In this document: positions 1 through 64,000 of the stretch, piece by piece | How positions within the stretch are numbered: the first letter of the stretch is position 1 | How the letters are laid out: the number at the start of each line of letters is the position of its first letter | Source of the DNA: Pseudomonadota bacterium | GTDB taxonomy: Bacteria > Bdellovibrionota > Bdellovibrionia > Bdellovibrionales > Bdellovibrionaceae | Assembly (NCBI GenBank): GCA_041178425.1 | Contig: JBEGVH010000031.1 | Location: 96,001-160,000, forward strand | DNA: 64,000 bases | Reading direction: 5' to 3' | Made by a program: the position numbers and the translations under genes | The notes under the pieces: generated by a model | Databases searched by the model: none | What the model was told of the DNA's origin: nothing | The model's input: the letters and a program-made list of their open reading frames with translations, nothing else

Positions 1-77
1 TGGGTTCAAAGGCAACTTCTGCCGATCAGAAGAAGCTCCAGGATGATTTCATCTCCAAGGTTCAGGTGGTCCAGTGA
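1..77 (+). CDS. atpF: ATP synthase F0 subunit b, C-terminal fragment (5' truncated by window)
   Basis: Frame from base 3 reads [24 protein letters not shown]; its TGA overlaps the GTG start of atpH; position immediately before delta. Confidence 0.7.
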   Translation, partial: GSKATSADQKKLQDDFISKVQVVQ

Positions 78-616
78 GTCGAGTATCACAAGTTTCAAAA
101 CGATATGCTAAAGCGCTTTTTGAAGCAGTTTCTAACAAAGAAGCGGTCTTGAATGAATTAAGAGTTTTGGTTAAAGCCTTCGCTCAGGACCCAAGTATTC
201 TTGCGTTCTTCAGCTCTCATGTTGAGAGCGATAGCCTGAAAAAGCAAATAATGACTAAGGCGCTCGAAGGTAAGGGTGTTTCGAATGACCTTAACCAATT
301 CTTAGTTCTATTGGCAGAAAAAGGGCGTGTTAGTCAGCTATCCGACATCCTCAACGCTTTTGAAATGCTCGTTGATGAACAGAATGGCGTTACGAGGGGT
401 ACAGTTCGGTCGGCAGTAAAACTTGATGCCGATGCTAAACAGAAGATCGAAAGCGTCGTGTCCCATTTTGTAAAGAAAAAAGTCATCCTAACCTATTCCG
501 AGGATTCTACTCTCGTTGGGGGAGTTGTTGCTCAAGTAGGCGGATGGACATTTGAAGATACTCTAGATTCACATTTAAGAAGATTAAAAGAAGATTTAAA
601 TAGGAGAGCGAATTGA
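74..616 (+). CDS. atpH: ATP synthase F1 subunit delta
   Basis: KRYAKALF N-terminus, GGVVAQVG C-terminal motif, operon position. Confidence 0.95.
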
Positions 617-2139
617 TGATGGAAACTCAGATTCGTGCGGATGAGATTAGTCGCGTATTAAAAGAACAAATTGGTCAATACTCTAAGAGAGTAGAGGTCA
701 GTGAAACTGGAAGCGTACTTTCCGTTGGTGACGGAGTTGCGCGTGTCCATGGACTCGAAGGTGTAATGGCCGGAGAGCTCGTAGAATTCCCAGGCGAAGT
801 TTATGGGATGGTTTTGAACCTTGAAGACGCATCAGTGGGTGCCGTTATTCTTGGTGAAGACCGTGACATTAAAGAAGGTGACCTAGTTAAGAGAACGAAA
901 AAAATCGTTCAGGTACCGGTTGGTGAAGCCCTTCTAGGTCGTGTAGTAAATGGTCTTGGAATGCCTGTTGATGGGCGAGGAGCTTTGAACAATCAGCACT
1001 CTCGTGTTGTTGAAATTAAAGCCCCCGGTATCGTGAAGAGAAAGTCGGTTCATGAGCCGATGCAAACAGGCTATAAGGCCATTGATTCTCTTATCCCAAT
1101 TGGTCGTGGCCAAAGGGAATTAATCATTGGAGATCGTCAAACAGGTAAAACTGCTTTGGCTATCGACACGATTATTAACCAAAAAGGACAGGGTGTTTAC
1201 TGTTTCTACGTCGCTATCGGACAGAAGCAATCGACTGTTGCGAGTGTTGTTGAAAAACTCCGTCAGGCTGGCGCCCTTGAATATACGACAGTCATTGCGG
1301 CAAATGCCTCTGACCCAGCGCCATTGCAATTCTTGGCCGCTTACTCAGGGACAACAATGGCTGAGTACTTTAGAGACACCGGCCGCCACGCTCTTATCAT
1401 TTACGATGATTTAACAAAACAAGCTCAAGCTTACCGTCAGTTATCGCTTCTTTTGAGACGCCCTCCAGGTCGTGAAGCTTATCCAGGAGACGTATTTTAT
1501 CTCCACTCACGTCTTTTAGAGCGTGCAGCGAAACTTTCTGATGAAATGGGTGGGGGTTCACTAACTGCTCTTCCAATCATTGAAACTCAGGCTGGTGACA
1601 TCTCTGCGTACATTCCTACAAACGTTATCTCAATTACCGATGGTCAGATCTTCCTAGAGTCAGACTTGTTCTACAAAGGTATTCGACCAGCTTTAAACGT
1701 TGGTAAATCAGTTTCTCGTGTGGGTGGATCTGCTCAGATCAAAGGGATGAAGCAAGTTGCTGGATCAATAAAACTTGAGTTGGCTCAGTTTAGAGCGCTG
1801 GAGGCGTTTGCTGCATTTGCATCTGACCTAGATAAAGCGTCTCAGCAACAGTTAGCTCGCGGTAGAAGACTCGTTGAGCTTTTGAAGCAGCCACAATATG
1901 CTCCGTTAAGAGTTGAATATCAAATCATAGCGATTTTTGCAGCGACTGGTGGGTATCTTGATGTTATCCCAGAGAAAGATGTACAGCGCTATGAGGGTGA
2001 GTTGATTCAATTCATGGATCAAAAGCACGCCCATATTCCAAAGGCAATTGCCACAGATAAGCAGATTAAAGACGAAACGAAGAAGCTTTTGATTGAAGCT
2101 CTGAAGGAATTTGCAGCTATATTCCAAGTTTCTAAATAG
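616..2139 (+). CDS. atpA: ATP synthase F1 subunit alpha
   Basis: GDRQTGKT Walker [30 protein letters not shown] at 602-606. Confidence 0.99.
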
Positions 2140-2151
2140 TGAGAGCATGCC

Positions 2152-3033
2152 ATGGCTAGTTTAAAGGACATACGTGCTCGAATTGAGAGTACAAAGAACA
2201 CCCAGCAGATTACCAAGGCGATGAAAATGGTCTCGGCAGCAAAATTGCGCCGAGCCCAGAATAATATCGTCAACATGAGGCCTTATGCGAAGACCCTCAT
2301 CAAGGTTATTGCTGATATCGCTGTGACTCAAAGAATTGACCACCCACTTTTAACTCCGAGATCGGAGCCTAAAAAGATTTTGGTTGTTGTTTTGAGCAGT
2401 GACAGGGGTCTTTGTGCTGGATTTAACGCGAATATAAACAAATTTGTCGACCTATTCTATAAAGCGAATGTTGGAAAATTTGAAAAGCTTGATTTCTTGT
2501 TCATAGGTAAAAAGTCAGCAGAGTTTTTCCAACGCCGCAAACTTTCAACTATTGAAGTGATCACAAAGCTCGACAGGGAAATCTCGAGTACATTGGCGGG
2601 AAAAGTAGCTCACGGTCTCATGGATCATTATCTTAAGGGAAACTACGATGAAATTCGAGTAGTGTATAACGAATTTCGCTCAGCTATTTCTCAGGTTGTT
2701 GTGTGTGAGACGCTTTTACCAGTGGATCTTAGCAAACAAACTTTTGATAAACAGCAAGGTCCAGTGGGATTCGCGGTTGATATGATTTTTGAACCATCCC
2801 CTGAGTTAATAATTGAAGATCTTTTGAAAAAGCATTTTTCAATTCAAGTTTATCGTTGCATGTCTGAGAGCGTAGCAGCCGAACACGGTGCCCGTATGTC
2901 AGCAATGGAAAGTGCAACTAATAACGCTAAGGCGATGATTAACTCATTAACACTGACTTACAATAAGTTGCGACAAGAGAAGATCACAACAGAACTTATT
3001 GAGATCACGACCGGCGCGGAAGCTTTAAAGTGA
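2152..3033 (+). CDS. atpG: ATP synthase F1 subunit gamma
   Basis: QITKAMKMVSAAKL, SDRGLCAGFN, RQEKITTELIEI. Confidence 0.99.
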   Translation: MASLKDIRARIESTKNTQQITKAMKMVSAAKLRRAQNNIVNMRPYAKTLIKVIADIAVTQRIDHPLLTPRSEPKKILVVVLSSDRGLCAGFNANINKFVDLFYKANVGKFEKLDFLFIGKKSAEFFQRRKLSTIEVITKLDREISSTLAGKVAHGLMDHYLKGNYDEIRVVYNEFRSAISQVVVCETLLPVDLSKQTFDKQQGPVGFAVDMIFEPSPELIIEDLLKKHFSIQVYRCMSESVAAEHGARMSAMESATNNAKAMINSLTLTYNKLRQEKITTELIEITTGAEALK

Positions 3034-3041
3034 GGATTTAG

Positions 3042-4864
<1,823 letters not shown>

Positions 4865-4913
4865 TCGTGGTTGTTGCCTGACTCGTTCGATACATTAAAT
4901 TGAAAATATTTAT

Positions 4914-4946
4914 AGACCCTTTTGTTCAGCAAAAGGGTCTTTTTTT
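4914..4946. terminator. Intrinsic terminator between convergent atpC and mfd
   Basis: AGACCCTTTTG-ttcag-CAAAAGGGTCT followed by a T-run. Confidence 0.85.
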
Positions 4947-4950
4947 ATTC

Positions 4951-7900
4951 TTAGATGAGCTTCTCAAGGGACTCTAGTTCCTCAAAAATCCTCTGCATAG
5001 AGATTTGATTCATACGAATAGTGAGCCTAGAGTCAGGGGAAATAGAGTATTTTTTGTTTTCGCGCATAGCGAGCTGAATAACCACCTCTGTTCGCAGCGG
5101 CGTGCGGTCAGAAAAAATGAGTGAGAGTGTTTTTAGCCCCGTGGTTAGATCGCGGATTCCGAGCTGCTTGCATTTCAAGCGCAACAACATGAGGCCCATG
5201 AGGTTCAATACTGGTTCGGGCAGGGCGCCAAATTGGTCTTTTAGGTCATCTTCGAGGTCGGCAAGGTCGTCTTGTGATTGAATATTCGCTAGGGCCTTGT
5301 AGTACGAAAGCCGCAATCGAATGTCTTGTATGTAGGTGTCTGGGATGAGTGCGGGAATACGAAGGTTAATCTCAGGTTCGAGCTCAAGGTCTGGCGGTGT
5401 TTCCCCCTTGGCTTCAGCTAAAGTTTCACTCAGTAGATCCATGTATAACTCATATCCAACCAGGTCGACAGTTCCGGATTGCTCTTCGCCCAAAATATTG
5501 CCAGCCCCTCTCAACTCGAGATCATGCTGAGCCACAACCATTCCACTGCCAAGCGCCGTGTTTTCTTGAATTACGCGCAGTCGTTCCTGTGCTTCTTTGT
5601 CAATATTCTTACCCTTCGGAATTAAAAGGTAGCAGTAAGCTCTTTGTTTAGAGCGGCCAACGCGTCCACGAAGCTGATAGAGTTGAGACAAACCAAGCTG
5701 ATGGGCATTATCAACAAAAATGGTATTAGCTCTGGGAACGTCAACGCCGGATTCAACAATTGTCGTGCACACAAGAACATCGATTTCATGACTGAAGAAC
5801 GAAACCATGGTTTGTTCGAGTTCTTCTTCATTCATTTGGCCGTGAGCTACTTTAATTCGGATATCTGGTAAAAATGCCCTTAACTCATCGGCTATACCAT
5901 AGATGCTCTGAACACGATTATGGATGAAGTAAACTTGTCCACCACGTGAAACTTCGGCGGTGATGGCCTTGCGAATAGTTTCTTGATCGAATTTACAGGT
6001 GTAAGTTCTTGTGGGAAGCCGATCGACAGGTGGGGTGTTAATAAAGCTAAGATCCCTAATGCCCACCAAACTCATATTCAGCGTACGAGGAATTGGAGTA
6101 GCAGACAGGGTTAACGTGTCGATAGCAACGCGCATCTTTCGTATACGCTCCTTGTGTGTGACTCCAAACTTTTGTTCTTCATCAACAATCAACAGCCCCA
6201 AGTTTTTGAACAGTACATCTTTTGATAGAATGCGGTGAGTACCAATCAAAATATCGACTCGACCTTCTTTGGCATCGATCAAAGTTTTTTTTGCATCGGC
6301 GGGAGAGACAAAGCGATTGAGTTCGCGAATTTCGATGGGCCACCCTTTGAAACGCTTTTTGAAGGTTTCAAAATGCTGAAAACTCAAAACCGTCGTGGGG
6401 GCAAGAATAGCGACTTGGCGCCGGTCTTGAACTGCCTTGAACGCAGCCCTCATTGCAACCTCAGTCTTTCCGAATCCGACATCGCCACAGATGAGGCGGT
6501 CCATAGGACGAGGGGATGTGAGATCACTAACGACATCCGAAATAGCACGAAGCTGATCGTCCGTTTCATCATAAGGAAAGCCAGCTTCAAAGGCCGCAAA
6601 GTCTTTATCGGGCGCAGAGAAACTAGGGCGTTGCATTTGAGATCTTTGAGCATAAAGTTGCAGGAGTTCGTTGGCGATGTCGCGAAGATGCGCCTTCACT
6701 TTGACTTTGGCTTTTTCCCAACTTGTTCCACCAAGCTTATCTACCGAAACTGTTGCTAGGCCGCTCGAATATTTTTGTAATTGGGCAATTCTATAAACCG
6801 GCAAATACAACTTATCTTTGTCTTTGTAGGCTATTTGAATGAACTCCGCATCGATGCCATTGACTGGCATCACCTTGAGGCCCTCATATTTTCCCACACC
6901 ATGTTTTATATGAACAACATAGTCTCCTGGATTCAGATCGCCAAAACTCAGCCGCTCTATTTGCTTCTGGATTTCTTTTTGGGCTTGCGATTTTTTGAGA
7001 CGAGATTTGGAGCCAAAAAAATCGTCATCCCGTAAAAAGATAGTTTTTTCAGTCGTCCATCGAAGGCTCTGATCAAGGTAGGCAGGAAGAATGTGAATGA
7101 GACGTTCATCTCGTTTTTGCAGGAGTGACCAGTCTTCTAATAAGAATTCATCATCGGCAGTGACAACAGCACGAAAATCGGCACGCTCAAGCAAATGCTT
7201 AAGGCGATCACTTTGCTGATGGTTGCGTCCGAAAATAAAAATCGTATAGTCATCTTTTTTCCAAAGCTTTAATCGGGCCTCAATCGTTTTTAGCCAGGTC
7301 TCAGATCCAGCGGTGTGACCCTGAATTTGAGAAGCGAACTCGCTTGGCACCAACGCTTGATAATCGATAGATTCAAACTCATCGGTCTCGTCATTATCAT
7401 TAAGAACGATTCGGTTAAGGCGTATTTTTCGACTTTCAATTGGAATTTGAAGTTGCTCAAGAGAGTCAAATAGATCACTCCAAAGTGGTCGGATGGTCAG
7501 TCCGTCAGAATTTGCATATCCCTGCTTAGCCTCTTCAACAAACAAGTCACTCGTTCGATTGATCTCGATGTAATCAAGATACCAAACGTTGAGTGCACTT
7601 GAAAAATGCTCCAACGGCGAGACGCAGGTCTCATAAAAAAATGGCAACATAAAGTCGATACCAGAAAAATACTGTTCTCGAGCAAGACTCCTCAGTGTTT
7701 CATCAAGGTCTTCTTTCTGAACTGGCCGACCCTGCACCGATGATCGAAATTTGGCGAGAACGCCTTCGATGGTCTCCTGATGAAAGAGAACTTCATGGGA
7801 GGGAATAATATATGCTTCATTTAAAACTTTTAGCGTTCTCTGGGTTTCTGAGGAGAACAATCGAATAGACTCAATAAGATCACCAAAAAGTTCTATTCGC

Positions 7901-8475
7901 AGTGGATGACCATGGGCAGGAGAAAAAATATCGACGATGCCACCCCTAAGGGCGAACTGGCCAGGATCTTCAACAAGAGGACTCGATTGGTAGCCTAGGG
8001 CTGCTAGTTGCTTTGCAATTTGAGGGTCAAGTTCTTCTCCCTGCACTAATTTGAAGGAGTTTTTTTTGAGTTCGTTGAACGGAAGAGTCTTCTGCTGAAG
8101 AGCTTGGACGGGTGCGACAAAAATATCGCCCGGTTTTGCATCGGCTGCGGCATGAAGCCATCCCAGTCGATGTTTAGTCACAAACTCATTGGGAATGAGT
8201 GTTGAATACGGTGAAACATCATAAAAGGGCAGAATATGCACTGCCTTTGGGCAATGAAAAACTCCTAATTGACGCTTGATGGATTCTGCTTCCTCTAAAC
8301 TAGAGGTTACAATGAGGTGTGGTAAATCATTGATTTGTTTTGAATAAGTTTGAGCTAATAAAAAAACAAGAGCCAAAGAGGAGTGCGCACCCACCAACTC
8401 GATATTTTTTTTGGTGAGAGTGAATTGTCGCTCAAGAATAGTTTCTAGATGTGGATGCAAATAACCGATTTTCAT
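4951..8475 (-). CDS. mfd: Transcription-repair coupling factor
   Basis: CGDVGFGKTEVA, DEEQKFGV, QLYQLRGRVGRS, TRCF C-terminus; start chosen at ATG 8475 (ORF extends to 8517). Confidence 0.97.
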   Translation of the reverse strand: MKIGYLHPHLETILERQFTLTKKNIELVGAHSSLALVFLLAQTYSKQINDLPHLIVTSSLEEAESIKRQLGVFHCPKAVHILPFYDVSPYSTLIPNEFVTKHRLGWLHAAADAKPGDIFVAPVQALQQKTLPFNELKKNSFKLVQGEELDPQIAKQLAALGYQSSPLVEDPGQFALRGGIVDIFSPAHGHPLRIELFGDLIESIRLFSSETQRTLKVLNEAYIIPSHEVLFHQETIEGVLAKFRSSVQGRPVQKEDLDETLRSLAREQYFSGIDFMLPFFYETCVSPLEHFSSALNVWYLDYIEINRTSDLFVEEAKQGYANSDGLTIRPLWSDLFDSLEQLQIPIESRKIRLNRIVLNDNDETDEFESIDYQALVPSEFASQIQGHTAGSETWLKTIEARLKLWKKDDYTIFIFGRNHQQSDRLKHLLERADFRAVVTADDEFLLEDWSLLQKRDERLIHILPAYLDQSLRWTTEKTIFLRDDDFFGSKSRLKKSQAQKEIQKQIERLSFGDLNPGDYVVHIKHGVGKYEGLKVMPVNGIDAEFIQIAYKDKDKLYLPVYRIAQLQKYSSGLATVSVDKLGGTSWEKAKVKVKAHLRDIANELLQLYAQRSQMQRPSFSAPDKDFAAFEAGFPYDETDDQLRAISDVVSDLTSPRPMDRLICGDVGFGKTEVAMRAAFKAVQDRRQVAILAPTTVLSFQHFETFKKRFKGWPIEIRELNRFVSPADAKKTLIDAKEGRVDILIGTHRILSKDVLFKNLGLLIVDEEQKFGVTHKERIRKMRVAIDTLTLSATPIPRTLNMSLVGIRDLSFINTPPVDRLPTRTYTCKFDQETIRKAITAEVSRGGQVYFIHNRVQSIYGIADELRAFLPDIRIKVAHGQMNEEELEQTMVSFFSHEIDVLVCTTIVESGVDVPRANTIFVDNAHQLGLSQLYQLRGRVGRSKQRAYCYLLIPKGKNIDKEAQERLRVIQENTALGSGMVVAQHDLELRGAGNILGEEQSGTVDLVGYELYMDLLSETLAEAKGETPPDLELEPEINLRIPALIPDTYIQDIRLRLSYYKALANIQSQDDLADLEDDLKDQFGALPEPVLNLMGLMLLRLKCKQLGIRDLTTGLKTLSLIFSDRTPLRTEVVIQLAMRENKKYSISPDSRLTIRMNQISMQRIFEELESLEKLI

Positions 8476-8586
8476 ATGCGGAGCGATCATGCCACGGATC
8501 TCGGATGTTCGGAACATTATTCTTGGAATTTGAGCTAAACCCAGTTTATAAATAGATGATTTTCCGAAAAAATAAAGGAGTGTTTT

Positions 8587-8958
8587 GTGCCTCTAGGTGG
8601 AGTCATCTTTCTATTTATATTCATCACTTTGTTCGGAGCTTTGCTCCTTTTTCTCGCCAATAGAATTGGCCGTCGCATAAAAAAAACGAGTGCCGTGAAG
8701 CTGGCTCCCTACGAGTGTGGTATTCCCGGCATAGACAAAAAGGACACAAAAATATCCGTGAAGTTCTACCTGACCGCGATTCTCTTTATTCTTTTTGATA
8801 TTGAGATCATATTTATGTATCCATGGGCGCTCACATTTAAGGATTTCGCGGCGCAATCAGCAGGATTGTATTCGTTGCTTGCCATGGGCATTTTCCTTCT
8901 AGTGTTCATTTTCGGTCTCTTTTGGGAAGTTAAGTCTAAAGCTTTGGAGTGGGAATAA
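8587..8958 (+). CDS. nuoA: NADH-quinone oxidoreductase subunit A
   Basis: PYECG, FYLTAILFILFDIE, KALEWE. Confidence 0.95.
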   Translation: MPLGGVIFLFIFITLFGALLLFLANRIGRRIKKTSAVKLAPYECGIPGIDKKDTKISVKFYLTAILFILFDIEIIFMYPWALTFKDFAAQSAGLYSLLAMGIFLLVFIFGLFWEVKSKALEWE

Positions 8959-10109
8959 TGGGAACAGATGCATTAGAAATAGCAATAAATTGTATTAAGC
9001 TCGTTCTCATCTTTTTAATGATGGTTCAAGCTGTTCCAATCCTTGTGTGGGTGGAGCGCCGAGGTTCAGCGTTTATTCAAAATCGATTGGGTCCCAATCG
9101 AGTAGGCCCTTTGGGCTTACTCCAGCTTCTGGCGGACGCGGTTAAATTTTTAACCAAAGAAGAGTTTGTTCCGGGTAAGGGTATTCCTCTCCTTTACTAT
9201 TTGGCACCCGTTGTAGCGCTAATTCCGGGCGCGGTTGCCTTTTGTGCAATTCCCCTTTCAACTCCACTGGCTATTGAAGCGTTTGAGCTTTTTGGTCAGA
9301 AATGGGGTCCATACACAATTCTTTTCCAGGGATACGAAATTGGAGTGGGAATTGTTTTCGTTTTGGGAATCTCATCGCTGGCAACATACTCTATTCTAAT
9401 GGCCGGCTGGGGCTCTGGAAATAAGTACTCTTTGCTCGGTGCTCTACGAGCGAGCGCGCAGATTATCAGTTATGAGCTCGCCTTAGGATTATCGATTGTG
9501 GGCGTCTTGCTGTTAAATGGCAGTTTCAACTTTACTGAAATCATTCGCGCCCAAGAGGGCCCCCTGATGTTTCAGTTTTTAGGACACACAATTTCAACAT
9601 CTCTTGTTCCCAACTGGGGAATTTTTTATCAGCCCATTGGAGCCTTGATATTTTTTACTGCTTGTTTTGCCGAAAGCAATCGTCTTCCATTTGATTTGGC
9701 TGAGGGAGAGGCAGAGCTCGTGGCTGGTTTTCACGTTGAGTACGGCGGTTTCAAAATGCTTCTGTTCTTTATCGGTGAATATGGCCACATGATGGTTGGT
9801 TCAGCGATGTTTATTGCGCTCTTTTTGGGAGGATACAATATCCCTTGGATTACTCCACAGATGGTGCAGGAGCACTTCGTTGGACACGGATTTGGACCTT
9901 CGGGAGTCAGTGTAATGACTGCGCTTACTTTTTTTGTTTCCTTCATGATTAAGCTCGCATTGCTCTTGTGGATTTTTATCTGGGTTCGCTGGACCTTGCC
10001 GCGTTTTAGATATGATCAATTAATGGATCTCGGTTGGAAAACGATGCTGCCATGGGCGCTTGCCAATACGATTATTACAGCCATTGTTTTACAGATTGCA
10101 CATTCTTAA
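8958..10109 (+). CDS. nuoH: NADH-quinone oxidoreductase subunit H
   Basis: QNRLGPNRVGP, NRLPFDLAEGEAEL, PRFRYDQLM; ATG overlaps the nuoA stop (TAATG). Confidence 0.97.
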   Translation: MGTDALEIAINCIKLVLIFLMMVQAVPILVWVERRGSAFIQNRLGPNRVGPLGLLQLLADAVKFLTKEEFVPGKGIPLLYYLAPVVALIPGAVAFCAIPLSTPLAIEAFELFGQKWGPYTILFQGYEIGVGIVFVLGISSLATYSILMAGWGSGNKYSLLGALRASAQIISYELALGLSIVGVLLLNGSFNFTEIIRAQEGPLMFQFLGHTISTSLVPNWGIFYQPIGALIFFTACFAESNRLPFDLAEGEAELVAGFHVEYGGFKMLLFFIGEYGHMMVGSAMFIALFLGGYNIPWITPQMVQEHFVGHGFGPSGVSVMTALTFFVSFMIKLALLLWIFIWVRWTLPRFRYDQLMDLGWKTMLPWALANTIITAIVLQIAHS

Positions 10110-10121
10110 AGGAGCTTTTCA

Positions 10122-10658
10122 GTGACTGCTGACGCATTACTTTTTTGGTTTTTAGCTCTCGTAACAATAATTTCTGCTTTGGGAGTCGTGGTGCTTGCGA
10201 ACCCGGTGTTTTCGGCTCTTAGCCTGGTCATGACAATGGTCACGATTGCGGCCCTCTTTGCCACCCTGAAGGCATTTTTTCTTGCTGGAGTTCAACTCAT
10301 TGTGTACGCCGGGGCCGTTATGGTCCTCTTCGTGATGGTATTGATGCTGTTTGACTTACATAAAGAGAAGAAAGCATTTACCGAGGGTGCGTTTTCAGGA
10401 GGACTTAAGTTACTTCTTGGGGGCATGCTCGCGGGTTTGATGGTTGGGGCAGTCTCAATGTCGACAGACCTTTTTAAGTCAGTACCAGAATCGGCAATTA
10501 CTAATAATGTCACTGGCATTGAATCAACGAAGGTTTTAGGCAATCTTCTGATCACTCAATATATTTTTGGATTCGAAATCTTAGGCGTGCTCCTTCTTGT
10601 CATTGCAGTGGGTGCGGTCGCCTTAGCTAGAAGTAAAGGCGGAACACATGGCGCATGA
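10122..10658 (+). CDS. nuoJ: NADH-quinone oxidoreductase subunit J
   Basis: [28 protein letters not shown]. Confidence 0.95.
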
Positions 10659-10971
10659 GTCTTTTTTAGAGCCAAGTCTTATTCATTATCTTATTTTATC
10701 AGCGATCATTTTCTCTTTAGGGATGCTAGGAGTTCTTCTTCGCAAAAATACAATTGTGATTTTAATGTGCATCGAGCTTATGTTGAATGCGGTGAATCTC
10801 ACCTTTGTGGCATTTAGCAAGTATTCAGGCAATATCAACGGTCAAATCATGGTGTTTTTCGTTATGACGATTGCAGCCGCTGAAGCCGCGGTAGGTTTGG
10901 CGATTGCGGTTTCTATCTTTAAGCGATTTAAAGAAATTAACATCCGATTTTTTGAAAATTTGAAGGGTTAA
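10648..10971 (+). CDS. nuoK: NADH-quinone oxidoreductase subunit K
   Basis: [20 protein letters not shown]. Confidence 0.96.
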
Positions 10972-10973
10972 TT

Positions 10974-12908
10974 ATGAACGAACAAATTTTGATTGCAGTG
11001 CTTTTATTGGCCCCTCTCGTCGGTTTTCTAATTAATGGTTTTCGAGTTCGGCATCATAATAATGTGGTGGCTGGCTCCATCGCAACGATTGCGGTGGCAA
11101 CGAGTTTTATTTGTTCCCTCATTCTTTTTATAAAGCTTTTAGACATGCCGCCCGAATCTCGTCGGATAACTGTTAACTTTTTTAATTGGTTATCGGTTGG
11201 AAACTTTAAGGCAGACTTTTCTTTTGTCGTCGATCAGATTAGCGGAATTATGATTCTCATTATAACGGGGGTCGGATCATTGATCCATCTCTTCAGCATT
11301 GAGTACATGCACCACGACAAGGGTGTCGCTAAGTACTTTGCGTACCTAAATCTATTTGTTTTCAATATGTTGTTGCTTGTTTTGGGTGCCAACCTACTTG
11401 TTATGTTTACGGGCTGGGAAGGAGTTGGCCTATGCTCTTATCTCTTAATTGGCTTTTGGTTTAGTGACGAGGCCAAGGCTTCTGCCGGAATGAAAGCATT
11501 TGTGACCAATAGAATTGGTGATGCTGCTTTTATTCTTGGGATGTTTATTCTCTTCATGAATTTTAACACCATTGATTTTGCGGTTCTCAATAGCTTAGCG
11601 CCAACCACTCCGACAACCGACTGGTTAAATCCGCTAACTGTGGCTTGTTTGTTACTTTTTATTGGAGCTACTGGAAAGTCTGCTCAGATTCCACTTTATG
11701 TGTGGCTTCCAGATGCCATGGCTGGCCCTACGCCAGTGTCTGCACTCATCCACGCAGCAACCATGGTGACAGCGGGTGTTTACATGATCGTTCGCTTGAA
11801 CCCCATTTTTATGGCAGCACCTAATGCCTTAATGGTGGTAGCTATTGTTGGTGCGGCGACAGCCGTTGTTGCCGCCTCTATTGGTGTTGTGCAAAACGAT
11901 ATTAAAAAAGTCTTGGCCTATTCGACGGTTTCTCAGTTGGGATATATGTTCTTAGGAGTGGGTGTTGGTGCGTTTGGTGCGGCGATGTTTCACCTTATGA
12001 CACATGCGTTTTTTAAAGCGCTTATGTTTCTAGGCTCTGGAAGCGTCATTCATGCCATGCACGAAGAGCAAGACATCCAAAAAATGGGTGGACTAAGAAA
12101 GTATATGCCGGTGACCCACATTACGTTCGTGATGGGTTGGCTAGCTATTCTTGGTATTCCTGGATTCTCCGGATTCTTTTCTAAAGATGAAATTTTGTGG
12201 ATGGCATTTCATTCACCGATGGGTCACCCTGGCTTATGGGTGGCAGGAGTCGTCGGTGCTGTGATGACCTCTTTTTATATGACTCGTTTAATGGCTCTTA
12301 CTTTTTGGGGCGAGTCTCGAGTTTCAAAAGACGTTCATCCTCACGAATCTCCACTTTTAATGACACTACCATTGGTTGTTTTAGCGGTACTCGCTGTTGT
12401 CGGTGGATGGGTTGGAATTCCACATGTATTGGCGACTTTTATACCTGGACATCCTGAGAACTATTGGGAGCATTGGCTTCATCCGATGATGTCGGCCATT
12501 CCAAACTTGGCTCATGGTGATCCGCAAACAGAGCTCACTTTAATGGGAGTTTCCGTTGGCTTAATACTTTTGTCGGCGACACTTGCGTTTCTTTTCTATG
12601 CGAAAAATTCGTCAGTACCCTCTGCCACAGCAAGACTTTTGGGGCCTATCCATCGCCTATTAGTAGACAAGTACCGAATTGATGAGCTCTATGAGGCTAC
12701 GATCATTCGCCCTCTGGTTTGGCTCAGCGAAAACTTATGGCTTCATGTGGATGTAGCGTTTATTGATCGATGCACACATTGGGCTGCAGATGTTGTTAAA
12801 GGAGCTGGAAATATGGCTCGAACGATTCAAAATGGAAACCTTCAGCAATATGCAATGTATATGGCGCTTGGTTTAGTGGCTTTTCTTTCTTTTGTATTGA
12901 TGAGGTAA
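10974..12908 (+). CDS. nuoL: NADH-quinone oxidoreductase subunit L
   Basis: GWEGVGLCSYLLIGFW, WLPDAMAGPTPVSALIHAATMV. Confidence 0.97.
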   Translation: MNEQILIAVLLLAPLVGFLINGFRVRHHNNVVAGSIATIAVATSFICSLILFIKLLDMPPESRRITVNFFNWLSVGNFKADFSFVVDQISGIMILIITGVGSLIHLFSIEYMHHDKGVAKYFAYLNLFVFNMLLLVLGANLLVMFTGWEGVGLCSYLLIGFWFSDEAKASAGMKAFVTNRIGDAAFILGMFILFMNFNTIDFAVLNSLAPTTPTTDWLNPLTVACLLLFIGATGKSAQIPLYVWLPDAMAGPTPVSALIHAATMVTAGVYMIVRLNPIFMAAPNALMVVAIVGAATAVVAASIGVVQNDIKKVLAYSTVSQLGYMFLGVGVGAFGAAMFHLMTHAFFKALMFLGSGSVIHAMHEEQDIQKMGGLRKYMPVTHITFVMGWLAILGIPGFSGFFSKDEILWMAFHSPMGHPGLWVAGVVGAVMTSFYMTRLMALTFWGESRVSKDVHPHESPLLMTLPLVVLAVLAVVGGWVGIPHVLATFIPGHPENYWEHWLHPMMSAIPNLAHGDPQTELTLMGVSVGLILLSATLAFLFYAKNSSVPSATARLLGPIHRLLVDKYRIDELYEATIIRPLVWLSENLWLHVDVAFIDRCTHWAADVVKGAGNMARTIQNGNLQQYAMYMALGLVAFLSFVLMR

Positions 12909-12911
12909 AGA

Positions 12912-14474
12912 ATGTTTTTAACAACGATTGTATTTTTACCTGTAGTTTTTGCTCTTATTCTTTTGATTTGGCCGAGCGAAAAAACATTGAGACCACTAGC
13001 CTTAGCGTTCAGCTTGGTGGAGCTAGCGATCAGTTTGCTCGTTCTTCAAATGTTTGATCCAAGCTCAGCTAAGATTCAGCTTGTAGAGAACTATGCTTGG
13101 ATTGAGCGTTTTGGAATTCGGTACTTTCTTGGTATCGACGGAATTTCACTTTGGCTTGTTTTATTAACAACGTTCCTCTTGCCAGTGACAATACTTGGAA
13201 GCTGGAAAGCGATTCAAGAGCGGGTTAAGGGATTTCATATTTCTTTGTTCATCTTGCAAACAGCCATGCTTGGTACTTTTTTAGCCCTCGATGGAGTCTT
13301 TTTCTATTTGTTTTGGGAACTCTCTCTTGTGCCAATGTACTTTATTATTGGAATTTGGGGTGGGGCCCGACGCATTTATGCAACGGTTAAGTTTTTTATC
13401 TATACAATGATTGGCTCTGTATTAATGCTTGTGGCTCTCATTTATTTGATGCTTCTAACTCAGGAAGCGACTGGCCAAATGAGTGCAAGCATCCTCGATT
13501 TTTACAAACTCGACATACCTTTTATTAATGGTCAGTTTTTGAGTCCGCAAACCTTAATGTTTTTTGCTTTCGCATTGGCGTTTGCGATTAAAGTTCCAGC
13601 CTTTCCATTTCATACCTGGTTGCCAGATGCCCACGTTGAGGCTCCCACTCCAGGTTCGGTCATCCTTGCGGGTGTAATGCTAAAAATGGGTACCTATGGA
13701 TTTCTTCGTTGGGCCATTCCCATTTTTCCTCAAGCTGCACAACATTACGCGTGGGTATTTTTCGTTATTGGTGCTGTTGGAATCGTTTACGGCGCCTGGG
13801 TAGCTATGGTTCAGCCCGATGTTAAGAAGCTCGTTGCTTATTCATCAGTCTCTCACATGGGCTATGTCCTTTTGGGTATGTTTGCGATGAATATTCAAGG
13901 GGTGTCGGGTGCCCTTTATCAAATGCTAAACCACGGTATTAGTACAGGAGCTCTCTTCTTACTAATCGGTATGATTTACGAGAGAACCCATACGCGAATG
14001 ATTAGCAAATATGGTGGTCTGGCTAGCAAGATGCCGATCTATACTATCTTTTTCTTTATTGCGCTTTTATCGAGTATAGCGGTGCCGCTAACAAATGGCT
14101 TTATCGGTGAGTTTCTTATTCTCTTCGGAACCTTCAAGGCGAATACGATCATTGGCTCTATCGCAGTGACCGGTGTCGTTTTTGGTGCTGTTTATATGCT
14201 ATGGATGTTTAAACGAGTATTTTTTGGAAAACCTGGCGAGGTTGTAGATGATGAACACCATCCGCTCGAAGACCTTTCAGTGAGAGAAATTACTGTGCTC
14301 GTTCCTTTGATGATTTTAGTTTTCTGGATGGGTATTTTTCCAGGACATTTTCTGAAGTACTCAGAGGCCAGCCTCAATCATTTTATTGAAAATCACCAGA
14401 ACTACCAACTTTCTGTGTTGGATCACTCAGCCGAAACTCAGGTAGCAGTAAAGGATCAGACTTATGGAAATTAA
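12912..14474 (+). CDS. nuoM: NADH-quinone oxidoreductase subunit M
   Basis: HTWLPDAHVEAPT, LKMGTYG, AYSSVSHMG. Confidence 0.97.
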   Translation: MFLTTIVFLPVVFALILLIWPSEKTLRPLALAFSLVELAISLLVLQMFDPSSAKIQLVENYAWIERFGIRYFLGIDGISLWLVLLTTFLLPVTILGSWKAIQERVKGFHISLFILQTAMLGTFLALDGVFFYLFWELSLVPMYFIIGIWGGARRIYATVKFFIYTMIGSVLMLVALIYLMLLTQEATGQMSASILDFYKLDIPFINGQFLSPQTLMFFAFALAFAIKVPAFPFHTWLPDAHVEAPTPGSVILAGVMLKMGTYGFLRWAIPIFPQAAQHYAWVFFVIGAVGIVYGAWVAMVQPDVKKLVAYSSVSHMGYVLLGMFAMNIQGVSGALYQMLNHGISTGALFLLIGMIYERTHTRMISKYGGLASKMPIYTIFFFIALLSSIAVPLTNGFIGEFLILFGTFKANTIIGSIAVTGVVFGAVYMLWMFKRVFFGKPGEVVDDEHHPLEDLSVREITVLVPLMILVFWMGIFPGHFLKYSEASLNHFIENHQNYQLSVLDHSAETQVAVKDQTYGN

Positions 14475-15927
14475 TTTAGGGCTTCAAGACCTTTTAAGAA
14501 TTACTCCACTCATTGCTCTCTTTATTACTAGCTTGCTTCCTATCTCAATAAAGGTGTTGAACGGCAACAAGGAACCGAATCCTCTTGTTGCGCTTTCGAT
14601 TGGGCTGTTAGGCTCCCTTGTAAGCGCTATGTTTCTTGGTATTTTTCAAGGTGAGGGTAACCCTGCATTTCATCGTGCTCTTGTGTTTGATGGATTGACC
14701 TTTTGGGTGGGTATCTCTGCTTTGATTGTCACGATGGGGGCATTGTTGTTGGCCTACGAAAGCCCATCAACAGACAAGAATCTTTTTTCTGAGTACGTGT
14801 TTTTGTTGCTCAGTTCGGCGCTTGGAATGCTAGTGTTAATATCGGCTCTTGATTTGCTGGTAGTGTTCATTGGACTCGAGATCATGTCGCTTTCCCTTTA
14901 CCTGTTGATCGCTATGGGTAGTGAACAGAAGCTCAGTAAAGAATCTGCATTTAAATACTTTCTATTAGGAAGCTTTGCTTCCGCTATAATGCTTTATGGC
15001 GTGTCGTTTCTCTACGGGACGGCTGGATCAACATACATTTCTGATATTGTTGAAAGGGCGCCTGATTTCATTTCTTCAAGTCGGCTTTTTCTTATTGGGG
15101 TTGGCCTTGTTATTGTTGGATTTTGTTTCAAGGTTTCCATTGTTCCTTTTCATGCTTGGACACCAGACGTTTACCAGGGTGCTGCAACGCCATTGTCAGC
15201 TTATATGTCGACGGCCGTTAAATTGGGTTCAATGGCCGCGTTTTTGCGCTTTGTAACAATAAAGCCGCTCGCGTACTCTGAAAACTTATTAGATATTGTT
15301 CAGTGGCTCGCCGTTCTTACTATGATTGTGGGTAACGTCGCAGCGATTCGGCAAGAGAGTGTTAAGAGAATGCTTGCCTACTCTTCAGTCGCTCACTCAG
15401 GCTATCTATTGGTGGGCGTACTTTCGAGCTCGATTAGTGCGAATAGCTCTTTTGCCCAGTCGGGTGTGATTTTCTACTTAATCAGCTATGCGATTATGAC
15501 ATTTGGTGCCTTTGCCGTTGTTAATATTTTCGAAGTCAACGAGAACACTCAGCTTTTGGTGGGTGATATGGCAGGCTTCTCAAAACGAAGACCTGTTCTG
15601 GCGTTTTGCTTAACTTTATTTTTGCTTTCATTGGCGGGCATTCCACCAACGGTTGGATTTTTTGGTAAATTCTATTTATTCTCTGCTGCTTTAGCTGAAG
15701 GAAGATTATGGGCCGTTCTTTGGGGGGTCATTAACTCCGTCATTAGCGTGTACTATTACCTCCGCCCGATTGTGTTGATGTATATGCATGATAGCAACAA
15801 AGAAGAAGACGCCGAGCGCTCCATTCCTGCCACGGAAATTGCTATTGTTGTCACAATGATTCTAGTGGTGAGCCTTGGATTTTTTAGCGATTACCTCTTC
15901 AAGGCTGTTGAGAAGTCCCTCTTATAA
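14464..15927 (+). CDS. nuoN: NADH-quinone oxidoreductase subunit N
   Basis: PFHAWTPDVYQGA, KRMLAYSS, SLAGIPPTVGFFGK. Confidence 0.97.
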   Translation: MEINLGLQDLLRITPLIALFITSLLPISIKVLNGNKEPNPLVALSIGLLGSLVSAMFLGIFQGEGNPAFHRALVFDGLTFWVGISALIVTMGALLLAYESPSTDKNLFSEYVFLLLSSALGMLVLISALDLLVVFIGLEIMSLSLYLLIAMGSEQKLSKESAFKYFLLGSFASAIMLYGVSFLYGTAGSTYISDIVERAPDFISSSRLFLIGVGLVIVGFCFKVSIVPFHAWTPDVYQGAATPLSAYMSTAVKLGSMAAFLRFVTIKPLAYSENLLDIVQWLAVLTMIVGNVAAIRQESVKRMLAYSSVAHSGYLLVGVLSSSISANSSFAQSGVIFYLISYAIMTFGAFAVVNIFEVNENTQLLVGDMAGFSKRRPVLAFCLTLFLLSLAGIPPTVGFFGKFYLFSAALAEGRLWAVLWGVINSVISVYYYLRPIVLMYMHDSNKEEDAERSIPATEIAIVVTMILVVSLGFFSDYLFKAVEKSLL

Positions 15928-17121
15928 GCCATATTTTCTCATGGTAGAGATCGCAGATTTGAAACCTATTCTTGCGATCTTTGCCATAATCTTTGGATTT
16001 AGGCTAAAGTGATCCACGAAAAACATCTCGTAGTTCTGTGGCCGAGGATGAATGTACATATAATCTACATTGGGCTTATAATTCACTTTCTGTTCAATAA
16101 TTTCTAAAATTTTGCTTCGATGTTCTTTATCGACATGAGCTTGGCGTAAATAACCCTCAACGGCATTATAGATAAGCCTGATTTCCTGTTGGTGTTCGAT
16201 ATGTTTTTCGATCTTTTGTTGAATTACCTGATAGAGAGCTTGATTCATTATGACGGGAATTCCGTACTGATGGAGACTGCCCATTTCGGGAGTAAAGTGG
16301 TATGGCTGAACGGAATAACTCGAAATGACCAGATCGGCGCCGTGATCAACGGCCACGTGAGTTGAGAGAGTGTCACGGATTTCCCCATCGAAAAAGAACA
16401 TTTCTTTTCCATCTTTTTGTTTAATGCCATAGGGCGCATAAACCGGCGGTAGTGAAGCAGACGCAGCGACGGCTTCGCTAATCTTCGCATAATTAGAGTA
16501 GAGAATTTTTTTATCCTTAGACGCTTCATCGAAGTTTCCAAAGATAACTTTGCGAGAGTGGTTAAGTTGGGTTCCGATAATGAAGAGTTCAACTCCGAGT
16601 CGTTCGAAATCATTCACTGGTAGTACATATTTGCGAAGATAGGATTCTACTCCTCGGGTGGTGAAAAGGCCATTAATGGAAAAAGCATGTTTTAAAAGAG
16701 ACTCCCATCCACCAGAGAGGACGGATCTTCGCTTTAAAAAATTAGGCACAGACTTCATAAGCCCTTGGGTGTTGAGTGCAAACATGTGGCGATAGCTTAA
16801 GGGCTTTAATTCGTTGATACCGAACTCATCAAAAACCTTATTATAACCAAGTCCCACTTCGAAAGCATTAACGAGGCTTTCAATGGTGTACCCAGAAGCC
16901 AAAACCGCACTGATGAAAGAGCCTGCGCTTGATCCGACATAGAGGCGAATGGTCATGGAGTCGTCGGGCCTTGAAACTCTCTGAATAGACTCAGGCGTTC
17001 CCCCCAGAAACCGAAACCCCTTTTCTTTAAGGGCCAAACAAACGCCAATATGAAAGGCAGCGGCCTTAATTCCACCACCGCTAAGGACTAGTGCTATTTT
17101 CTTTTTCTCTTTAATTTTCAT
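15922..17121 (-). CDS. Patatin-like phospholipase family protein
   Basis: LVLSGGG oxyanion motif, GSSAG nucleophile, FFDGE catalytic Asp motif. Confidence 0.9.
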   Translation of the reverse strand: MKIKEKKKIALVLSGGGIKAAAFHIGVCLALKEKGFRFLGGTPESIQRVSRPDDSMTIRLYVGSSAGSFISAVLASGYTIESLVNAFEVGLGYNKVFDEFGINELKPLSYRHMFALNTQGLMKSVPNFLKRRSVLSGGWESLLKHAFSINGLFTTRGVESYLRKYVLPVNDFERLGVELFIIGTQLNHSRKVIFGNFDEASKDKKILYSNYAKISEAVAASASLPPVYAPYGIKQKDGKEMFFFDGEIRDTLSTHVAVDHGADLVISSYSVQPYHFTPEMGSLHQYGIPVIMNQALYQVIQQKIEKHIEHQQEIRLIYNAVEGYLRQAHVDKEHRSKILEIIEQKVNYKPNVDYMYIHPRPQNYEMFFVDHFSLNPKIMAKIARIGFKSAISTMRKYGL

Positions 17122-17254
17122 TACTTCTGTATCTCATAGGTTCGATGTCAAAAAAACACCACATGCGTCGATAAATAAAATCAGTTGGCCACTAAGACAA
17201 TAAAGTTGGTGAGTAGGCTTGAGTATTCAAATGCCCTTAAATTAAACACCATTG

Positions 17255-17282
17255 TGTGGAAATCTGTGAATTCTGTGGATAA
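17255..17282 (-). promoter_or_regulatory. DnaA-box cluster 1 (one perfect, two degenerate, co-oriented)
   Basis: TGTGGATAA at 17274-17282 is the exact reverse complement of TTATCCACA; TGTGGAAAT 17255-17263 and TGTGAATTC 17265-17273 abut it. Confidence 0.65.
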
Positions 17283-17316
17283 CTTTCATCTTTAGCTTAG
17301 CCGAACAAGACAAACC

Positions 17317-17433
17317 TGAGTACCCACTGACTATTCAATGACTACTCATGGATAGTCAGTGGGTATTCAATGGATACTCACTTGACCACTCTGACTACTC
17401 ACTGACTATCCATTGAGTATTCATGACTATCCA
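17317..17433. repeat. Tandem array of 11 palindromic decamers, consensus TGRNTANYCA, about 11 bp period
   Basis: Units start at 17317, 17328, 17339, 17349, 17360, 17371, 17383 (degenerate), 17392, 17403, 17414 and 17424; satellite copies at 17220, 17468, 17479, 17531 and 17543. Confidence 0.92.
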
Positions 17434-17491
17434 AAATTGCGATTTTTAAATGATAAAAGGCATTAAATGAGTACTCATTGAGTAATCAATT

Positions 17492-17530
17492 TGTGGGAAT
17501 GGCTGTGGATAATGTGGATATCGTGGAAAC
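17492..17530 (-). promoter_or_regulatory. DnaA-box cluster 2 (one perfect, one 1-mismatch, two degenerate)
   Basis: TGTGGATAA 17504-17512, TGTGGATAT 17513-17521, CGTGGAAAC 17522-17530, TGTGGGAAT 17492-17500. Confidence 0.65.
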
Positions 17531-17625
17531 TGACTACTCAATTGAATAGTCATTGCCTTTGGTACAAAATTTTTTCATACTCGCGACCGCTTCGCAGGTT
17601 AGAAGCGCCGTAGGGGGATAAGTTT

Positions 17626-17997
17626 ATGGATCAGTGGCTGCCCGTTCTAGATTATGCGGTTAATAACCGAGTCAGTGTCAGCACATTGCGGCGCCGCATT
17701 AAATCCCAAACAGTTGAATACAAGCTTGAGCAGGGCCGTTACCTCATTCGAACGGAATTTCATCCAGAAGGTTCCGATGTTTTATCGGGGAGCGCGTCTG
17801 CCGACTCCATCATGGTGGTGCAAGGCTTGGTGTCTGAACTTAAGAAAGCGTATGGCTTAGTTTTGGCTGAAAAAGAGGAGCTCATTCAGCAGCTTCGCTC
17901 AGAGATAGAGACCCTGAGAAACATAAATAAATTTCTCGAGCTTCAGATCATGAATGACGGAAGAGTCCAAAGTAATTCCCAAGAATTAAACTACTAG
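17626..17997 (+). CDS. Small putative DNA-binding protein: N-terminal MerR/excisionase-like HTH plus C-terminal coiled coil
   Basis: WLPVLDYAVNNRVSVSTLRRRIKS...GRYLI winged-HTH-like pattern; heptad leucines in LRSEIETLRNINKFL; GGGGG RBS-like run before ATG. Confidence 0.7.
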   Translation: MDQWLPVLDYAVNNRVSVSTLRRRIKSQTVEYKLEQGRYLIRTEFHPEGSDVLSGSASADSIMVVQGLVSELKKAYGLVLAEKEELIQQLRSEIETLRNINKFLELQIMNDGRVQSNSQELNY

Positions 17998-18160
17998 TGT
18001 TTAGTTTTGGCCGACAATAATCAGGCCCAAAAGCCTAAGACCTTTGGTCGTAACATGAGTGTTATAGACCACCACTTTTAAGACTTTAAAAAAAACTCAG
18101 ACGACCGATGAGCTTCATGGCGAACTTTATCAAGGTTTGCCGAACCTCAAAGGAGTTTCC

Positions 18161-19441
18161 ATGGATGCGAAACGATTGCCGAGTTTAGTAATATTGTCTG
18201 CGATAGCACTGACACTCATTGGGTGCCAGCCTCCCCAAGAAAAAGCGTCGCTCATTATTGATGACCAAAATAGCCAATTTGCCGGAAAAGGATGCTATGG
18301 CCAATCACTCAAGGGTCGCTATCTCTTAACTTGGTCTGATGGAAGCGTTTCCCTTTTTAAGGGGTCGAGACAGCAGGTGGCTGAACTCGAACAACAATAC
18401 TCACCCAACAAAAAGCAGATTCTTATGATTGAGCAAGATCGCGAAATCAGCTTAAGAAATCTCAAAATAAATTCAGCAATAAGAACGCAATCACCAACTA
18501 TCAGTAGTGGAGTTTACTGGCAGGTTTGGGGGCAGGAAGACATTCAGGCTCAAGATCTCTGGAACCAAGGAATAAAAGGCGAGGGCGTTACCGTTGCTGT
18601 CATTGATACCGGCATTGATCTAACTCATCCGAGCTTGTCTGATAATATTTCAGTGAATGGGGGAGAAATTCCCAACAATCGTATTGATGATGATGGCAAT
18701 GGTCTTGTTGACGATTATCAAGGTTTCGATTTTGCTCACAAGATTCCTACGGCGCCAGCCGCGGATCACGGAACTCATGTGGCCGGAATTATTGTTGCTG
18801 AGCCAAGAAATAGTCCAATGGTGGGGGTTTCTCACAGGGCAAAAATTCTACCTCTCAACATAATGAGTGAGAATGGCGGTGGATCCTTGAGTGCCGCGGT
18901 TTTCGCTATTCAGTACGCAAAACAGCAGGGCGTGAAAGTGATCAATGCGAGCTGGGGCGGAGCTCTTTGTGCAGACACTCTTAAAAACACAATCAAATCT
19001 CTTGCCGACCATGATATTCTCTTTGTTTCCGCCGCTGGCAATGACGGTGTTGATATTGATGTTTATCCTGAATTTCCAGCCGGATTTGCGCTGCCAAATC
19101 AAATCACGGTGGGTGCCAGCGTGCAGTCGGGCCTCATGGCGGCCTTTTCAAATTACAGTCACAACAAAGTGCACGTGCTGGCCCCCGGTCACCAAATTTT
19201 GAGTTCAGTTCCCGGTGGATGGCTCCCTGCGAGTGGAACCAGCATGGCCGCTCCCTTTGTGTCGGGCTTGGCGGCACTCCTTTGGAGCAAGCATCCCGAG
19301 GCTACTCTCGCTCAAATTAAAAAAGCGATTACTACTTCGATCAATACGCCGAAGGAATACACTCCGGTGGTTGCAGGTGGTCGCATCAATGCTCCTTTAG
19401 CACTCGCCATGCTTGAGGCTCTCCTTAACGAAAAAGAGTAG
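18161..19441 (+). CDS. Subtilisin-like (S8) serine protease, predicted lipoprotein
   Basis: VAVIDTG, HGTHVAG, SGTSMAAP triad motifs; lipobox LIGC; AGGAG RBS before ATG 18161. Confidence 0.93.
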   Translation: MDAKRLPSLVILSAIALTLIGCQPPQEKASLIIDDQNSQFAGKGCYGQSLKGRYLLTWSDGSVSLFKGSRQQVAELEQQYSPNKKQILMIEQDREISLRNLKINSAIRTQSPTISSGVYWQVWGQEDIQAQDLWNQGIKGEGVTVAVIDTGIDLTHPSLSDNISVNGGEIPNNRIDDDGNGLVDDYQGFDFAHKIPTAPAADHGTHVAGIIVAEPRNSPMVGVSHRAKILPLNIMSENGGGSLSAAVFAIQYAKQQGVKVINASWGGALCADTLKNTIKSLADHDILFVSAAGNDGVDIDVYPEFPAGFALPNQITVGASVQSGLMAAFSNYSHNKVHVLAPGHQILSSVPGGWLPASGTSMAAPFVSGLAALLWSKHPEATLAQIKKAITTSINTPKEYTPVVAGGRINAPLALAMLEALLNEKE

Positions 19442-19469
19442 CCGAGCGCTCTCTCTATATATTGTGGTA

Positions 19470-19505
19470 TAAAAACCACAATAAAAACCTCACTAAAAAC
19501 CTCAC
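19470..19505. repeat. 3 x 12 bp tandem repeat TAAAAACC(A/T)CA(A/C)
   Basis: TAAAAACCACAA TAAAAACCTCAC TAAAAACCTCAC read directly. Confidence 0.7.
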
Positions 19506-19661
19506 GGCTAAGAAAATTCATTCGAATTTAAAGGGAGGCTGCTTCACAGCTTCCCAAAACACCCTTTTTAGGCAGATTATGTCCCAATCCGTAGAGTGAT
19601 CGTAACTTCCTGGAAATCGGAGATTTTTTAGGGGCGGTCACAAAAAAAGGGGAGTCCATTT

Positions 19662-21215
19662 GTGAGTACAATTCAAGATAAACTGAATGATTTAGAGATT
19701 CGTAATGCAAAGGCGATGGAAGGCGGAGGAGCTAGTCGTCGGGAAAAACACAAGCAGGGTGGTCGCCTTACAGCGCGCGAGCGCTTGGATGTTCTCCTCG
19801 ATCCAGGTAGCTTTGTTGAAACGGATCGCTTTATCAACCATCGCTGTACTCATTTTGAAATGGCAAACAATAAGTTTCCGGGCGATGGAGTTATTACCGG
19901 TTATGGTCGCGTTAATGGAAAAACAGTTTTTGTTTTTAGCCAAGATTTTACGGTGCTTGGTGGAAGTATGTCGCGCACTCAAGCCAACAAAATTATTAAA
20001 ATTATGGATATGGCCATCAAAGCTGGCGCGCCCGTCATTGGCATCAATGATTCAGGTGGAGCGAGAATTCAAGAAGGCGTTGAAGCTCTTGGCGGATATG
20101 CAGATATCTTTTTGAGAAACACAATGGCTTCGGGTGTAATTCCTCAAATCAGCGCGATCATGGGCCCCTGTGCCGGGGGAGCGGTATACAGCCCGAGCAT
20201 CACAGACTTTGTGTTTATGGTGAAGGATACCAGCTACATGTTTGTGACTGGACCGGATGTTATCAAGGCGGTCACACACGAAGAGGTAACAAAAGAGCAA
20301 TTGGGAGGCGCGAGCACTCACAGTGCAAAATCGGGGGTCGCACATTTTGCTTGTGACACCGACAAACACACGCTTCTCATGATAAGAGAGCTTCTTAATT
20401 TCGTGCCCGGAAACAATTTGGATGAGCCGCCAATACTTGCCAATAAAGACAAGCCGGATCGCCTCTGTGAAGCTCTCAACGACATGATCCCCGATAATCC
20501 TAAAAAACCTTACGACATGCTTAAACTCATTAAAGAGGTCGTCGATGAGGGTTACTTCTTAGAGGTTCATCAAAACTACGCTGGAAACATCATTGTAGGT
20601 TTTGCCCGAATGAATGGTCGAAGTCTTGGGATTGTTGCGAACCAACCGCAAGTGCTCGCGGGATGTTTAAATATTGAAGCGAGTCGAAAAGCAGCGCGCT
20701 TTATTCGATTTTGTGACGCCTTTAATATTCCCATCGTTTCGTTTGTTGATGTTCCTGGATTTTTGCCTGGAACTGATCAGGAGTATAACGGAATTATCAC
20801 TCATGGTGCGAAACTCCTTTATGCCTATGCAGAGGCAACAGTGCCTAAGGTGACTCTCATTACTCGAAAGGCCTACGGTGGAGCTTATATCGTTATGGGC
20901 TCTAAGCTTCTCAGATCCGATGTCAACCTTGCCTACCCTTGCGCAGAGATTGCGGTTATGGGTGCTGATGGGGCTGTGAACATTATCTTTAGAGATAAAA
21001 TTGCAAAAGCCACTGACCCAGTCGCAGAAAGGCAACGACTAACCAAGGAATATGAAGAGAAGTTTAGTAACCCTTATGTGTCTGCAGAGCTTGGTTATAC
21101 TGATGAGGTTATTGAGCCGTCGATGACTCGCTTGAGAATCATCGAAGCACTTGAGATGCTGAAAACTAAAAAAGACGTCAACCCACCTAAAAAACATGGG
21201 AATATTCCCCTCTAA
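19662..21215 (+). CDS. pccB: Acyl-CoA (propionyl-CoA-type) carboxylase carboxyltransferase subunit beta
   Basis: [37 protein letters not shown]. Confidence 0.93.
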
Positions 21216-21217
21216 GG

Positions 21218-22726
21218 ATGCGTATGAAACAGTTTAAAAAAGTTTTGATTGCTAATAGAGGAGAGATTGCCATTCGTGTCACTCGCGCCTGCCGAGAGTT
21301 AGGAATTCATTCGGTCGCGGTTTTTAGCGATGCAGATCGTGATAGCCTCCACGTATTTTTAGCCGACGAAGCCTATAACATTGGCCCTGCTCCTAGTCGT
21401 GAATCCTACTTGAACGTTGAGAAAATTCTCCAAGTCGCTAAGGAAGCTGGCGTTGATGCTATACACCCGGGTTATGGTTTTCTTTCTGAGAATTCCAAAT
21501 TTGTGGATGCGGTTACAAAAGCAGGAATGACTTTTATTGGGCCCACCGTAGAGAATATAGAATCTATGGGTGATAAGCTTTCAGCCAAGGCCTTAATGAA
21601 AAAAGCCGATGTTCCCACTGTGCCAGGTAGCGATGGTCCCGTTGAGACAATGGAAGATGCCCAAGCTGTGATTAAAAAGATTGGCTTTCCGGTGATCATC
21701 AAAGCATCGGCTGGCGGCGGGGGCAAAGGGATGAGGGTTGTACGCAAAGAGGCGGAGCTTGAAAGCGCCTTTCGTGCCTGCCGATCTGAAGGAGCGAATT
21801 ATTTCGGTGATGGAACCGTGTACATTGAACGATTTGTTACCGATCCAAAGCATATCGAAATTCAGGTGTTTGGTGATCAGCACGGTAATGTTGTTCATCT
21901 TTTTGAGAGAGAGTGTTCGGTACAGCGCCGTCACCAAAAAATTATCGAAGAGGCACCGAGCCCCTCTCTGAACCCAGAATTAAGAAAAAAAATGGGTGAA
22001 GCAGCCGTTCGTGCAGCAAAGCTCATTAACTATGTGGGTGCGGGCACTTTAGAGTTTATTTTCGACAACCAAACAAAAGAGTTTTATTTCATGGAAATGA
22101 ATACTCGTTTGCAGGTGGAGCACCCAATCACCGAACTCACGACTGGAGTCGATCTCGTGCGCGAGCAATTGATGGTGGCAATGGGGCACAAACTGAGCTT
22201 TGCACAATCAGAGATTCAACAAAAAGGTCATGCCATCGAAGTGAGAGTTTGCGCCGAAGATCCGATCACCTTTAAACCGAGTCCGGGGGTGATTCGCGCT
22301 TGTCGTCACCCTCAGGGTCCATTTTTAAGGGTTGATTCGTATATTTATCCTGGCTACGAAGTACCGATCTATTACGATCCGATGATGGCAAAAGTGATTA
22401 CTTGGGGAGAGACACGCGAAGAAGCTATTCGCCGTATGCAGCGCTCTCTTACAGAATTTATTTTAACCGGGGTTAAGTCGAATATCGTACTTCATAAAAC
22501 TATTCTAGATCATCCTCAGTTCTTAGACGGTACCTACACCACCCAATTCATAGAAAAGAATTTTCAGGTGGAAGAACCAGAATTGTTTAAGCTTGTAGAC
22601 GATCGTGTGTTCTTAATAGCGGCCGCAATTGCTGCCTATAACGATCGAAAATCGAAGGATGTTCGACAACTCAATCTTGCTAGTCATTGGAAGCGCATCG
22701 GGCGCAAGATGACGATGAGGACATAG
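21218..22726 (+). CDS. accC: Biotin carboxylase subunit of acyl-CoA carboxylase
   Basis: IANRGEIA, HPGYGFLSEN, GGGGKGMR, EMNTRLQVEH. Confidence 0.93.
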   Translation: MRMKQFKKVLIANRGEIAIRVTRACRELGIHSVAVFSDADRDSLHVFLADEAYNIGPAPSRESYLNVEKILQVAKEAGVDAIHPGYGFLSENSKFVDAVTKAGMTFIGPTVENIESMGDKLSAKALMKKADVPTVPGSDGPVETMEDAQAVIKKIGFPVIIKASAGGGGKGMRVVRKEAELESAFRACRSEGANYFGDGTVYIERFVTDPKHIEIQVFGDQHGNVVHLFERECSVQRRHQKIIEEAPSPSLNPELRKKMGEAAVRAAKLINYVGAGTLEFIFDNQTKEFYFMEMNTRLQVEHPITELTTGVDLVREQLMVAMGHKLSFAQSEIQQKGHAIEVRVCAEDPITFKPSPGVIRACRHPQGPFLRVDSYIYPGYEVPIYYDPMMAKVITWGETREEAIRRMQRSLTEFILTGVKSNIVLHKTILDHPQFLDGTYTTQFIEKNFQVEEPELFKLVDDRVFLIAAAIAAYNDRKSKDVRQLNLASHWKRIGRKMTMRT

Positions 22727-22727
22727 T

Positions 22728-23249
22728 ATGTATTTTGAATCTGAAATTAACGGAAAAAAGTTTAAAATTGACGTGGTCGAAACAAAAACGACTTGGAAGA
22801 TCTCCATTCAAGAAGAAGGAAAAGAGTGGGAGTACCACGATATCAGCAAGACGGACTTTAAGAGCGCCGAGGCTTATATCAGTTTTCTCTTTGGCGGTTC
22901 TTCCTACCTGATTGATGTTACGGGAAGCGATACCGAATACACCGTCTACACCCGAGGCTCCTATCGCTCGGTAAAGATCTTTAATGACGAAATGCTCCTT
23001 CATGAAAGTCTTAAGAATCCAGGAGGAATGGGACACGACCGTGAACTAAAAGCCGGAATGCCTGGTAAGATCATCGAGATCTTTGTAAAGCCTGGTGATC
23101 AGGTGAAGTTCAATAAGCCGCTTCTCATTATGGAAGCCATGAAAATGGAAAACGAAATGAGAGCAGCGGCTGATTGCGTAGTTAAAGAAATTTGCGTCAA
23201 ACAAGGCGACAGCATCGAGTCAGGTTCCGTTTTGATTCGATTTGAATAG
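22728..23249 (+). CDS. Biotin carboxyl carrier protein
   Basis: EAMKMENE biotinylation motif in the C-terminal domain. Confidence 0.92.
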   Translation: MYFESEINGKKFKIDVVETKTTWKISIQEEGKEWEYHDISKTDFKSAEAYISFLFGGSSYLIDVTGSDTEYTVYTRGSYRSVKIFNDEMLLHESLKNPGGMGHDRELKAGMPGKIIEIFVKPGDQVKFNKPLLIMEAMKMENEMRAAADCVVKEICVKQGDSIESGSVLIRFE

Positions 23250-23277
23250 AGCGATCGTTTAAAAAAACAATGAAAGA

Positions 23278-24027
23278 CTAATTTGTGGTGGCAGCCTTTT
23301 TCTCGAAAATTCCAACGAGAATCACTGCCACCTCGTAAAGTAGAGCCAGCGGAACCAGCATCATGAGCATGGTAATCGCATCGGGTGACGGCGTCACAAT
23401 CGCAGCAAAAATCGACATAAGCACAATAGCATAACGACGTTTATCGCGGAGAAAATCCTGCGAGACGACTCCCAGGATTCCTAAAACAACTAATACCAAT
23501 GGAAGCTCAAAGGCTAAGCCAAAACCAAGATGTATCATCATGAAAAAAGAAAGGTATTCATCGATGGTGATCATCGGTTTGTCGACAGTTCCACCAAAGG
23601 CCAATAAAAATTGAAATGTCACAGGAAGAACAGCGTAATAACAAATCATTACACCACCCAAAAAAAGCACGACTGCAGAACTAATAAATCCAAGAGCATA
23701 AAAGCGCTCTCGTTTATAGAGGCCAGGGGCGATGAAGCGCCATATTTGGTAAAACCAAAACGGGGAGGTGAGAATGGCGCCGCTAAAAATGGCTACTTTA
23801 AAGTGAGCCATAAATTTGTCCATGGGCGCAGTGAAAACCAAACCTCCGTTTTGCAAATAAGGGAGGATGGGACTTCTAATAAAATTGAAAAGGTCTTCGC
23901 TATAAAAATAACACGCGATAGAACCAACGATTATACCTATCACTGAGCGAATCAAGCTAACTCTGAGTTCAGAGAGGTGCTCCACTAAGGTTTGGTTCTT
24001 TTGGTCGATATCTTCGGCAAACCTCAT
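23278..24027 (-). CDS. tatC: Twin-arginine translocase subunit TatC
   Basis: LVEHLSELR, QIWRFIAPGL, FELP, TPSPD. Confidence 0.96.
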   Translation of the reverse strand: MRFAEDIDQKNQTLVEHLSELRVSLIRSVIGIIVGSIACYFYSEDLFNFIRSPILPYLQNGGLVFTAPMDKFMAHFKVAIFSGAILTSPFWFYQIWRFIAPGLYKRERFYALGFISSAVVLFLGGVMICYYAVLPVTFQFLLAFGGTVDKPMITIDEYLSFFMMIHLGFGLAFELPLVLVVLGILGVVSQDFLRDKRRYAIVLMSIFAAIVTPSPDAITMLMMLVPLALLYEVAVILVGIFEKKAATTN

Positions 24028-24299
24028 GTTGAATGGCCTTCATCTTTTTTTTCGGTAGTAACGGTCGTGTCGGTAGTTGGTTGGTTGGCACTGGTGAGTT
24101 TTTGCTCCTGACGGCGCGAACGGTCATCAGTATAGTGACGAGGATTAGTGATAGATCCAGTTAGGTCTTCACTCGCTCGCTTTAGCTCATTCAGGGCTCG
24201 CCCGATAGCGCTGGCAATCTCTGGCAGCTGTTTTGGGCCAATGAAAATTAGCGCTATGACGGCAATCAAAATAATTTCTGATAAACCTAGATTAAACAA
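24024..24299 (-). CDS. tatB: Twin-arginine translocase TatA/TatB subunit
   Basis: MFNLGLSE...FIGPKQLP amphipathic motif; upstream of tatC. Confidence 0.85.
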   Translation of the reverse strand: MFNLGLSEIILIAVIALIFIGPKQLPEIASAIGRALNELKRASEDLTGSITNPRHYTDDRSRRQEQKLTSANQPTTDTTVTTEKKDEGHST

Positions 24300-24401
24300 A
24301 GCTCCCCCGAATTAGTTGGGCCCCTAAGATAAAATAACTTTGAAACTATAGGCTAAAGAACTCTGAAGTGCAACTCGAGGGCTTTGAAAATAAGATATAA
24401 T

Positions 24402-25019
24402 TCAATGGCCGGAGACTTTTTTTAAGTTCGCATCGGCAGAAACAAACACGCCAACCCCCTCTAGGCGCTCTCTTGCAATCGATGATCCTGTTCTCAGGTA
24501 GGTTTCGTAGAGTCTGAGAATGCCTTGATTAGTGCCAACAAAGGTTTGGTGGCTGATAACATTAAACACCTCGACAACATCCAAAAACCTTTCTGCCAAC
24601 TCGGAGTAAGTCTCTTTGGAGGCATTCTCACCAAGAGAACTCAAAGAGTGATAAGCAGAGCTCCCCATGGAGCAATAGTAGTCAACGTCGACTAAACTCC
24701 GGTTGAGTGATTCGGCAAAAAAACCACTGATATATAAAGTCTTATCGCCGAGCTTTTTTAATAGTTCTTTTTGAGTTGCAGATTCGGCGGTTTGAGCCGT
24801 TAACCAGATCTCAGCTAATGTTTGAGGGTTCCTTTTTCCGGTTTCATCAAACTCTGGTTCATGTAAATTTCGTGCATCAACATAGAACGACAGCATTTCG
24901 GTGAGATATTTAATGACCGGTGCACTAAAAACCATACCGCGAGAATCAACGCTCGATTTAACGAGGTCTTCAAAGATGTCGTTGCCAGACTGGATAATTC
25001 GAACATCTTTAAGCGACAT
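24402..25019 (-). CDS. Conserved hypothetical protein
   Basis: Long ORF with LGDKTLYISGFF and VDVDYY..MG motifs; RBS GGAGG before ATG 25019. Confidence 0.7.
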   Translation of the reverse strand: MSLKDVRIIQSGNDIFEDLVKSSVDSRGMVFSAPVIKYLTEMLSFYVDARNLHEPEFDETGKRNPQTLAEIWLTAQTAESATQKELLKKLGDKTLYISGFFAESLNRSLVDVDYYCSMGSSAYHSLSSLGENASKETYSELAERFLDVVEVFNVISHQTFVGTNQGILRLYETYLRTGSSIARERLEGVGVFVSADANLKKVSGH

Positions 25020-25190
25020 GATACACTGGTCCTCCTTCACTGTTCTCTTACATTTTATCTCGATGGAAGAATAAATGGTTCTAAAAAATCTTTACGCCTA
25101 ACCATCAACAAATCTTATTTGAATCTAGACCATCATAAAAAGCATTTATGGTTTCATTTTGAGATGGTCCTTAGGTAGCTCTTAGTTTTA

Positions 25191-28100
25191 GTGATCGGTC
25201 ATCTCAGTTCAATTCAAAGCCTGGGCCCTCGTTTGAGCTTTTCTATGGGTCGAAGTGAGATGGCCTTTCTATTGGCGGTTAAGATTTTAAATAAGCTACG
25301 AAAACAACTTAAGAACCCTCGTGAATTGCCCGAAAAAGGAGGGTTGCAAAGCTCTTTATTTTTCATCCTTATTTTGATGAGCCTCTTGGTTTCCTGCGTG
25401 AAGAAGGGTGGGTTTTTAACTCCCTCGTGTTCTCAAGGAAACTCAAACTGCGACTTACCCTCGATGCAAGTTGAGGTCGTGGGCTCCGAGGGGGGTGGGC
25501 AGGCGCAAGTGGATAACAACGGCGACGTTGGAACAGTGGTTCTTAAGTCGGTGAGGTATGGCGAACGGTCTAGGCTAGAATTCATTTTGCAAAACCCAAA
25601 AATTATTCCCCTTCAAAAGATGAGCTTTGCTATTGTTCCGGGAGACACAGCGGCCTTTTCATTAGTAGCGTCGCCTGCCGGTAAAGATTGTCGAGACGAA
25701 GGGCTCTTATTACTCTATAAACAAAAATGCTCGGTCACCATCGAGTTCGCTCCAGGAAAAGTACCTCCCCCTCTGCAAGCTTTGACGTTTACGTTTCAGA
25801 CATTACTTGGTGACACTTTCATTTTTAGATCGAAGTTTGACCCTGCAAAGCTCCTCTCGGATTTCTATTTGTCTGAGGCTGATTTAACAATGCCCGAGGC
25901 TCCAGTGGTTGCCAATGGTGTTACTTCATCGGTCGGTAAAGACATTCTTATTGAGAACAATGGAACCGAGTCTGACCTCTCGAATATTCAGTTTTTTATC
26001 AATGGGTCTACGGAATGGAGCATAGACACCCCCACAGCGACGCCATCTTGCTCTCAAGGTGGAACCATCTCAAAAGGTGGAAGCTCTTGCTACATTCGAG
26101 TTAATTTTGCGCCCAATTCTCCTGGCTTGAAGAACGCCAGTTTGGTTATGGTGAGCGGTGATCAAGTGAGTAGAGAGTTTCCACTCCTTGGCACAGGAAG
26201 AGGGCTTGAGGCCAATATCAATGTCGTTGATTTTGGAGCCGCTGTAATTAACTCGTCATCACCACCCAATAAATCGATCACATTAACATTTCCGGAGGTC
26301 GATGGCGTTCAGTCGGCTAAGGATTGCACCTTCGATGACTCTACCGATTTGGTCGGAACTGGTTTTGCTGTCGCAAGTAATACTTGCACCACTGAGATGG
26401 GCGAAGGTTCCACATGTCAAGTGACTGTACAGTGGACTCCTAGTGCCACCGCCAAAGAACACATTGGCGAATTTTCTTGGTCATGCTCTGAACGAGGAGG
26501 CGCTGGCCGAGTACAGTTAATGGCTCGAAGCTCTGAGTCGCCCTTAGTGTCGGAGATCCTAGAGCTTGATTTTGGTGAAGTTCTTGAGGGTAGTCACAAA
26601 TCACTGAGCCTTGCCTTGAAAAATGACGGAAGAAACATTGGTGATGGAGTGGGAATCGGCACGCTGATTGACCTGAAGAGAGCAGTTAAGGGTGACACTT
26701 TTTCAGAACTGACTTCAACATGTACCGACAAGCTCCCTGTGGGGGCCAATTGCGCCACTACAATTAAGTTTGCGCCGAACTCCTCAGGATTGCAATTTGG
26801 TTCGTTTGAAGCAACTGCCGCTCAGACGGAGATGGATTATAAGGTGGCTCTTCAGGGTCAAGCGATTAAAGTTATTCCTTCGAGTGAACTTGTCGACTTC
26901 GGAACGGTCACACCCAACAGCGATCGCCCTGGTTCCATGGTGTATATTAGAAATCCTTCTTCCACCGAGACTGCATCGGGTTGTGAATTGCTTTATAGTG
27001 ATATTCTCAGTCAGAACTTCAGCCTCGATTCGAGTTCTACCTGCCTATCGAAAACGGAGCTTGCGCCGCATGAGACCTGCTCTGTGCGAGCTCGATTCAC
27101 GGCACTTAATATTTTGGGCGACCGCAATTCCGCTCTTCAATTTCGCTGTGGTGTTGGTGGATCGGCTGAGGTTCGTCTAAAGGGAACAATCGGAAACGAA
27201 ACTCGACTGATGGTGGCGCCGCCGAGCAATCATTACTTGTTAGATCATCTGGTAGGAACCACTAATCATTTAGAATTTTTAGTTCTCAATGGTCACTCGA
27301 CTGAGACCGCGACAGATCTATCGATTGTTCCCACGGGCCTCGCTAATGGCTGGTCCGTGGTGTCATCGAGTGGAGCAAATTGTTCAACGGTGAATCAATT
27401 GACACCCGGTCAGAGTTGCCGAGTGAGAATGCAGTCCTCTCCGAGCGCATCTCCGGGTGGCGAGGAGCTCGGCCCTCACTCAGGAACTCTCGCGGTAAGC
27501 GCCAATGGTGGCAACATAGATCCGCCCGATGGTACGTTTGGTTCTCTAAACAAGAAACTTACCTCAAGCTATCAAGCAGGCTACGATTTTGGAACGCTCG
27601 ATATCAACGAGACGGTTTTATCTGAGCCCATTAGCCTTTACAATCCCTCTTCGATTGATTATGCCTCGGGCTGCATTGGGCCCACGCTCACATCAACGAC
27701 TCCAGGGGCCTTTTCGATTGAGAGCACCAGTTGCAGCCCCTCTGGATTGTCACCTCTGAGCTCGTGTCGTGTTGTTGTGGCGTTTAATGGATCGGCGACT
27801 GATGCCAACATTGAGGAATTTTTAGATTACGAATGTTCCGTGGGTGGGAGAGTTCGCACATCCCTCAACGTCGCGGTTGTTCCGAAGCTAAGATATCTTT
27901 GGAGTGGCAATGGCAACTTCGGATTTTTAGATTTGAATCAACCTGCAGTGGAGCGGACGTTCACATTTACCAATAATGAAGCTTCAACCATGGAAATCAT
28001 CTCCCTTTCATTGGCCAATTCGAGCGCTTTCACAATTCTCGCAAGCGGCACCACGTGTGCGGCAGAAACTCAGCTAACGCAAGGGCAATCGTGCTCTGTT

Positions 28101-30656
28101 AAAGTAGCCTTCGGCCCCTCCGGTGAAGTTTCGTATAGCTCGAAACTCATTATTGCTGGACGACCCCTCGGCTCTTCAGCACCGACAGAGAATTACTCAA
28201 AGAATTTATTCGGAGCAGGCTCTAGCATGGCGCTAGCCCTCTCACAGGATTCTATCACGTTTGATGACCAGCTCGCTGTAAGCAGTATGAGTGAGTCAAA
28301 GCTGGTCACTGTGACTAATAATGGAAGCCGACCCACGACGCTCTCAATCTCAAATCTCGTGGCCCCGTTCTCAGTAGGCAACGGAGGCACTTGTGGTGCT
28401 GTACTTGTTGAGGGCCAATCTTGTACAGTGCAGGTGAAGATGACGGCCTCGGCTACAGGTGTTGGGCTCTATTCAGGAGTTTTGGCAGTGAGCGATCAAG
28501 AGAGCGCTAATGCCGTGACGAGTTCAACCACTTTGAGTGGCCGAATCTTGGCAGCGCCAATTCTTGTAATCAAAGATAATATCACTGATTCCGCGGCGAC
28601 AACTTTGGCGACCACCGATATCACAGGTCCCGTGGGGAATGCCCGTAATATCGTTGATCACAGCGCCAGCAAAACCGTGACTTATACGGTCACCAGCAGT
28701 GTTCCGGGATCGGGCTCGGTGGTCCTTGGCAACGTTGGAATGATACATACGTCTGGTCAGGATCAAACGATGAGTGTTTCTGCCTCTGGAAACACGTGCA
28801 ATGGAAAAACCTTGGCTGCCAACGAGTCATGCTCTTTTTCAGTTGTTTACGAGCCAACACAAGATCATGAGACGTCAAAATATTCGCTGAGTCTTTCTGG
28901 ACTAGATATCGCGGGAGACTCGGTGATGACCTCGGTCACGGAAGTCATTGGCAATTCCTATAAGTCGGCAACGCTGGCTTTTTCGCCAGCGAGCCTCGAT
29001 TTTTCTACTATTGAAAAAGGTGTTGCCGCCACAGAACAGGAAGTAACTATCACCAACAGTGGTGATTACACCGCTGATTTGGGAAGCCTTACATTTTCGG
29101 GTAGTGGAGGATCAGATTATTCCCGATCGGCAGGAACAACGGGCACCAACTGTGGTAGCACAATCGCTGCCGGTGCCACTTGCTATACAAAAATTGGAAT
29201 TACAGCGAGCACAGTTCTTGGTTATCAGAACACGGGAACGCTAAGTTATACTTACACCGTTGGTTCAAGCCAGCCCTCAAAAAGCGCGGTCTTAGGGGCA
29301 ACGGCTTTGTCTTATTTGAGGCTGTCAGCGAATGGTGTTGGATCGAGCTATTACGCAGAGGAAGGCGAAATTGCTTCGGATGAAAATCGGGTTTATATCG
29401 CAACAAGATTTTCTGACTTCACGAGCTATTCAATGCCAGTGATAACGATCTGCGAACGACATGCTGATGGATTTATAAGTGCGGATACAAGTCTCTGTAC
29501 CCAGAATTTGTTAAAGGGAAGTACTCATAATAATTTACTGGTGGGCACTCTAAATGGTTCGGGTCCTAAAATTGCCGTCAGTGGAAATTATTTAATTTTG
29601 GCAGTTAACAATCAGGATACCTACTTTGATGATAATATTTCGGATGGAGTCAATTCGAACACCGCTGGCAACTCTACGTTTATTGTCTGCAAAAAACCAG
29701 TGGGTGGTCGAATAATTGCTTTTGAAACAGATTGCGCGGTCGTACCCATCGATTTTAAAGGTGGAACAATCAGCACTGGGGCTTATCCGTCAATGGCGAT
29801 TGTTGGAAATAAAATCGCGTTGAGTAATTCTATTTCAGGAACAGGCGATAAGGGTGTTATTATTCATGTTTGTAGTTTTGATAACACCCACGCTAACTCG
29901 TCGGGAGTTATTGATAAGACTTCATGTAAGTCGGCGACCATAGATCGCGGCAGTGCTGAACGAGCCCAAATGGGAACTCTCGATTTTCAGGAAAATCAAG
30001 TGGTCGTGGCCTATTACAATCACGTCTCAGGCGAAGAGTCTTTGAATGCGGTAAGCTGTGACGTTGCATCCGACAACACTATTACCTGCGGAATCAGCAC
30101 GAACGTCAGCAGTGCGGTTCTCGATTCACCCACGAGCCCAGTAGCACCTGGAGCTTATCCCTCGATTGTAATCGATAATACAAAAATTTATTTGGCCCAC
30201 CAGCAAGGTGAAAGTAATCGCCGTTATTTGCGTTTGTCGGATTGTAGCCTCAGTGGCGCTGGCAATTTAACGATTGGGAGTTGCTCCACGCAAACGATGG
30301 CCACGAGATCAGGCAGCGAAGGGACTGGAATATACCCGCGCATCTCAAAAGTCGGTAGTGGTGCCGGTGCCAAAATATGGATTAGTTATCTTGGGGCAGC
30401 GGGAGAGTCGGTGTTTAGTAGCATTTACTCGGGTATTCGCTATTGCACCTTGCTGGCATCGGGCTCTCCGACTTGTGAAGCCTCGGCCTATTTTGAAAAT
30501 AAAAACCTATTAACTGCTAACGTAACATTTGTTTCAAGAGGGCATTATTTCGATGCGACCAAAAAAATGATTCTTATTCCTCAGGCCGTTGGCAATAATA
30601 AGAAGGTTGGAATTCTATCGATTGGTATCTTTTCTGATTTACTGCCCTCACCCTAA
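25191..30656 (+). CDS. Giant surface lipoprotein with about 11 Cys-paired Ig-like (choice-of-anchor D/ASH-like) repeats and a C-terminal propeller-like domain
   Basis: Repeated DFG...N.G...C...L..G.SC.V.V.F.P pattern; lipobox-like LLVSC near residue 69, so the true start is probably downstream of 25191. Confidence 0.75.
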   Translation: MIGHLSSIQSLGPRLSFSMGRSEMAFLLAVKILNKLRKQLKNPRELPEKGGLQSSLFFILILMSLLVSCVKKGGFLTPSCSQGNSNCDLPSMQVEVVGSEGGGQAQVDNNGDVGTVVLKSVRYGERSRLEFILQNPKIIPLQKMSFAIVPGDTAAFSLVASPAGKDCRDEGLLLLYKQKCSVTIEFAPGKVPPPLQALTFTFQTLLGDTFIFRSKFDPAKLLSDFYLSEADLTMPEAPVVANGVTSSVGKDILIENNGTESDLSNIQFFINGSTEWSIDTPTATPSCSQGGTISKGGSSCYIRVNFAPNSPGLKNASLVMVSGDQVSREFPLLGTGRGLEANINVVDFGAAVINSSSPPNKSITLTFPEVDGVQSAKDCTFDDSTDLVGTGFAVASNTCTTEMGEGSTCQVTVQWTPSATAKEHIGEFSWSCSERGGAGRVQLMARSSESPLVSEILELDFGEVLEGSHKSLSLALKNDGRNIGDGVGIGTLIDLKRAVKGDTFSELTSTCTDKLPVGANCATTIKFAPNSSGLQFGSFEATAAQTEMDYKVALQGQAIKVIPSSELVDFGTVTPNSDRPGSMVYIRNPSSTETASGCELLYSDILSQNFSLDSSSTCLSKTELAPHETCSVRARFTALNILGDRNSALQFRCGVGGSAEVRLKGTIGNETRLMVAPPSNHYLLDHLVGTTNHLEFLVLNGHSTETATDLSIVPTGLANGWSVVSSSGANCSTVNQLTPGQSCRVRMQSSPSASPGGEELGPHSGTLAVSANGGNIDPPDGTFGSLNKKLTSSYQAGYDFGTLDINETVLSEPISLYNPSSIDYASGCIGPTLTSTTPGAFSIESTSCSPSGLSPLSSCRVVVAFNGSATDANIEEFLDYECSVGGRVRTSLNVAVVPKLRYLWSGNGNFGFLDLNQPAVERTFTFTNNEASTMEIISLSLANSSAFTILASGTTCAAETQLTQGQSCSVKVAFGPSGEVSYSSKLIIAGRPLGSSAPTENYSKNLFGAGSSMALALSQDSITFDDQLAVSSMSESKLVTVTNNGSRPTTLSISNLVAPFSVGNGGTCGAVLVEGQSCTVQVKMTASATGVGLYSGVLAVSDQESANAVTSSTTLSGRILAAPILVIKDNITDSAATTLATTDITGPVGNARNIVDHSASKTVTYTVTSSVPGSGSVVLGNVGMIHTSGQDQTMSVSASGNTCNGKTLAANESCSFSVVYEPTQDHETSKYSLSLSGLDIAGDSVMTSVTEVIGNSYKSATLAFSPASLDFSTIEKGVAATEQEVTITNSGDYTADLGSLTFSGSGGSDYSRSAGTTGTNCGSTIAAGATCYTKIGITASTVLGYQNTGTLSYTYTVGSSQPSKSAVLGATALSYLRLSANGVGSSYYAEEGEIASDENRVYIATRFSDFTSYSMPVITICERHADGFISADTSLCTQNLLKGSTHNNLLVGTLNGSGPKIAVSGNYLILAVNNQDTYFDDNISDGVNSNTAGNSTFIVCKKPVGGRIIAFETDCAVVPIDFKGGTISTGAYPSMAIVGNKIALSNSISGTGDKGVIIHVCSFDNTHANSSGVIDKTSCKSATIDRGSAERAQMGTLDFQENQVVVAYYNHVSGEESLNAVSCDVASDNTITCGISTNVSSAVLDSPTSPVAPGAYPSIVIDNTKIYLAHQQGESNRRYLRLSDCSLSGAGNLTIGSCSTQTMATRSGSEGTGIYPRISKVGSGAGAKIWISYLGAAGESVFSSIYSGIRYCTLLASGSPTCEASAYFENKNLLTANVTFVSRGHYFDATKKMILIPQAVGNNKKVGILSIGIFSDLLPSP

Positions 30657-30666
30657 AACTTAAAGA

Positions 30667-31800
30667 TTATTTTAATAAAAGCTTGGATAGTTTTTCGCGC
30701 TTATCGATACCCTTATTAAGGATGATTCGGATTCCCTCTTTTTGTCCTTGAGAATAGGCGGCGCGATCGAGGGAGCGGGTGTTCGCTCTTTTGCTTACCA
30801 GGCGAGGATGACGATCTCTAATAAAGAGGCCTAAGGCAGGGTCATCGACGGAGACAAGGCTCTTGTTATTGTCAGCTGAATCTCTGGTTGAGTATCGTTG
30901 TCGTCGAGACAACGAGAGTTTCTCATTAAACCCATTGAGCAAACCTAATTGATAAGATCTTTTTAGGCCGACGGGTAGGCGACTTTTTTTTGATTCATGA
31001 AGCCAAAGCTCTTGAACTTTATTTTTAAGAAAGTGAAACACATACTCCGCCATCTTTACGTTTGCGAAGGTGCCGAAAAGCTCAATCGTTCTAACCGACA
31101 GGCAAGACCTCTGACAGAAGGTTTGGGAAAGTATAGGCTCAACAAAAAAATGCTCAGAAAGAAGAGAGCAAATGACCGAATATATTGAATGGATTTTTTG
31201 TGAGCCGAGCGGGATAACCAAAAAAGTATATTCTGCATTGGGAACTTTGTTTTTTAGTCTTTCGACATTGTATTTCTCGTACAGCTCATTAACTTTTTCC
31301 ATCGCCACTAGAGCTTCATGTTCATTGTTTGATTGAGCTAATGACAAAAGTCTTTCTGCTCTTTGGATTAACTTGTAGGCCTCACTACTGGATTCGCGTT
31401 CATCAACTTCAGGTACTGAGCCGATGGGAAGTCGACTAAAATCGAGGCTGGCTTTCGATTTTTGCAAACTTTTATGAATCCCTAGTCGTTCACAGAATCT
31501 AATAAAATTGGGTCCATGACCCTCTTCAATTCCTAATTCGTCTGTCACTAGTTGGTGCGCAATTTCGTGTTTTAAAACCTCTATAACAACCCGCCAAGAA
31601 GCCTTTTCGATAAGTTGCTTAGAGATTTTAATTTGTCTTAGCAATGGATCCCATTGGCCATAGTACGATTGTGCCGACAGCACTATAATTTGAGGCTTTT
31701 TAAGCTTTAGGCGATAGGACCAATTAATTTGGTCGTACTCCTTATGAAGCTGTTTAGTCCAGAGGTCGAACAAAAGAGTCTCGGATTTATTTTCAAACAT
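30667..31800 (-). CDS. SprT-like zinc metalloprotease domain plus DUF2786-like domain protein
   Basis: VLKHEIAHQ and HGPNF SprT-type motifs; LLSLAQSNNEHEA DUF2786-type motif. Confidence 0.75.
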   Translation of the reverse strand: MFENKSETLLFDLWTKQLHKEYDQINWSYRLKLKKPQIIVLSAQSYYGQWDPLLRQIKISKQLIEKASWRVVIEVLKHEIAHQLVTDELGIEEGHGPNFIRFCERLGIHKSLQKSKASLDFSRLPIGSVPEVDERESSSEAYKLIQRAERLLSLAQSNNEHEALVAMEKVNELYEKYNVERLKNKVPNAEYTFLVIPLGSQKIHSIYSVICSLLSEHFFVEPILSQTFCQRSCLSVRTIELFGTFANVKMAEYVFHFLKNKVQELWLHESKKSRLPVGLKRSYQLGLLNGFNEKLSLSRRQRYSTRDSADNNKSLVSVDDPALGLFIRDRHPRLVSKRANTRSLDRAAYSQGQKEGIRIILNKGIDKREKLSKLLLK

Positions 31801-31864
31801 TGGTCAGTCATAATCTCAAATTCAGTTCGAGTAAAGTCGCCAAATTGATTTTGAAATAAGGGCA

Positions 31865-32959
31865 TCAGAGGGATTTGGTGGCCTGAATTGTGGCCTCAGA
31901 AACCTCTGCCCGTTCAAAGTAAGGACTTGCGGAACTTGTGAGGTTAACCTTAATGAACAAATACTGGCCCGTTATGCCCGTTAACGCTTGAACCTGAGAT
32001 TTTGATAGTCCGGATTGTGTATAGACGGGAGTGTTCGTATTTGCAGAGCCAACATCGTAAGTCACTTGTCCACCCAAACTGCTCATACCTTCGGTAATCG
32101 TGAAGGTCGACATGTCCCAGTCCATCGAATCCGTTCCATCGACAACCCAGTGCCCATTTGCCGTGGGGCGATGAACATCGGCAACAAGAAGAAAGTATCC
32201 CCGGCGGAGGTCTGCAGTGACGGGTGAGCCGTTGTTCCAAGGATCGGACCATGTTGAGCCACCATTTGAAGACGCTTTATAGACAGGAAAAGCGTTGCAA
32301 GCGATTGGGTCGGTGACACTATAGTCGTAATCGCTAGTGCTAACCAGGGTTATATAATTCACCCCGTTTGGTGTTCCCGAAAAACTTGGCTTCAAAATAA
32401 GGGCCAATTCTGTTTGATTGGAAACGGCAAGTGGACTTGCCAAATCAAATTGAATCCAATTTTCCGCGTCCGCAGAAATATCGAGCATATTGCGAGATTG
32501 AGTCGAGCCAAGACTTGCGGCCGTTGGCACAGATGATTGGGCCGAATTAATATCAACTGAAACGGTTCCGGCCGCGCCTCCACTCCTAAAGGCCATCATT
32601 TTGATGGCTTGTAAATTCATTTTAACTGGAGGGGTAACAAATACGGCACTTCTCTTTGAATTTGAAGTGAGGGTATCTAAACTCGATTCTGTTGCAATCC
32701 CTAAGACATCTGTGTTGTGTGCGGCAGTTGAGTCGTAATCACACCCATATTCGGCAGTTCCTGTTTTAAGGAGGCGAAAGCTGGTCGCAGTTTTTTCGCC
32801 GTCGAGTATCGAGGCATTCTCCAAATTTGCGATCGTCAGCGTGAAGGTGTTGTCACTGGAGGGGTTATAATTATTAAACGAATAATTACAAGAGACTCCC
32901 GAGGCGGCAGAGACCAGCACCAAAAAAGGAATAACCACAAGATTTTGTTTAGAATCCAT
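31865..32959 (-). CDS. Hypothetical secreted or lipoprotein, beta-rich
   Basis: Hydrophobic N-terminus ending in SGVSC; Ser/Thr-rich; one S-x-N-G-G-S-T-W (Asp-box-like) motif. Confidence 0.6.
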   Translation of the reverse strand: MDSKQNLVVIPFLVLVSAASGVSCNYSFNNYNPSSDNTFTLTIANLENASILDGEKTATSFRLLKTGTAEYGCDYDSTAAHNTDVLGIATESSLDTLTSNSKRSAVFVTPPVKMNLQAIKMMAFRSGGAAGTVSVDINSAQSSVPTAASLGSTQSRNMLDISADAENWIQFDLASPLAVSNQTELALILKPSFSGTPNGVNYITLVSTSDYDYSVTDPIACNAFPVYKASSNGGSTWSDPWNNGSPVTADLRRGYFLLVADVHRPTANGHWVVDGTDSMDWDMSTFTITEGMSSLGGQVTYDVGSANTNTPVYTQSGLSKSQVQALTGITGQYLFIKVNLTSSASPYFERAEVSEATIQATKSL

Positions 32960-33569
32960 ACTGAACCCCAATATCGACTTCAATCGCGTGCCCTGGTTGT
33001 GCGATCATCGTGTCGTTTGGATAGTTCGAAAACGTGATCGTACGGCTCGGCTTCTGCCAGTAGCGAAGAAAAATAGGAAAGTAGAGTTTTCCCTCTTGCT
33101 TCCAGAAAAAGCCAAACTCAAAACCAGGTGTAAAGTAATTTAATTTGCTAGCGCCAGCAGTGGGGGAGCCCCTGAATGAAACACTTTCGTAGCCACCCAA
33201 AAAGGCCCAAAGAAAGCGTTTTTTAAAATACCCACCAAAGTTGACATAAATGTTTTGCAGAGACACGAGATAGTTACCACTCGTGCCATTGCTCCAGACC
33301 ACATTTTTAAAAGCGAGATCAGGCGTAATATTGATGCCGAGGCCATAGCGATACCATTTTAATTTAGGATAGCGCAGAAAGCTGAAGTCTAAGTGAAAGT
33401 GGTTAAAAGCGCTAAAATCTGAATTGTTTACGCCGTCAATGGTAATATTAGTAAATCCAATATTGGCGGTGAGAGCTTTGGGCTTTGGTTTTCGGATCAT
33501 CGCATGAGAATTTAGAATTCCCCCCAGTAGAACCACAGCAAAAGATAATATCAGAAAAATTCGGTGCAT
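32949..33569 (-). CDS. Putative small outer-membrane beta-barrel protein
   Basis: Signal peptide, alternating aromatic/Gly strands, C-terminal GVQYGF (BAM-type signal). Confidence 0.6.
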   Translation of the reverse strand: MHRIFLILSFAVVLLGGILNSHAMIRKPKPKALTANIGFTNITIDGVNNSDFSAFNHFHLDFSFLRYPKLKWYRYGLGINITPDLAFKNVVWSNGTSGNYLVSLQNIYVNFGGYFKKRFLWAFLGGYESVSFRGSPTAGASKLNYFTPGFEFGFFWKQEGKLYFPIFLRYWQKPSRTITFSNYPNDTMIAQPGHAIEVDIGVQYGF

Positions 33570-33598
33570 TTTTTATTTCCTATCTCTAAGATTTTGAA

Positions 33599-34315
33599 AT
33601 GAACTATCGAAAATGTCATAAGTTTTTTTATTTTGCGGTTAGGGTGGTCTTAACCTTGTTCGTGTCCTTGGAGCAGACGGGTTATGCAACTACGACCTCA
33701 ATGACAGAGCCCACTTATGGTCGAGGCAATAGCCTCTGGTTGCTCGGGGGAATAGGAGTCCCAGGCAACGATCTTGAGGTGCCGTCTCAACACTTAGAAG
33801 CAGGGGCTGATTTTTCGCTATCGCCAACGTTTTGGTGGGGGCCTTTTTATCAACTTGTGAACGCAACAAAAAAAGAAACTGTGAATTTTCTGGCCACAGG
33901 ATACCAGGAATCACGTGAGAGTTCTGTGAAAGCGAATGTGATAGGTTTGCAAATGCGATGGGAATTGACTGAGGCCAATCACATTCGACTTGGTATTGGC
34001 CAGTCTCAAACGCAGCTTCGCGTTCAATCCGTGTCCACCAATGCGCCGGTTCCCTCAACGGCTGTTGGTTTAGAGCTGAAGCCACCCTCTGGATCATCGC
34101 TCCAGCTTTCGATGCAGCGCCTATGGGAAACCAAGTCTGGGCCGGTTGGTGCTGAAGTGGGCTATAATATTACGTCTCTAAGCTCCAATGATTCCTTTGC
34201 CGAGCTTTATTTTGCAGCGGTGATGAAGTTCACCTTTTCTCAAAAAAAATCACCGCCCGATATGCTTCCGAGCAGTGATTTGAAAGATGGTGTGAATGTT
34301 CCTATGCCACTTTAG
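33599..34315 (+). CDS. Hypothetical exported protein, outer-membrane beta-barrel-like
   Basis: Signal-like N-terminus, amphipathic strands (GAEVGYNI, ELYFAAVMKFTF). Confidence 0.5.
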   Translation: MNYRKCHKFFYFAVRVVLTLFVSLEQTGYATTTSMTEPTYGRGNSLWLLGGIGVPGNDLEVPSQHLEAGADFSLSPTFWWGPFYQLVNATKKETVNFLATGYQESRESSVKANVIGLQMRWELTEANHIRLGIGQSQTQLRVQSVSTNAPVPSTAVGLELKPPSGSSLQLSMQRLWETKSGPVGAEVGYNITSLSSNDSFAELYFAAVMKFTFSQKKSPPDMLPSSDLKDGVNVPMPL

Positions 34316-34343
34316 TCAGTTTGAACACAATCAGTAGGTCGGT

Positions 34344-36956
34344 CTAATTAGCGCTTGGATCTGGACCGACGGTGCAAATAACCGGTGGTTGAGAGAAAAT
34401 CTCCTTTGCCACGCGCTGAATGTCTTTAGCGGTAATTGCTTTAAATCGCGACTCCATTTCGAAGGCTTCATTTATATTGAGGTCATAAAGAGCATCAAAC
34501 AAAATCAGCGAATTGATGTGGCTTGTTCTCTGCAAATCAATATGATGTCGACCGACAATATAGCGTCGAGCCTTGGCAAGCTCGTCTTCTGAAACTGGTT
34601 CGTTAATAAGCCGTTGAAATTCCGTAAAAAGCATTTCAATAGCCTTTTCTGTTTTCTCTGGTGAACATCCGATATAAGCGCCAAAGTAACCCGTCTCTAG
34701 GCCTTCCATGTGAATCGGACCAACGGAGTAGGCGAGCGAGTTCTTGTCTCTTAATTCAATAAAAAGTCGACCGCCCTGACCTGACAAGAGGCTATCGATA
34801 ATTTGCAGCACATAACGATCAGGATTCTTGAGTGAGAGGCCCGGAAATCCAATGGCGATATGAGTTTGTTCTCGATTGAGCACTTGGTGATGAGAGGTAG
34901 CTTCTTTGGGGTGTCGAACACTGAAGGCCTTCGTAAAGCGATCACCCTTTGGAAGTTGTGGGAGTTCTCGCTGTAAAAGTTCTTTCCAATAGTTCACATC
35001 GATGTTGCCGCTTACGGCAATCACCAAATTATTGGGATTCGCAATTTTCTTCCAATAATCCTGTAAGTCGCCGGCTTTAACGAGCTCGACACTTTCCTCT
35101 GTGCCCATAAGATCAAACTGATAGGGATGACCTTGAAAGAGAATTTCTTGAAGCTTAAGCATCGCTCTCTGAGCCCCTTTATCGTTTCTGTTATGCAATT
35201 GTTGTAGCATTACCGATTTCTCGCGGCTCAAGATGGAGTCTTGAAAGGATGGCTTTGTCAGAATTTTGGCCCAAAGCTCACCACACTCTTTCTCGAAGGG
35301 GCTTAGAAAGTCACTGTGTAGTCCAATAGAGTTTCTACCAGAAAAGGCACCGATACCTGCGGCTCGGGATTCGAAATAATGATAGATGTCTGCTTCTTTC
35401 ATATCTCCGAGATCGCCAATCCATGTTCGCGAAAGTAACTCAACGACGGAGCGACGATCGCCTTTCTCCGCGCGAATTCCTCCGGAGAAAGCTGCTTTTA
35501 CCGAAATCAGAGGCGTTTCTGTGATTTTTCTTAAGAGCAAGGTAGCCCCTGAGGGCAAAATCAATTTTTCTGTCTTCGCCGGCGCGGCATGAAGGGCAAT
35601 TTTTTTAAGCCCTTTTACAGACGAAGCTTTTTGTTTTTTTGTCAGAATCCCTTTAACAGAAGGCTCAACCTTCATGCGTTTTTTTAATTCACCAAGCGCT
35701 CTTTGAAAAGTCGTCTTGATGGCCGCTGGCTCCTTGGCTACCGATACAAATGTCAGCGTCTCTGGAACCAGGTACTTTCGTGCAACCCTTAGCAGGTCTT
35801 CGGGTTTGAGCTTGCGAATCTGTTCCATGTAGGTTTCAAAATGTGATGGATCCTTAAATGCGAATTCCCAAGACCCTAAGCTTCGAGAAAGACCATCAAC
35901 AGTTTCGAGTGCAAAATATTGCTCGCTTTCGATATTTACCTTCACTTTTGCCAGCTCTTCCGCCGATACAAGGCTGGTGCGAACTTCCATGATGGCCTTC
36001 ATGACTTCGTCGATGAGATCAACGAATTTTTCTTGTTTATAACTACCAGAGAATAAATAAAGTCCATCATCTGCCGAAGCGTAAAGGCTGGAGCCTATCG
36101 TGTTTGCCAAGTGTTTTTCAATTCGAAGGCGATGAACCAGCCGAGAGCTGTCCCCTTGTCCAAGAATCATTGAGAGGGCCTCAAGGGCTGGAGTGTCTTT
36201 GTGCTTGGTACTGGGAGCTCGAAATCCAAGGTGAAAAAAATTGTCTTGGAAAGTAGATTGCTGAATTTTGATTCGCGGAATTTTTTGTAACGGCTCTTTT
36301 GGTCTTTTGACGGCGCGGAATTTCTTTTCATGCGGAACATCAAAACTTTTCAGCTCCTTAACCAGCTCTTTGCTTTGCAGATTTCCTGCAACAACAAGAA
36401 ACATATTTTTGGGGTGATACCGACCATCAAAATAGGAAGTGAGAGTTTTTATGGGAACTTTGCGAATAATTTTTTCGTAGCCTATCACAGGAATGCCATA
36501 AGGATGTTTTTTGTAAACAGTTGAGAAAAGCAGTTGGCTCGCCACTCGAGGGAGGGAATCGAGGCCGCGTTTAATTTCTTCGATCACAACTTCGCGCTCG
36601 TTATTCACTTCTGTAGCGTCAAAAAGAGGGCTCGAAGTCATTTCCCGGATCACCTTAAGCGCAGTGCTTGTCTCACTTGAAGGCATGGTTACGTAATAAA
36701 CTGTTTGGTCAAAGGAAGTGTAGGCGTTTAGCTCTCCGCCGCAGCCTTCAACTGTTTTGGCGATCTCGCCAACCTTGTAGCTGGGAGTCCCCTTAAAGAC
36801 TAGATGTTCGATAAAGTGGCTAATTCCGCGCTCTTTGGGCGCCTCATCAGCGCTCCCAGTGCGCACCCACATTTGAACCGAGATCACCGGCGACTTGTGG
36901 CTTTCGATAAAAAGTACGCTCAAACCATTTTTCAGTTGTATTTTCTTATGCTTCAC
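34344..36956 (-). CDS. M16 family zinc peptidase (fused two-half pitrilysin-like)
   Basis: HFIEH inverted zinc motif, NAYTSFDQT; GTG at 36956 with GGGAG RBS. Confidence 0.92.
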   Translation of the reverse strand: MKHKKIQLKNGLSVLFIESHKSPVISVQMWVRTGSADEAPKERGISHFIEHLVFKGTPSYKVGEIAKTVEGCGGELNAYTSFDQTVYYVTMPSSETSTALKVIREMTSSPLFDATEVNNEREVVIEEIKRGLDSLPRVASQLLFSTVYKKHPYGIPVIGYEKIIRKVPIKTLTSYFDGRYHPKNMFLVVAGNLQSKELVKELKSFDVPHEKKFRAVKRPKEPLQKIPRIKIQQSTFQDNFFHLGFRAPSTKHKDTPALEALSMILGQGDSSRLVHRLRIEKHLANTIGSSLYASADDGLYLFSGSYKQEKFVDLIDEVMKAIMEVRTSLVSAEELAKVKVNIESEQYFALETVDGLSRSLGSWEFAFKDPSHFETYMEQIRKLKPEDLLRVARKYLVPETLTFVSVAKEPAAIKTTFQRALGELKKRMKVEPSVKGILTKKQKASSVKGLKKIALHAAPAKTEKLILPSGATLLLRKITETPLISVKAAFSGGIRAEKGDRRSVVELLSRTWIGDLGDMKEADIYHYFESRAAGIGAFSGRNSIGLHSDFLSPFEKECGELWAKILTKPSFQDSILSREKSVMLQQLHNRNDKGAQRAMLKLQEILFQGHPYQFDLMGTEESVELVKAGDLQDYWKKIANPNNLVIAVSGNIDVNYWKELLQRELPQLPKGDRFTKAFSVRHPKEATSHHQVLNREQTHIAIGFPGLSLKNPDRYVLQIIDSLLSGQGGRLFIELRDKNSLAYSVGPIHMEGLETGYFGAYIGCSPEKTEKAIEMLFTEFQRLINEPVSEDELAKARRYIVGRHHIDLQRTSHINSLILFDALYDLNINEAFEMESRFKAITAKDIQRVAKEIFSQPPVICTVGPDPSAN

Positions 36957-36971
36957 TTGAGAAAACTCCCG

Positions 36972-38132
36972 ATGGCATTTGGTATTTACGTTCACATTCC
37001 CTATTGTATTCAGCGGTGCAGTTATTGCGATTTTGCGACCTATGAAAAATCATCAATTCTGCCTCCTTCAGAGTATATCGAATTCGTTAAGAAAGAAATA
37101 CGGGCTTATGGTCCGCTCTTAACAGATCAGAAGGTCGATACGATTTATTTTGGTGGAGGAACTCCATCCTTGGTCGAGGCCGATCTGCTCATTTCTATTT
37201 TAAAGGAACTGAAGGGCCAGGGCTTTCAGTTTTCTAAAAATATTGAAATAACGATAGAAATCAATCCGGCGACTATTGATGAGCGAAAACTCGACCTCTA
37301 CCTAGAAAACGGGATCAATCGTTTTAGTGTGGGTGCTCAAACGTTTCGCGATGATCTCCTGAAGAGAGTGGGGAGAGAACACGATTCACTGGATACACGT
37401 AAAACTCTCGAGATCCTTGCACGAAGGGGTCTGAATTATACCTTCGACCTTTTGTTTGCCTTGCCCGGGCAGTCAATCCCGGATTTGACGAATGATCTCG
37501 AGATTGTTCGGGCGTTTTCTCCTAGCCATCTCTCGGCGTATTGTTTAACTGTTCCTGAGGGGCACCCTCTCGCTAAAGTTCGTTTGCCTGAGTCGGAACA
37601 AATCGAAATGTTTAAGCTCATCGAAACAGAGCTCGCCAAAATGGGCCTATTTCGTTACGAGATCAGCAATTTTGCCCGTCCACAGTATGAATCACGCCAC
37701 AATATGATTTATTGGACAGACGAAAATTATTGGGGAATTGGCCTCAGCGCCCATTCCTATATTAAAAATAAAAACTGGGGTCAGAGGTTTTGGAACCCCA
37801 ATAATATTCAGCAATACCTGAGCAAAATAAAGGCCCTTCCAGAGACAATAACGTCGGTCGTCGATGGTCGAAATAGTGACCAGTTTGAGAGCTTGACGGA
37901 AAATCAATCATTAACAGATTTTTGCCATACGTTTCTTCGTACGATGAGGGGGTTGAGTCTCGGCGAATTAGAGGCTAAATTCGGCAGCGCCAGAGAAAAA
38001 CAGCTGAAAGAAATCCTAGTTCAGTTACAAACTCGGGGGCTCATTGAGGAAAAAGACAATCGCTGGCGCCTCACCTCAGACGGAGTGCTTGTGAGCAACC
38101 ATGTTTTTGAGTTTTGTACTTTTTTAGATTAG
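36972..38132 (+). CDS. hemW: Radical SAM heme chaperone HemW (HemN-like)
   Basis: YVHIPYCIQRCSYCDF, YFGGGTPS, YEISNF, HN..YW; upstream ORF extension overlaps the M16 gene, so start set at ATG 36972. Confidence 0.9.
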   Translation: MAFGIYVHIPYCIQRCSYCDFATYEKSSILPPSEYIEFVKKEIRAYGPLLTDQKVDTIYFGGGTPSLVEADLLISILKELKGQGFQFSKNIEITIEINPATIDERKLDLYLENGINRFSVGAQTFRDDLLKRVGREHDSLDTRKTLEILARRGLNYTFDLLFALPGQSIPDLTNDLEIVRAFSPSHLSAYCLTVPEGHPLAKVRLPESEQIEMFKLIETELAKMGLFRYEISNFARPQYESRHNMIYWTDENYWGIGLSAHSYIKNKNWGQRFWNPNNIQQYLSKIKALPETITSVVDGRNSDQFESLTENQSLTDFCHTFLRTMRGLSLGELEAKFGSAREKQLKEILVQLQTRGLIEEKDNRWRLTSDGVLVSNHVFEFCTFLD

Positions 38133-38206
38133 AACGAGAAGTTGCTGTTTTGTTAAAGTTTAATTAAATTAGAAGTTTGAGAACTTTGAAAGTGTTGGGA
38201 GGTTTT

Positions 38207-38758
38207 ATGTCAGGTGAAAACAAAGTTGAAGCCGGAGTTGAAACAGAAGCAAAAAAAGAGGCTGAAGCTGCGGCTGGCGCAGAGTCTGTAATTGACCCTA
38301 CAGAGCAACTTCAAAAAGATGTAGAAAAGTGGAAAAACGACTACCTCTATTTGAGGGCGGAATTTGAAACTTATAAAAGAAATGCAATCAAAGAGCGAGC
38401 CGACATCACAAAATATGGATCTGAGCGTCTTGTTAATGAGATCCTTGCCGTCGTAGATAACTTTGATCGGGCCCTGAATATCAAGGCCACACCTGAAAAT
38501 ATTGATGTCTACTCTCAAGGGGTAAAGATGTCTGCGGCCGAGTTAAAGTCTGTACTGACTCGTTTTGGAGTGACCGAGGTTAAATGTGAGGGGATTCCCT
38601 TCGATCCAACTCTTCATGAAGCTTTAGGTGCCGAGGAAACTGATGGGGTGGCTGAGGGGCATATATCGAAGGTCTTTCGTTCAGCGTACAAACTCCATGA
38701 TCGCTTGATCCGTCCTGCACAGGTCATCGTGGCCAAGGCAAAACCTAAATCAAACTAA
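38207..38758 (+). CDS. grpE: Nucleotide exchange factor GrpE
   Basis: RAEFETYKR, VDNFDRAL, FDPTLHEA, RLIRPAQV; GGAGG RBS. Confidence 0.95.
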   Translation: MSGENKVEAGVETEAKKEAEAAAGAESVIDPTEQLQKDVEKWKNDYLYLRAEFETYKRNAIKERADITKYGSERLVNEILAVVDNFDRALNIKATPENIDVYSQGVKMSAAELKSVLTRFGVTEVKCEGIPFDPTLHEALGAEETDGVAEGHISKVFRSAYKLHDRLIRPAQVIVAKAKPKSN

Positions 38759-38791
38759 TCTTGGCTCCTCATCCAAGGAAAGGCACCTCCC

Positions 38792-39781
38792 GTGGCTAAA
38801 CAAGATTACTATAGTCTGCTCGGAATTTCTAGAAATGCGACGGCCGAAGAAATCAAAAAGGCCTATCGCCGTTTGGCGATGCAATATCATCCCGATAAGA
38901 ATCAGGGTAATAAGGCGGCCGAAGAAAAATTCAAAGAAATTTCTGAGGCCTACGAAGTCTTATCCAACGATCAGAAGCGAGCGGGCTACGACCGCTTTGG
39001 TCACGCGGGAGCACAGGGCTTCGGGGGAGGCCCCGGCGCGGGCGGTAATCCTTTTGGTGGAGGCGGTTTTGGAGGGTTTGGCGGAAGCGCGGCCGGCGAT
39101 CCGTTTCAGGATATTTTTGGCGATGTTTTTGGTGATCTCTTTAATCAGGGCCGCGGTGGCGGTGGCTTCTCTTCTCGACCGAGGGCTGCTCGTGGAGCTG
39201 ACCTACGATATACTTTGAATATTTCTCTTGAAGAGGCTGCTCGTGGTTGTGAAAAAACCATAAATTTTGTTCGAGTTCGCAATAACTCCGAAGAAAGTGC
39301 GAAGCTTATCGTCACTGTTCCTGCTGGGGTGCAGCAGGGGCAGCGCCTCAAATTGCGTGGTGAGGGTGATGGTGGAGTGAGTGGCGGTCAATCGGGAGAT
39401 TTATTTGTCATTATTAACCTCCAAGATCACAGTCTTTTCCGTCGCGAAGGAAACGATTGCGTCATTGAGCTTCCAGTCACCTTTGCTCAGGCCATTTTAG
39501 GGGCGGAGGTTGAAATCCCCACCCTAACGGGAAAAGCCTCTCTAAAGATTCCTTCTGGTTCTCACTCTGGTCAGATATTTCGTTTAAAAGGAAAAGGGTT
39601 TACCAAAGTTGGTGGGTTTAGTGCTGGCGATATGCTGGTTAAGCTTATCATCGATACGCCGGAGACTATTTCGCAAGAGCAAAGAGAGCTCGTGGAAAAA
39701 CTAAACCAATTGATTGGTGATACGCCCATGGTACGATCTTTCAGAGAAAAGATGGCTAATTATTTAAGGATGAAGAAATGA
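38792..39781 (+). CDS. dnaJ: DnaJ-class co-chaperone lacking the zinc-finger domain (class B)
   Basis: J-domain with HPD, G/F-rich region, C-terminal domain; no CxxCxGxG repeats. Confidence 0.9.
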
Positions 39782-41733
39782 AACTATTCGGAAGTTTGTT
39801 TGTAACTCTTTTGTTGTGCACTGCTTGTGCCTCTTTGCCAGAAGTGGACTCAACTCACGCACAAGATATCAAGCCTGTTCAGGCTGAGAGAAAGAATGAT
39901 TTAATCGCCATCAGAAAGAAAATAAAAAACGGACGCCCCGAAGATAACATCAATTACTTGAATCAACAGCGGGGAGATCTAAAGGGGACTGAATTTGAAC
40001 CCGAGGTGGAGCAGCTTTTAGGTCAAGAATACTCTCGCCTGAATAAACACGCCGACGCCGGCATTTGTTACTTGAGAGCTGCGCGATCGAGTGCTGGGGC
40101 CGAGCGTCGATTTAAACTTTGCCAGCAAGCGGGAAAGTCATTTGAATTAGCTAAAGATTGGGATCGCCTCAAGAAGAGCGTCGACTACTGTCTAACGAGC
40201 TTTGAGATCCCTTCCGAAAATATCCGTGATCTCAAAGCACAGAAAATTATTGCATTAGAAGCTGAGGGCGCCAACCCAGTTGAAATTTCAAAAGCCTATG
40301 TAGACCTAACAGCCTCGTCACAAGGAGAGCTTGAGGGAAAGTATCGCGGTAAGGCCCTGCACTCCCTCGAAGGAATGGATCTTCGTCAGCTTGGTGAAGT
40401 TACGGCTGATAACGAATTTGGATTTTTGCGTGGACATGCCGCATACCGAATGGGTCAAATTTATTTGAGCCAGAGGGATACGGGCAATGCAAAGGAAGCG
40501 TTTGCAAAGACGACTCAATACCTTCCTGAAACGGAATTGGCCGAAGACGCGCAAAAGAAAATAGATCAAATTAGTATGGCGACAAACGTCAATCCCTCTA
40601 CGGTGGGAGCGGTTCTTCCTTTGTCGGGCAAGCATGCAGGCCTTGGTCAGAAGTTACTGAGAGGCTTACAAATGGGTCTGGGTCTTGACGGAGAAGGAAT
40701 CACACCCATAAAACTAGCAATAGTAGATAGTGAAGGTAATCCAGACCTGGCGCGACGTGGTGTCGACAAGTTAGTGGCCGAAGATAATGTTGTTGCGGTG
40801 ACGGGAAGTCTTTTGAGTAAGACAGCCAATGCTGTTGCTGATCAGGCGCAAGTTCTGAATGTTCCCAACCTTTCCCTTTCACAAAAACCAGGGTTAACCC
40901 AAATTGGCGAAAATATTTTTCGCTTCGGAATGACGAGTGAAATGCAAGTTCGCTTTTTGGTAAAGAAGTGCATGAAAGACCTTGGAATGAAGCGATTTGC
41001 CATTCTTTATCCGAACGATAAATTTGGTATCGAATACGCAAACTTGTTCTGGACGGAAGTCCTTGCGCGTGGCGGAGAGATTCGGGCTGCTCAGAGCTAT
41101 GAGCCGGAGGAAATTGATTTTTCTGCCCCCATTCAAAGGCTCGTAGGAACTTTCTACCAAGAAGAGCGACAAGAAGAAATGCGATGGGCACTTAAGTTAA
41201 GATCCGAAAAACAGAAGGGCGCCAGCTCTCGCTCCAAATCGAGTGATGATCTCCTAACCCCCGTGACTGATTTTGATGCCATTTTTATTGCCGACGGGAT
41301 CAAGGCTCTTGGCCAAATTTCTGCGATGCTTTCCTACAACGGAGTAAGAGGTAGTAAGCTCTTGGGTCTCAATTTATGGAATAATGAGTCTATTATAAAG
41401 AGAGTGGGTAACTCAAGTAACCAGGTGCTCTTCGTTGATAGTGCTCCACTCGACACGGCTTCCCCTGATGTACAGGCATTTGTCAGCCGATACAAAAGCC
41501 TCTTCAATGAGGATCCTGGTGTTTTTGAGGTTCAAGGTTTTGAAACGGGACTTCTTCTTAGCAAAGTCTTGTCTCAGAATGTTCGGTCGCGCTCTGACTT
41601 TCGGGATAGTTTAAAAACCTTAGCCCCCTTTAAGGGGTTGTCTGGCTCGGTTTCTCTCAAAGAGGGGCGAGAATTTAGTAAACAACTTTACTTGTATTCT
41701 ATAGACAACAATCAAATTAAAATTCTTAATTAG
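39778..41733 (+). CDS. LpoA-like lipoprotein (TPR plus periplasmic-binding-protein fold; penicillin-binding protein activator family)
   Basis: Lipobox CTAC, TPR-like helices, VGAVLPLSG...GSLLSK type I PBP fold. Confidence 0.75.
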
Positions 41734-41764
41734 ATGAATCTTAAATTAGCTTAAGATGAATAAT

Positions 41765-41798
41765 GGGCCTTTAGCTCAGGAGCGTTAGGCCTTTGTTT
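41765..41798 (+). terminator. Probable intrinsic terminator after the lpoA-like gene
   Basis: GGCCT-ttaGCTC-ag-GAGC-gtt-AGGCC followed by TTTGTTT. Confidence 0.5.
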
Positions 41799-41924
41799 AT
41801 TTGCTAAGCAAGATTTATTTTTTTGGTGACAGAAGTTTTCAGTTGGTTCTAACTCTCCAGAACTTAGCAACATGAGCATTGTGTTTTACACATGATCCTA
41901 TTTTGGATTTTGGAGGGGGGTAGG

Positions 41925-42287
41925 ATGCAGGATGCCAGCTTGTTGTCGATGAAACAGGCGTTGGTCGCACGGAGGAGTGCGATTCTCAACAAGTCTGTGG
42001 AATTTACGCGTGAACAGCGAGAGGAAGAGATTGGATTTTCTCGAGCTGATGAAGCGGAAATCGCCACCGTCGACTCAAATTTGAATTTGTCGTATCAAAT
42101 TCACGAAAGAGACCGAACGAGTTTACTTCAGATCGATCGAGCTCTGAGTAAAATTGCCGACGGAAGCTTTGGACGGTGTGAGGACTGTGGAGGTTCTATT
42201 TCGCCCAAGCGTCTCGAGGCGCGGCCGTTTGCGCTTTATTGCATTGAGTGTCAAGAAGAGCGCGAGGCAGGTTCACTAAAGTCTTAA
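41925..42287 (+). CDS. dksA: TraR/DksA C4-type zinc finger protein
   Basis: CEDC...RLEARP...CIEC; coiled-coil tip DEAEIA. Confidence 0.85.
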   Translation: MQDASLLSMKQALVARRSAILNKSVEFTREQREEEIGFSRADEAEIATVDSNLNLSYQIHERDRTSLLQIDRALSKIADGSFGRCEDCGGSISPKRLEARPFALYCIECQEEREAGSLKS

Positions 42288-42333
42288 TTTTCCGGTCTTT
42301 CAGAGTGGCCGAAAAATTTAACGACTAGCCAAG

Positions 42334-42381
42334 GACCTGGCTCTGGAAACAAATTTTTTAATTGTTTTCCAGAGCTAGGTC
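42334..42381. repeat. About 20 bp inverted repeat between dksA and lon
   Basis: GACCTGGCTCTGGAAACAA ... TTGTTTTCCAGAGCTAGGTC. Confidence 0.75.
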
Positions 42382-42513
42382 TAAAAACAATTATCATTGG
42401 TCCAATTTTAAAAGATTCACTTAAAGCTATCTTCAAAGAGTTCCGAAAGAGTTTCTGAAAAAGTCGAATTTCTCATTTGAGATTTGATGGCTCGCTAAAT
42501 GCGGAGGAGCTCT

Positions 42514-44928
42514 ATGAGTTTTGAAGATAAAGCTGTCGATAAAGTTTCTGTACTGCCAATGTTGCCAGTGCGGGATATTGTTGTCTTCCCCTATATGATT
42601 CTACCACTTTTTGTTGGACGAGAGGCTTCGATCCGCTCGGTGGAAGACGCACTCACTAAAAACCGTTTGATCTTTTTGGTATCGCAGAAAGAGGTAGCGG
42701 ACGAAAATCCTCAACCAGAAGGAATTTTCGAGGTTGGCACGATTGCTGAGATCATGCGAATGCGAAAACTTTCTGATGGGCGAGTAAAAATTCTCATCAA
42801 GGGTGTCGCAAAGGCAAGAATCAAAAAATACCATAAAACGGCACCTTCTTATGAATGTGAAGTTGAAGTGGTCGATGAGAATCAGGGCTCAACAGCACTT
42901 GTTGAATTTGAGGCCATGATTAGAACGGCGAAGGAGCAGATCGAAAAGGTCATTGCACTTGGACGAGTTCTATCACCCGATATTCTTTTAGTACTAGACG
43001 ATGTTGCTGATCCAGGCCGTTTGGCCGATCTTATTGCAAGCAATATTGGCTTAAAAATCACTGATGCCCAGAAAATTCTCGAGACCGCTAGTCATAAGGA
43101 GCGCCTCAAGCTAGTGAATGATTTGCTCTCTGCTGAACTTGAAGTTCTTCAGATGCAACAAAAAATCCGCAATCAAGCCAAAGATGAAATGTCTAAGTCT
43201 CAAAGAGAGTACTTTCTTCGTGAACAAATGCGCGCCATTAAGAGCGAGTTGGGTGAGCAGGATTCAAAAGCTGAAGAGATGGACGAACTTCGTGACAAGT
43301 TGATTAAGTCGCAAATGCCCCCGGCTGTAGAGATCGAAGCCATGAAGCAGTTGGCCCGACTTGAGAGAATGCATCCCGACGCTTCGGAAGCATCAATGGT
43401 TCGCACTTATCTCGATGTTTTAATTGATTTGCCTTGGAATAAGAAAACAGAAGATAATCTTGATCTCGGAAGAGCCAAAAAAATCTTGGACGAAGATCAC
43501 TATGATTTACAACGTGTCAAAGATCGTATTCTTGAGTTCCTCGCCGTCAGAAAACTAAAAGCCGACATGAAGGGGCCAATCCTTTGTTTTGCGGGTCCTC
43601 CAGGGGTTGGAAAAACATCTTTAGGCCGCTCTATCGCGCGCTCTATGGGTCGTGAATATTTCCGTATCGCTCTCGGTGGTGTAAAAGATGAAGCTGAAAT
43701 TCGTGGTCATCGTCGTACGTATGTTGGGGCGATGCCTGGAAAAGTAGTGCAAGCACTTCGACAAGTTAAGACAAAAAACCCGGTTATCGTGCTCGATGAG
43801 GTAGATAAGTTGGGCAGTGACTTCCGTGGAGACCCAAGTGCCGCCATGCTCGAGGTATTAGATCCGGAACAAAATATTTCCTTTCGAGATAATTATCTCA
43901 ACGTCGACTTTGACCTGAGCAATTGTTTGTTCATCGCCACAGCTAACGTTTTGGAAAACATTCCGCCAGCACTTAGAGATCGTATGGAAGTCATTCAGAT
44001 TTCGGGTTACACTGAGAACGATAAGCTTTTGATTGCTAACAAACATTTGGTTGAGAGACAAATCGAGGCCAACGGACTGAGTAAAGAGAACATCACATTT
44101 ACAGATGATGGCTTACAATATGTTATTTCGCACTACACGCGAGAAGCGGGTCTTCGTAATCTCGAGAGAGAAGTTGGATCTGTTTGTCGGAAAGTGGCGA
44201 AGATGGTTGTTATGAACGAAACAAAACATCTCGAAATCACTCCCGATTCGGTGGTTGAACTTTTAGGACCCCCTCGTTATTTAAGAGATGAAAGCCTTAA
44301 AGATCCACAAGTTGGAATCGTTACTGGACTTGCTTGGACTCAAGCGGGCGGAGAAGTTCTGTATGTCGAGGCACTTAAAATGAAGGGCACTGGTGGATTA
44401 CGACTGACTGGCCAATTGGGCGAGGTCATGAAAGAATCTGCACAGGCTGCCTGGAGTTATGCAAAAGCTCATTATAAAGAGCTTGGCATTGCCGAAGACT
44501 TTTTTGAAAAGTGGGAAGTCCACGTGCATCTACCAGCAGGTGCGATTCCTAAAGATGGACCTTCTGCAGGTGTTACGCTCACGACAGCTTTGGTAAGTTT
44601 GGCTTCAGATATTCCTGTTCGCCACGACATTGCCATGACCGGTGAAGTGACACTTCAGGGTCGAGTTCTTCCAGTGGGTGGAATTCGAGAGAAATGCTTG
44701 GCCGCCTTGTCTGCCGGAGTGAAGAATATCGTCATTCCTTATGCGAACAAGAAAGACATTGTGGACATTCCAAAAGAGTTTAAAGAGAAGATGAATTTTA
44801 TCTTTGTAGAAAATGTTGATGAGGTCTTTAGTGTGGCCTACGACAAGAGCGCCAAGGGGAAGAAAACGCCAGTACCCAAAGGCGGTGGTAAAAGACCACG
44901 GTCACCATCGGCAGCGTCAGCAGCCTAA
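42514..44928 (+). CDS. lon: ATP-dependent Lon protease
   Basis: GPPGVGKTS, RGHRRTYVGA, PKDGPSAG catalytic Ser motif; GGAGG RBS before ATG 42514. Confidence 0.98.
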   Translation: MSFEDKAVDKVSVLPMLPVRDIVVFPYMILPLFVGREASIRSVEDALTKNRLIFLVSQKEVADENPQPEGIFEVGTIAEIMRMRKLSDGRVKILIKGVAKARIKKYHKTAPSYECEVEVVDENQGSTALVEFEAMIRTAKEQIEKVIALGRVLSPDILLVLDDVADPGRLADLIASNIGLKITDAQKILETASHKERLKLVNDLLSAELEVLQMQQKIRNQAKDEMSKSQREYFLREQMRAIKSELGEQDSKAEEMDELRDKLIKSQMPPAVEIEAMKQLARLERMHPDASEASMVRTYLDVLIDLPWNKKTEDNLDLGRAKKILDEDHYDLQRVKDRILEFLAVRKLKADMKGPILCFAGPPGVGKTSLGRSIARSMGREYFRIALGGVKDEAEIRGHRRTYVGAMPGKVVQALRQVKTKNPVIVLDEVDKLGSDFRGDPSAAMLEVLDPEQNISFRDNYLNVDFDLSNCLFIATANVLENIPPALRDRMEVIQISGYTENDKLLIANKHLVERQIEANGLSKENITFTDDGLQYVISHYTREAGLRNLEREVGSVCRKVAKMVVMNETKHLEITPDSVVELLGPPRYLRDESLKDPQVGIVTGLAWTQAGGEVLYVEALKMKGTGGLRLTGQLGEVMKESAQAAWSYAKAHYKELGIAEDFFEKWEVHVHLPAGAIPKDGPSAGVTLTTALVSLASDIPVRHDIAMTGEVTLQGRVLPVGGIREKCLAALSAGVKNIVIPYANKKDIVDIPKEFKEKMNFIFVENVDEVFSVAYDKSAKGKKTPVPKGGGKRPRSPSAASAA

Positions 44929-44964
44929 AACAAAAGAGGAGGGTAACCTCCTCTTTGTTTTTTT
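44928..44964 (+). terminator. Intrinsic terminator after lon
   Basis: AAAGAGGAGG-gtaa-CCTCCTCTTT followed by GTTTTTTT. Confidence 0.85.
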
Positions 44965-45048
44965 GGAAAACACTTGGTTCTTTCCTGGCTTGGCCGTAAA
45001 ATTCTAAGGGGCTTCAAAAAGGCTCCAGGCGGCAACTCAGGAGGACCT

Positions 45049-45516
45049 ATGCACGATCAATTCATGAAAAGAGCTATCGAGCTTTCTCGAGAACATATGA
45101 ATGCCAACCATGGCGGCCCCTTCGGAGCGGTCATCGTAAAAGATGGAATAATAATAGCTGAAGGCTGGAATAACGTAACATCATCTAACGATCCAACGGC
45201 CCATGCCGAAGTTTCAGTTATTCGAAAAGCCTGTGAGGCCCTCAAAACTTTTGAGCTCATCGGTTGCGAAATCTACACAAGCTGTGAGCCTTGTCCAATG
45301 TGTTTAGCCGCCATCTACTGGGCCAGAATAAATAAGATCTATTTTGCAAACACAAGGCAAGATGCCGCTGCGATACAATTCGATGACGAATTTCTTTATC
45401 AGGAATTAACTCTCCCCATTGACCGGCGTATGATTCCTATGGTTCAAGTGGATCGGGATGAGGCCTTGAAAGTTTTCAATGAATGGTCGGTAAAGTCAGA
45501 TAAATTAAGATATTGA
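45049..45516 (+). CDS. guaD: Guanine deaminase, cytidine-deaminase fold
   Basis: GGPFGAV, DPTAHAE, SCEPCPMC, FDDEFLY; AGGAGG RBS before ATG 45049. Confidence 0.85.
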   Translation: MHDQFMKRAIELSREHMNANHGGPFGAVIVKDGIIIAEGWNNVTSSNDPTAHAEVSVIRKACEALKTFELIGCEIYTSCEPCPMCLAAIYWARINKIYFANTRQDAAAIQFDDEFLYQELTLPIDRRMIPMVQVDRDEALKVFNEWSVKSDKLRY

Positions 45517-45527
45517 TTGGCTAAAAG

Positions 45528-46220
45528 ATGAATAAGAGTAAGGCAAAAAAGTCATTTATCACTCATTGGCAAAGACACCAAATTGTTTGGCTCGGAGTGG
45601 CTATGGTGCTGACTTCCATTTTGGCCATATTTTACATCGATCAGCCATTGACCCGTTGGATGCATGAGAATGTGCAACCCAAATTTTTGTCTGCGGCGGA
45701 AGTGGTCACATGGTTTGGCCTCGGTGACACCTATTTTATGATTGCAGTATTTGGTTATCTTCTTGCTCGATTGTTTACTAAAAAGTGGACTCATCTGGGC
45801 TGGGTGCGTAGATGGGGCGAAGCTAAAACAAATTTTATTTTTATGTTTTATAGTTTTTTTGTTTCAGGAATTTTAGTTTTATTTTTGAAAGCGTTTTTTG
45901 GGCGCTGCCGTCCCTATCATAGTGTCAATTATGCGCCCTTAGATTTTCAACCTCTGACTCTCGATTGGCACTATCAATCTTATCCCTCTGGGCATACGCA
46001 GGTGGGGTTTACTTTGGCGACCTTCTTATCAGTTCTTTTTCCTAAATTTACCAAATATTTTTATTGTTTGGCAGCGTTCATTGGATTTTCTCGAGTTGTT
46101 CTTGAGAAGCACTATCTTGGCGATGTTATTGCCGGGGCTTTTGTTGGAATTTTAGGAACCTATGTGGCGTGGCACTGGAGGGGCAAGTATCTCCTGCCCC
46201 ACATAACGCATCAGCATTAA
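45528..46220 (+). CDS. PAP2 family membrane phosphatase
   Basis: KAFFGRCRP, YPSGH, SRVVLEKHYLGDV conserved PAP2 motifs. Confidence 0.88.
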   Translation: MNKSKAKKSFITHWQRHQIVWLGVAMVLTSILAIFYIDQPLTRWMHENVQPKFLSAAEVVTWFGLGDTYFMIAVFGYLLARLFTKKWTHLGWVRRWGEAKTNFIFMFYSFFVSGILVLFLKAFFGRCRPYHSVNYAPLDFQPLTLDWHYQSYPSGHTQVGFTLATFLSVLFPKFTKYFYCLAAFIGFSRVVLEKHYLGDVIAGAFVGILGTYVAWHWRGKYLLPHITHQH

Positions 46221-47495
46221 TTACTGAACTGAAAGACTCAAAATACTCATCTCTGGAACCGGGTTAGCACTTTCAATAAAGAATGTCCCGCTTCCGCCGT
46301 GGGCAGCCGTCACCGATTCCATTTTTGCGTTGAGGATTTTTTCAACCTTGAAGTCCATGGTTTTATTATCGGGAGTAATGAACTCACCAGCATCACCTAA
46401 GTTAATCTTGTTGCGCACTTCGACGGCAAGAAATCCAGCCGGCGCTTCGTCGCGAGTAACGATCCCGCCAAATTTTTGAGAGTAATAGCGCGGAACACTA
46501 GTATCATAGTTTTGCCCCTCAACGTCGGGTGTTTTTACCATGAACCCCGTGTGGTAACCTCTGTTGGCAACTTTATCGAGTTCTTTTAATAAACCAGGAT
46601 CGAAGGTCTTTCCAGCCATCATATCATCGATCGCTTGTCGATAAGCACGGGTAACCATGGCTACATAGTACTCTGATTTTGTGCGGCCTTCGACCTTAAG
46701 AGAGCAAACACCAGCATCGTAAATTTCCTTGATGTGTTCAATGAGTCTAAGGTCTTTAGCGTTCATGATATAAGTACCATGTTCGTCTTCATCAATTTGA
46801 TAAAGCTCACCCTTGTTGCGAAGGTCCTCGAGGTAATATTCTGAAGTATCTTTTTTAGTTTCAAAAAGGTGAAATTTCTCGCGGCAAGAGTTGTCGCAGA
46901 CGCCTTGATTAGCATCACGATAACTAAAGTAACTCGACATTAAACAGCGGCCTGAGTAAGCAATACAAATGGCCCCATGAACGAAGGCTTCCAACTCAAC
47001 GGTTGGAACACGTTCCTTAATTTCTTTAATTTCGTTCACCTGAAGTTCGCGGCTTAGAATTACGCGTTCGACTCCCATTTGTTCATGCCAAAATTTCACT
47101 CCTTGCCAATTCATTACGTTCGCCTGAACTGATAAATGAATTGGTACTTCGGGGTGTTTCTCTCTCACCATTGCGATGAGGCCGGGGTCGCTCATGATCA
47201 GTGCATCTGGCTTTAGAGAGGCCCAATCGCTGATTTGGCGATCAAACTCTTTTATCTTTCGATTACGAGCAAAGATGTTAGCGGTAACATAAAGTTTTTT
47301 GTTCATGGAGCGAGCTAGATCAATAGATTCCTTGAGGGCCTCAAGATTAAATTCGTTTTCGCGCGCACGCAGAGAAAACAGAGGCACGCCAACATAGGCC
47401 GCATCGGCACCATAGGCATAAGCAAAACGAAGTTTGTCGAGTGAACCTGCAGGCATCAATAATTCAGGACTCATGGCTGGTTTTGGCGAAGTCAT
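46221..47495 (-). CDS. trhP: U32 peptidase family tRNA hydroxylation protein (TrhP/YegQ)
   Basis: PELLMPAG, FVHGAICIAYSGRC, NQGVCDNSCR, SLKVEGR. Confidence 0.85.
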   Translation of the reverse strand: MTSPKPAMSPELLMPAGSLDKLRFAYAYGADAAYVGVPLFSLRARENEFNLEALKESIDLARSMNKKLYVTANIFARNRKIKEFDRQISDWASLKPDALIMSDPGLIAMVREKHPEVPIHLSVQANVMNWQGVKFWHEQMGVERVILSRELQVNEIKEIKERVPTVELEAFVHGAICIAYSGRCLMSSYFSYRDANQGVCDNSCREKFHLFETKKDTSEYYLEDLRNKGELYQIDEDEHGTYIMNAKDLRLIEHIKEIYDAGVCSLKVEGRTKSEYYVAMVTRAYRQAIDDMMAGKTFDPGLLKELDKVANRGYHTGFMVKTPDVEGQNYDTSVPRYYSQKFGGIVTRDEAPAGFLAVEVRNKINLGDAGEFITPDNKTMDFKVEKILNAKMESVTAAHGGSGTFFIESANPVPEMSILSLSVQ

Positions 47496-47785
47496 CTGGA
47501 AACCTCTTCAAGAAGGTGGGAGAAAATCAGCCTAGTTCCTAGCACAGGCTTGGAAACTATTCAAATGCGTGAATCCCCGATTTTGGTTGTTTGAAAGAAG
47601 TTCAGTCCGACAGGACTTTGGGTGTTACTCGACCCGATCAGCCCATGGCCCTATCGACTTTAGCCCCTAGCCATGAGTCCAGGTTTTCCCGTCGAAGGTC
47701 TAGTCCTCGACGAGATTTCGGTCCGGAAAAGCTCGAGGAAGGTCTAGTTCCTATCTGGCTTTGGTCCAGTTTTGGTTTCCTCGAC

Positions 47786-47812
47786 TAAAGGGTTACAGGA
47801 CCTCGCCGATAG
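47786..47812 (+). promoter_or_regulatory. Sigma28 (FliA) promoter of flagellin
   Basis: TAAA-N15-GCCGATAG, near-perfect match to TAAA-N15-GCCGATAA. Confidence 0.88.
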
Positions 47813-47838
47813 GTTGGGTGTGAGTAAAACAATAACAA

Positions 47839-47924
47839 GCCCTCAGGAAAGGGCGGTTGATGCGAAGAGGAGTAGGAACCTCGACCTTCGACTGGAAAAG
47901 GAATTCTCATCACCTAATTGGAGG
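47839..47924 (+). promoter_or_regulatory. Putative CsrA-binding leader (GGA motifs in hairpin loops)
   Basis: GCCCT-CAGGAA-AGGGC, GAGG-AGTAGGAA-CCTC, plus CTGGA, AAGGA and the TGGAGG RBS. Confidence 0.6.
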
Positions 47925-47929
47925 TCCTT

Positions 47930-48763
47930 ATGGGAATGAGAATATCAACGAACGTGGCATCACTGAATGCACAGCGTAGCATGTCTGGCGCTCAGCGCGA
48001 GATTTCGAAGAGCTTCGCTCAGTTGTCTTCAGGGAGCCGAATCACCAAAGCTGCTGACGATGCGGCTGGCTTAAGTATCAGTGAAAACTTAAAGTCGGTT
48101 GGGCGAAGTATGCAGCAGGCGCAAAGGAACGCCAACGATGGTATCTCCATGGTTCAGGTCGCAGAGGGGGGGCTCAATGAGATTTCTAATATCATGACCC
48201 GCTTGCGCGAACTAGGCATTCAGGCCTCCTCTGATACCGTTGGAGATCGAGAAAGAGGCTTTATTAACAACGAGGTTCAACAGCTTTCGAGCGAAGTGGA
48301 CCGAATCGCAAAAACCACAAAGTTCAGTGGAGTGAATCTCCTCGATGGAACTGGGGTTAAGTTTGATTTCCAAGTGGGAATCAACAACACAGATAATCTA
48401 GATAGGATTTCCTATAATGCGGGCGAAACGAATGCAACGTCCGACAATTTAGGAATCGGAGGCTTCGACTTTTCATCAAAAAGTGGAGCTCAAGATGCCC
48501 TCAATAAAATCGACGATGCTCAGGCACAGGCCAACGGCTATCGAGCCAACCTGGGTGCTCTACAAAACCGATTACAGGCCACCGTCGATAACTTAGGCGT
48601 ATCGCATGAGAACTTAGCTGCCGCCAATTCTCGAATCCGCGACACGGATATCGGTCAAGCATCAGCAGAGCTCACGCGAAACAACATCCTTCTTAATGCT
48701 TCGATTGGCACCTTGGCGCAAGCTAACGTTGCCCCTCAGATGGCAATGAAGTTAATTGGTTAA
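47930..48763 (+). CDS. fliC: Flagellin (short, 277 aa)
   Basis: LSSGSRITKAADDAAGL, RNANDGIS, RANLGALQNRL, SRIRDTD. Confidence 0.97.
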   Translation: MGMRISTNVASLNAQRSMSGAQREISKSFAQLSSGSRITKAADDAAGLSISENLKSVGRSMQQAQRNANDGISMVQVAEGGLNEISNIMTRLRELGIQASSDTVGDRERGFINNEVQQLSSEVDRIAKTTKFSGVNLLDGTGVKFDFQVGINNTDNLDRISYNAGETNATSDNLGIGGFDFSSKSGAQDALNKIDDAQAQANGYRANLGALQNRLQATVDNLGVSHENLAAANSRIRDTDIGQASAELTRNNILLNASIGTLAQANVAPQMAMKLIG

Positions 48764-48814
48764 TAAAATTTTTGAATTGGGGTGGACCTCCCAAGACCCC
48801 ACGGTACCTACCTA

Positions 48815-48836
48815 CCGGAGGGAAATTTCCCTCCGG
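48815..48836. terminator. Perfect 22 bp palindrome between convergent fliC and PNP (likely bidirectional terminator or stabiliser)
   Basis: CCGGAGGGAAATTTCCCTCCGG. Confidence 0.55.
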
Positions 48837-48885
48837 GTACCCTTCAGATTAGAGTTAATCTAAATCTGTTTGGTAAGTGAAGGAG

Positions 48886-49707
48886 TTAGGGAGTGAGGGA
48901 GGCTATGAATTCAGAAATAAAAGAGGAGAATTGTGTTTCAACCCGCTTGGCGGTGTCAGTGACCTCTACATGGGAAAGTTTTTGTTGGGAAATGCCAGCT
49001 GCCTTATTTGTGATGCAGCTGATGCCACAAACTTTAATTCCCATATGGTTAGCGGCGATCACCTCGGGCACAGTGCTCATACCCACGGCCGAGCCACCAA
49101 TCATCCGCAGATACCTGACTTCTGCTGGAGTCTCATAGGTGGGACCACTCAGAGCGCAGTAGACGCCTCGGTGAAATTTAATTTTGTTGCGATTCAGGAC
49201 TTTGGCGAGTTGTTCTCGCAAACTAAGCGAATAGGCTTCGGTCATGTCGGGAAACCGAGCACCTAAGCTTTGTTCATTAGGTCCGATGAGGGGATTTGTG
49301 CCCATTAGGTTAATATGATCTTCGAGGATCATAAAGTCTCCAGGCTGCATCGCTGGATCAAGGCCCCCAGCGGCATTGGTGACCAAAACGGAGTGAATGC
49401 CAAGTTTGGCAATCGTTCTCATAGGGAAAACCACAGAGGCCATCGAATGGCCTTCATAAAAATGAATTCGTCCTTGTAGGCAAACAACGGGCGTTCTGCC
49501 GACCGTTCCAAAAATCATTCGGCCGTTGTGACCATCAACACTGGGTTGTGCGAAATTTGGAATATCTTTATACGCGATAATATTATCAACCTTAATTTGG
49601 TTAGCGAAGGGCCCCAGGCCAGAGCCGAGGATGATACCTACTTGTGGTCGAATTTTTGTTTGAGACATCAAGAAGGCAGTTGTCTGAGTTAATTGGTCAG
49701 TAAGCAT
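48886..49707 (-). CDS. punA: Purine-nucleoside phosphorylase (trimeric type)
   Basis: ILGSGLG, GRIHFYEG, GPTYETPAE, VGMSTVPE. Confidence 0.93.
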   Translation of the reverse strand: MLTDQLTQTTAFLMSQTKIRPQVGIILGSGLGPFANQIKVDNIIAYKDIPNFAQPSVDGHNGRMIFGTVGRTPVVCLQGRIHFYEGHSMASVVFPMRTIAKLGIHSVLVTNAAGGLDPAMQPGDFMILEDHINLMGTNPLIGPNEQSLGARFPDMTEAYSLSLREQLAKVLNRNKIKFHRGVYCALSGPTYETPAEVRYLRMIGGSAVGMSTVPEVIAANHMGIKVCGISCITNKAAGISQQKLSHVEVTDTAKRVETQFSSFISEFIASLTP

Positions 49708-49717
49708 TGTAACCTCT

Positions 49718-51043
49718 TTAGTTGATAATTTTAGAAATTAACTCAAATTTTTCGGGTTGTTTATCAGAAACTAGAACCGTATCGACTAATTCTGACTCAA
49801 TAGAGTTAATCATTGTCTCCGTCGAAGCAAAAATAGTCCATAAGGGATCGCCCACTTCGACTTTGTCACCGATTTTTGTATGAACCATAAACCCTGCCGT
49901 TGGATCAATAAGGTCGCTCACTTCTTTTCGGCCAGCGCCAAGTTGTACTCCGAGCATTCCAATGCGCTCACCCTTGAATCCAACGATATAGCCAGCGCGA
50001 GGGCATCCAACTGTTTTTTGAATCGCAGCTTTGGGAAGTGATTCAAGGTGGCCCCCTTGATCTTGGCACACAGCTTCGAATAGTTTTAGGGCGCGCCCCG
50101 AAGTCAGAGCCTCGAGAGCTAAAGACTTTGCCTCATCCCGATTATCGGCGGCACCACCTAAAACGAGCATCTCTGCGGCCAGCAGAACGCTGAGCTCACG
50201 ATTATCAGCGTACAAATCAACACCATATTTATTTATTAAAGTCTTACCTCTCATGATTTCAAGGCATTCATGGATCTCAAGGGCATTACCGATGTAGGCC
50301 CCGAGCGGCTGATTCATATTTGTTAAAAACGCAGTGACTTTTTTACCAGCCCCGCGACCAATTCCTTGAAGTGAGAGCGCTAAACGCTGGGCCTCTTCGA
50401 TTGTTTTCATAAAGGCGCCCATCCCAAATTTCACATCGAGGACGAGCCCATCGAGGTCTTCGGCCAACTTTTTGGACATGATAGAAGCGGATATTAGCTC
50501 CAAGCTCTCAATGGTGCCGGTGACATCGCGAAGCGCATACATTTTTTTGTCGGCGGGGCAAATATCTTTTGTTTGCCCAATGAAGCAGACTCCATGTTTC
50601 TTTAGAATGGTTTTGAAGGTCAGCAAATCTAATTGAGTATTAAAGCCGGGAATGCTCTCGAGTTTATCGAGGGTTCCTCCGGTATGACCCAAGCCACGAC
50701 CCGACATCATTGGAACGGTGACACCACAGGCCGCCACGATGGGCCCTAGTATCAGGCTGGTTTTATCGCCGATCCCTCCAGTTGAGTGCTTATCTACTTT
50801 TTTTTGTGGGATTTCATTTAGGTCAATGATTGAGCCCGAGTTCAACATGGTTTGGGTGAGCAAGAGAGTTTCATTAGGGCTTAAACCTTTTAGGCGAACG
50901 GCCATAAGCCAGGCGCTCATTTGGTAATCGGGAATTTCTCCATGAGTGAATCCCATTACTAGCGCTTTCAATTCATCTGCAGAAAGAGGAATTTGGTCTC
51001 TAGTTTTTTTTATAGCTTCGACTGGGAGAAATGGAGTCTTCAT
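49718..51043 (-). CDS. deoA: Thymidine/pyrimidine-nucleoside phosphorylase
   Basis: DKHSTGGIGDK, SGRGLGHTGGTLDKLESIPG, SIMSKK. Confidence 0.93.
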   Translation of the reverse strand: MKTPFLPVEAIKKTRDQIPLSADELKALVMGFTHGEIPDYQMSAWLMAVRLKGLSPNETLLLTQTMLNSGSIIDLNEIPQKKVDKHSTGGIGDKTSLILGPIVAACGVTVPMMSGRGLGHTGGTLDKLESIPGFNTQLDLLTFKTILKKHGVCFIGQTKDICPADKKMYALRDVTGTIESLELISASIMSKKLAEDLDGLVLDVKFGMGAFMKTIEEAQRLALSLQGIGRGAGKKVTAFLTNMNQPLGAYIGNALEIHECLEIMRGKTLINKYGVDLYADNRELSVLLAAEMLVLGGAADNRDEAKSLALEALTSGRALKLFEAVCQDQGGHLESLPKAAIQKTVGCPRAGYIVGFKGERIGMLGVQLGAGRKEVSDLIDPTAGFMVHTKIGDKVEVGDPLWTIFASTETMINSIESELVDTVLVSDKQPEKFELISKIIN

Positions 51044-51058
51044 ACTTGCGTTTTCCCT

Positions 51059-51739
51059 TTAATAAGACTGTGGGGCCACTGACTGACCGGTGACAAGTTG
51101 GACTCCCGAACTCGTACCGAGTCGTGTGGCACCTGCGACTATTAAGTCTTGGGCTTGATCCAATGTTTTAATTCCACCACTGGCCTTGACCTCGATATTC
51201 TTGGAAACTGTGGCGCGCATGAGTCTAACATGCTCTACGGTTGCAGCCCCCCCAGAAAAGCCGGTGCAGGTTTTTACAAATTTTGCTCCAGCGGCTTCAG
51301 CAATTTTACAGGACTCCACGATTTCTTCTGTCGTAAGAAGTGCTGTTTCGAGGATGACTTTGACCGGAGCAGAGATGGATTGAGTCACTTTACGGATATC
51401 CTCTTCGGCCTTCTTCCAGTGGCGATCTTTGATGGCCCCAATGTTTATCACCATGTCGATTTCTTGAGCTCCATTCTCTTCGGCCAGCTGTGCTTCAAAG
51501 CTTTTAGACGCGGTGAGATTAGCTCCTAATGGAAACCCAATAACAGAAACAACTAAGGTCTGCGAGTTCAGAAGCATGGATTTCACGAGGGGAATATGTG
51601 AGGAGTTTACGCAAACTCCTTTAAATTGATGAGTTAGCGCTTCCTTACAGAGTTGACGAATTTGGTCCTCGGTCGCATCTGGCTTCAAAAGGGTGTGATC
51701 GATAAATCGGGACAATTCCAAAAATTTTGTTGTCTCCAT
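51059..51739 (-). CDS. deoC: Deoxyribose-phosphate aldolase
   Basis: IDHTLLK, GFPLGA, KVILET, VKASGGI, RLGTS. Confidence 0.95.
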   Translation of the reverse strand: METTKFLELSRFIDHTLLKPDATEDQIRQLCKEALTHQFKGVCVNSSHIPLVKSMLLNSQTLVVSVIGFPLGANLTASKSFEAQLAEENGAQEIDMVINIGAIKDRHWKKAEEDIRKVTQSISAPVKVILETALLTTEEIVESCKIAEAAGAKFVKTCTGFSGGAATVEHVRLMRATVSKNIEVKASGGIKTLDQAQDLIVAGATRLGTSSGVQLVTGQSVAPQSY

Positions 51740-51763
51740 GAGCGACATCTCCAAGAATAAGGC

Positions 51764-52066
51764 ATGAGCACCTCTCTAAAACACATCATAATCTCAGGTA
51801 GAGTTCAAGGAGTAGGCTTCAGGCGATATGTTTTTAATGAGGCTCAAAAACTCAAGATCCAGGGTTGGGTGCGAAATTTATGGGATGGACGAGTCGAGGT
51901 ACTGGTTGCCTTGAATTTAGAAAATGAAAAAGAATTTTTAGAGCTCCTTCAGAAAGGCCCGAAGTTTTCAGAGGTTGCAGATTTGCAAATTCAAAATGTT
52001 TCGGGACCAATCGTTCTAGAAAGCTTTCAAATCAAAGAGGATGGGAGAACCCTTTATGCAATTTAG
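51764..52066 (+). CDS. acyP: Acylphosphatase
   Basis: GRVQGVGFR, GWVRNL.DGRVE. Confidence 0.93.
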   Translation: MSTSLKHIIISGRVQGVGFRRYVFNEAQKLKIQGWVRNLWDGRVEVLVALNLENEKEFLELLQKGPKFSEVADLQIQNVSGPIVLESFQIKEDGRTLYAI

Positions 52067-52436
52067 GAATTTTAAATTTCTTATTTGTTTAACCTTATTC
52101 GTTGGAATTTTTACGGCTCCCTGCGAAGGATTTTCACAGAGTCAGATTCGAACCCAAGGGCCTTCGATTCGCTCACAGGTGGCTAAAATTCTTTTGAGTA
52201 GCCTCGGTGGTGCGGTTTTGGGAATTAGCTCTTTAAGTTTTTACGATCGTCCTCAGGATCACCTTTCAAATGTTGCTCTTGGTGGAACCCTTGGGGCTGT
52301 TCTCGGATCAATTTACGTTACCAAAGAATCACTGGAAATGGACAGCCTCTCGTCGCTCGAAGAGGGGGGTGAGTTTCAGCTCGTAATGACCCCCCAAAAT
52401 AAAGGATGTTTAGCTCAATGGAGTTTCTCGTTCTAG
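52056..52436 (+). CDS. Hypothetical exported or membrane protein
   Basis: Signal-like N-terminus; Gly-zipper segments GGAVLG, GGTLGAVLG. Confidence 0.6.
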   Translation: MQFRNFKFLICLTLFVGIFTAPCEGFSQSQIRTQGPSIRSQVAKILLSSLGGAVLGISSLSFYDRPQDHLSNVALGGTLGAVLGSIYVTKESLEMDSLSSLEEGGEFQLVMTPQNKGCLAQWSFSF

Positions 52437-53482
52437 CTGGCCGCTTTGTCTTCGGCCGCGCCTAAGAATAGATCCATTTCTTTTTTATGAATCATGCCTC
52501 TTTTAACGAGTTCGGCGAGTGATTTTTCAAAAAGAACCATTCCATATTTAGCACCCATTTGTATTTGTGTTGGGATTTGGTAGGTTTTCTTTTCGCGAAT
52601 GAGATTGGCAATCGCTCGTGTGTTTCTCATAATTTCGTAGGCGGCCACGCGCCCTGGCTTGTCTGCGCGAGTGAAAAGACTTTGTGCAACCACTCCACGA
52701 ATACTCTCTGCCAACATGGCACGTATTTGATCTTGTTGGTCTCCTGGAAAAACGTCAATGATACGATCGATGGTTTTTGCTGCGCTATTTGTGTGTAGTG
52801 TTCCAAAAACAAGGTGACCTGTCTCAGCCGCTGTAATGGCGAGAGAGATCGTTTCTAAGTCTCGCAACTCACCCACAAGAACCACGTCGGGATCTTCCCG
52901 AAGAGCGGCTTTCAGTGCGTTGGTAAATGATTTCGTATGACTCCCGAGCTCCCTCTGGTTCACCAGTGATTTAATATTGGGGTGAATAAATTCGATAGGA
53001 TCTTCGATAGTAATAATATGGGCTTCTCGAGTGGCATTAATGTGATTGATCAGGGCTGAAAGGGTGGTTGATTTTCCAGAGCCCGTTGGTCCTGTGACGA
53101 GAACGAGTCCACGATCGCATTCCACCATATCCACAATCGCCGGAGGTAAGTTTAAGTCGGTGGTGGTGAGAATTTTTTCGGGGATAATTCTGAAGACGGC
53201 GCCCAATCCCTTTCTTTGCATAAACACATTGCCCCGAAACCGGGCGACACCAGACACCGCATAAGCAAAATCAAGTTCCCATTTTTCGACAAAAGCTTTT
53301 CGCTGTTTTTCATTTAGAATTTCAAATAAGAGACCCTGAACATCCTGATTGCTAAGCTCCCTATAGTTTACCGCTCGCATGTCTCCATGGACCCGCAAAT
53401 AGGGCGGAGCGCCGCTCGTAATATGGAGGTCAGAAGCTTTGTGTTCTAGCATCATTCTTAATAAGTCGTCGATTACTGCCAT
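52433..53482 (-). CDS. pilT: Type IV pilus retraction ATPase PilT
   Basis: GPTGSGKST, ALREDPD, AETGHLVFGTLH, AIANLIRE (AIRNLIRE-like). Confidence 0.95.
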   Translation of the reverse strand: MAVIDDLLRMMLEHKASDLHITSGAPPYLRVHGDMRAVNYRELSNQDVQGLLFEILNEKQRKAFVEKWELDFAYAVSGVARFRGNVFMQRKGLGAVFRIIPEKILTTTDLNLPPAIVDMVECDRGLVLVTGPTGSGKSTTLSALINHINATREAHIITIEDPIEFIHPNIKSLVNQRELGSHTKSFTNALKAALREDPDVVLVGELRDLETISLAITAAETGHLVFGTLHTNSAAKTIDRIIDVFPGDQQDQIRAMLAESIRGVVAQSLFTRADKPGRVAAYEIMRNTRAIANLIREKKTYQIPTQIQMGAKYGMVLFEKSLAELVKRGMIHKKEMDLFLGAAEDKAAS

Positions 53483-53590
53483 AGCTCCATTATAGGGCTA
53501 ATGCCTGTAAAAATGAGAGTCTAGATTAAATCAACTAAGGGTGCTATAAGAGTTGAATCTCATTATCGACTAAGTGCTAGGGAGACTTCG

Positions 53591-55099
53591 GTGGCTACAG
53601 AAATTCTCATTAACGTGAAACCACAAGAAACGCGCGTCGCCTATCTTGAGGGTGGAGTCTTAACCGACTTGAAAATTGAACGTATGACGAACCCAACCTT
53701 GGTTGGTTCCGTTTTTCGCGGAAAAGTGAGCAGGGTGTTACCGGGTATGCAGGCGGCCTTCGTTGACCTTGGTCTAGAGAAAGCTGCTTTTCTCTACGTA
53801 GGCGATATTCAAGCAGACAATCGTAGTTTCGAAGAGGAGGCCGGAGGTGATCACACCGAGGCTGACGAAGACGCGACTTCCGATGCGAATAAGTACCCTC
53901 CAATTCAGGATCTCATACGTGAAGGGCAAATGATTCTAGTGCAGGTAGCGAAGGATCCCATTGGTACAAAAGGCGCTCGCATTACAACTCAGATATCGCT
54001 CGCTGGTCGTTTTGTTGTGTATTTGCCTGATGTTAAGCACACAGGCGTGAGTCGAAGAATCGAAAAAGAATCAGAGCGTGACCGCCTTAAGGAGCTCGTT
54101 GCCAAAATAAATCCTACAGGCGGCGTGATCGTTCGAACCGCAGGCGAAGGAGCTAGTGAAGAGTCATTGCGCGGCGATATCGAATATCTCGATCGCTTAA
54201 GCAAAGAAATAATGAAGGCCGCCGAAAAAAAGAAAACGCCTGGTCTTGTGCACTCTGAAATGGACGTGGAGCTTCAAGCTCTGCGGGATCTAATGAATGA
54301 AAATGTAACGAGCGTTTATGTCGACAATGAGGAGGCTTACCGAAAGGTAACCAAGTTCATGGGTCAACTCATGCCCAAATTCAAACAGAATGTTGTATTT
54401 TATCAGGATCAACGACCGCTCTTCGACCTTTATGACATCGATCTCGAAATCTCGCGGTCTCTGGATAGAAAAATTTGGTTAAAATCTGGTGGCTACATTG
54501 TGATTGATGAGGCCGAAGCTCTTGTTGTTGTTGATGTAAATACGGGGCGCTATGTTGGCAAAAAAGATCTCGAAGACACAATCTTAAAAACGAATCTCGA
54601 GGCGGTAAAAGAGATCGCTCATCAATTGCGAATTCGTAATTGCGGAGGGATCATCATTATCGACTTTATCGATATGGAGAGACAATCACACCGCGAAAAA
54701 GTTTTAGCTCATCTGGCTGAGGAGCTTCAAAAAGACCGGGCCCGCACTCATGTTGTTTCAATGTCTCCCTTGGGATTAGTTGAGATGACTCGTAAGCGCA
54801 CACGACCAAGCCTTATCAAAACACTGTGTAATCCGTGCTCCTATTGCGATGGTAAGGGCTACGTTAAAAAGAAATCTACGGTTGCTAATGAGATCTTTAG
54901 AGAACTCGAGAGAGACCTCATGGTTTATCGCCATCAGCGTGGCAATATCGTGGTTCACTGTCATCGGGAAGTTGTGGATTGGATCTATGAGGTCGAAGGA
55001 AGCATTCTTGACTCCATTGAAAAGAAAATGGGCAAATCTGTGGCATTTAAGGTGGAGCCCACTTACCATATTGAACAGTACGAGATTTTTACGCTATAA
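53591..55099 (+). CDS. rng: Ribonuclease G/E family
   Basis: LPGMQAAFVD, DVNTG, GGIIIIDFIDM, C..C.GKG; short form without degradosome tail. Confidence 0.92.
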   Translation: MATEILINVKPQETRVAYLEGGVLTDLKIERMTNPTLVGSVFRGKVSRVLPGMQAAFVDLGLEKAAFLYVGDIQADNRSFEEEAGGDHTEADEDATSDANKYPPIQDLIREGQMILVQVAKDPIGTKGARITTQISLAGRFVVYLPDVKHTGVSRRIEKESERDRLKELVAKINPTGGVIVRTAGEGASEESLRGDIEYLDRLSKEIMKAAEKKKTPGLVHSEMDVELQALRDLMNENVTSVYVDNEEAYRKVTKFMGQLMPKFKQNVVFYQDQRPLFDLYDIDLEISRSLDRKIWLKSGGYIVIDEAEALVVVDVNTGRYVGKKDLEDTILKTNLEAVKEIAHQLRIRNCGGIIIIDFIDMERQSHREKVLAHLAEELQKDRARTHVVSMSPLGLVEMTRKRTRPSLIKTLCNPCSYCDGKGYVKKKSTVANEIFRELERDLMVYRHQRGNIVVHCHREVVDWIYEVEGSILDSIEKKMGKSVAFKVEPTYHIEQYEIFTL

Positions 55100-55234
55100 C
55101 CCATTGCATTACTTAAGGTTTTTTCCTCTAACGAATAAAATTTGTGAGGCCCAGCTTGACAATGTGAGGGCAGGACTCAATCTATTCGATGTCATTACAA
55201 AAATTAAAAGACACCTAATTTAAGGAGGTACTTA

Positions 55235-55534
55235 ATGGGTAAGGAAATCGGCGTTCGTCCATTGCACGACCGTATTTTGGTTAAGCGTACAACTGAAGAT
55301 GATAAAACTGCAGGCGGATTGTATATCCCTGATTCTGCTAAAGAAAAGCCTCAAAAAGGCGAAGTCGTAGCAGCCGGAAAAGGCCGCGTTCTTGAAGATG
55401 GCAAAGTTCTGCCTCTTGAGATCAAAGTGGGAGATAAGATCTTGTTTAGCAAATACGCAGGTACTGAGCTTAAGTTGAATGGCGAAGAGTACTTGATGAT
55501 GCGCGAAGAAGACGTTCTAGGAATCGTTCATTAA
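55235..55534 (+). CDS. groES: Co-chaperonin GroES
   Basis: [22 protein letters not shown]. Confidence 0.98.
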
Positions 55535-55544
55535 TTTAAAATAA

Positions 55545-57203
<1,659 letters not shown>

Positions 57204-57227
57204 TTCTTAATCGAAAGATTAGAGTCG

Positions 57228-57260
57228 AAAAGCCCGAGGCGAACCCTCGGGCTTTTTTTT
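57228..57260. terminator. Bidirectional intrinsic terminator after groEL
   Basis: AAAAGCCCGAGG-cgaac-CCTCGGGCTTTTTTTT. Confidence 0.9.
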
Positions 57261-58851
57261 AAAAAAGGTACTCAACACCAACGTCAATACGTCGCCAGTT
57301 GATCTCTGTTGATGTGGCCATCTCGCCTAATCGAGTGCCGGTGCCGCTAAAGTCTGAACGAGCGGAATCGATGCTGAGCCTAAAAATCCAATAAAGATTA
57401 GGTGTCCAATTATAATAGACTGATCCTGCAATTTGGCTGAGATAAAGATTCTCTGGGTCTCCCGACGTTACGGGTTTCTCTGTTACTGATGGACTCAAGT
57501 GGTACCAAATCTCAGCACCTAAGCCCCACTTGGGACTTAGATCATCAACCGGCATATAGCCGACTAAGCCAACCACGTTTGAATTATAATCGGTGGTTGT
57601 AAAACTTGTTGGATTGCTTTCAGTGACCTTAGCGTGAAATTGAGAAACTCCCAACAAAGCCTGAATGCGTGGGCCATAGATGCTGCTGGCAACTTCAAAA
57701 TCATATCCAAGGGCAAGTTTTGTAGACTGGATTGAATAATTAAGGCGCGTTGGCGCCGAACCCGAAAGCGGATTCTTTACCTGCGCTGATCCTTGATTGA
57801 TACCGGCCCGAATAAACCAGGTGCGATTAATCCATAAGTCGGCGTCAAATTGGGCATTCAAGGCAAAGCTGGTAAGGCCCTCTTGGCTTCCTGAGGTGGC
57901 CAAATTGGTCGTGGTATTAAATTCACCCCAGCCCAGTAGGGCATGAACCCGAGCGAATGTAGGCACAGATTGCGGAAGCCATTCTTTTGCGTCGCCTTTC
58001 ATCATCACCTCGGCATCGGGACGACCCATAAGGTGATCAATAACACCCTCATTCTGGCTCAATACGAGGTTCGGGTACGAGACAGGCTCTCGCAGGAGCA
58101 GCTTGAGCCCAGGTTGAATCACTTGCGGTTCCTGTTCGAAGAGAATGTGTCCGAAGCTAAGAGTTTCATCGGTTTTGATCAGTCGAATTTTACCAACAAT
58201 TTGCTTTTCTACATGAGTTACAAATTGAAATTGAGGATGCCGTTTGACGCTGAGAACTTGGATCACGTTGATTTCTTGGTCGGGGCGTAGACCGGCGGAG
58301 GTGCCCCGATTAACAGTCACCTTGCTTCCTGAGCGGCTCAGTACGAGACCCTGATAAGGAAGCTGATTAATGATCTGTTCATACATTATCTTAATCGTGC
58401 CGCGCAAATAATCATGATCAAATTTCTGTTTCTCAACGAATTCAGAGTAGGCCCACAACAAGCCGCTAGTTCTCGTAAAAAGCCCCAGCTCCATTCTCAA
58501 GCCAATTTGACCCTTTGAAATCTGCAAATGGAGCAAACCATCGGTTCCGGCCTTAGTGACGAGGGCATTGACCTGCTTTGGATTGGCCCTTAGATCATCG
58601 AGATCAAAATCTCCTTCGAGAGGGGCTTGTGGAACTTCAAAGAAATGCTCCGATTCCACGATTTTCAGTAATTCCTCCGACAATGGTTTAGCAAAGATTC
58701 CCTGCACATTGTCTTTTCCAGTGGTCATTACTACGGATTTTAATGTGATATCTCCATCATCAGCACTAACGTAGGTGGTGGTTACTGCTAAACCAAGACT
58801 CTGAAAGTACAAAATAATAATGAGTGAGAAGAATCTTAGAAAAACAGACAT
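57259..58851 (-). CDS. Hypothetical exported protein: FlgT/CsgG-like periplasmic part plus C-terminal beta-barrel-like domain
   Basis: Signal peptide from ATG 58851; GLVLSRSGSKVTVNRGTSAGL FlgT-C-like pattern; ends VGVEYLF. Confidence 0.55.
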   Translation of the reverse strand: MSVFLRFFSLIIILYFQSLGLAVTTTYVSADDGDITLKSVVMTTGKDNVQGIFAKPLSEELLKIVESEHFFEVPQAPLEGDFDLDDLRANPKQVNALVTKAGTDGLLHLQISKGQIGLRMELGLFTRTSGLLWAYSEFVEKQKFDHDYLRGTIKIMYEQIINQLPYQGLVLSRSGSKVTVNRGTSAGLRPDQEINVIQVLSVKRHPQFQFVTHVEKQIVGKIRLIKTDETLSFGHILFEQEPQVIQPGLKLLLREPVSYPNLVLSQNEGVIDHLMGRPDAEVMMKGDAKEWLPQSVPTFARVHALLGWGEFNTTTNLATSGSQEGLTSFALNAQFDADLWINRTWFIRAGINQGSAQVKNPLSGSAPTRLNYSIQSTKLALGYDFEVASSIYGPRIQALLGVSQFHAKVTESNPTSFTTTDYNSNVVGLVGYMPVDDLSPKWGLGAEIWYHLSPSVTEKPVTSGDPENLYLSQIAGSVYYNWTPNLYWIFRLSIDSARSDFSGTGTRLGEMATSTEINWRRIDVGVEYLF

Positions 58852-58906
58852 TTTACCGTCCTTTTTTTGGTTTAGATTTCTGCCAACACACCGATAGCGT
58901 ATCATC

Positions 58907-59800
58907 ATGAGTCGCGCCTCGATTATACTAGTATTGTTTACATTCTTTACGTCTTTGGCTAGTGGTCAGTGGGAGGCCGATCAATTTTTATTCAGCAACA
59001 AGGAATCGCCGGCCCGACCAAAGCCCATTGCCATCGAAAATAAAAAAACGGCAACGAACGCGAGGCCCTCAAAGCTGATCGATAAAAAAAATGAACCAAA
59101 AAAAACCACAGAGCCCGAGATCGTGCAAGCACCGTCAGACCCCCTGAGAGATCCTGCCTCTTTTGAGGAGTCAACTGTCGGTATTGATGCAAAATTGGGT
59201 TACATCGACTTTGATTCAAAGAGCTCTAGCCGCGCAATGGACTTTAACGAGGGCAGCACAACAGTAGCGGCTCAACTCGATTTAGGTATTGATCCAAAAA
59301 ACACGATTGAAGTGAATTATGCGGGCACGGCTCAAATTCAGTCGGCAGTTGTTTGGAATGGACAATCGATAAACCAGATTAATTGGGAAGATATGAATCT
59401 TGCGTATTCCTATCGATGGTTCAGAGGTCTGAATCAGATCCAGATCGGTCCAATCTTTCGTCAGAATAATTGGTGGGGGCAGACCCCGGGCAAAAGAGTT
59501 TCGCTTGAGAGGCTTGAGTCTTTTGGGCTTCACGGTCGGTATTTGTTCTCAAAAAGCGAGCGCCTTCGTCATCAATTGCAACTGCAACTGCTTCCGCGCA
59601 CCTATTCTCTTGTTAGCGGCGGTTTGGGCTATGACCTTCTCATGGATTGGACTTCCGTCTATGACCTCACCACAGGTCGAGCTCTCGTTTTTCAGCTTGG
59701 AGCAGAGCAATTAAAAATTAAAGACGTTGAAGACGTGCGTGCTCAACTTGACCAAAGGTTAATAAAAGTTTTTGTAGGCTATAGGGTTTTCACCCACTAG
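58907..59800 (+). CDS. Hypothetical exported protein, outer-membrane beta-barrel-like
   Basis: Signal peptide, low-complexity linker, amphipathic strands ending VFVGYRVF. Confidence 0.55.
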   Translation: MSRASIILVLFTFFTSLASGQWEADQFLFSNKESPARPKPIAIENKKTATNARPSKLIDKKNEPKKTTEPEIVQAPSDPLRDPASFEESTVGIDAKLGYIDFDSKSSSRAMDFNEGSTTVAAQLDLGIDPKNTIEVNYAGTAQIQSAVVWNGQSINQINWEDMNLAYSYRWFRGLNQIQIGPIFRQNNWWGQTPGKRVSLERLESFGLHGRYLFSKSERLRHQLQLQLLPRTYSLVSGGLGYDLLMDWTSVYDLTTGRALVFQLGAEQLKIKDVEDVRAQLDQRLIKVFVGYRVFTH

Positions 59801-59866
59801 GTTTCGTCCGGTCCAGTTTTAAAAAACTCAGGTGAGCTTCTTAGTAAGTAAATCTAAATTAAAGAT

Positions 59867-60250
59867 ATGCCTATACGCTTATTGATTGTCGATGACGCAA
59901 GTTTCATTAGAGAAATGCTTCGAACCATTGCTTCTAAGCAAGGGTGGTTGATTGTTGACGAAGCCGTTGACGGCGAAGAAGCGATCACCAAGGCTCGCCA
60001 GCATCATCCCGATGTTATATTGATGGACATCGTGATGCCAAAATTAAATGGCATTGAGGCCGGCAAAATAATTTTTAAATTTGATCCGAATATTGCCATT
60101 ATTGGACTGTCGACGGTTGATAACGAAGACATTATGATGCGGGCGATGGAGGCAGGATTTGTGAGTTATATAACTAAACCGTTTGAAAACCGATCGGTGA
60201 TTTCAGCGGTGAATCAAGCGAGTCAAAAAAAGGAGAAAAAAAGTGGGTGA
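59867..60250 (+). CDS. Single-domain response regulator (CheY-like)
   Basis: IVDD, DVILMDIVMP, YITKPF. Confidence 0.92.
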   Translation: MPIRLLIVDDASFIREMLRTIASKQGWLIVDEAVDGEEAITKARQHHPDVILMDIVMPKLNGIEAGKIIFKFDPNIAIIGLSTVDNEDIMMRAMEAGFVSYITKPFENRSVISAVNQASQKKEKKSG

Positions 60251-60467
60251 ATTGAAATTTGTTTTTAAAACACTTTTTGCAACAATTGTTGTTATCGCGC
60301 TGATGCAATTGAAGGTGGGCGAGAAGACTATCGAGAGCAAGACTTATCAAATATTGGCCCATTCAGAGTTTGCTGAATTCTTAAACCACGTGGCCTCTGG
60401 GGCTGTGGAGTTGGGAAAACAAGCGCGTGCTTATGCCGAAGAACAATTAAGGCAAGCCAGAAAATAA
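60243..60467 (+). CDS. Small hypothetical membrane-anchored protein
   Basis: Overlaps the response regulator stop, AGGAG RBS, N-terminal hydrophobic helix. Confidence 0.55.
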   Translation: MGELKFVFKTLFATIVVIALMQLKVGEKTIESKTYQILAHSEFAEFLNHVASGAVELGKQARAYAEEQLRQARK

Positions 60468-60489
60468 GGAACGCGCTTGTATCCATTGT

Positions 60490-60810
60490 TTACTGATTGT
60501 GACGTGAGCCTACCGAAGAACCAACAGTGTTCAGCGGTGAGCTCTGGCCGAATCGAGCACCGTTAGAGTCACCATTTTTTGCAATTTGGCTTTTGAAAGC
60601 GCAATCGGCTGGATTATGTCCTAGGCCGAGCGCAAGCGCAGGATCGGGATTTTTTATCGTTGGCACTTGAAGCTTTTTTACTTCGGTATTCATCGCAGAA
60701 ACGCGGGATTGCTTTTGGCTCTTCATGTTTCCAGATTTATTGATAGCAGCATGGCTTGTTGTTGAAAGTACTAGAGTTGCCAAAACAATCATTTTCTTTA
60801 GTGTGAACAT
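60490..60810 (-). CDS. Small hypothetical secreted protein
   Basis: GGAGG RBS, signal peptide MFTLKKMIVLATLVLSTTSHA. Confidence 0.7.
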   Translation of the reverse strand: MFTLKKMIVLATLVLSTTSHAAINKSGNMKSQKQSRVSAMNTEVKKLQVPTIKNPDPALALGLGHNPADCAFKSQIAKNGDSNGARFGQSSPLNTVGSSVGSRHNQ

Positions 60811-60881
60811 TTCATCCTCCGAAGTTCGTTTTAGATCCGATTTCAAATCGAATATTATTAATCTTCTCAAGAGTGTTTCAT

Positions 60882-60897
60882 TGCGAAACATGTGCCA
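60882..60897 (-). promoter_or_regulatory. Putative sigma54 promoter
   Basis: Minus strand TGGCACATGTTTCGCA: GG-N10-GC with TGGCAC -24 box. Confidence 0.6.
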
Positions 60898-61040
60898 TCA
60901 TGAGACGGGATTTATCAGCCACTCCTCCGCCCGCTTTAGTCATTTTGTTAGTCAGGTGTATAACTGTGAGACATTGAGAGAGTATGGAGAAGAATATTAT
61001 GACAAGAGCCCGCGCTCAAAGTCGTTTGGGGAGAGAAGAT

Positions 61041-61086
61041 AAAATAAAAAATTCGAGAGGGTTGCTGCCCAGTGACTCTCGAATTT
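61041..61086 (-). terminator. Terminator after the 61116-61826 gene
   Basis: AAATTCGAGAG...CTCTCGAATTT stem followed by a T-run on the minus strand. Confidence 0.6.
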
Positions 61087-61115
61087 AGAATTCCAGTATT
61101 TTAAATGATCCGCTT

Positions 61116-61826
61116 TTAAAGAGAACTTGCTTGAATTTTCAGAACTTCGGCATCCAGAAGTCCTTTGTTGCGAGACAGCTTTACCTTCCAGTCAAGGGCA
61201 GTACCAGGAACGAAGCCGGTGGCGCCTTGAGACTCGGTACCAATTTTATATTCGGTTGAAAGGGCTCCAACAACTCTTACATTCACATTAATTGAGTTGC
61301 CGCTCATGAGTTTCGCTCTCTGGCTTTCTGTGAGTATCTGATCGATAGGCAGATCAAGGCGCACAAAATTGAGGAGACCATCGGATTCGACTCTACCCGA
61401 AATTCCTTTTTTAATATCGGTGGAGTCTTTTTGCTTACCGGTCATGGCGCTAAACCTGTATTGTTGTCCTTTTACCTTTATTGTAGTTAGCGTTCCGTCT
61501 ATTTGTTCAAGCTCATATTGGTAGGGAGACTTAGGGTCAACGACCGTAAAACCGTTGTCACCATCTGCCATTGTATGACAACGATAGTAAACAACCTTCA
61601 TTTGTAGGGAAAGTTGTGTGGCTGTCGAATTGACAAGTGCTTTCGGGCCTATTGTTTCAAAATAGAGGGTCGGGGTGGCGCTTTGTTTAAACGAGGAGCA
61701 ATCAACGAGTCTACCGCTCATAATCTCGTTGAACTTTTGCTCATCGGCCTCAGTTTTGGGAATTGCAGCCTGGCTAATGCCTGAGATTAGTGTGAGGGCC
61801 ATTATTGTTTTAGAGAACTTATTCAT
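61116..61826 (-). CDS. Hypothetical secreted protein
   Basis: GAGG RBS; signal peptide MNKFSKTIMALTLISGISQA; beta-rich with one Cys pair. Confidence 0.7.
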   Translation of the reverse strand: MNKFSKTIMALTLISGISQAAIPKTEADEQKFNEIMSGRLVDCSSFKQSATPTLYFETIGPKALVNSTATQLSLQMKVVYYRCHTMADGDNGFTVVDPKSPYQYELEQIDGTLTTIKVKGQQYRFSAMTGKQKDSTDIKKGISGRVESDGLLNFVRLDLPIDQILTESQRAKLMSGNSINVNVRVVGALSTEYKIGTESQGATGFVPGTALDWKVKLSRNKGLLDAEVLKIQASSL

Positions 61827-61870
61827 AAAAACCTCGTACCAAACAGTTAGACGTATTCATGTTCCTACAG

Positions 61871-61886
61871 TGCAAGGGGCGTTCCC
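61871..61886 (-). promoter_or_regulatory. Putative sigma54 promoter
   Basis: Minus strand GGGAACGCCCCTTGCA: GG-N10-GC with TTGCA -12 box. Confidence 0.5.
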
Positions 61887-61946
61887 GGTGTCGGACATTC
61901 CGGACGTCATTAGCGCCTTTTTACGGAGCTAAGGTGTCAAAGTGAT

Positions 61947-62678
61947 TTGCAGAGAGACTCTTTAGGGCCTTTCGAATTGGAGTCTGAAATGCAAAAATGG
62001 AGATTTAAAAAACTGGCAAATTGGATGCTCTGTTGTTTTCAACATTGTTTCGTATGCAGTCGTCCGACTTTTAAGTCGAGTCACCTTTGTTTAGCTTGTT
62101 GGTCAGAGTTGTCCGAAGCGTTTTTGGGGACCGAAAGGCACGGAGGCGGCCCGCCTGCTGGTGAGGTTCCATTTCCGGTTCTAATCTTGGGATCTTACCA
62201 AAATTCCCTGTTGTCTGGGTTGGTTAGGGCTCTTAAGGGGGGCGATTCTCGAGAGGACTTTGACCTTATCGCTAGTTTTTGGGTTCGCCGCAGGGCCATC
62301 ATTAATTTACCACCACTCAAACCACCGGTTTTGTTGGTGCCATGCCCTACTCAGGGTAGAGACAAGAGAGATCATGCAAGCGCTCTAGCGTTGGCCCTAT
62401 CAGAGAGAACTCAATGGGCTGTCGAAAATTGTCTACAATTCAAGAAACCTCAGGAGGCCCTACAAAAATCAAAGCGGCGAGAGGAGCGAAGTGAGCGCCG
62501 TTTTTTGGCTCCCGAAAAACTGGATCTTACCTCCTTTGGATCGGTGATCTTTATTGATGACGTTCTTACGACAGGCAGCACAGCGAGGGCGGCTTGGAGA
62601 GCCCTGGGCTTTCCCCAGAACTTTGAAGTTTGGTGTATTGCCTATCAACCAAGACTTGCGGTCAAACGACGACTTTGA
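61947..62678 (+). CDS. comF: ComF-family protein (zinc ribbon plus phosphoribosyltransferase)
   Basis: CFVC...CLAC and FIDDVLTTGST PRPP-binding motif; start uncertain (ATG 61989 possible). Confidence 0.8.
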   Translation: MQRDSLGPFELESEMQKWRFKKLANWMLCCFQHCFVCSRPTFKSSHLCLACWSELSEAFLGTERHGGGPPAGEVPFPVLILGSYQNSLLSGLVRALKGGDSREDFDLIASFWVRRRAIINLPPLKPPVLLVPCPTQGRDKRDHASALALALSERTQWAVENCLQFKKPQEALQKSKRREERSERRFLAPEKLDLTSFGSVIFIDDVLTTGSTARAAWRALGFPQNFEVWCIAYQPRLAVKRRL

Positions 62679-62684
62679 TATAGT
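62656..62684 (+). promoter_or_regulatory. Putative sigma70 promoter for lolA-rimO
   Basis: TTGCGG-N17-TATAGT with extended -10 TG. Confidence 0.45.
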
Positions 62685-62712
62685 GCGTAAACTCAAAAGC
62701 GGGAGGTTCCTC

Positions 62713-63384
62713 ATGGCAGTTAAACATTTGAAGTTGGGGTTGGCTGCTTTGTTATTTCTTTTTACGGCGCCAACGGCCTTTGGAGCTAAAAAGTCGTCTA
62801 TGCCAATAGACTTGAGTGCAACACTTAAGTTCTACCAAGAGTCTAAGGGACTGGTTTTAGAAGTTAATAAGTCCGTAAAAAATACAATGCTTGATAAGGA
62901 AACCAACTATCCCGGTTTGATTCAGCTCGCGGATGGAAAGTTTCATTGGGAAACAACAAGTCCCGATAAAAACCTTCTGGTGTTTGATGGATCATTTCTA
63001 TGGAACATTCAGTACCCTCCAGAGGACTTCAAGTCGGCTCCACTTCAGGTAGCAAAGATGAGTCTTAAAAGTAAAAACTCCCCACTTATAATTTTAGAGA
63101 TCTTTGGGAGCAAGCCACTGAGCCAATTCTTTGGTGTGACCACTAAGCTTCAAGACGGCGATATTATTAAATATGCTCTAAAAGAAAAAAAGATGGACCT
63201 GGGTCTTAAGAACATCATTTTAACGATAAACAAAAAAGATCACCGAGTGGTGTCTTTGTCCTATGTTGATGAATTGGAAAATGAAACCATCCTGTCCATC
63301 AAAGAAACTCAATTAGATGCAAAATTAAAAACTGATTTATTTAGCTATAAACCGCCTAAAGGAGCTCAGGTCACTGAGTACTAG
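62713..63384 (+). CDS. lolA: Outer-membrane lipoprotein carrier LolA family
   Basis: Signal peptide, GKFHWET..P, LVFDG, FSYKPPKGAQV; GGGAGG RBS before ATG 62713. Confidence 0.85.
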   Translation: MAVKHLKLGLAALLFLFTAPTAFGAKKSSMPIDLSATLKFYQESKGLVLEVNKSVKNTMLDKETNYPGLIQLADGKFHWETTSPDKNLLVFDGSFLWNIQYPPEDFKSAPLQVAKMSLKSKNSPLIILEIFGSKPLSQFFGVTTKLQDGDIIKYALKEKKMDLGLKNIILTINKKDHRVVSLSYVDELENETILSIKETQLDAKLKTDLFSYKPPKGAQVTEY

Positions 63385-63400
63385 TCGCGGAAAGGAAAAT

Positions 63401-64000
63401 ATGAACATTCAAGAGAACAAAAAAAAGGTACACTTTATTAGTCTTGGTTGCCCCAAGAATCTTGTGGATAGCGAAATTATGGCGGGTACGCTAATGAAAG
63501 ATGGCTACGAAATAGTGGCTGAAGCGGATGAGGCCGATACGGTCATCGTCAATACCTGCGGATTTATCGAAGACTCTAAAAAAGAATCAATTCAAAAGAT
63601 TCTCGAAGTCTCTGACCTCAAAACTGCCGGACAAGTAAAGCGAGTCGTCGTTGCTGGATGTCTCACGCAAAGATACAAGGATGAGCTTGTTGAGGGACTT
63701 CCCGAGGCGGATTTATTTGTGGGCTCTGGAGAGTTTCAAAATATTGGTAAAATTTTGAAAGAGCATAGCCAGGGAAGAGAGCAAAAAACATTTTTTAATT
63801 TACCTACTTATCTTCAAGAAGAAAGTACTCCCCGAGTCAATTCACAGCCAGGACATCGTGCCTACATTAAGATTTCTGAAGGCTGCTTGAAGCGTTGTTC
63901 TTTCTGCGCGATTCCAATGATTCGAGGAAATCTACAGAGTCGTTCTTTAAGCCATATTGTTAGTGAAGCAAAACTTCTCGCAGCAGGCGGGGTAAAAGAG
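63401..64000 (+). CDS. rimO: Ribosomal protein S12 methylthiotransferase RimO (3' truncated by window)
   Basis: ISLGCPKNLVDSE, VNTCGFIE, YIKISEGCLKRCSFCAIP. Confidence 0.93.
   Translation, partial: MNIQENKKKVHFISLGCPKNLVDSEIMAGTLMKDGYEIVAEADEADTVIVNTCGFIEDSKKESIQKILEVSDLKTAGQVKRVVVAGCLTQRYKDELVEGLPEADLFVGSGEFQNIGKILKEHSQGREQKTFFNLPTYLQEESTPRVNSQPGHRAYIKISEGCLKRCSFCAIPMIRGNLQSRSLSHIVSEAKLLAAGGVKE

Follow-up and report, generated by a model that had tools for sequence, protein, structure and literature searches.

The window, the 64,000-nucleotide stretch of DNA analysed here, contains a 504-bp intergenic gap (17122-17625) between a divergent patatin gene and a small open reading frame encoding a 123-residue protein. 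The gap has the extent given in the original prediction, and the prediction's "about 16" palindromic decamers is correct, since we count 15 strict copies of TGRNTANYCA (at 17220; ten between 17317 and 17433; at 17468 and 17479; and at 17531 and 17543) and two degenerate ones (17210 and 17383), with the copy at 17468 as the only perfect palindrome. The predicted pair of DnaA-box clusters is also present. In order along the window, the features of the locus are:

15922 to 17121, minus strand: patatin-like gene, the divergent neighbour and a marker of the locus across the phylum (Pfam Patatin, E 4e-20; divergent in 104 of 107 loci)
17210 to 17229, no strand: distal decamer pair, one degenerate and one strict copy, from sequence
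17253 to 17282, minus strand: DnaA-box cluster 1, with a perfect box at 17274-17282 and a one-mismatch box at 17255; genus relatives share the arrangement
17317 to 17433, no strand: main phased array of ten strict decamers and one degenerate decamer, with start-to-start distances of 11, 11, 10, 11, 11, 21, 11, 11 and 10
17468 to 17488, no strand: decamer pair that includes the perfect palindrome, from sequence
17492 to 17530, minus strand: DnaA-box cluster 2, with a perfect box at 17504-17512 and head-to-tail boxes at 17513 and 17522; kept in genus relatives
17531 to 17552, no strand: promoter-proximal decamer pair, the last copy abutting the putative -35 hexamer
17553 to 17581, plus strand: putative sigma-70 promoter, TTGCCT-17-CATACT, with 8 of 12 consensus matches, conserved in relatives
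17626 to 17757, plus strand: residues 1-44, MerR/Xis-type winged helix-turn-helix with an invariant SxSTLRRRIK recognition helix and a G37-x-Y39 wing
17758 to 17799, plus strand: residues 45-58, low-confidence linker (pLDDT below 50 at residues 45-56), its length very variable among homologs
17800 to 17997, plus strand: residues 59-123, a single long coiled-coil helix with a variable polar tail, from the model and the alignment

Elsewhere in the window, the complex I operon at positions 8587-15927 is confined to membrane-arm genes (nuoA-H-J-K-L-M-N, judged by sequence features), and positions 25191-30656 encode an 1821-residue, probably secreted protein made of repeated cysteine-paired, beta-rich modules.

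The density of decamers in the gap is far outside expectation: 2000 dinucleotide shuffles gave a mean of 0.06 copies and a maximum of 2, and nowhere else in the 3.06-Mb genome do two strict decamers lie within 60 bp of one another. Genome-wide the decamer is not enriched: its 180 sites amount to 59 per Mb, and shuffled sequence gives 62-75. The final decamer is followed by TTGC in all five genus genomes; a promoter scan of the gap called nothing, the putative TTGCCT-17-CATACT element falling under its threshold. A structured-RNA reading of the gap was dropped, as Rfam gave no match there at E up to 1.

The perfect DnaA boxes, TTATCCACA at 17274 and 17504, are accompanied by one-mismatch boxes at 17255 and 17513 and by weaker adjoining boxes, all on the same strand, and the two clusters flank the main decamer run on both sides with one perfect box each. 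Four WTCCACA cores occur in the gap against a shuffle mean of 0.26, a count that none of 2000 shuffles reached, and the gap supplies the top 300-bp window genome-wide for this core, which agrees with the NN(A/T)TCCACA consensus given for B. bacteriovorus DnaA in the available text of PMC5124646. The same source places the B. bacteriovorus oriC in the gap between dnaA and dnaN. On our contig dnaA lies at 83528-84949, beside a dnaN-dnaA gap that is rich in boxes and in A and T; the cumulative GC skew reaches its minimum at contig position 84429; and two parS sites (92038 and 92611), parAB and the atp operon follow on the same contig. The proximity of the atp operon to parAB and oriC, which the prediction gave for B. 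bacteriovorus, holds here, with atp coming after parAB and dnaA 29 kb from the locus, and the GC-skew and dnaA check put forward with the prediction makes the locus origin-linked: the array lies about 30 kb from oriC (29.7 kb from the dnaA-dnaN gap) and about 21 kb from parS. The array is not itself oriC, because dnaA, the box-rich and AT-rich gap and the skew minimum all sit elsewhere on the contig, and we rejected a relocated origin on the ground that neither the skew minimum nor the dnaA-dnaN neighbourhood is found at the array, both being some 30 kb away.

DnaA is also controlled from sites outside oriC, namely datA, DARS and the DnaA-box clusters of Bacillus, and the arrangement of the gap fits the datA/DARS type of layout, in which DnaA-box clusters away from the origin have a site for an architectural protein between them. 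As a separate observation, a tandem DnaA-box pair occurs in 43 of 44 genomes of genus g4, about 200 kb from oriC in complete chromosomes, and is possibly a datA-like site. In four loci of that genus (L155, L156, L159 and L164, near position 1500) the pair is intergenic and upstream of what appears, from its 5' end, to be the tmRNA gene. The window genome has a similar pair 2.4 kb from divIVA (G000:C11:1129-1146) and, in another intergenic stretch, two perfect boxes 48 bp apart (G000:C16:22835-22891).

The 123-residue protein is shown by modelling to consist of a MerR/Xis-type winged helix, a floppy linker and a long helix, as had been expected from its winged-HTH-like N-terminus and heptad leucines. 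A full-length model built from 109 homologs has a small alpha/beta head (residues 1-44) and a single helix (residues 59-121), with pLDDT 86-98 over residues 61-110; the head folded alone reaches pLDDT 88 with AlphaFold2. Along the coiled coil E71, K73, A75, Y76, L80, K83, E84, L104 and E105 are invariant. The best structural matches of the head in VIA-align are Xis (Z 6.4, rmsd 2.6 over 46 aligned residues), a MerR domain (5.8) and BldC (5.5), followed by RdfS (5.1), Cox (5.0), pSK1 Par (4.2) and RacA (3.7, rank 34). Since all of these scores fall below Z 8 and Foldseek found no match at E 0.001, the results name a fold class rather than a family; the comparison with RacA and MerR thus upholds a MerR/Xis-type head and does not place RacA closest. 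The full-length VIA list was filled with unrelated helices and was uninformative.

PDB sequence searches returned nothing significant and matched no RacA or Par chain; hhalign against a single pSK1 Par sequence aligned the head in register at a non-significant E of 0.06-0.08; and no Pfam or NCBIfam family fits the protein beyond generic coiled-coil matches. A weak YabA match in 6 of 109 members was not trusted. DUF536 is not found in the genome at E up to 1, and no C-terminal amphipathic helix is conserved, the tails being polar and variable with a hydrophobic moment of 0.09-0.43 in the eight tested. The plasmid collection had no match to the protein, the phage search gave weak excisionase matches only (E 0.2-0.7), and the metagenome scan yielded no usable relatives. 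Among the candidates scored there were no longer or fused forms, which is weak evidence. Two of 61 phylum genomes hold orthologs that pass the Pfam cut-off for DUF3972 (PF13118, a mostly Campylobacterota family) over most of the model, and 14 of 109 members match it weakly; the family resembles our protein by its Atlas features and its model, and the window protein itself has no match to it at the curated cut-off. From L308, L309 and the Pfam family, the Campylobacterota DUF3972 proteins look like distant relatives over both head and coiled coil.

By profile search, on which all calls of absence rest, the gene was found in 141 of 151 genomes of the order and 128 of 151 of the phylum, usually as a single copy, and in none of 14 genomes of family f22; the named neighbours in the homolog search are Bdellovibrionota. 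It lies 24-79 kb from dnaA and within 50 kb in 65 of 68 cases, distances that can be measured only for pairs on one contig, which favours short ones. Of 104 loci, 91 have the decamer, defined from the window alone, upstream of the gene, with 206 sites against 1.7 in shuffles and 25 in patatin coding controls; after removal of near-duplicates 48 of 59 do. Eight of the 80 loci of one search had been dropped from this set, the gene having been missed by the search pattern. Homologs lacking the motif upstream, which would have counted against the original prediction, are therefore a small minority. Of 63 loci examined, 49 gave a sigma-70 call, and in 33 of these a decamer starts within -1 to +2 of the end of the -10 hexamer, where it covers the predicted transcription start site; further promoter decamers gather about 45 and 87 bp upstream. 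Because the decamer overlies the predicted start site, its position is that of a repressor site, and the conservation of this operator on the gene's own promoter makes the autoregulation that had been suspected likely.

The dense array is real here and turns out to be a feature of certain lineages. Arrays of 8-21 copies occur in seven genomes: all five of the genus, plus G415 and G309, which come from two other genera. Most relatives carry 1-5 promoter decamers. In the dense loci 245 of 284 site pairs keep a 10.5-bp phase; in the sparse loci 44 of 114 pairs are in one-turn phase, about what chance gives, and spacing peaks at 44-46 bp. DnaA boxes accompany the array in all seven dense loci, in the opposite orientation in G415 and with a non-conserved 110-230 bp between the clusters, against perfect boxes in only 3 of 100 sparse intergenic regions; the loci of most orthologs have no DnaA boxes. 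In dense-array genomes the array at the gene promoter is the only large decamer cluster.

In relatives, the decamer also gathers around the replication origin. A search for tandem decamers matched 33 of 182 genomes, compared with five for a control pattern, and found clusters inside parB, parA, mnmE and dnaA and beside parS. A dnaA match was present in 140 genomes of the order, and we then took the 20-kb dnaA-atp region of 60 of these, favouring long contigs and a spread over families. These regions contain 218 decamers where each genome's own rate predicts 59.9, a 3.6-fold excess that appears in 53 of 60 regions and 11 of 11 families, counts that are not independent as the genomes are kin. 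Seventeen genomes together have 24 decamer clusters, compared with 0-2 for each of eight control patterns. Synonymous resampling locates the excess in parA (24 against 5.1), parB (28 against 7.7), mnmE (28 against 7.0), dnaA (20 against 7.0), mnmG (14 against 4.8) and rsmG (9 against 2.9), each above the maximum of 100 resamples, and leaves recF, dnaN, yidC and the atp genes inside the resampled range. Over the named genes of the origin region the total is 169 against 65 expected, with runs of 4-6 decamers inside parB, dnaA or mnmE in differing reading frames; since it exceeds the synonymous resamples, this excess cannot be put down to the encoded proteins. Around the 104 parS sites, 27 decamers come within 100 bp, against 1-3 for controls, and eight start 2-5 bp off the parS edge, some on both sides. 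The decamer heads a list of 256 palindrome shapes for close pairs; for enrichment the parS core and an AT-rich shape rank above it, leaving it third. In several genomes the variable N-terminal part of ParB is built of decamer copies, read in differing frames as Thr/Ser/Gln-rich repeats (L191:7294-7390, L199:4607-4692, L189:4689-4737 and L248:7365-7435).

The centromere-like link to the origin that had been proposed is therefore carried by relatives, whose origin and parS regions have decamer clusters, since the window genome has two strict decamers in its 20-kb origin region and none near parS. In Bdellovibrio proper the decamers are few and degenerate; four of the six genomes have one at a distance of 10 bp from the parS nearer to parA. 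A spread over hundreds of kilobases, as with ram sites, was rejected: apart from the array, the 199-kb contig with the origin shows no surplus of decamers, and in one complete chromosome 7 of 26 decamers lie within 450 kb of the ends, about the expected share. Three loci (L173, L174 and L206) have clusters of three decamers that are near neither the gene nor any recognisable origin gene, and may represent further targets.

Genomes in which the gene was not found offer a counterpart. In 19 of them (11 from f22, six from f21 and two from f24) the parB region has 20 decamers against 19.1 expected, and no pairs, whereas ten gene-bearing f21 genomes have 40 against 12.5, in a gene beyond atpC or in the dnaA-dnaN stretch; because the excess is absent without the gene and present in gene-bearing f21, the motif appears tied to the gene, in genomes that are again kin and not independent. 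Outside the order set, the gene-bearing origin regions covered are those of f15, f17 and f21, and not those of f14, f16, f18, f20 and f24-f30. Families f15 and f17 (five genomes each) are exceptions, keeping the gene and a near-identical recognition helix with no decamer at the gene promoter and no excess in the parB region (3 against 3.3, and 6 against 4.1); in five such distant genomes 3 of 7 decamer pairs fall within 30 kb of parB, a weak hint. Seven of eight f21 genomes have 5-10 decamers 2.3-4.8 kb upstream of the gene studied here, within a large gene after atpC or immediately ahead of it (L134, L135, L137, L138, L139, L148 and L149), and in three f21 genomes the dnaA-dnaN stretch has decamers beside DnaA boxes. 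That stretch also has copies of a GGCCGTG-containing repeat near the DnaA boxes and decamers (L291:17400-17700, L292:2600-2950 and L293:2500-2900), perhaps variant boxes or sites for another binder.

The B. bacteriovorus ortholog links the protein to a stage of the predatory cycle. In our locus set (L119) it has 161 residues and lies 294 bp from a 399-residue patatin; in the HD100 table Bd3881 (486 bp) lies 294 bp from Bd3882, a 1200-bp patatin gene. In the supplement of PMC3627812, where the sheet name and the rows for dnaA, parA and parB led us to take the two columns as attack phase and growth phase, Bd3881 rises from an RPKM of 42 to 6291, several times the level of parA or parB mRNA. The published proteomic table lists Bd3881 as uncharacterised, peaking at 3-4 h (log2FC 2.07, FDR 1e-16), back down by 6-7 h, and sharing a cluster with ParA, ParB and NrdR (PMC12546842). 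We did not find Bd3881 in two supplementary files of a DivIVA/RomR proximity (polar-hub) study, in the searched supplements of a histone/nucleoid study, or in a Tn-seq study that uses other locus tags, and these blanks are no evidence either way; our literature search found no mutant data for the gene. As excerpted, published work describes the origin as strictly polar in Bdellovibrio (PMC8445325) and infers a Bdellovibrio-specific factor that controls ParB loading in attack phase through 242-330 bp of parS-flanking DNA (PMC10547168). Because decamers hug parS, the protein is a candidate for that factor; the simplest version, a ParB blocker of the attack phase, is disfavoured because Bd3881 is low in that phase. 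The low level also counts against an origin-organising role, the origin being strictly polar at just that stage.

We propose that the protein binds TGRNTANYCA sequence-specifically and, much as RacA or RicO do, organises the origin region in the growth phase, when replication takes place, a reading to which we give a probability of about 0.6. Binding of the decamer is the strongest part of this prediction and is very probable, a structural role at the origin is somewhat favoured, and a polar or membrane tether is doubtful. Two long helices would pair as a parallel coiled coil, each head of the dimer reading one half-site, and dimers spaced one turn apart would line one face of the DNA and, as the phasing suggests, coat the array cooperatively. 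Self-repression, from a decamer that covers the start site or adjoins the -35 box, would fix the level of the protein. Decamers by parS and in parA, parB, mnmE, mnmG and dnaA may, on genome statistics, mark an origin-proximal, centromere-like zone that the protein would condense, bridge or tether through the conserved surface of its coiled coil, alongside ParABS. In this genus the sites instead sit together in a single 340-bp array, at 21 kb from parS and at 30 kb from oriC, where interleaving with DnaA boxes could couple the locus, or transcription of the gene, to initiation.

Several known systems share parts of this plan. With RacA and its ram sites the likeness, as far as the accessible text of PMC4914108 describes them, covers a MerR-type winged helix, a long flexible linker and a C-terminal coiled coil, a palindrome with TG...CA ends clustered near oriC, and stage-specific expression; the window genome also encodes divIVA, as RacA hosts do. 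Unlike the 14-bp, GC-rich ram (PMC4914108), our decamer is 10 bp and richer in A and T; its sites lie within about 15-35 kb around oriC or in one array and many abut parS, where ram and ricS sites span hundreds of kilobases; the protein is expressed during replication and not, as RacA is described, in a dormant programme; the decamer is found in the gene's own promoter, in a Gram-negative host; and RacA is far from the best fold match to the protein. The RacA analogy offered at the outset thus stands for fold class, origin linkage and stage of expression and fails for long-range scatter and closest fold. RicO (10.64898/2026.03.06.710092) and RocS (PMC11500499), as excerpted, are likewise small HTH proteins with a coiled coil and a tail, and Staphylococcus aureus RicO has specific sites near oriC, some in a zone shared with parS; the RicO study, in its available part, surveyed Firmicutes only (10.64898/2026.03.06.710092). 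Unlike RicO and Streptococcus pneumoniae RocS, the protein described here does not match DUF536 and has no amphipathic helix conserved at its C-terminus.

The Par protein of plasmid pSK1 autoregulates, and the repeats at its gene, like ours, form an array immediately upstream, within an intergenic region that also has replication functions. The protein combines a winged helix with a coiled coil (PDB 8CSH; PMC11500499, in part). In contrast to par, our gene is chromosomal and near-universal in the order, its repeats are palindromic and not direct, and the protein shows neither DUF536 nor the amphipathic helix and only a non-significant profile match. The cooperative repeats of BldC/Xis-type proteins are spaced one helical turn apart. 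Streptomyces BldC and phage Xis, RdfS and Cox include the best structural matches to the head and bind repeats cooperatively (PMC5859096, as excerpted), but a long coiled coil is missing from them, and their sites are direct repeats, bound head to tail, as opposed to a palindrome. Against RacA, RicO, RocS and Par alike, then, we see a likeness of plan with no significant sequence kinship.

Much of the evidence can also be read in terms of transcription. An autoregulated cell-cycle factor of BldC/MerR type would make the array an expanded operator and the parS-near sites operators of the parAB promoter, with in-gene sites as roadblocks or by-products and the DnaA boxes adding DnaA control of the gene. 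Such a factor fits the operator over the start site in 33 of 49 promoters, the rank of BldC among the folds and the co-expression with parAB in the published tables (PMC3627812, PMC12546842), and the parS-near sites may be promoter sites because parS2 sits just upstream of parAB. We still consider it rather unlikely: most origin sites are in coding sequence, well above the 65 expected, in runs of 4-6 and several frames; the window genome has no clusters at other promoters; and the ortholog's mRNA stands several times higher than that of parA or parB in the same supplement (PMC3627812). A further reading makes replication control the main task, as at datA, DARS and the Bacillus clusters: the protein would bend or bridge DNA between DnaA-box clusters so as to titrate, recycle or block DnaA and pace initiation in the filament. 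The boxes in every dense locus of three genera, once in the opposite orientation, and in only 3 of 100 sparse regions, the decamers by DnaA boxes in the dnaA-dnaN stretch of three f21 genomes, the excess inside dnaA and the Xis-like fold all suit it, but most orthologs have no DnaA boxes, the spacing of the clusters is not conserved (110-230 bp) and the strongest decamer excess surrounds parS and parAB. As the principal function it seems to us improbable, and in dense-array lineages it is compatible with the origin-organising role that we prefer.

Two other explanations separate the decamer from the protein or from any function. If another regulator bound the decamer and controlled both gene and origin region, leaving the neighbouring protein with a different target, f15 and f17 would be explained, having the gene with no promoter or origin sites; the absence of the excess across the 19 gene-not-found genomes, among them f21 members whose kin have both, and the location of the array at the gene promoter in every dense case make this very improbable. 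The array might instead have grown from a single ancestral operator by neutral tandem expansion or through faulty assembly. This would suit a copy number that ranges from 8 to 21 across dense loci, but it is largely refuted by the conservation pattern and strains belief: free positions differ while fixed ones are kept, spacers are unrelated, the phase is kept, and seven independent assemblies show the array.

To the problem of how the many origins in a non-binary Bdellovibrio filament are placed and kept apart, this analysis brings a candidate gene (Bd3881, seen in the HD100 data), a predicted site and a map of where that site lies. Our literature search of Bdellovibrio with RacA, Bd3881, DUF3972 and polar anchoring, with subscription journals and bioRxiv supplements outside its scope, found no earlier description. 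In its most far-reaching and tentative form, our proposal is of a second, ParB-independent centromere system in Bdellovibrionota, which would be the first RacA-like one outside Firmicutes: its sites may gate parS from 2-5 bp off the edge, sit in or near oriC and, in some lineages, be fused into one array with DnaA-box clusters, so that one protein might link the availability of DnaA with the positioning of origins and the loading of ParB through the multiple rounds of replication in the predatory filament, and could form part of the parS-flanking factor described in the available text of PMC10547168. The relation to DUF3972 would also provide a lead for the Campylobacterota proteins of that family. 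If the proposal is true, it would extend origin organisation of the RacA/RicO/RocS type to a Gram-negative phylum.
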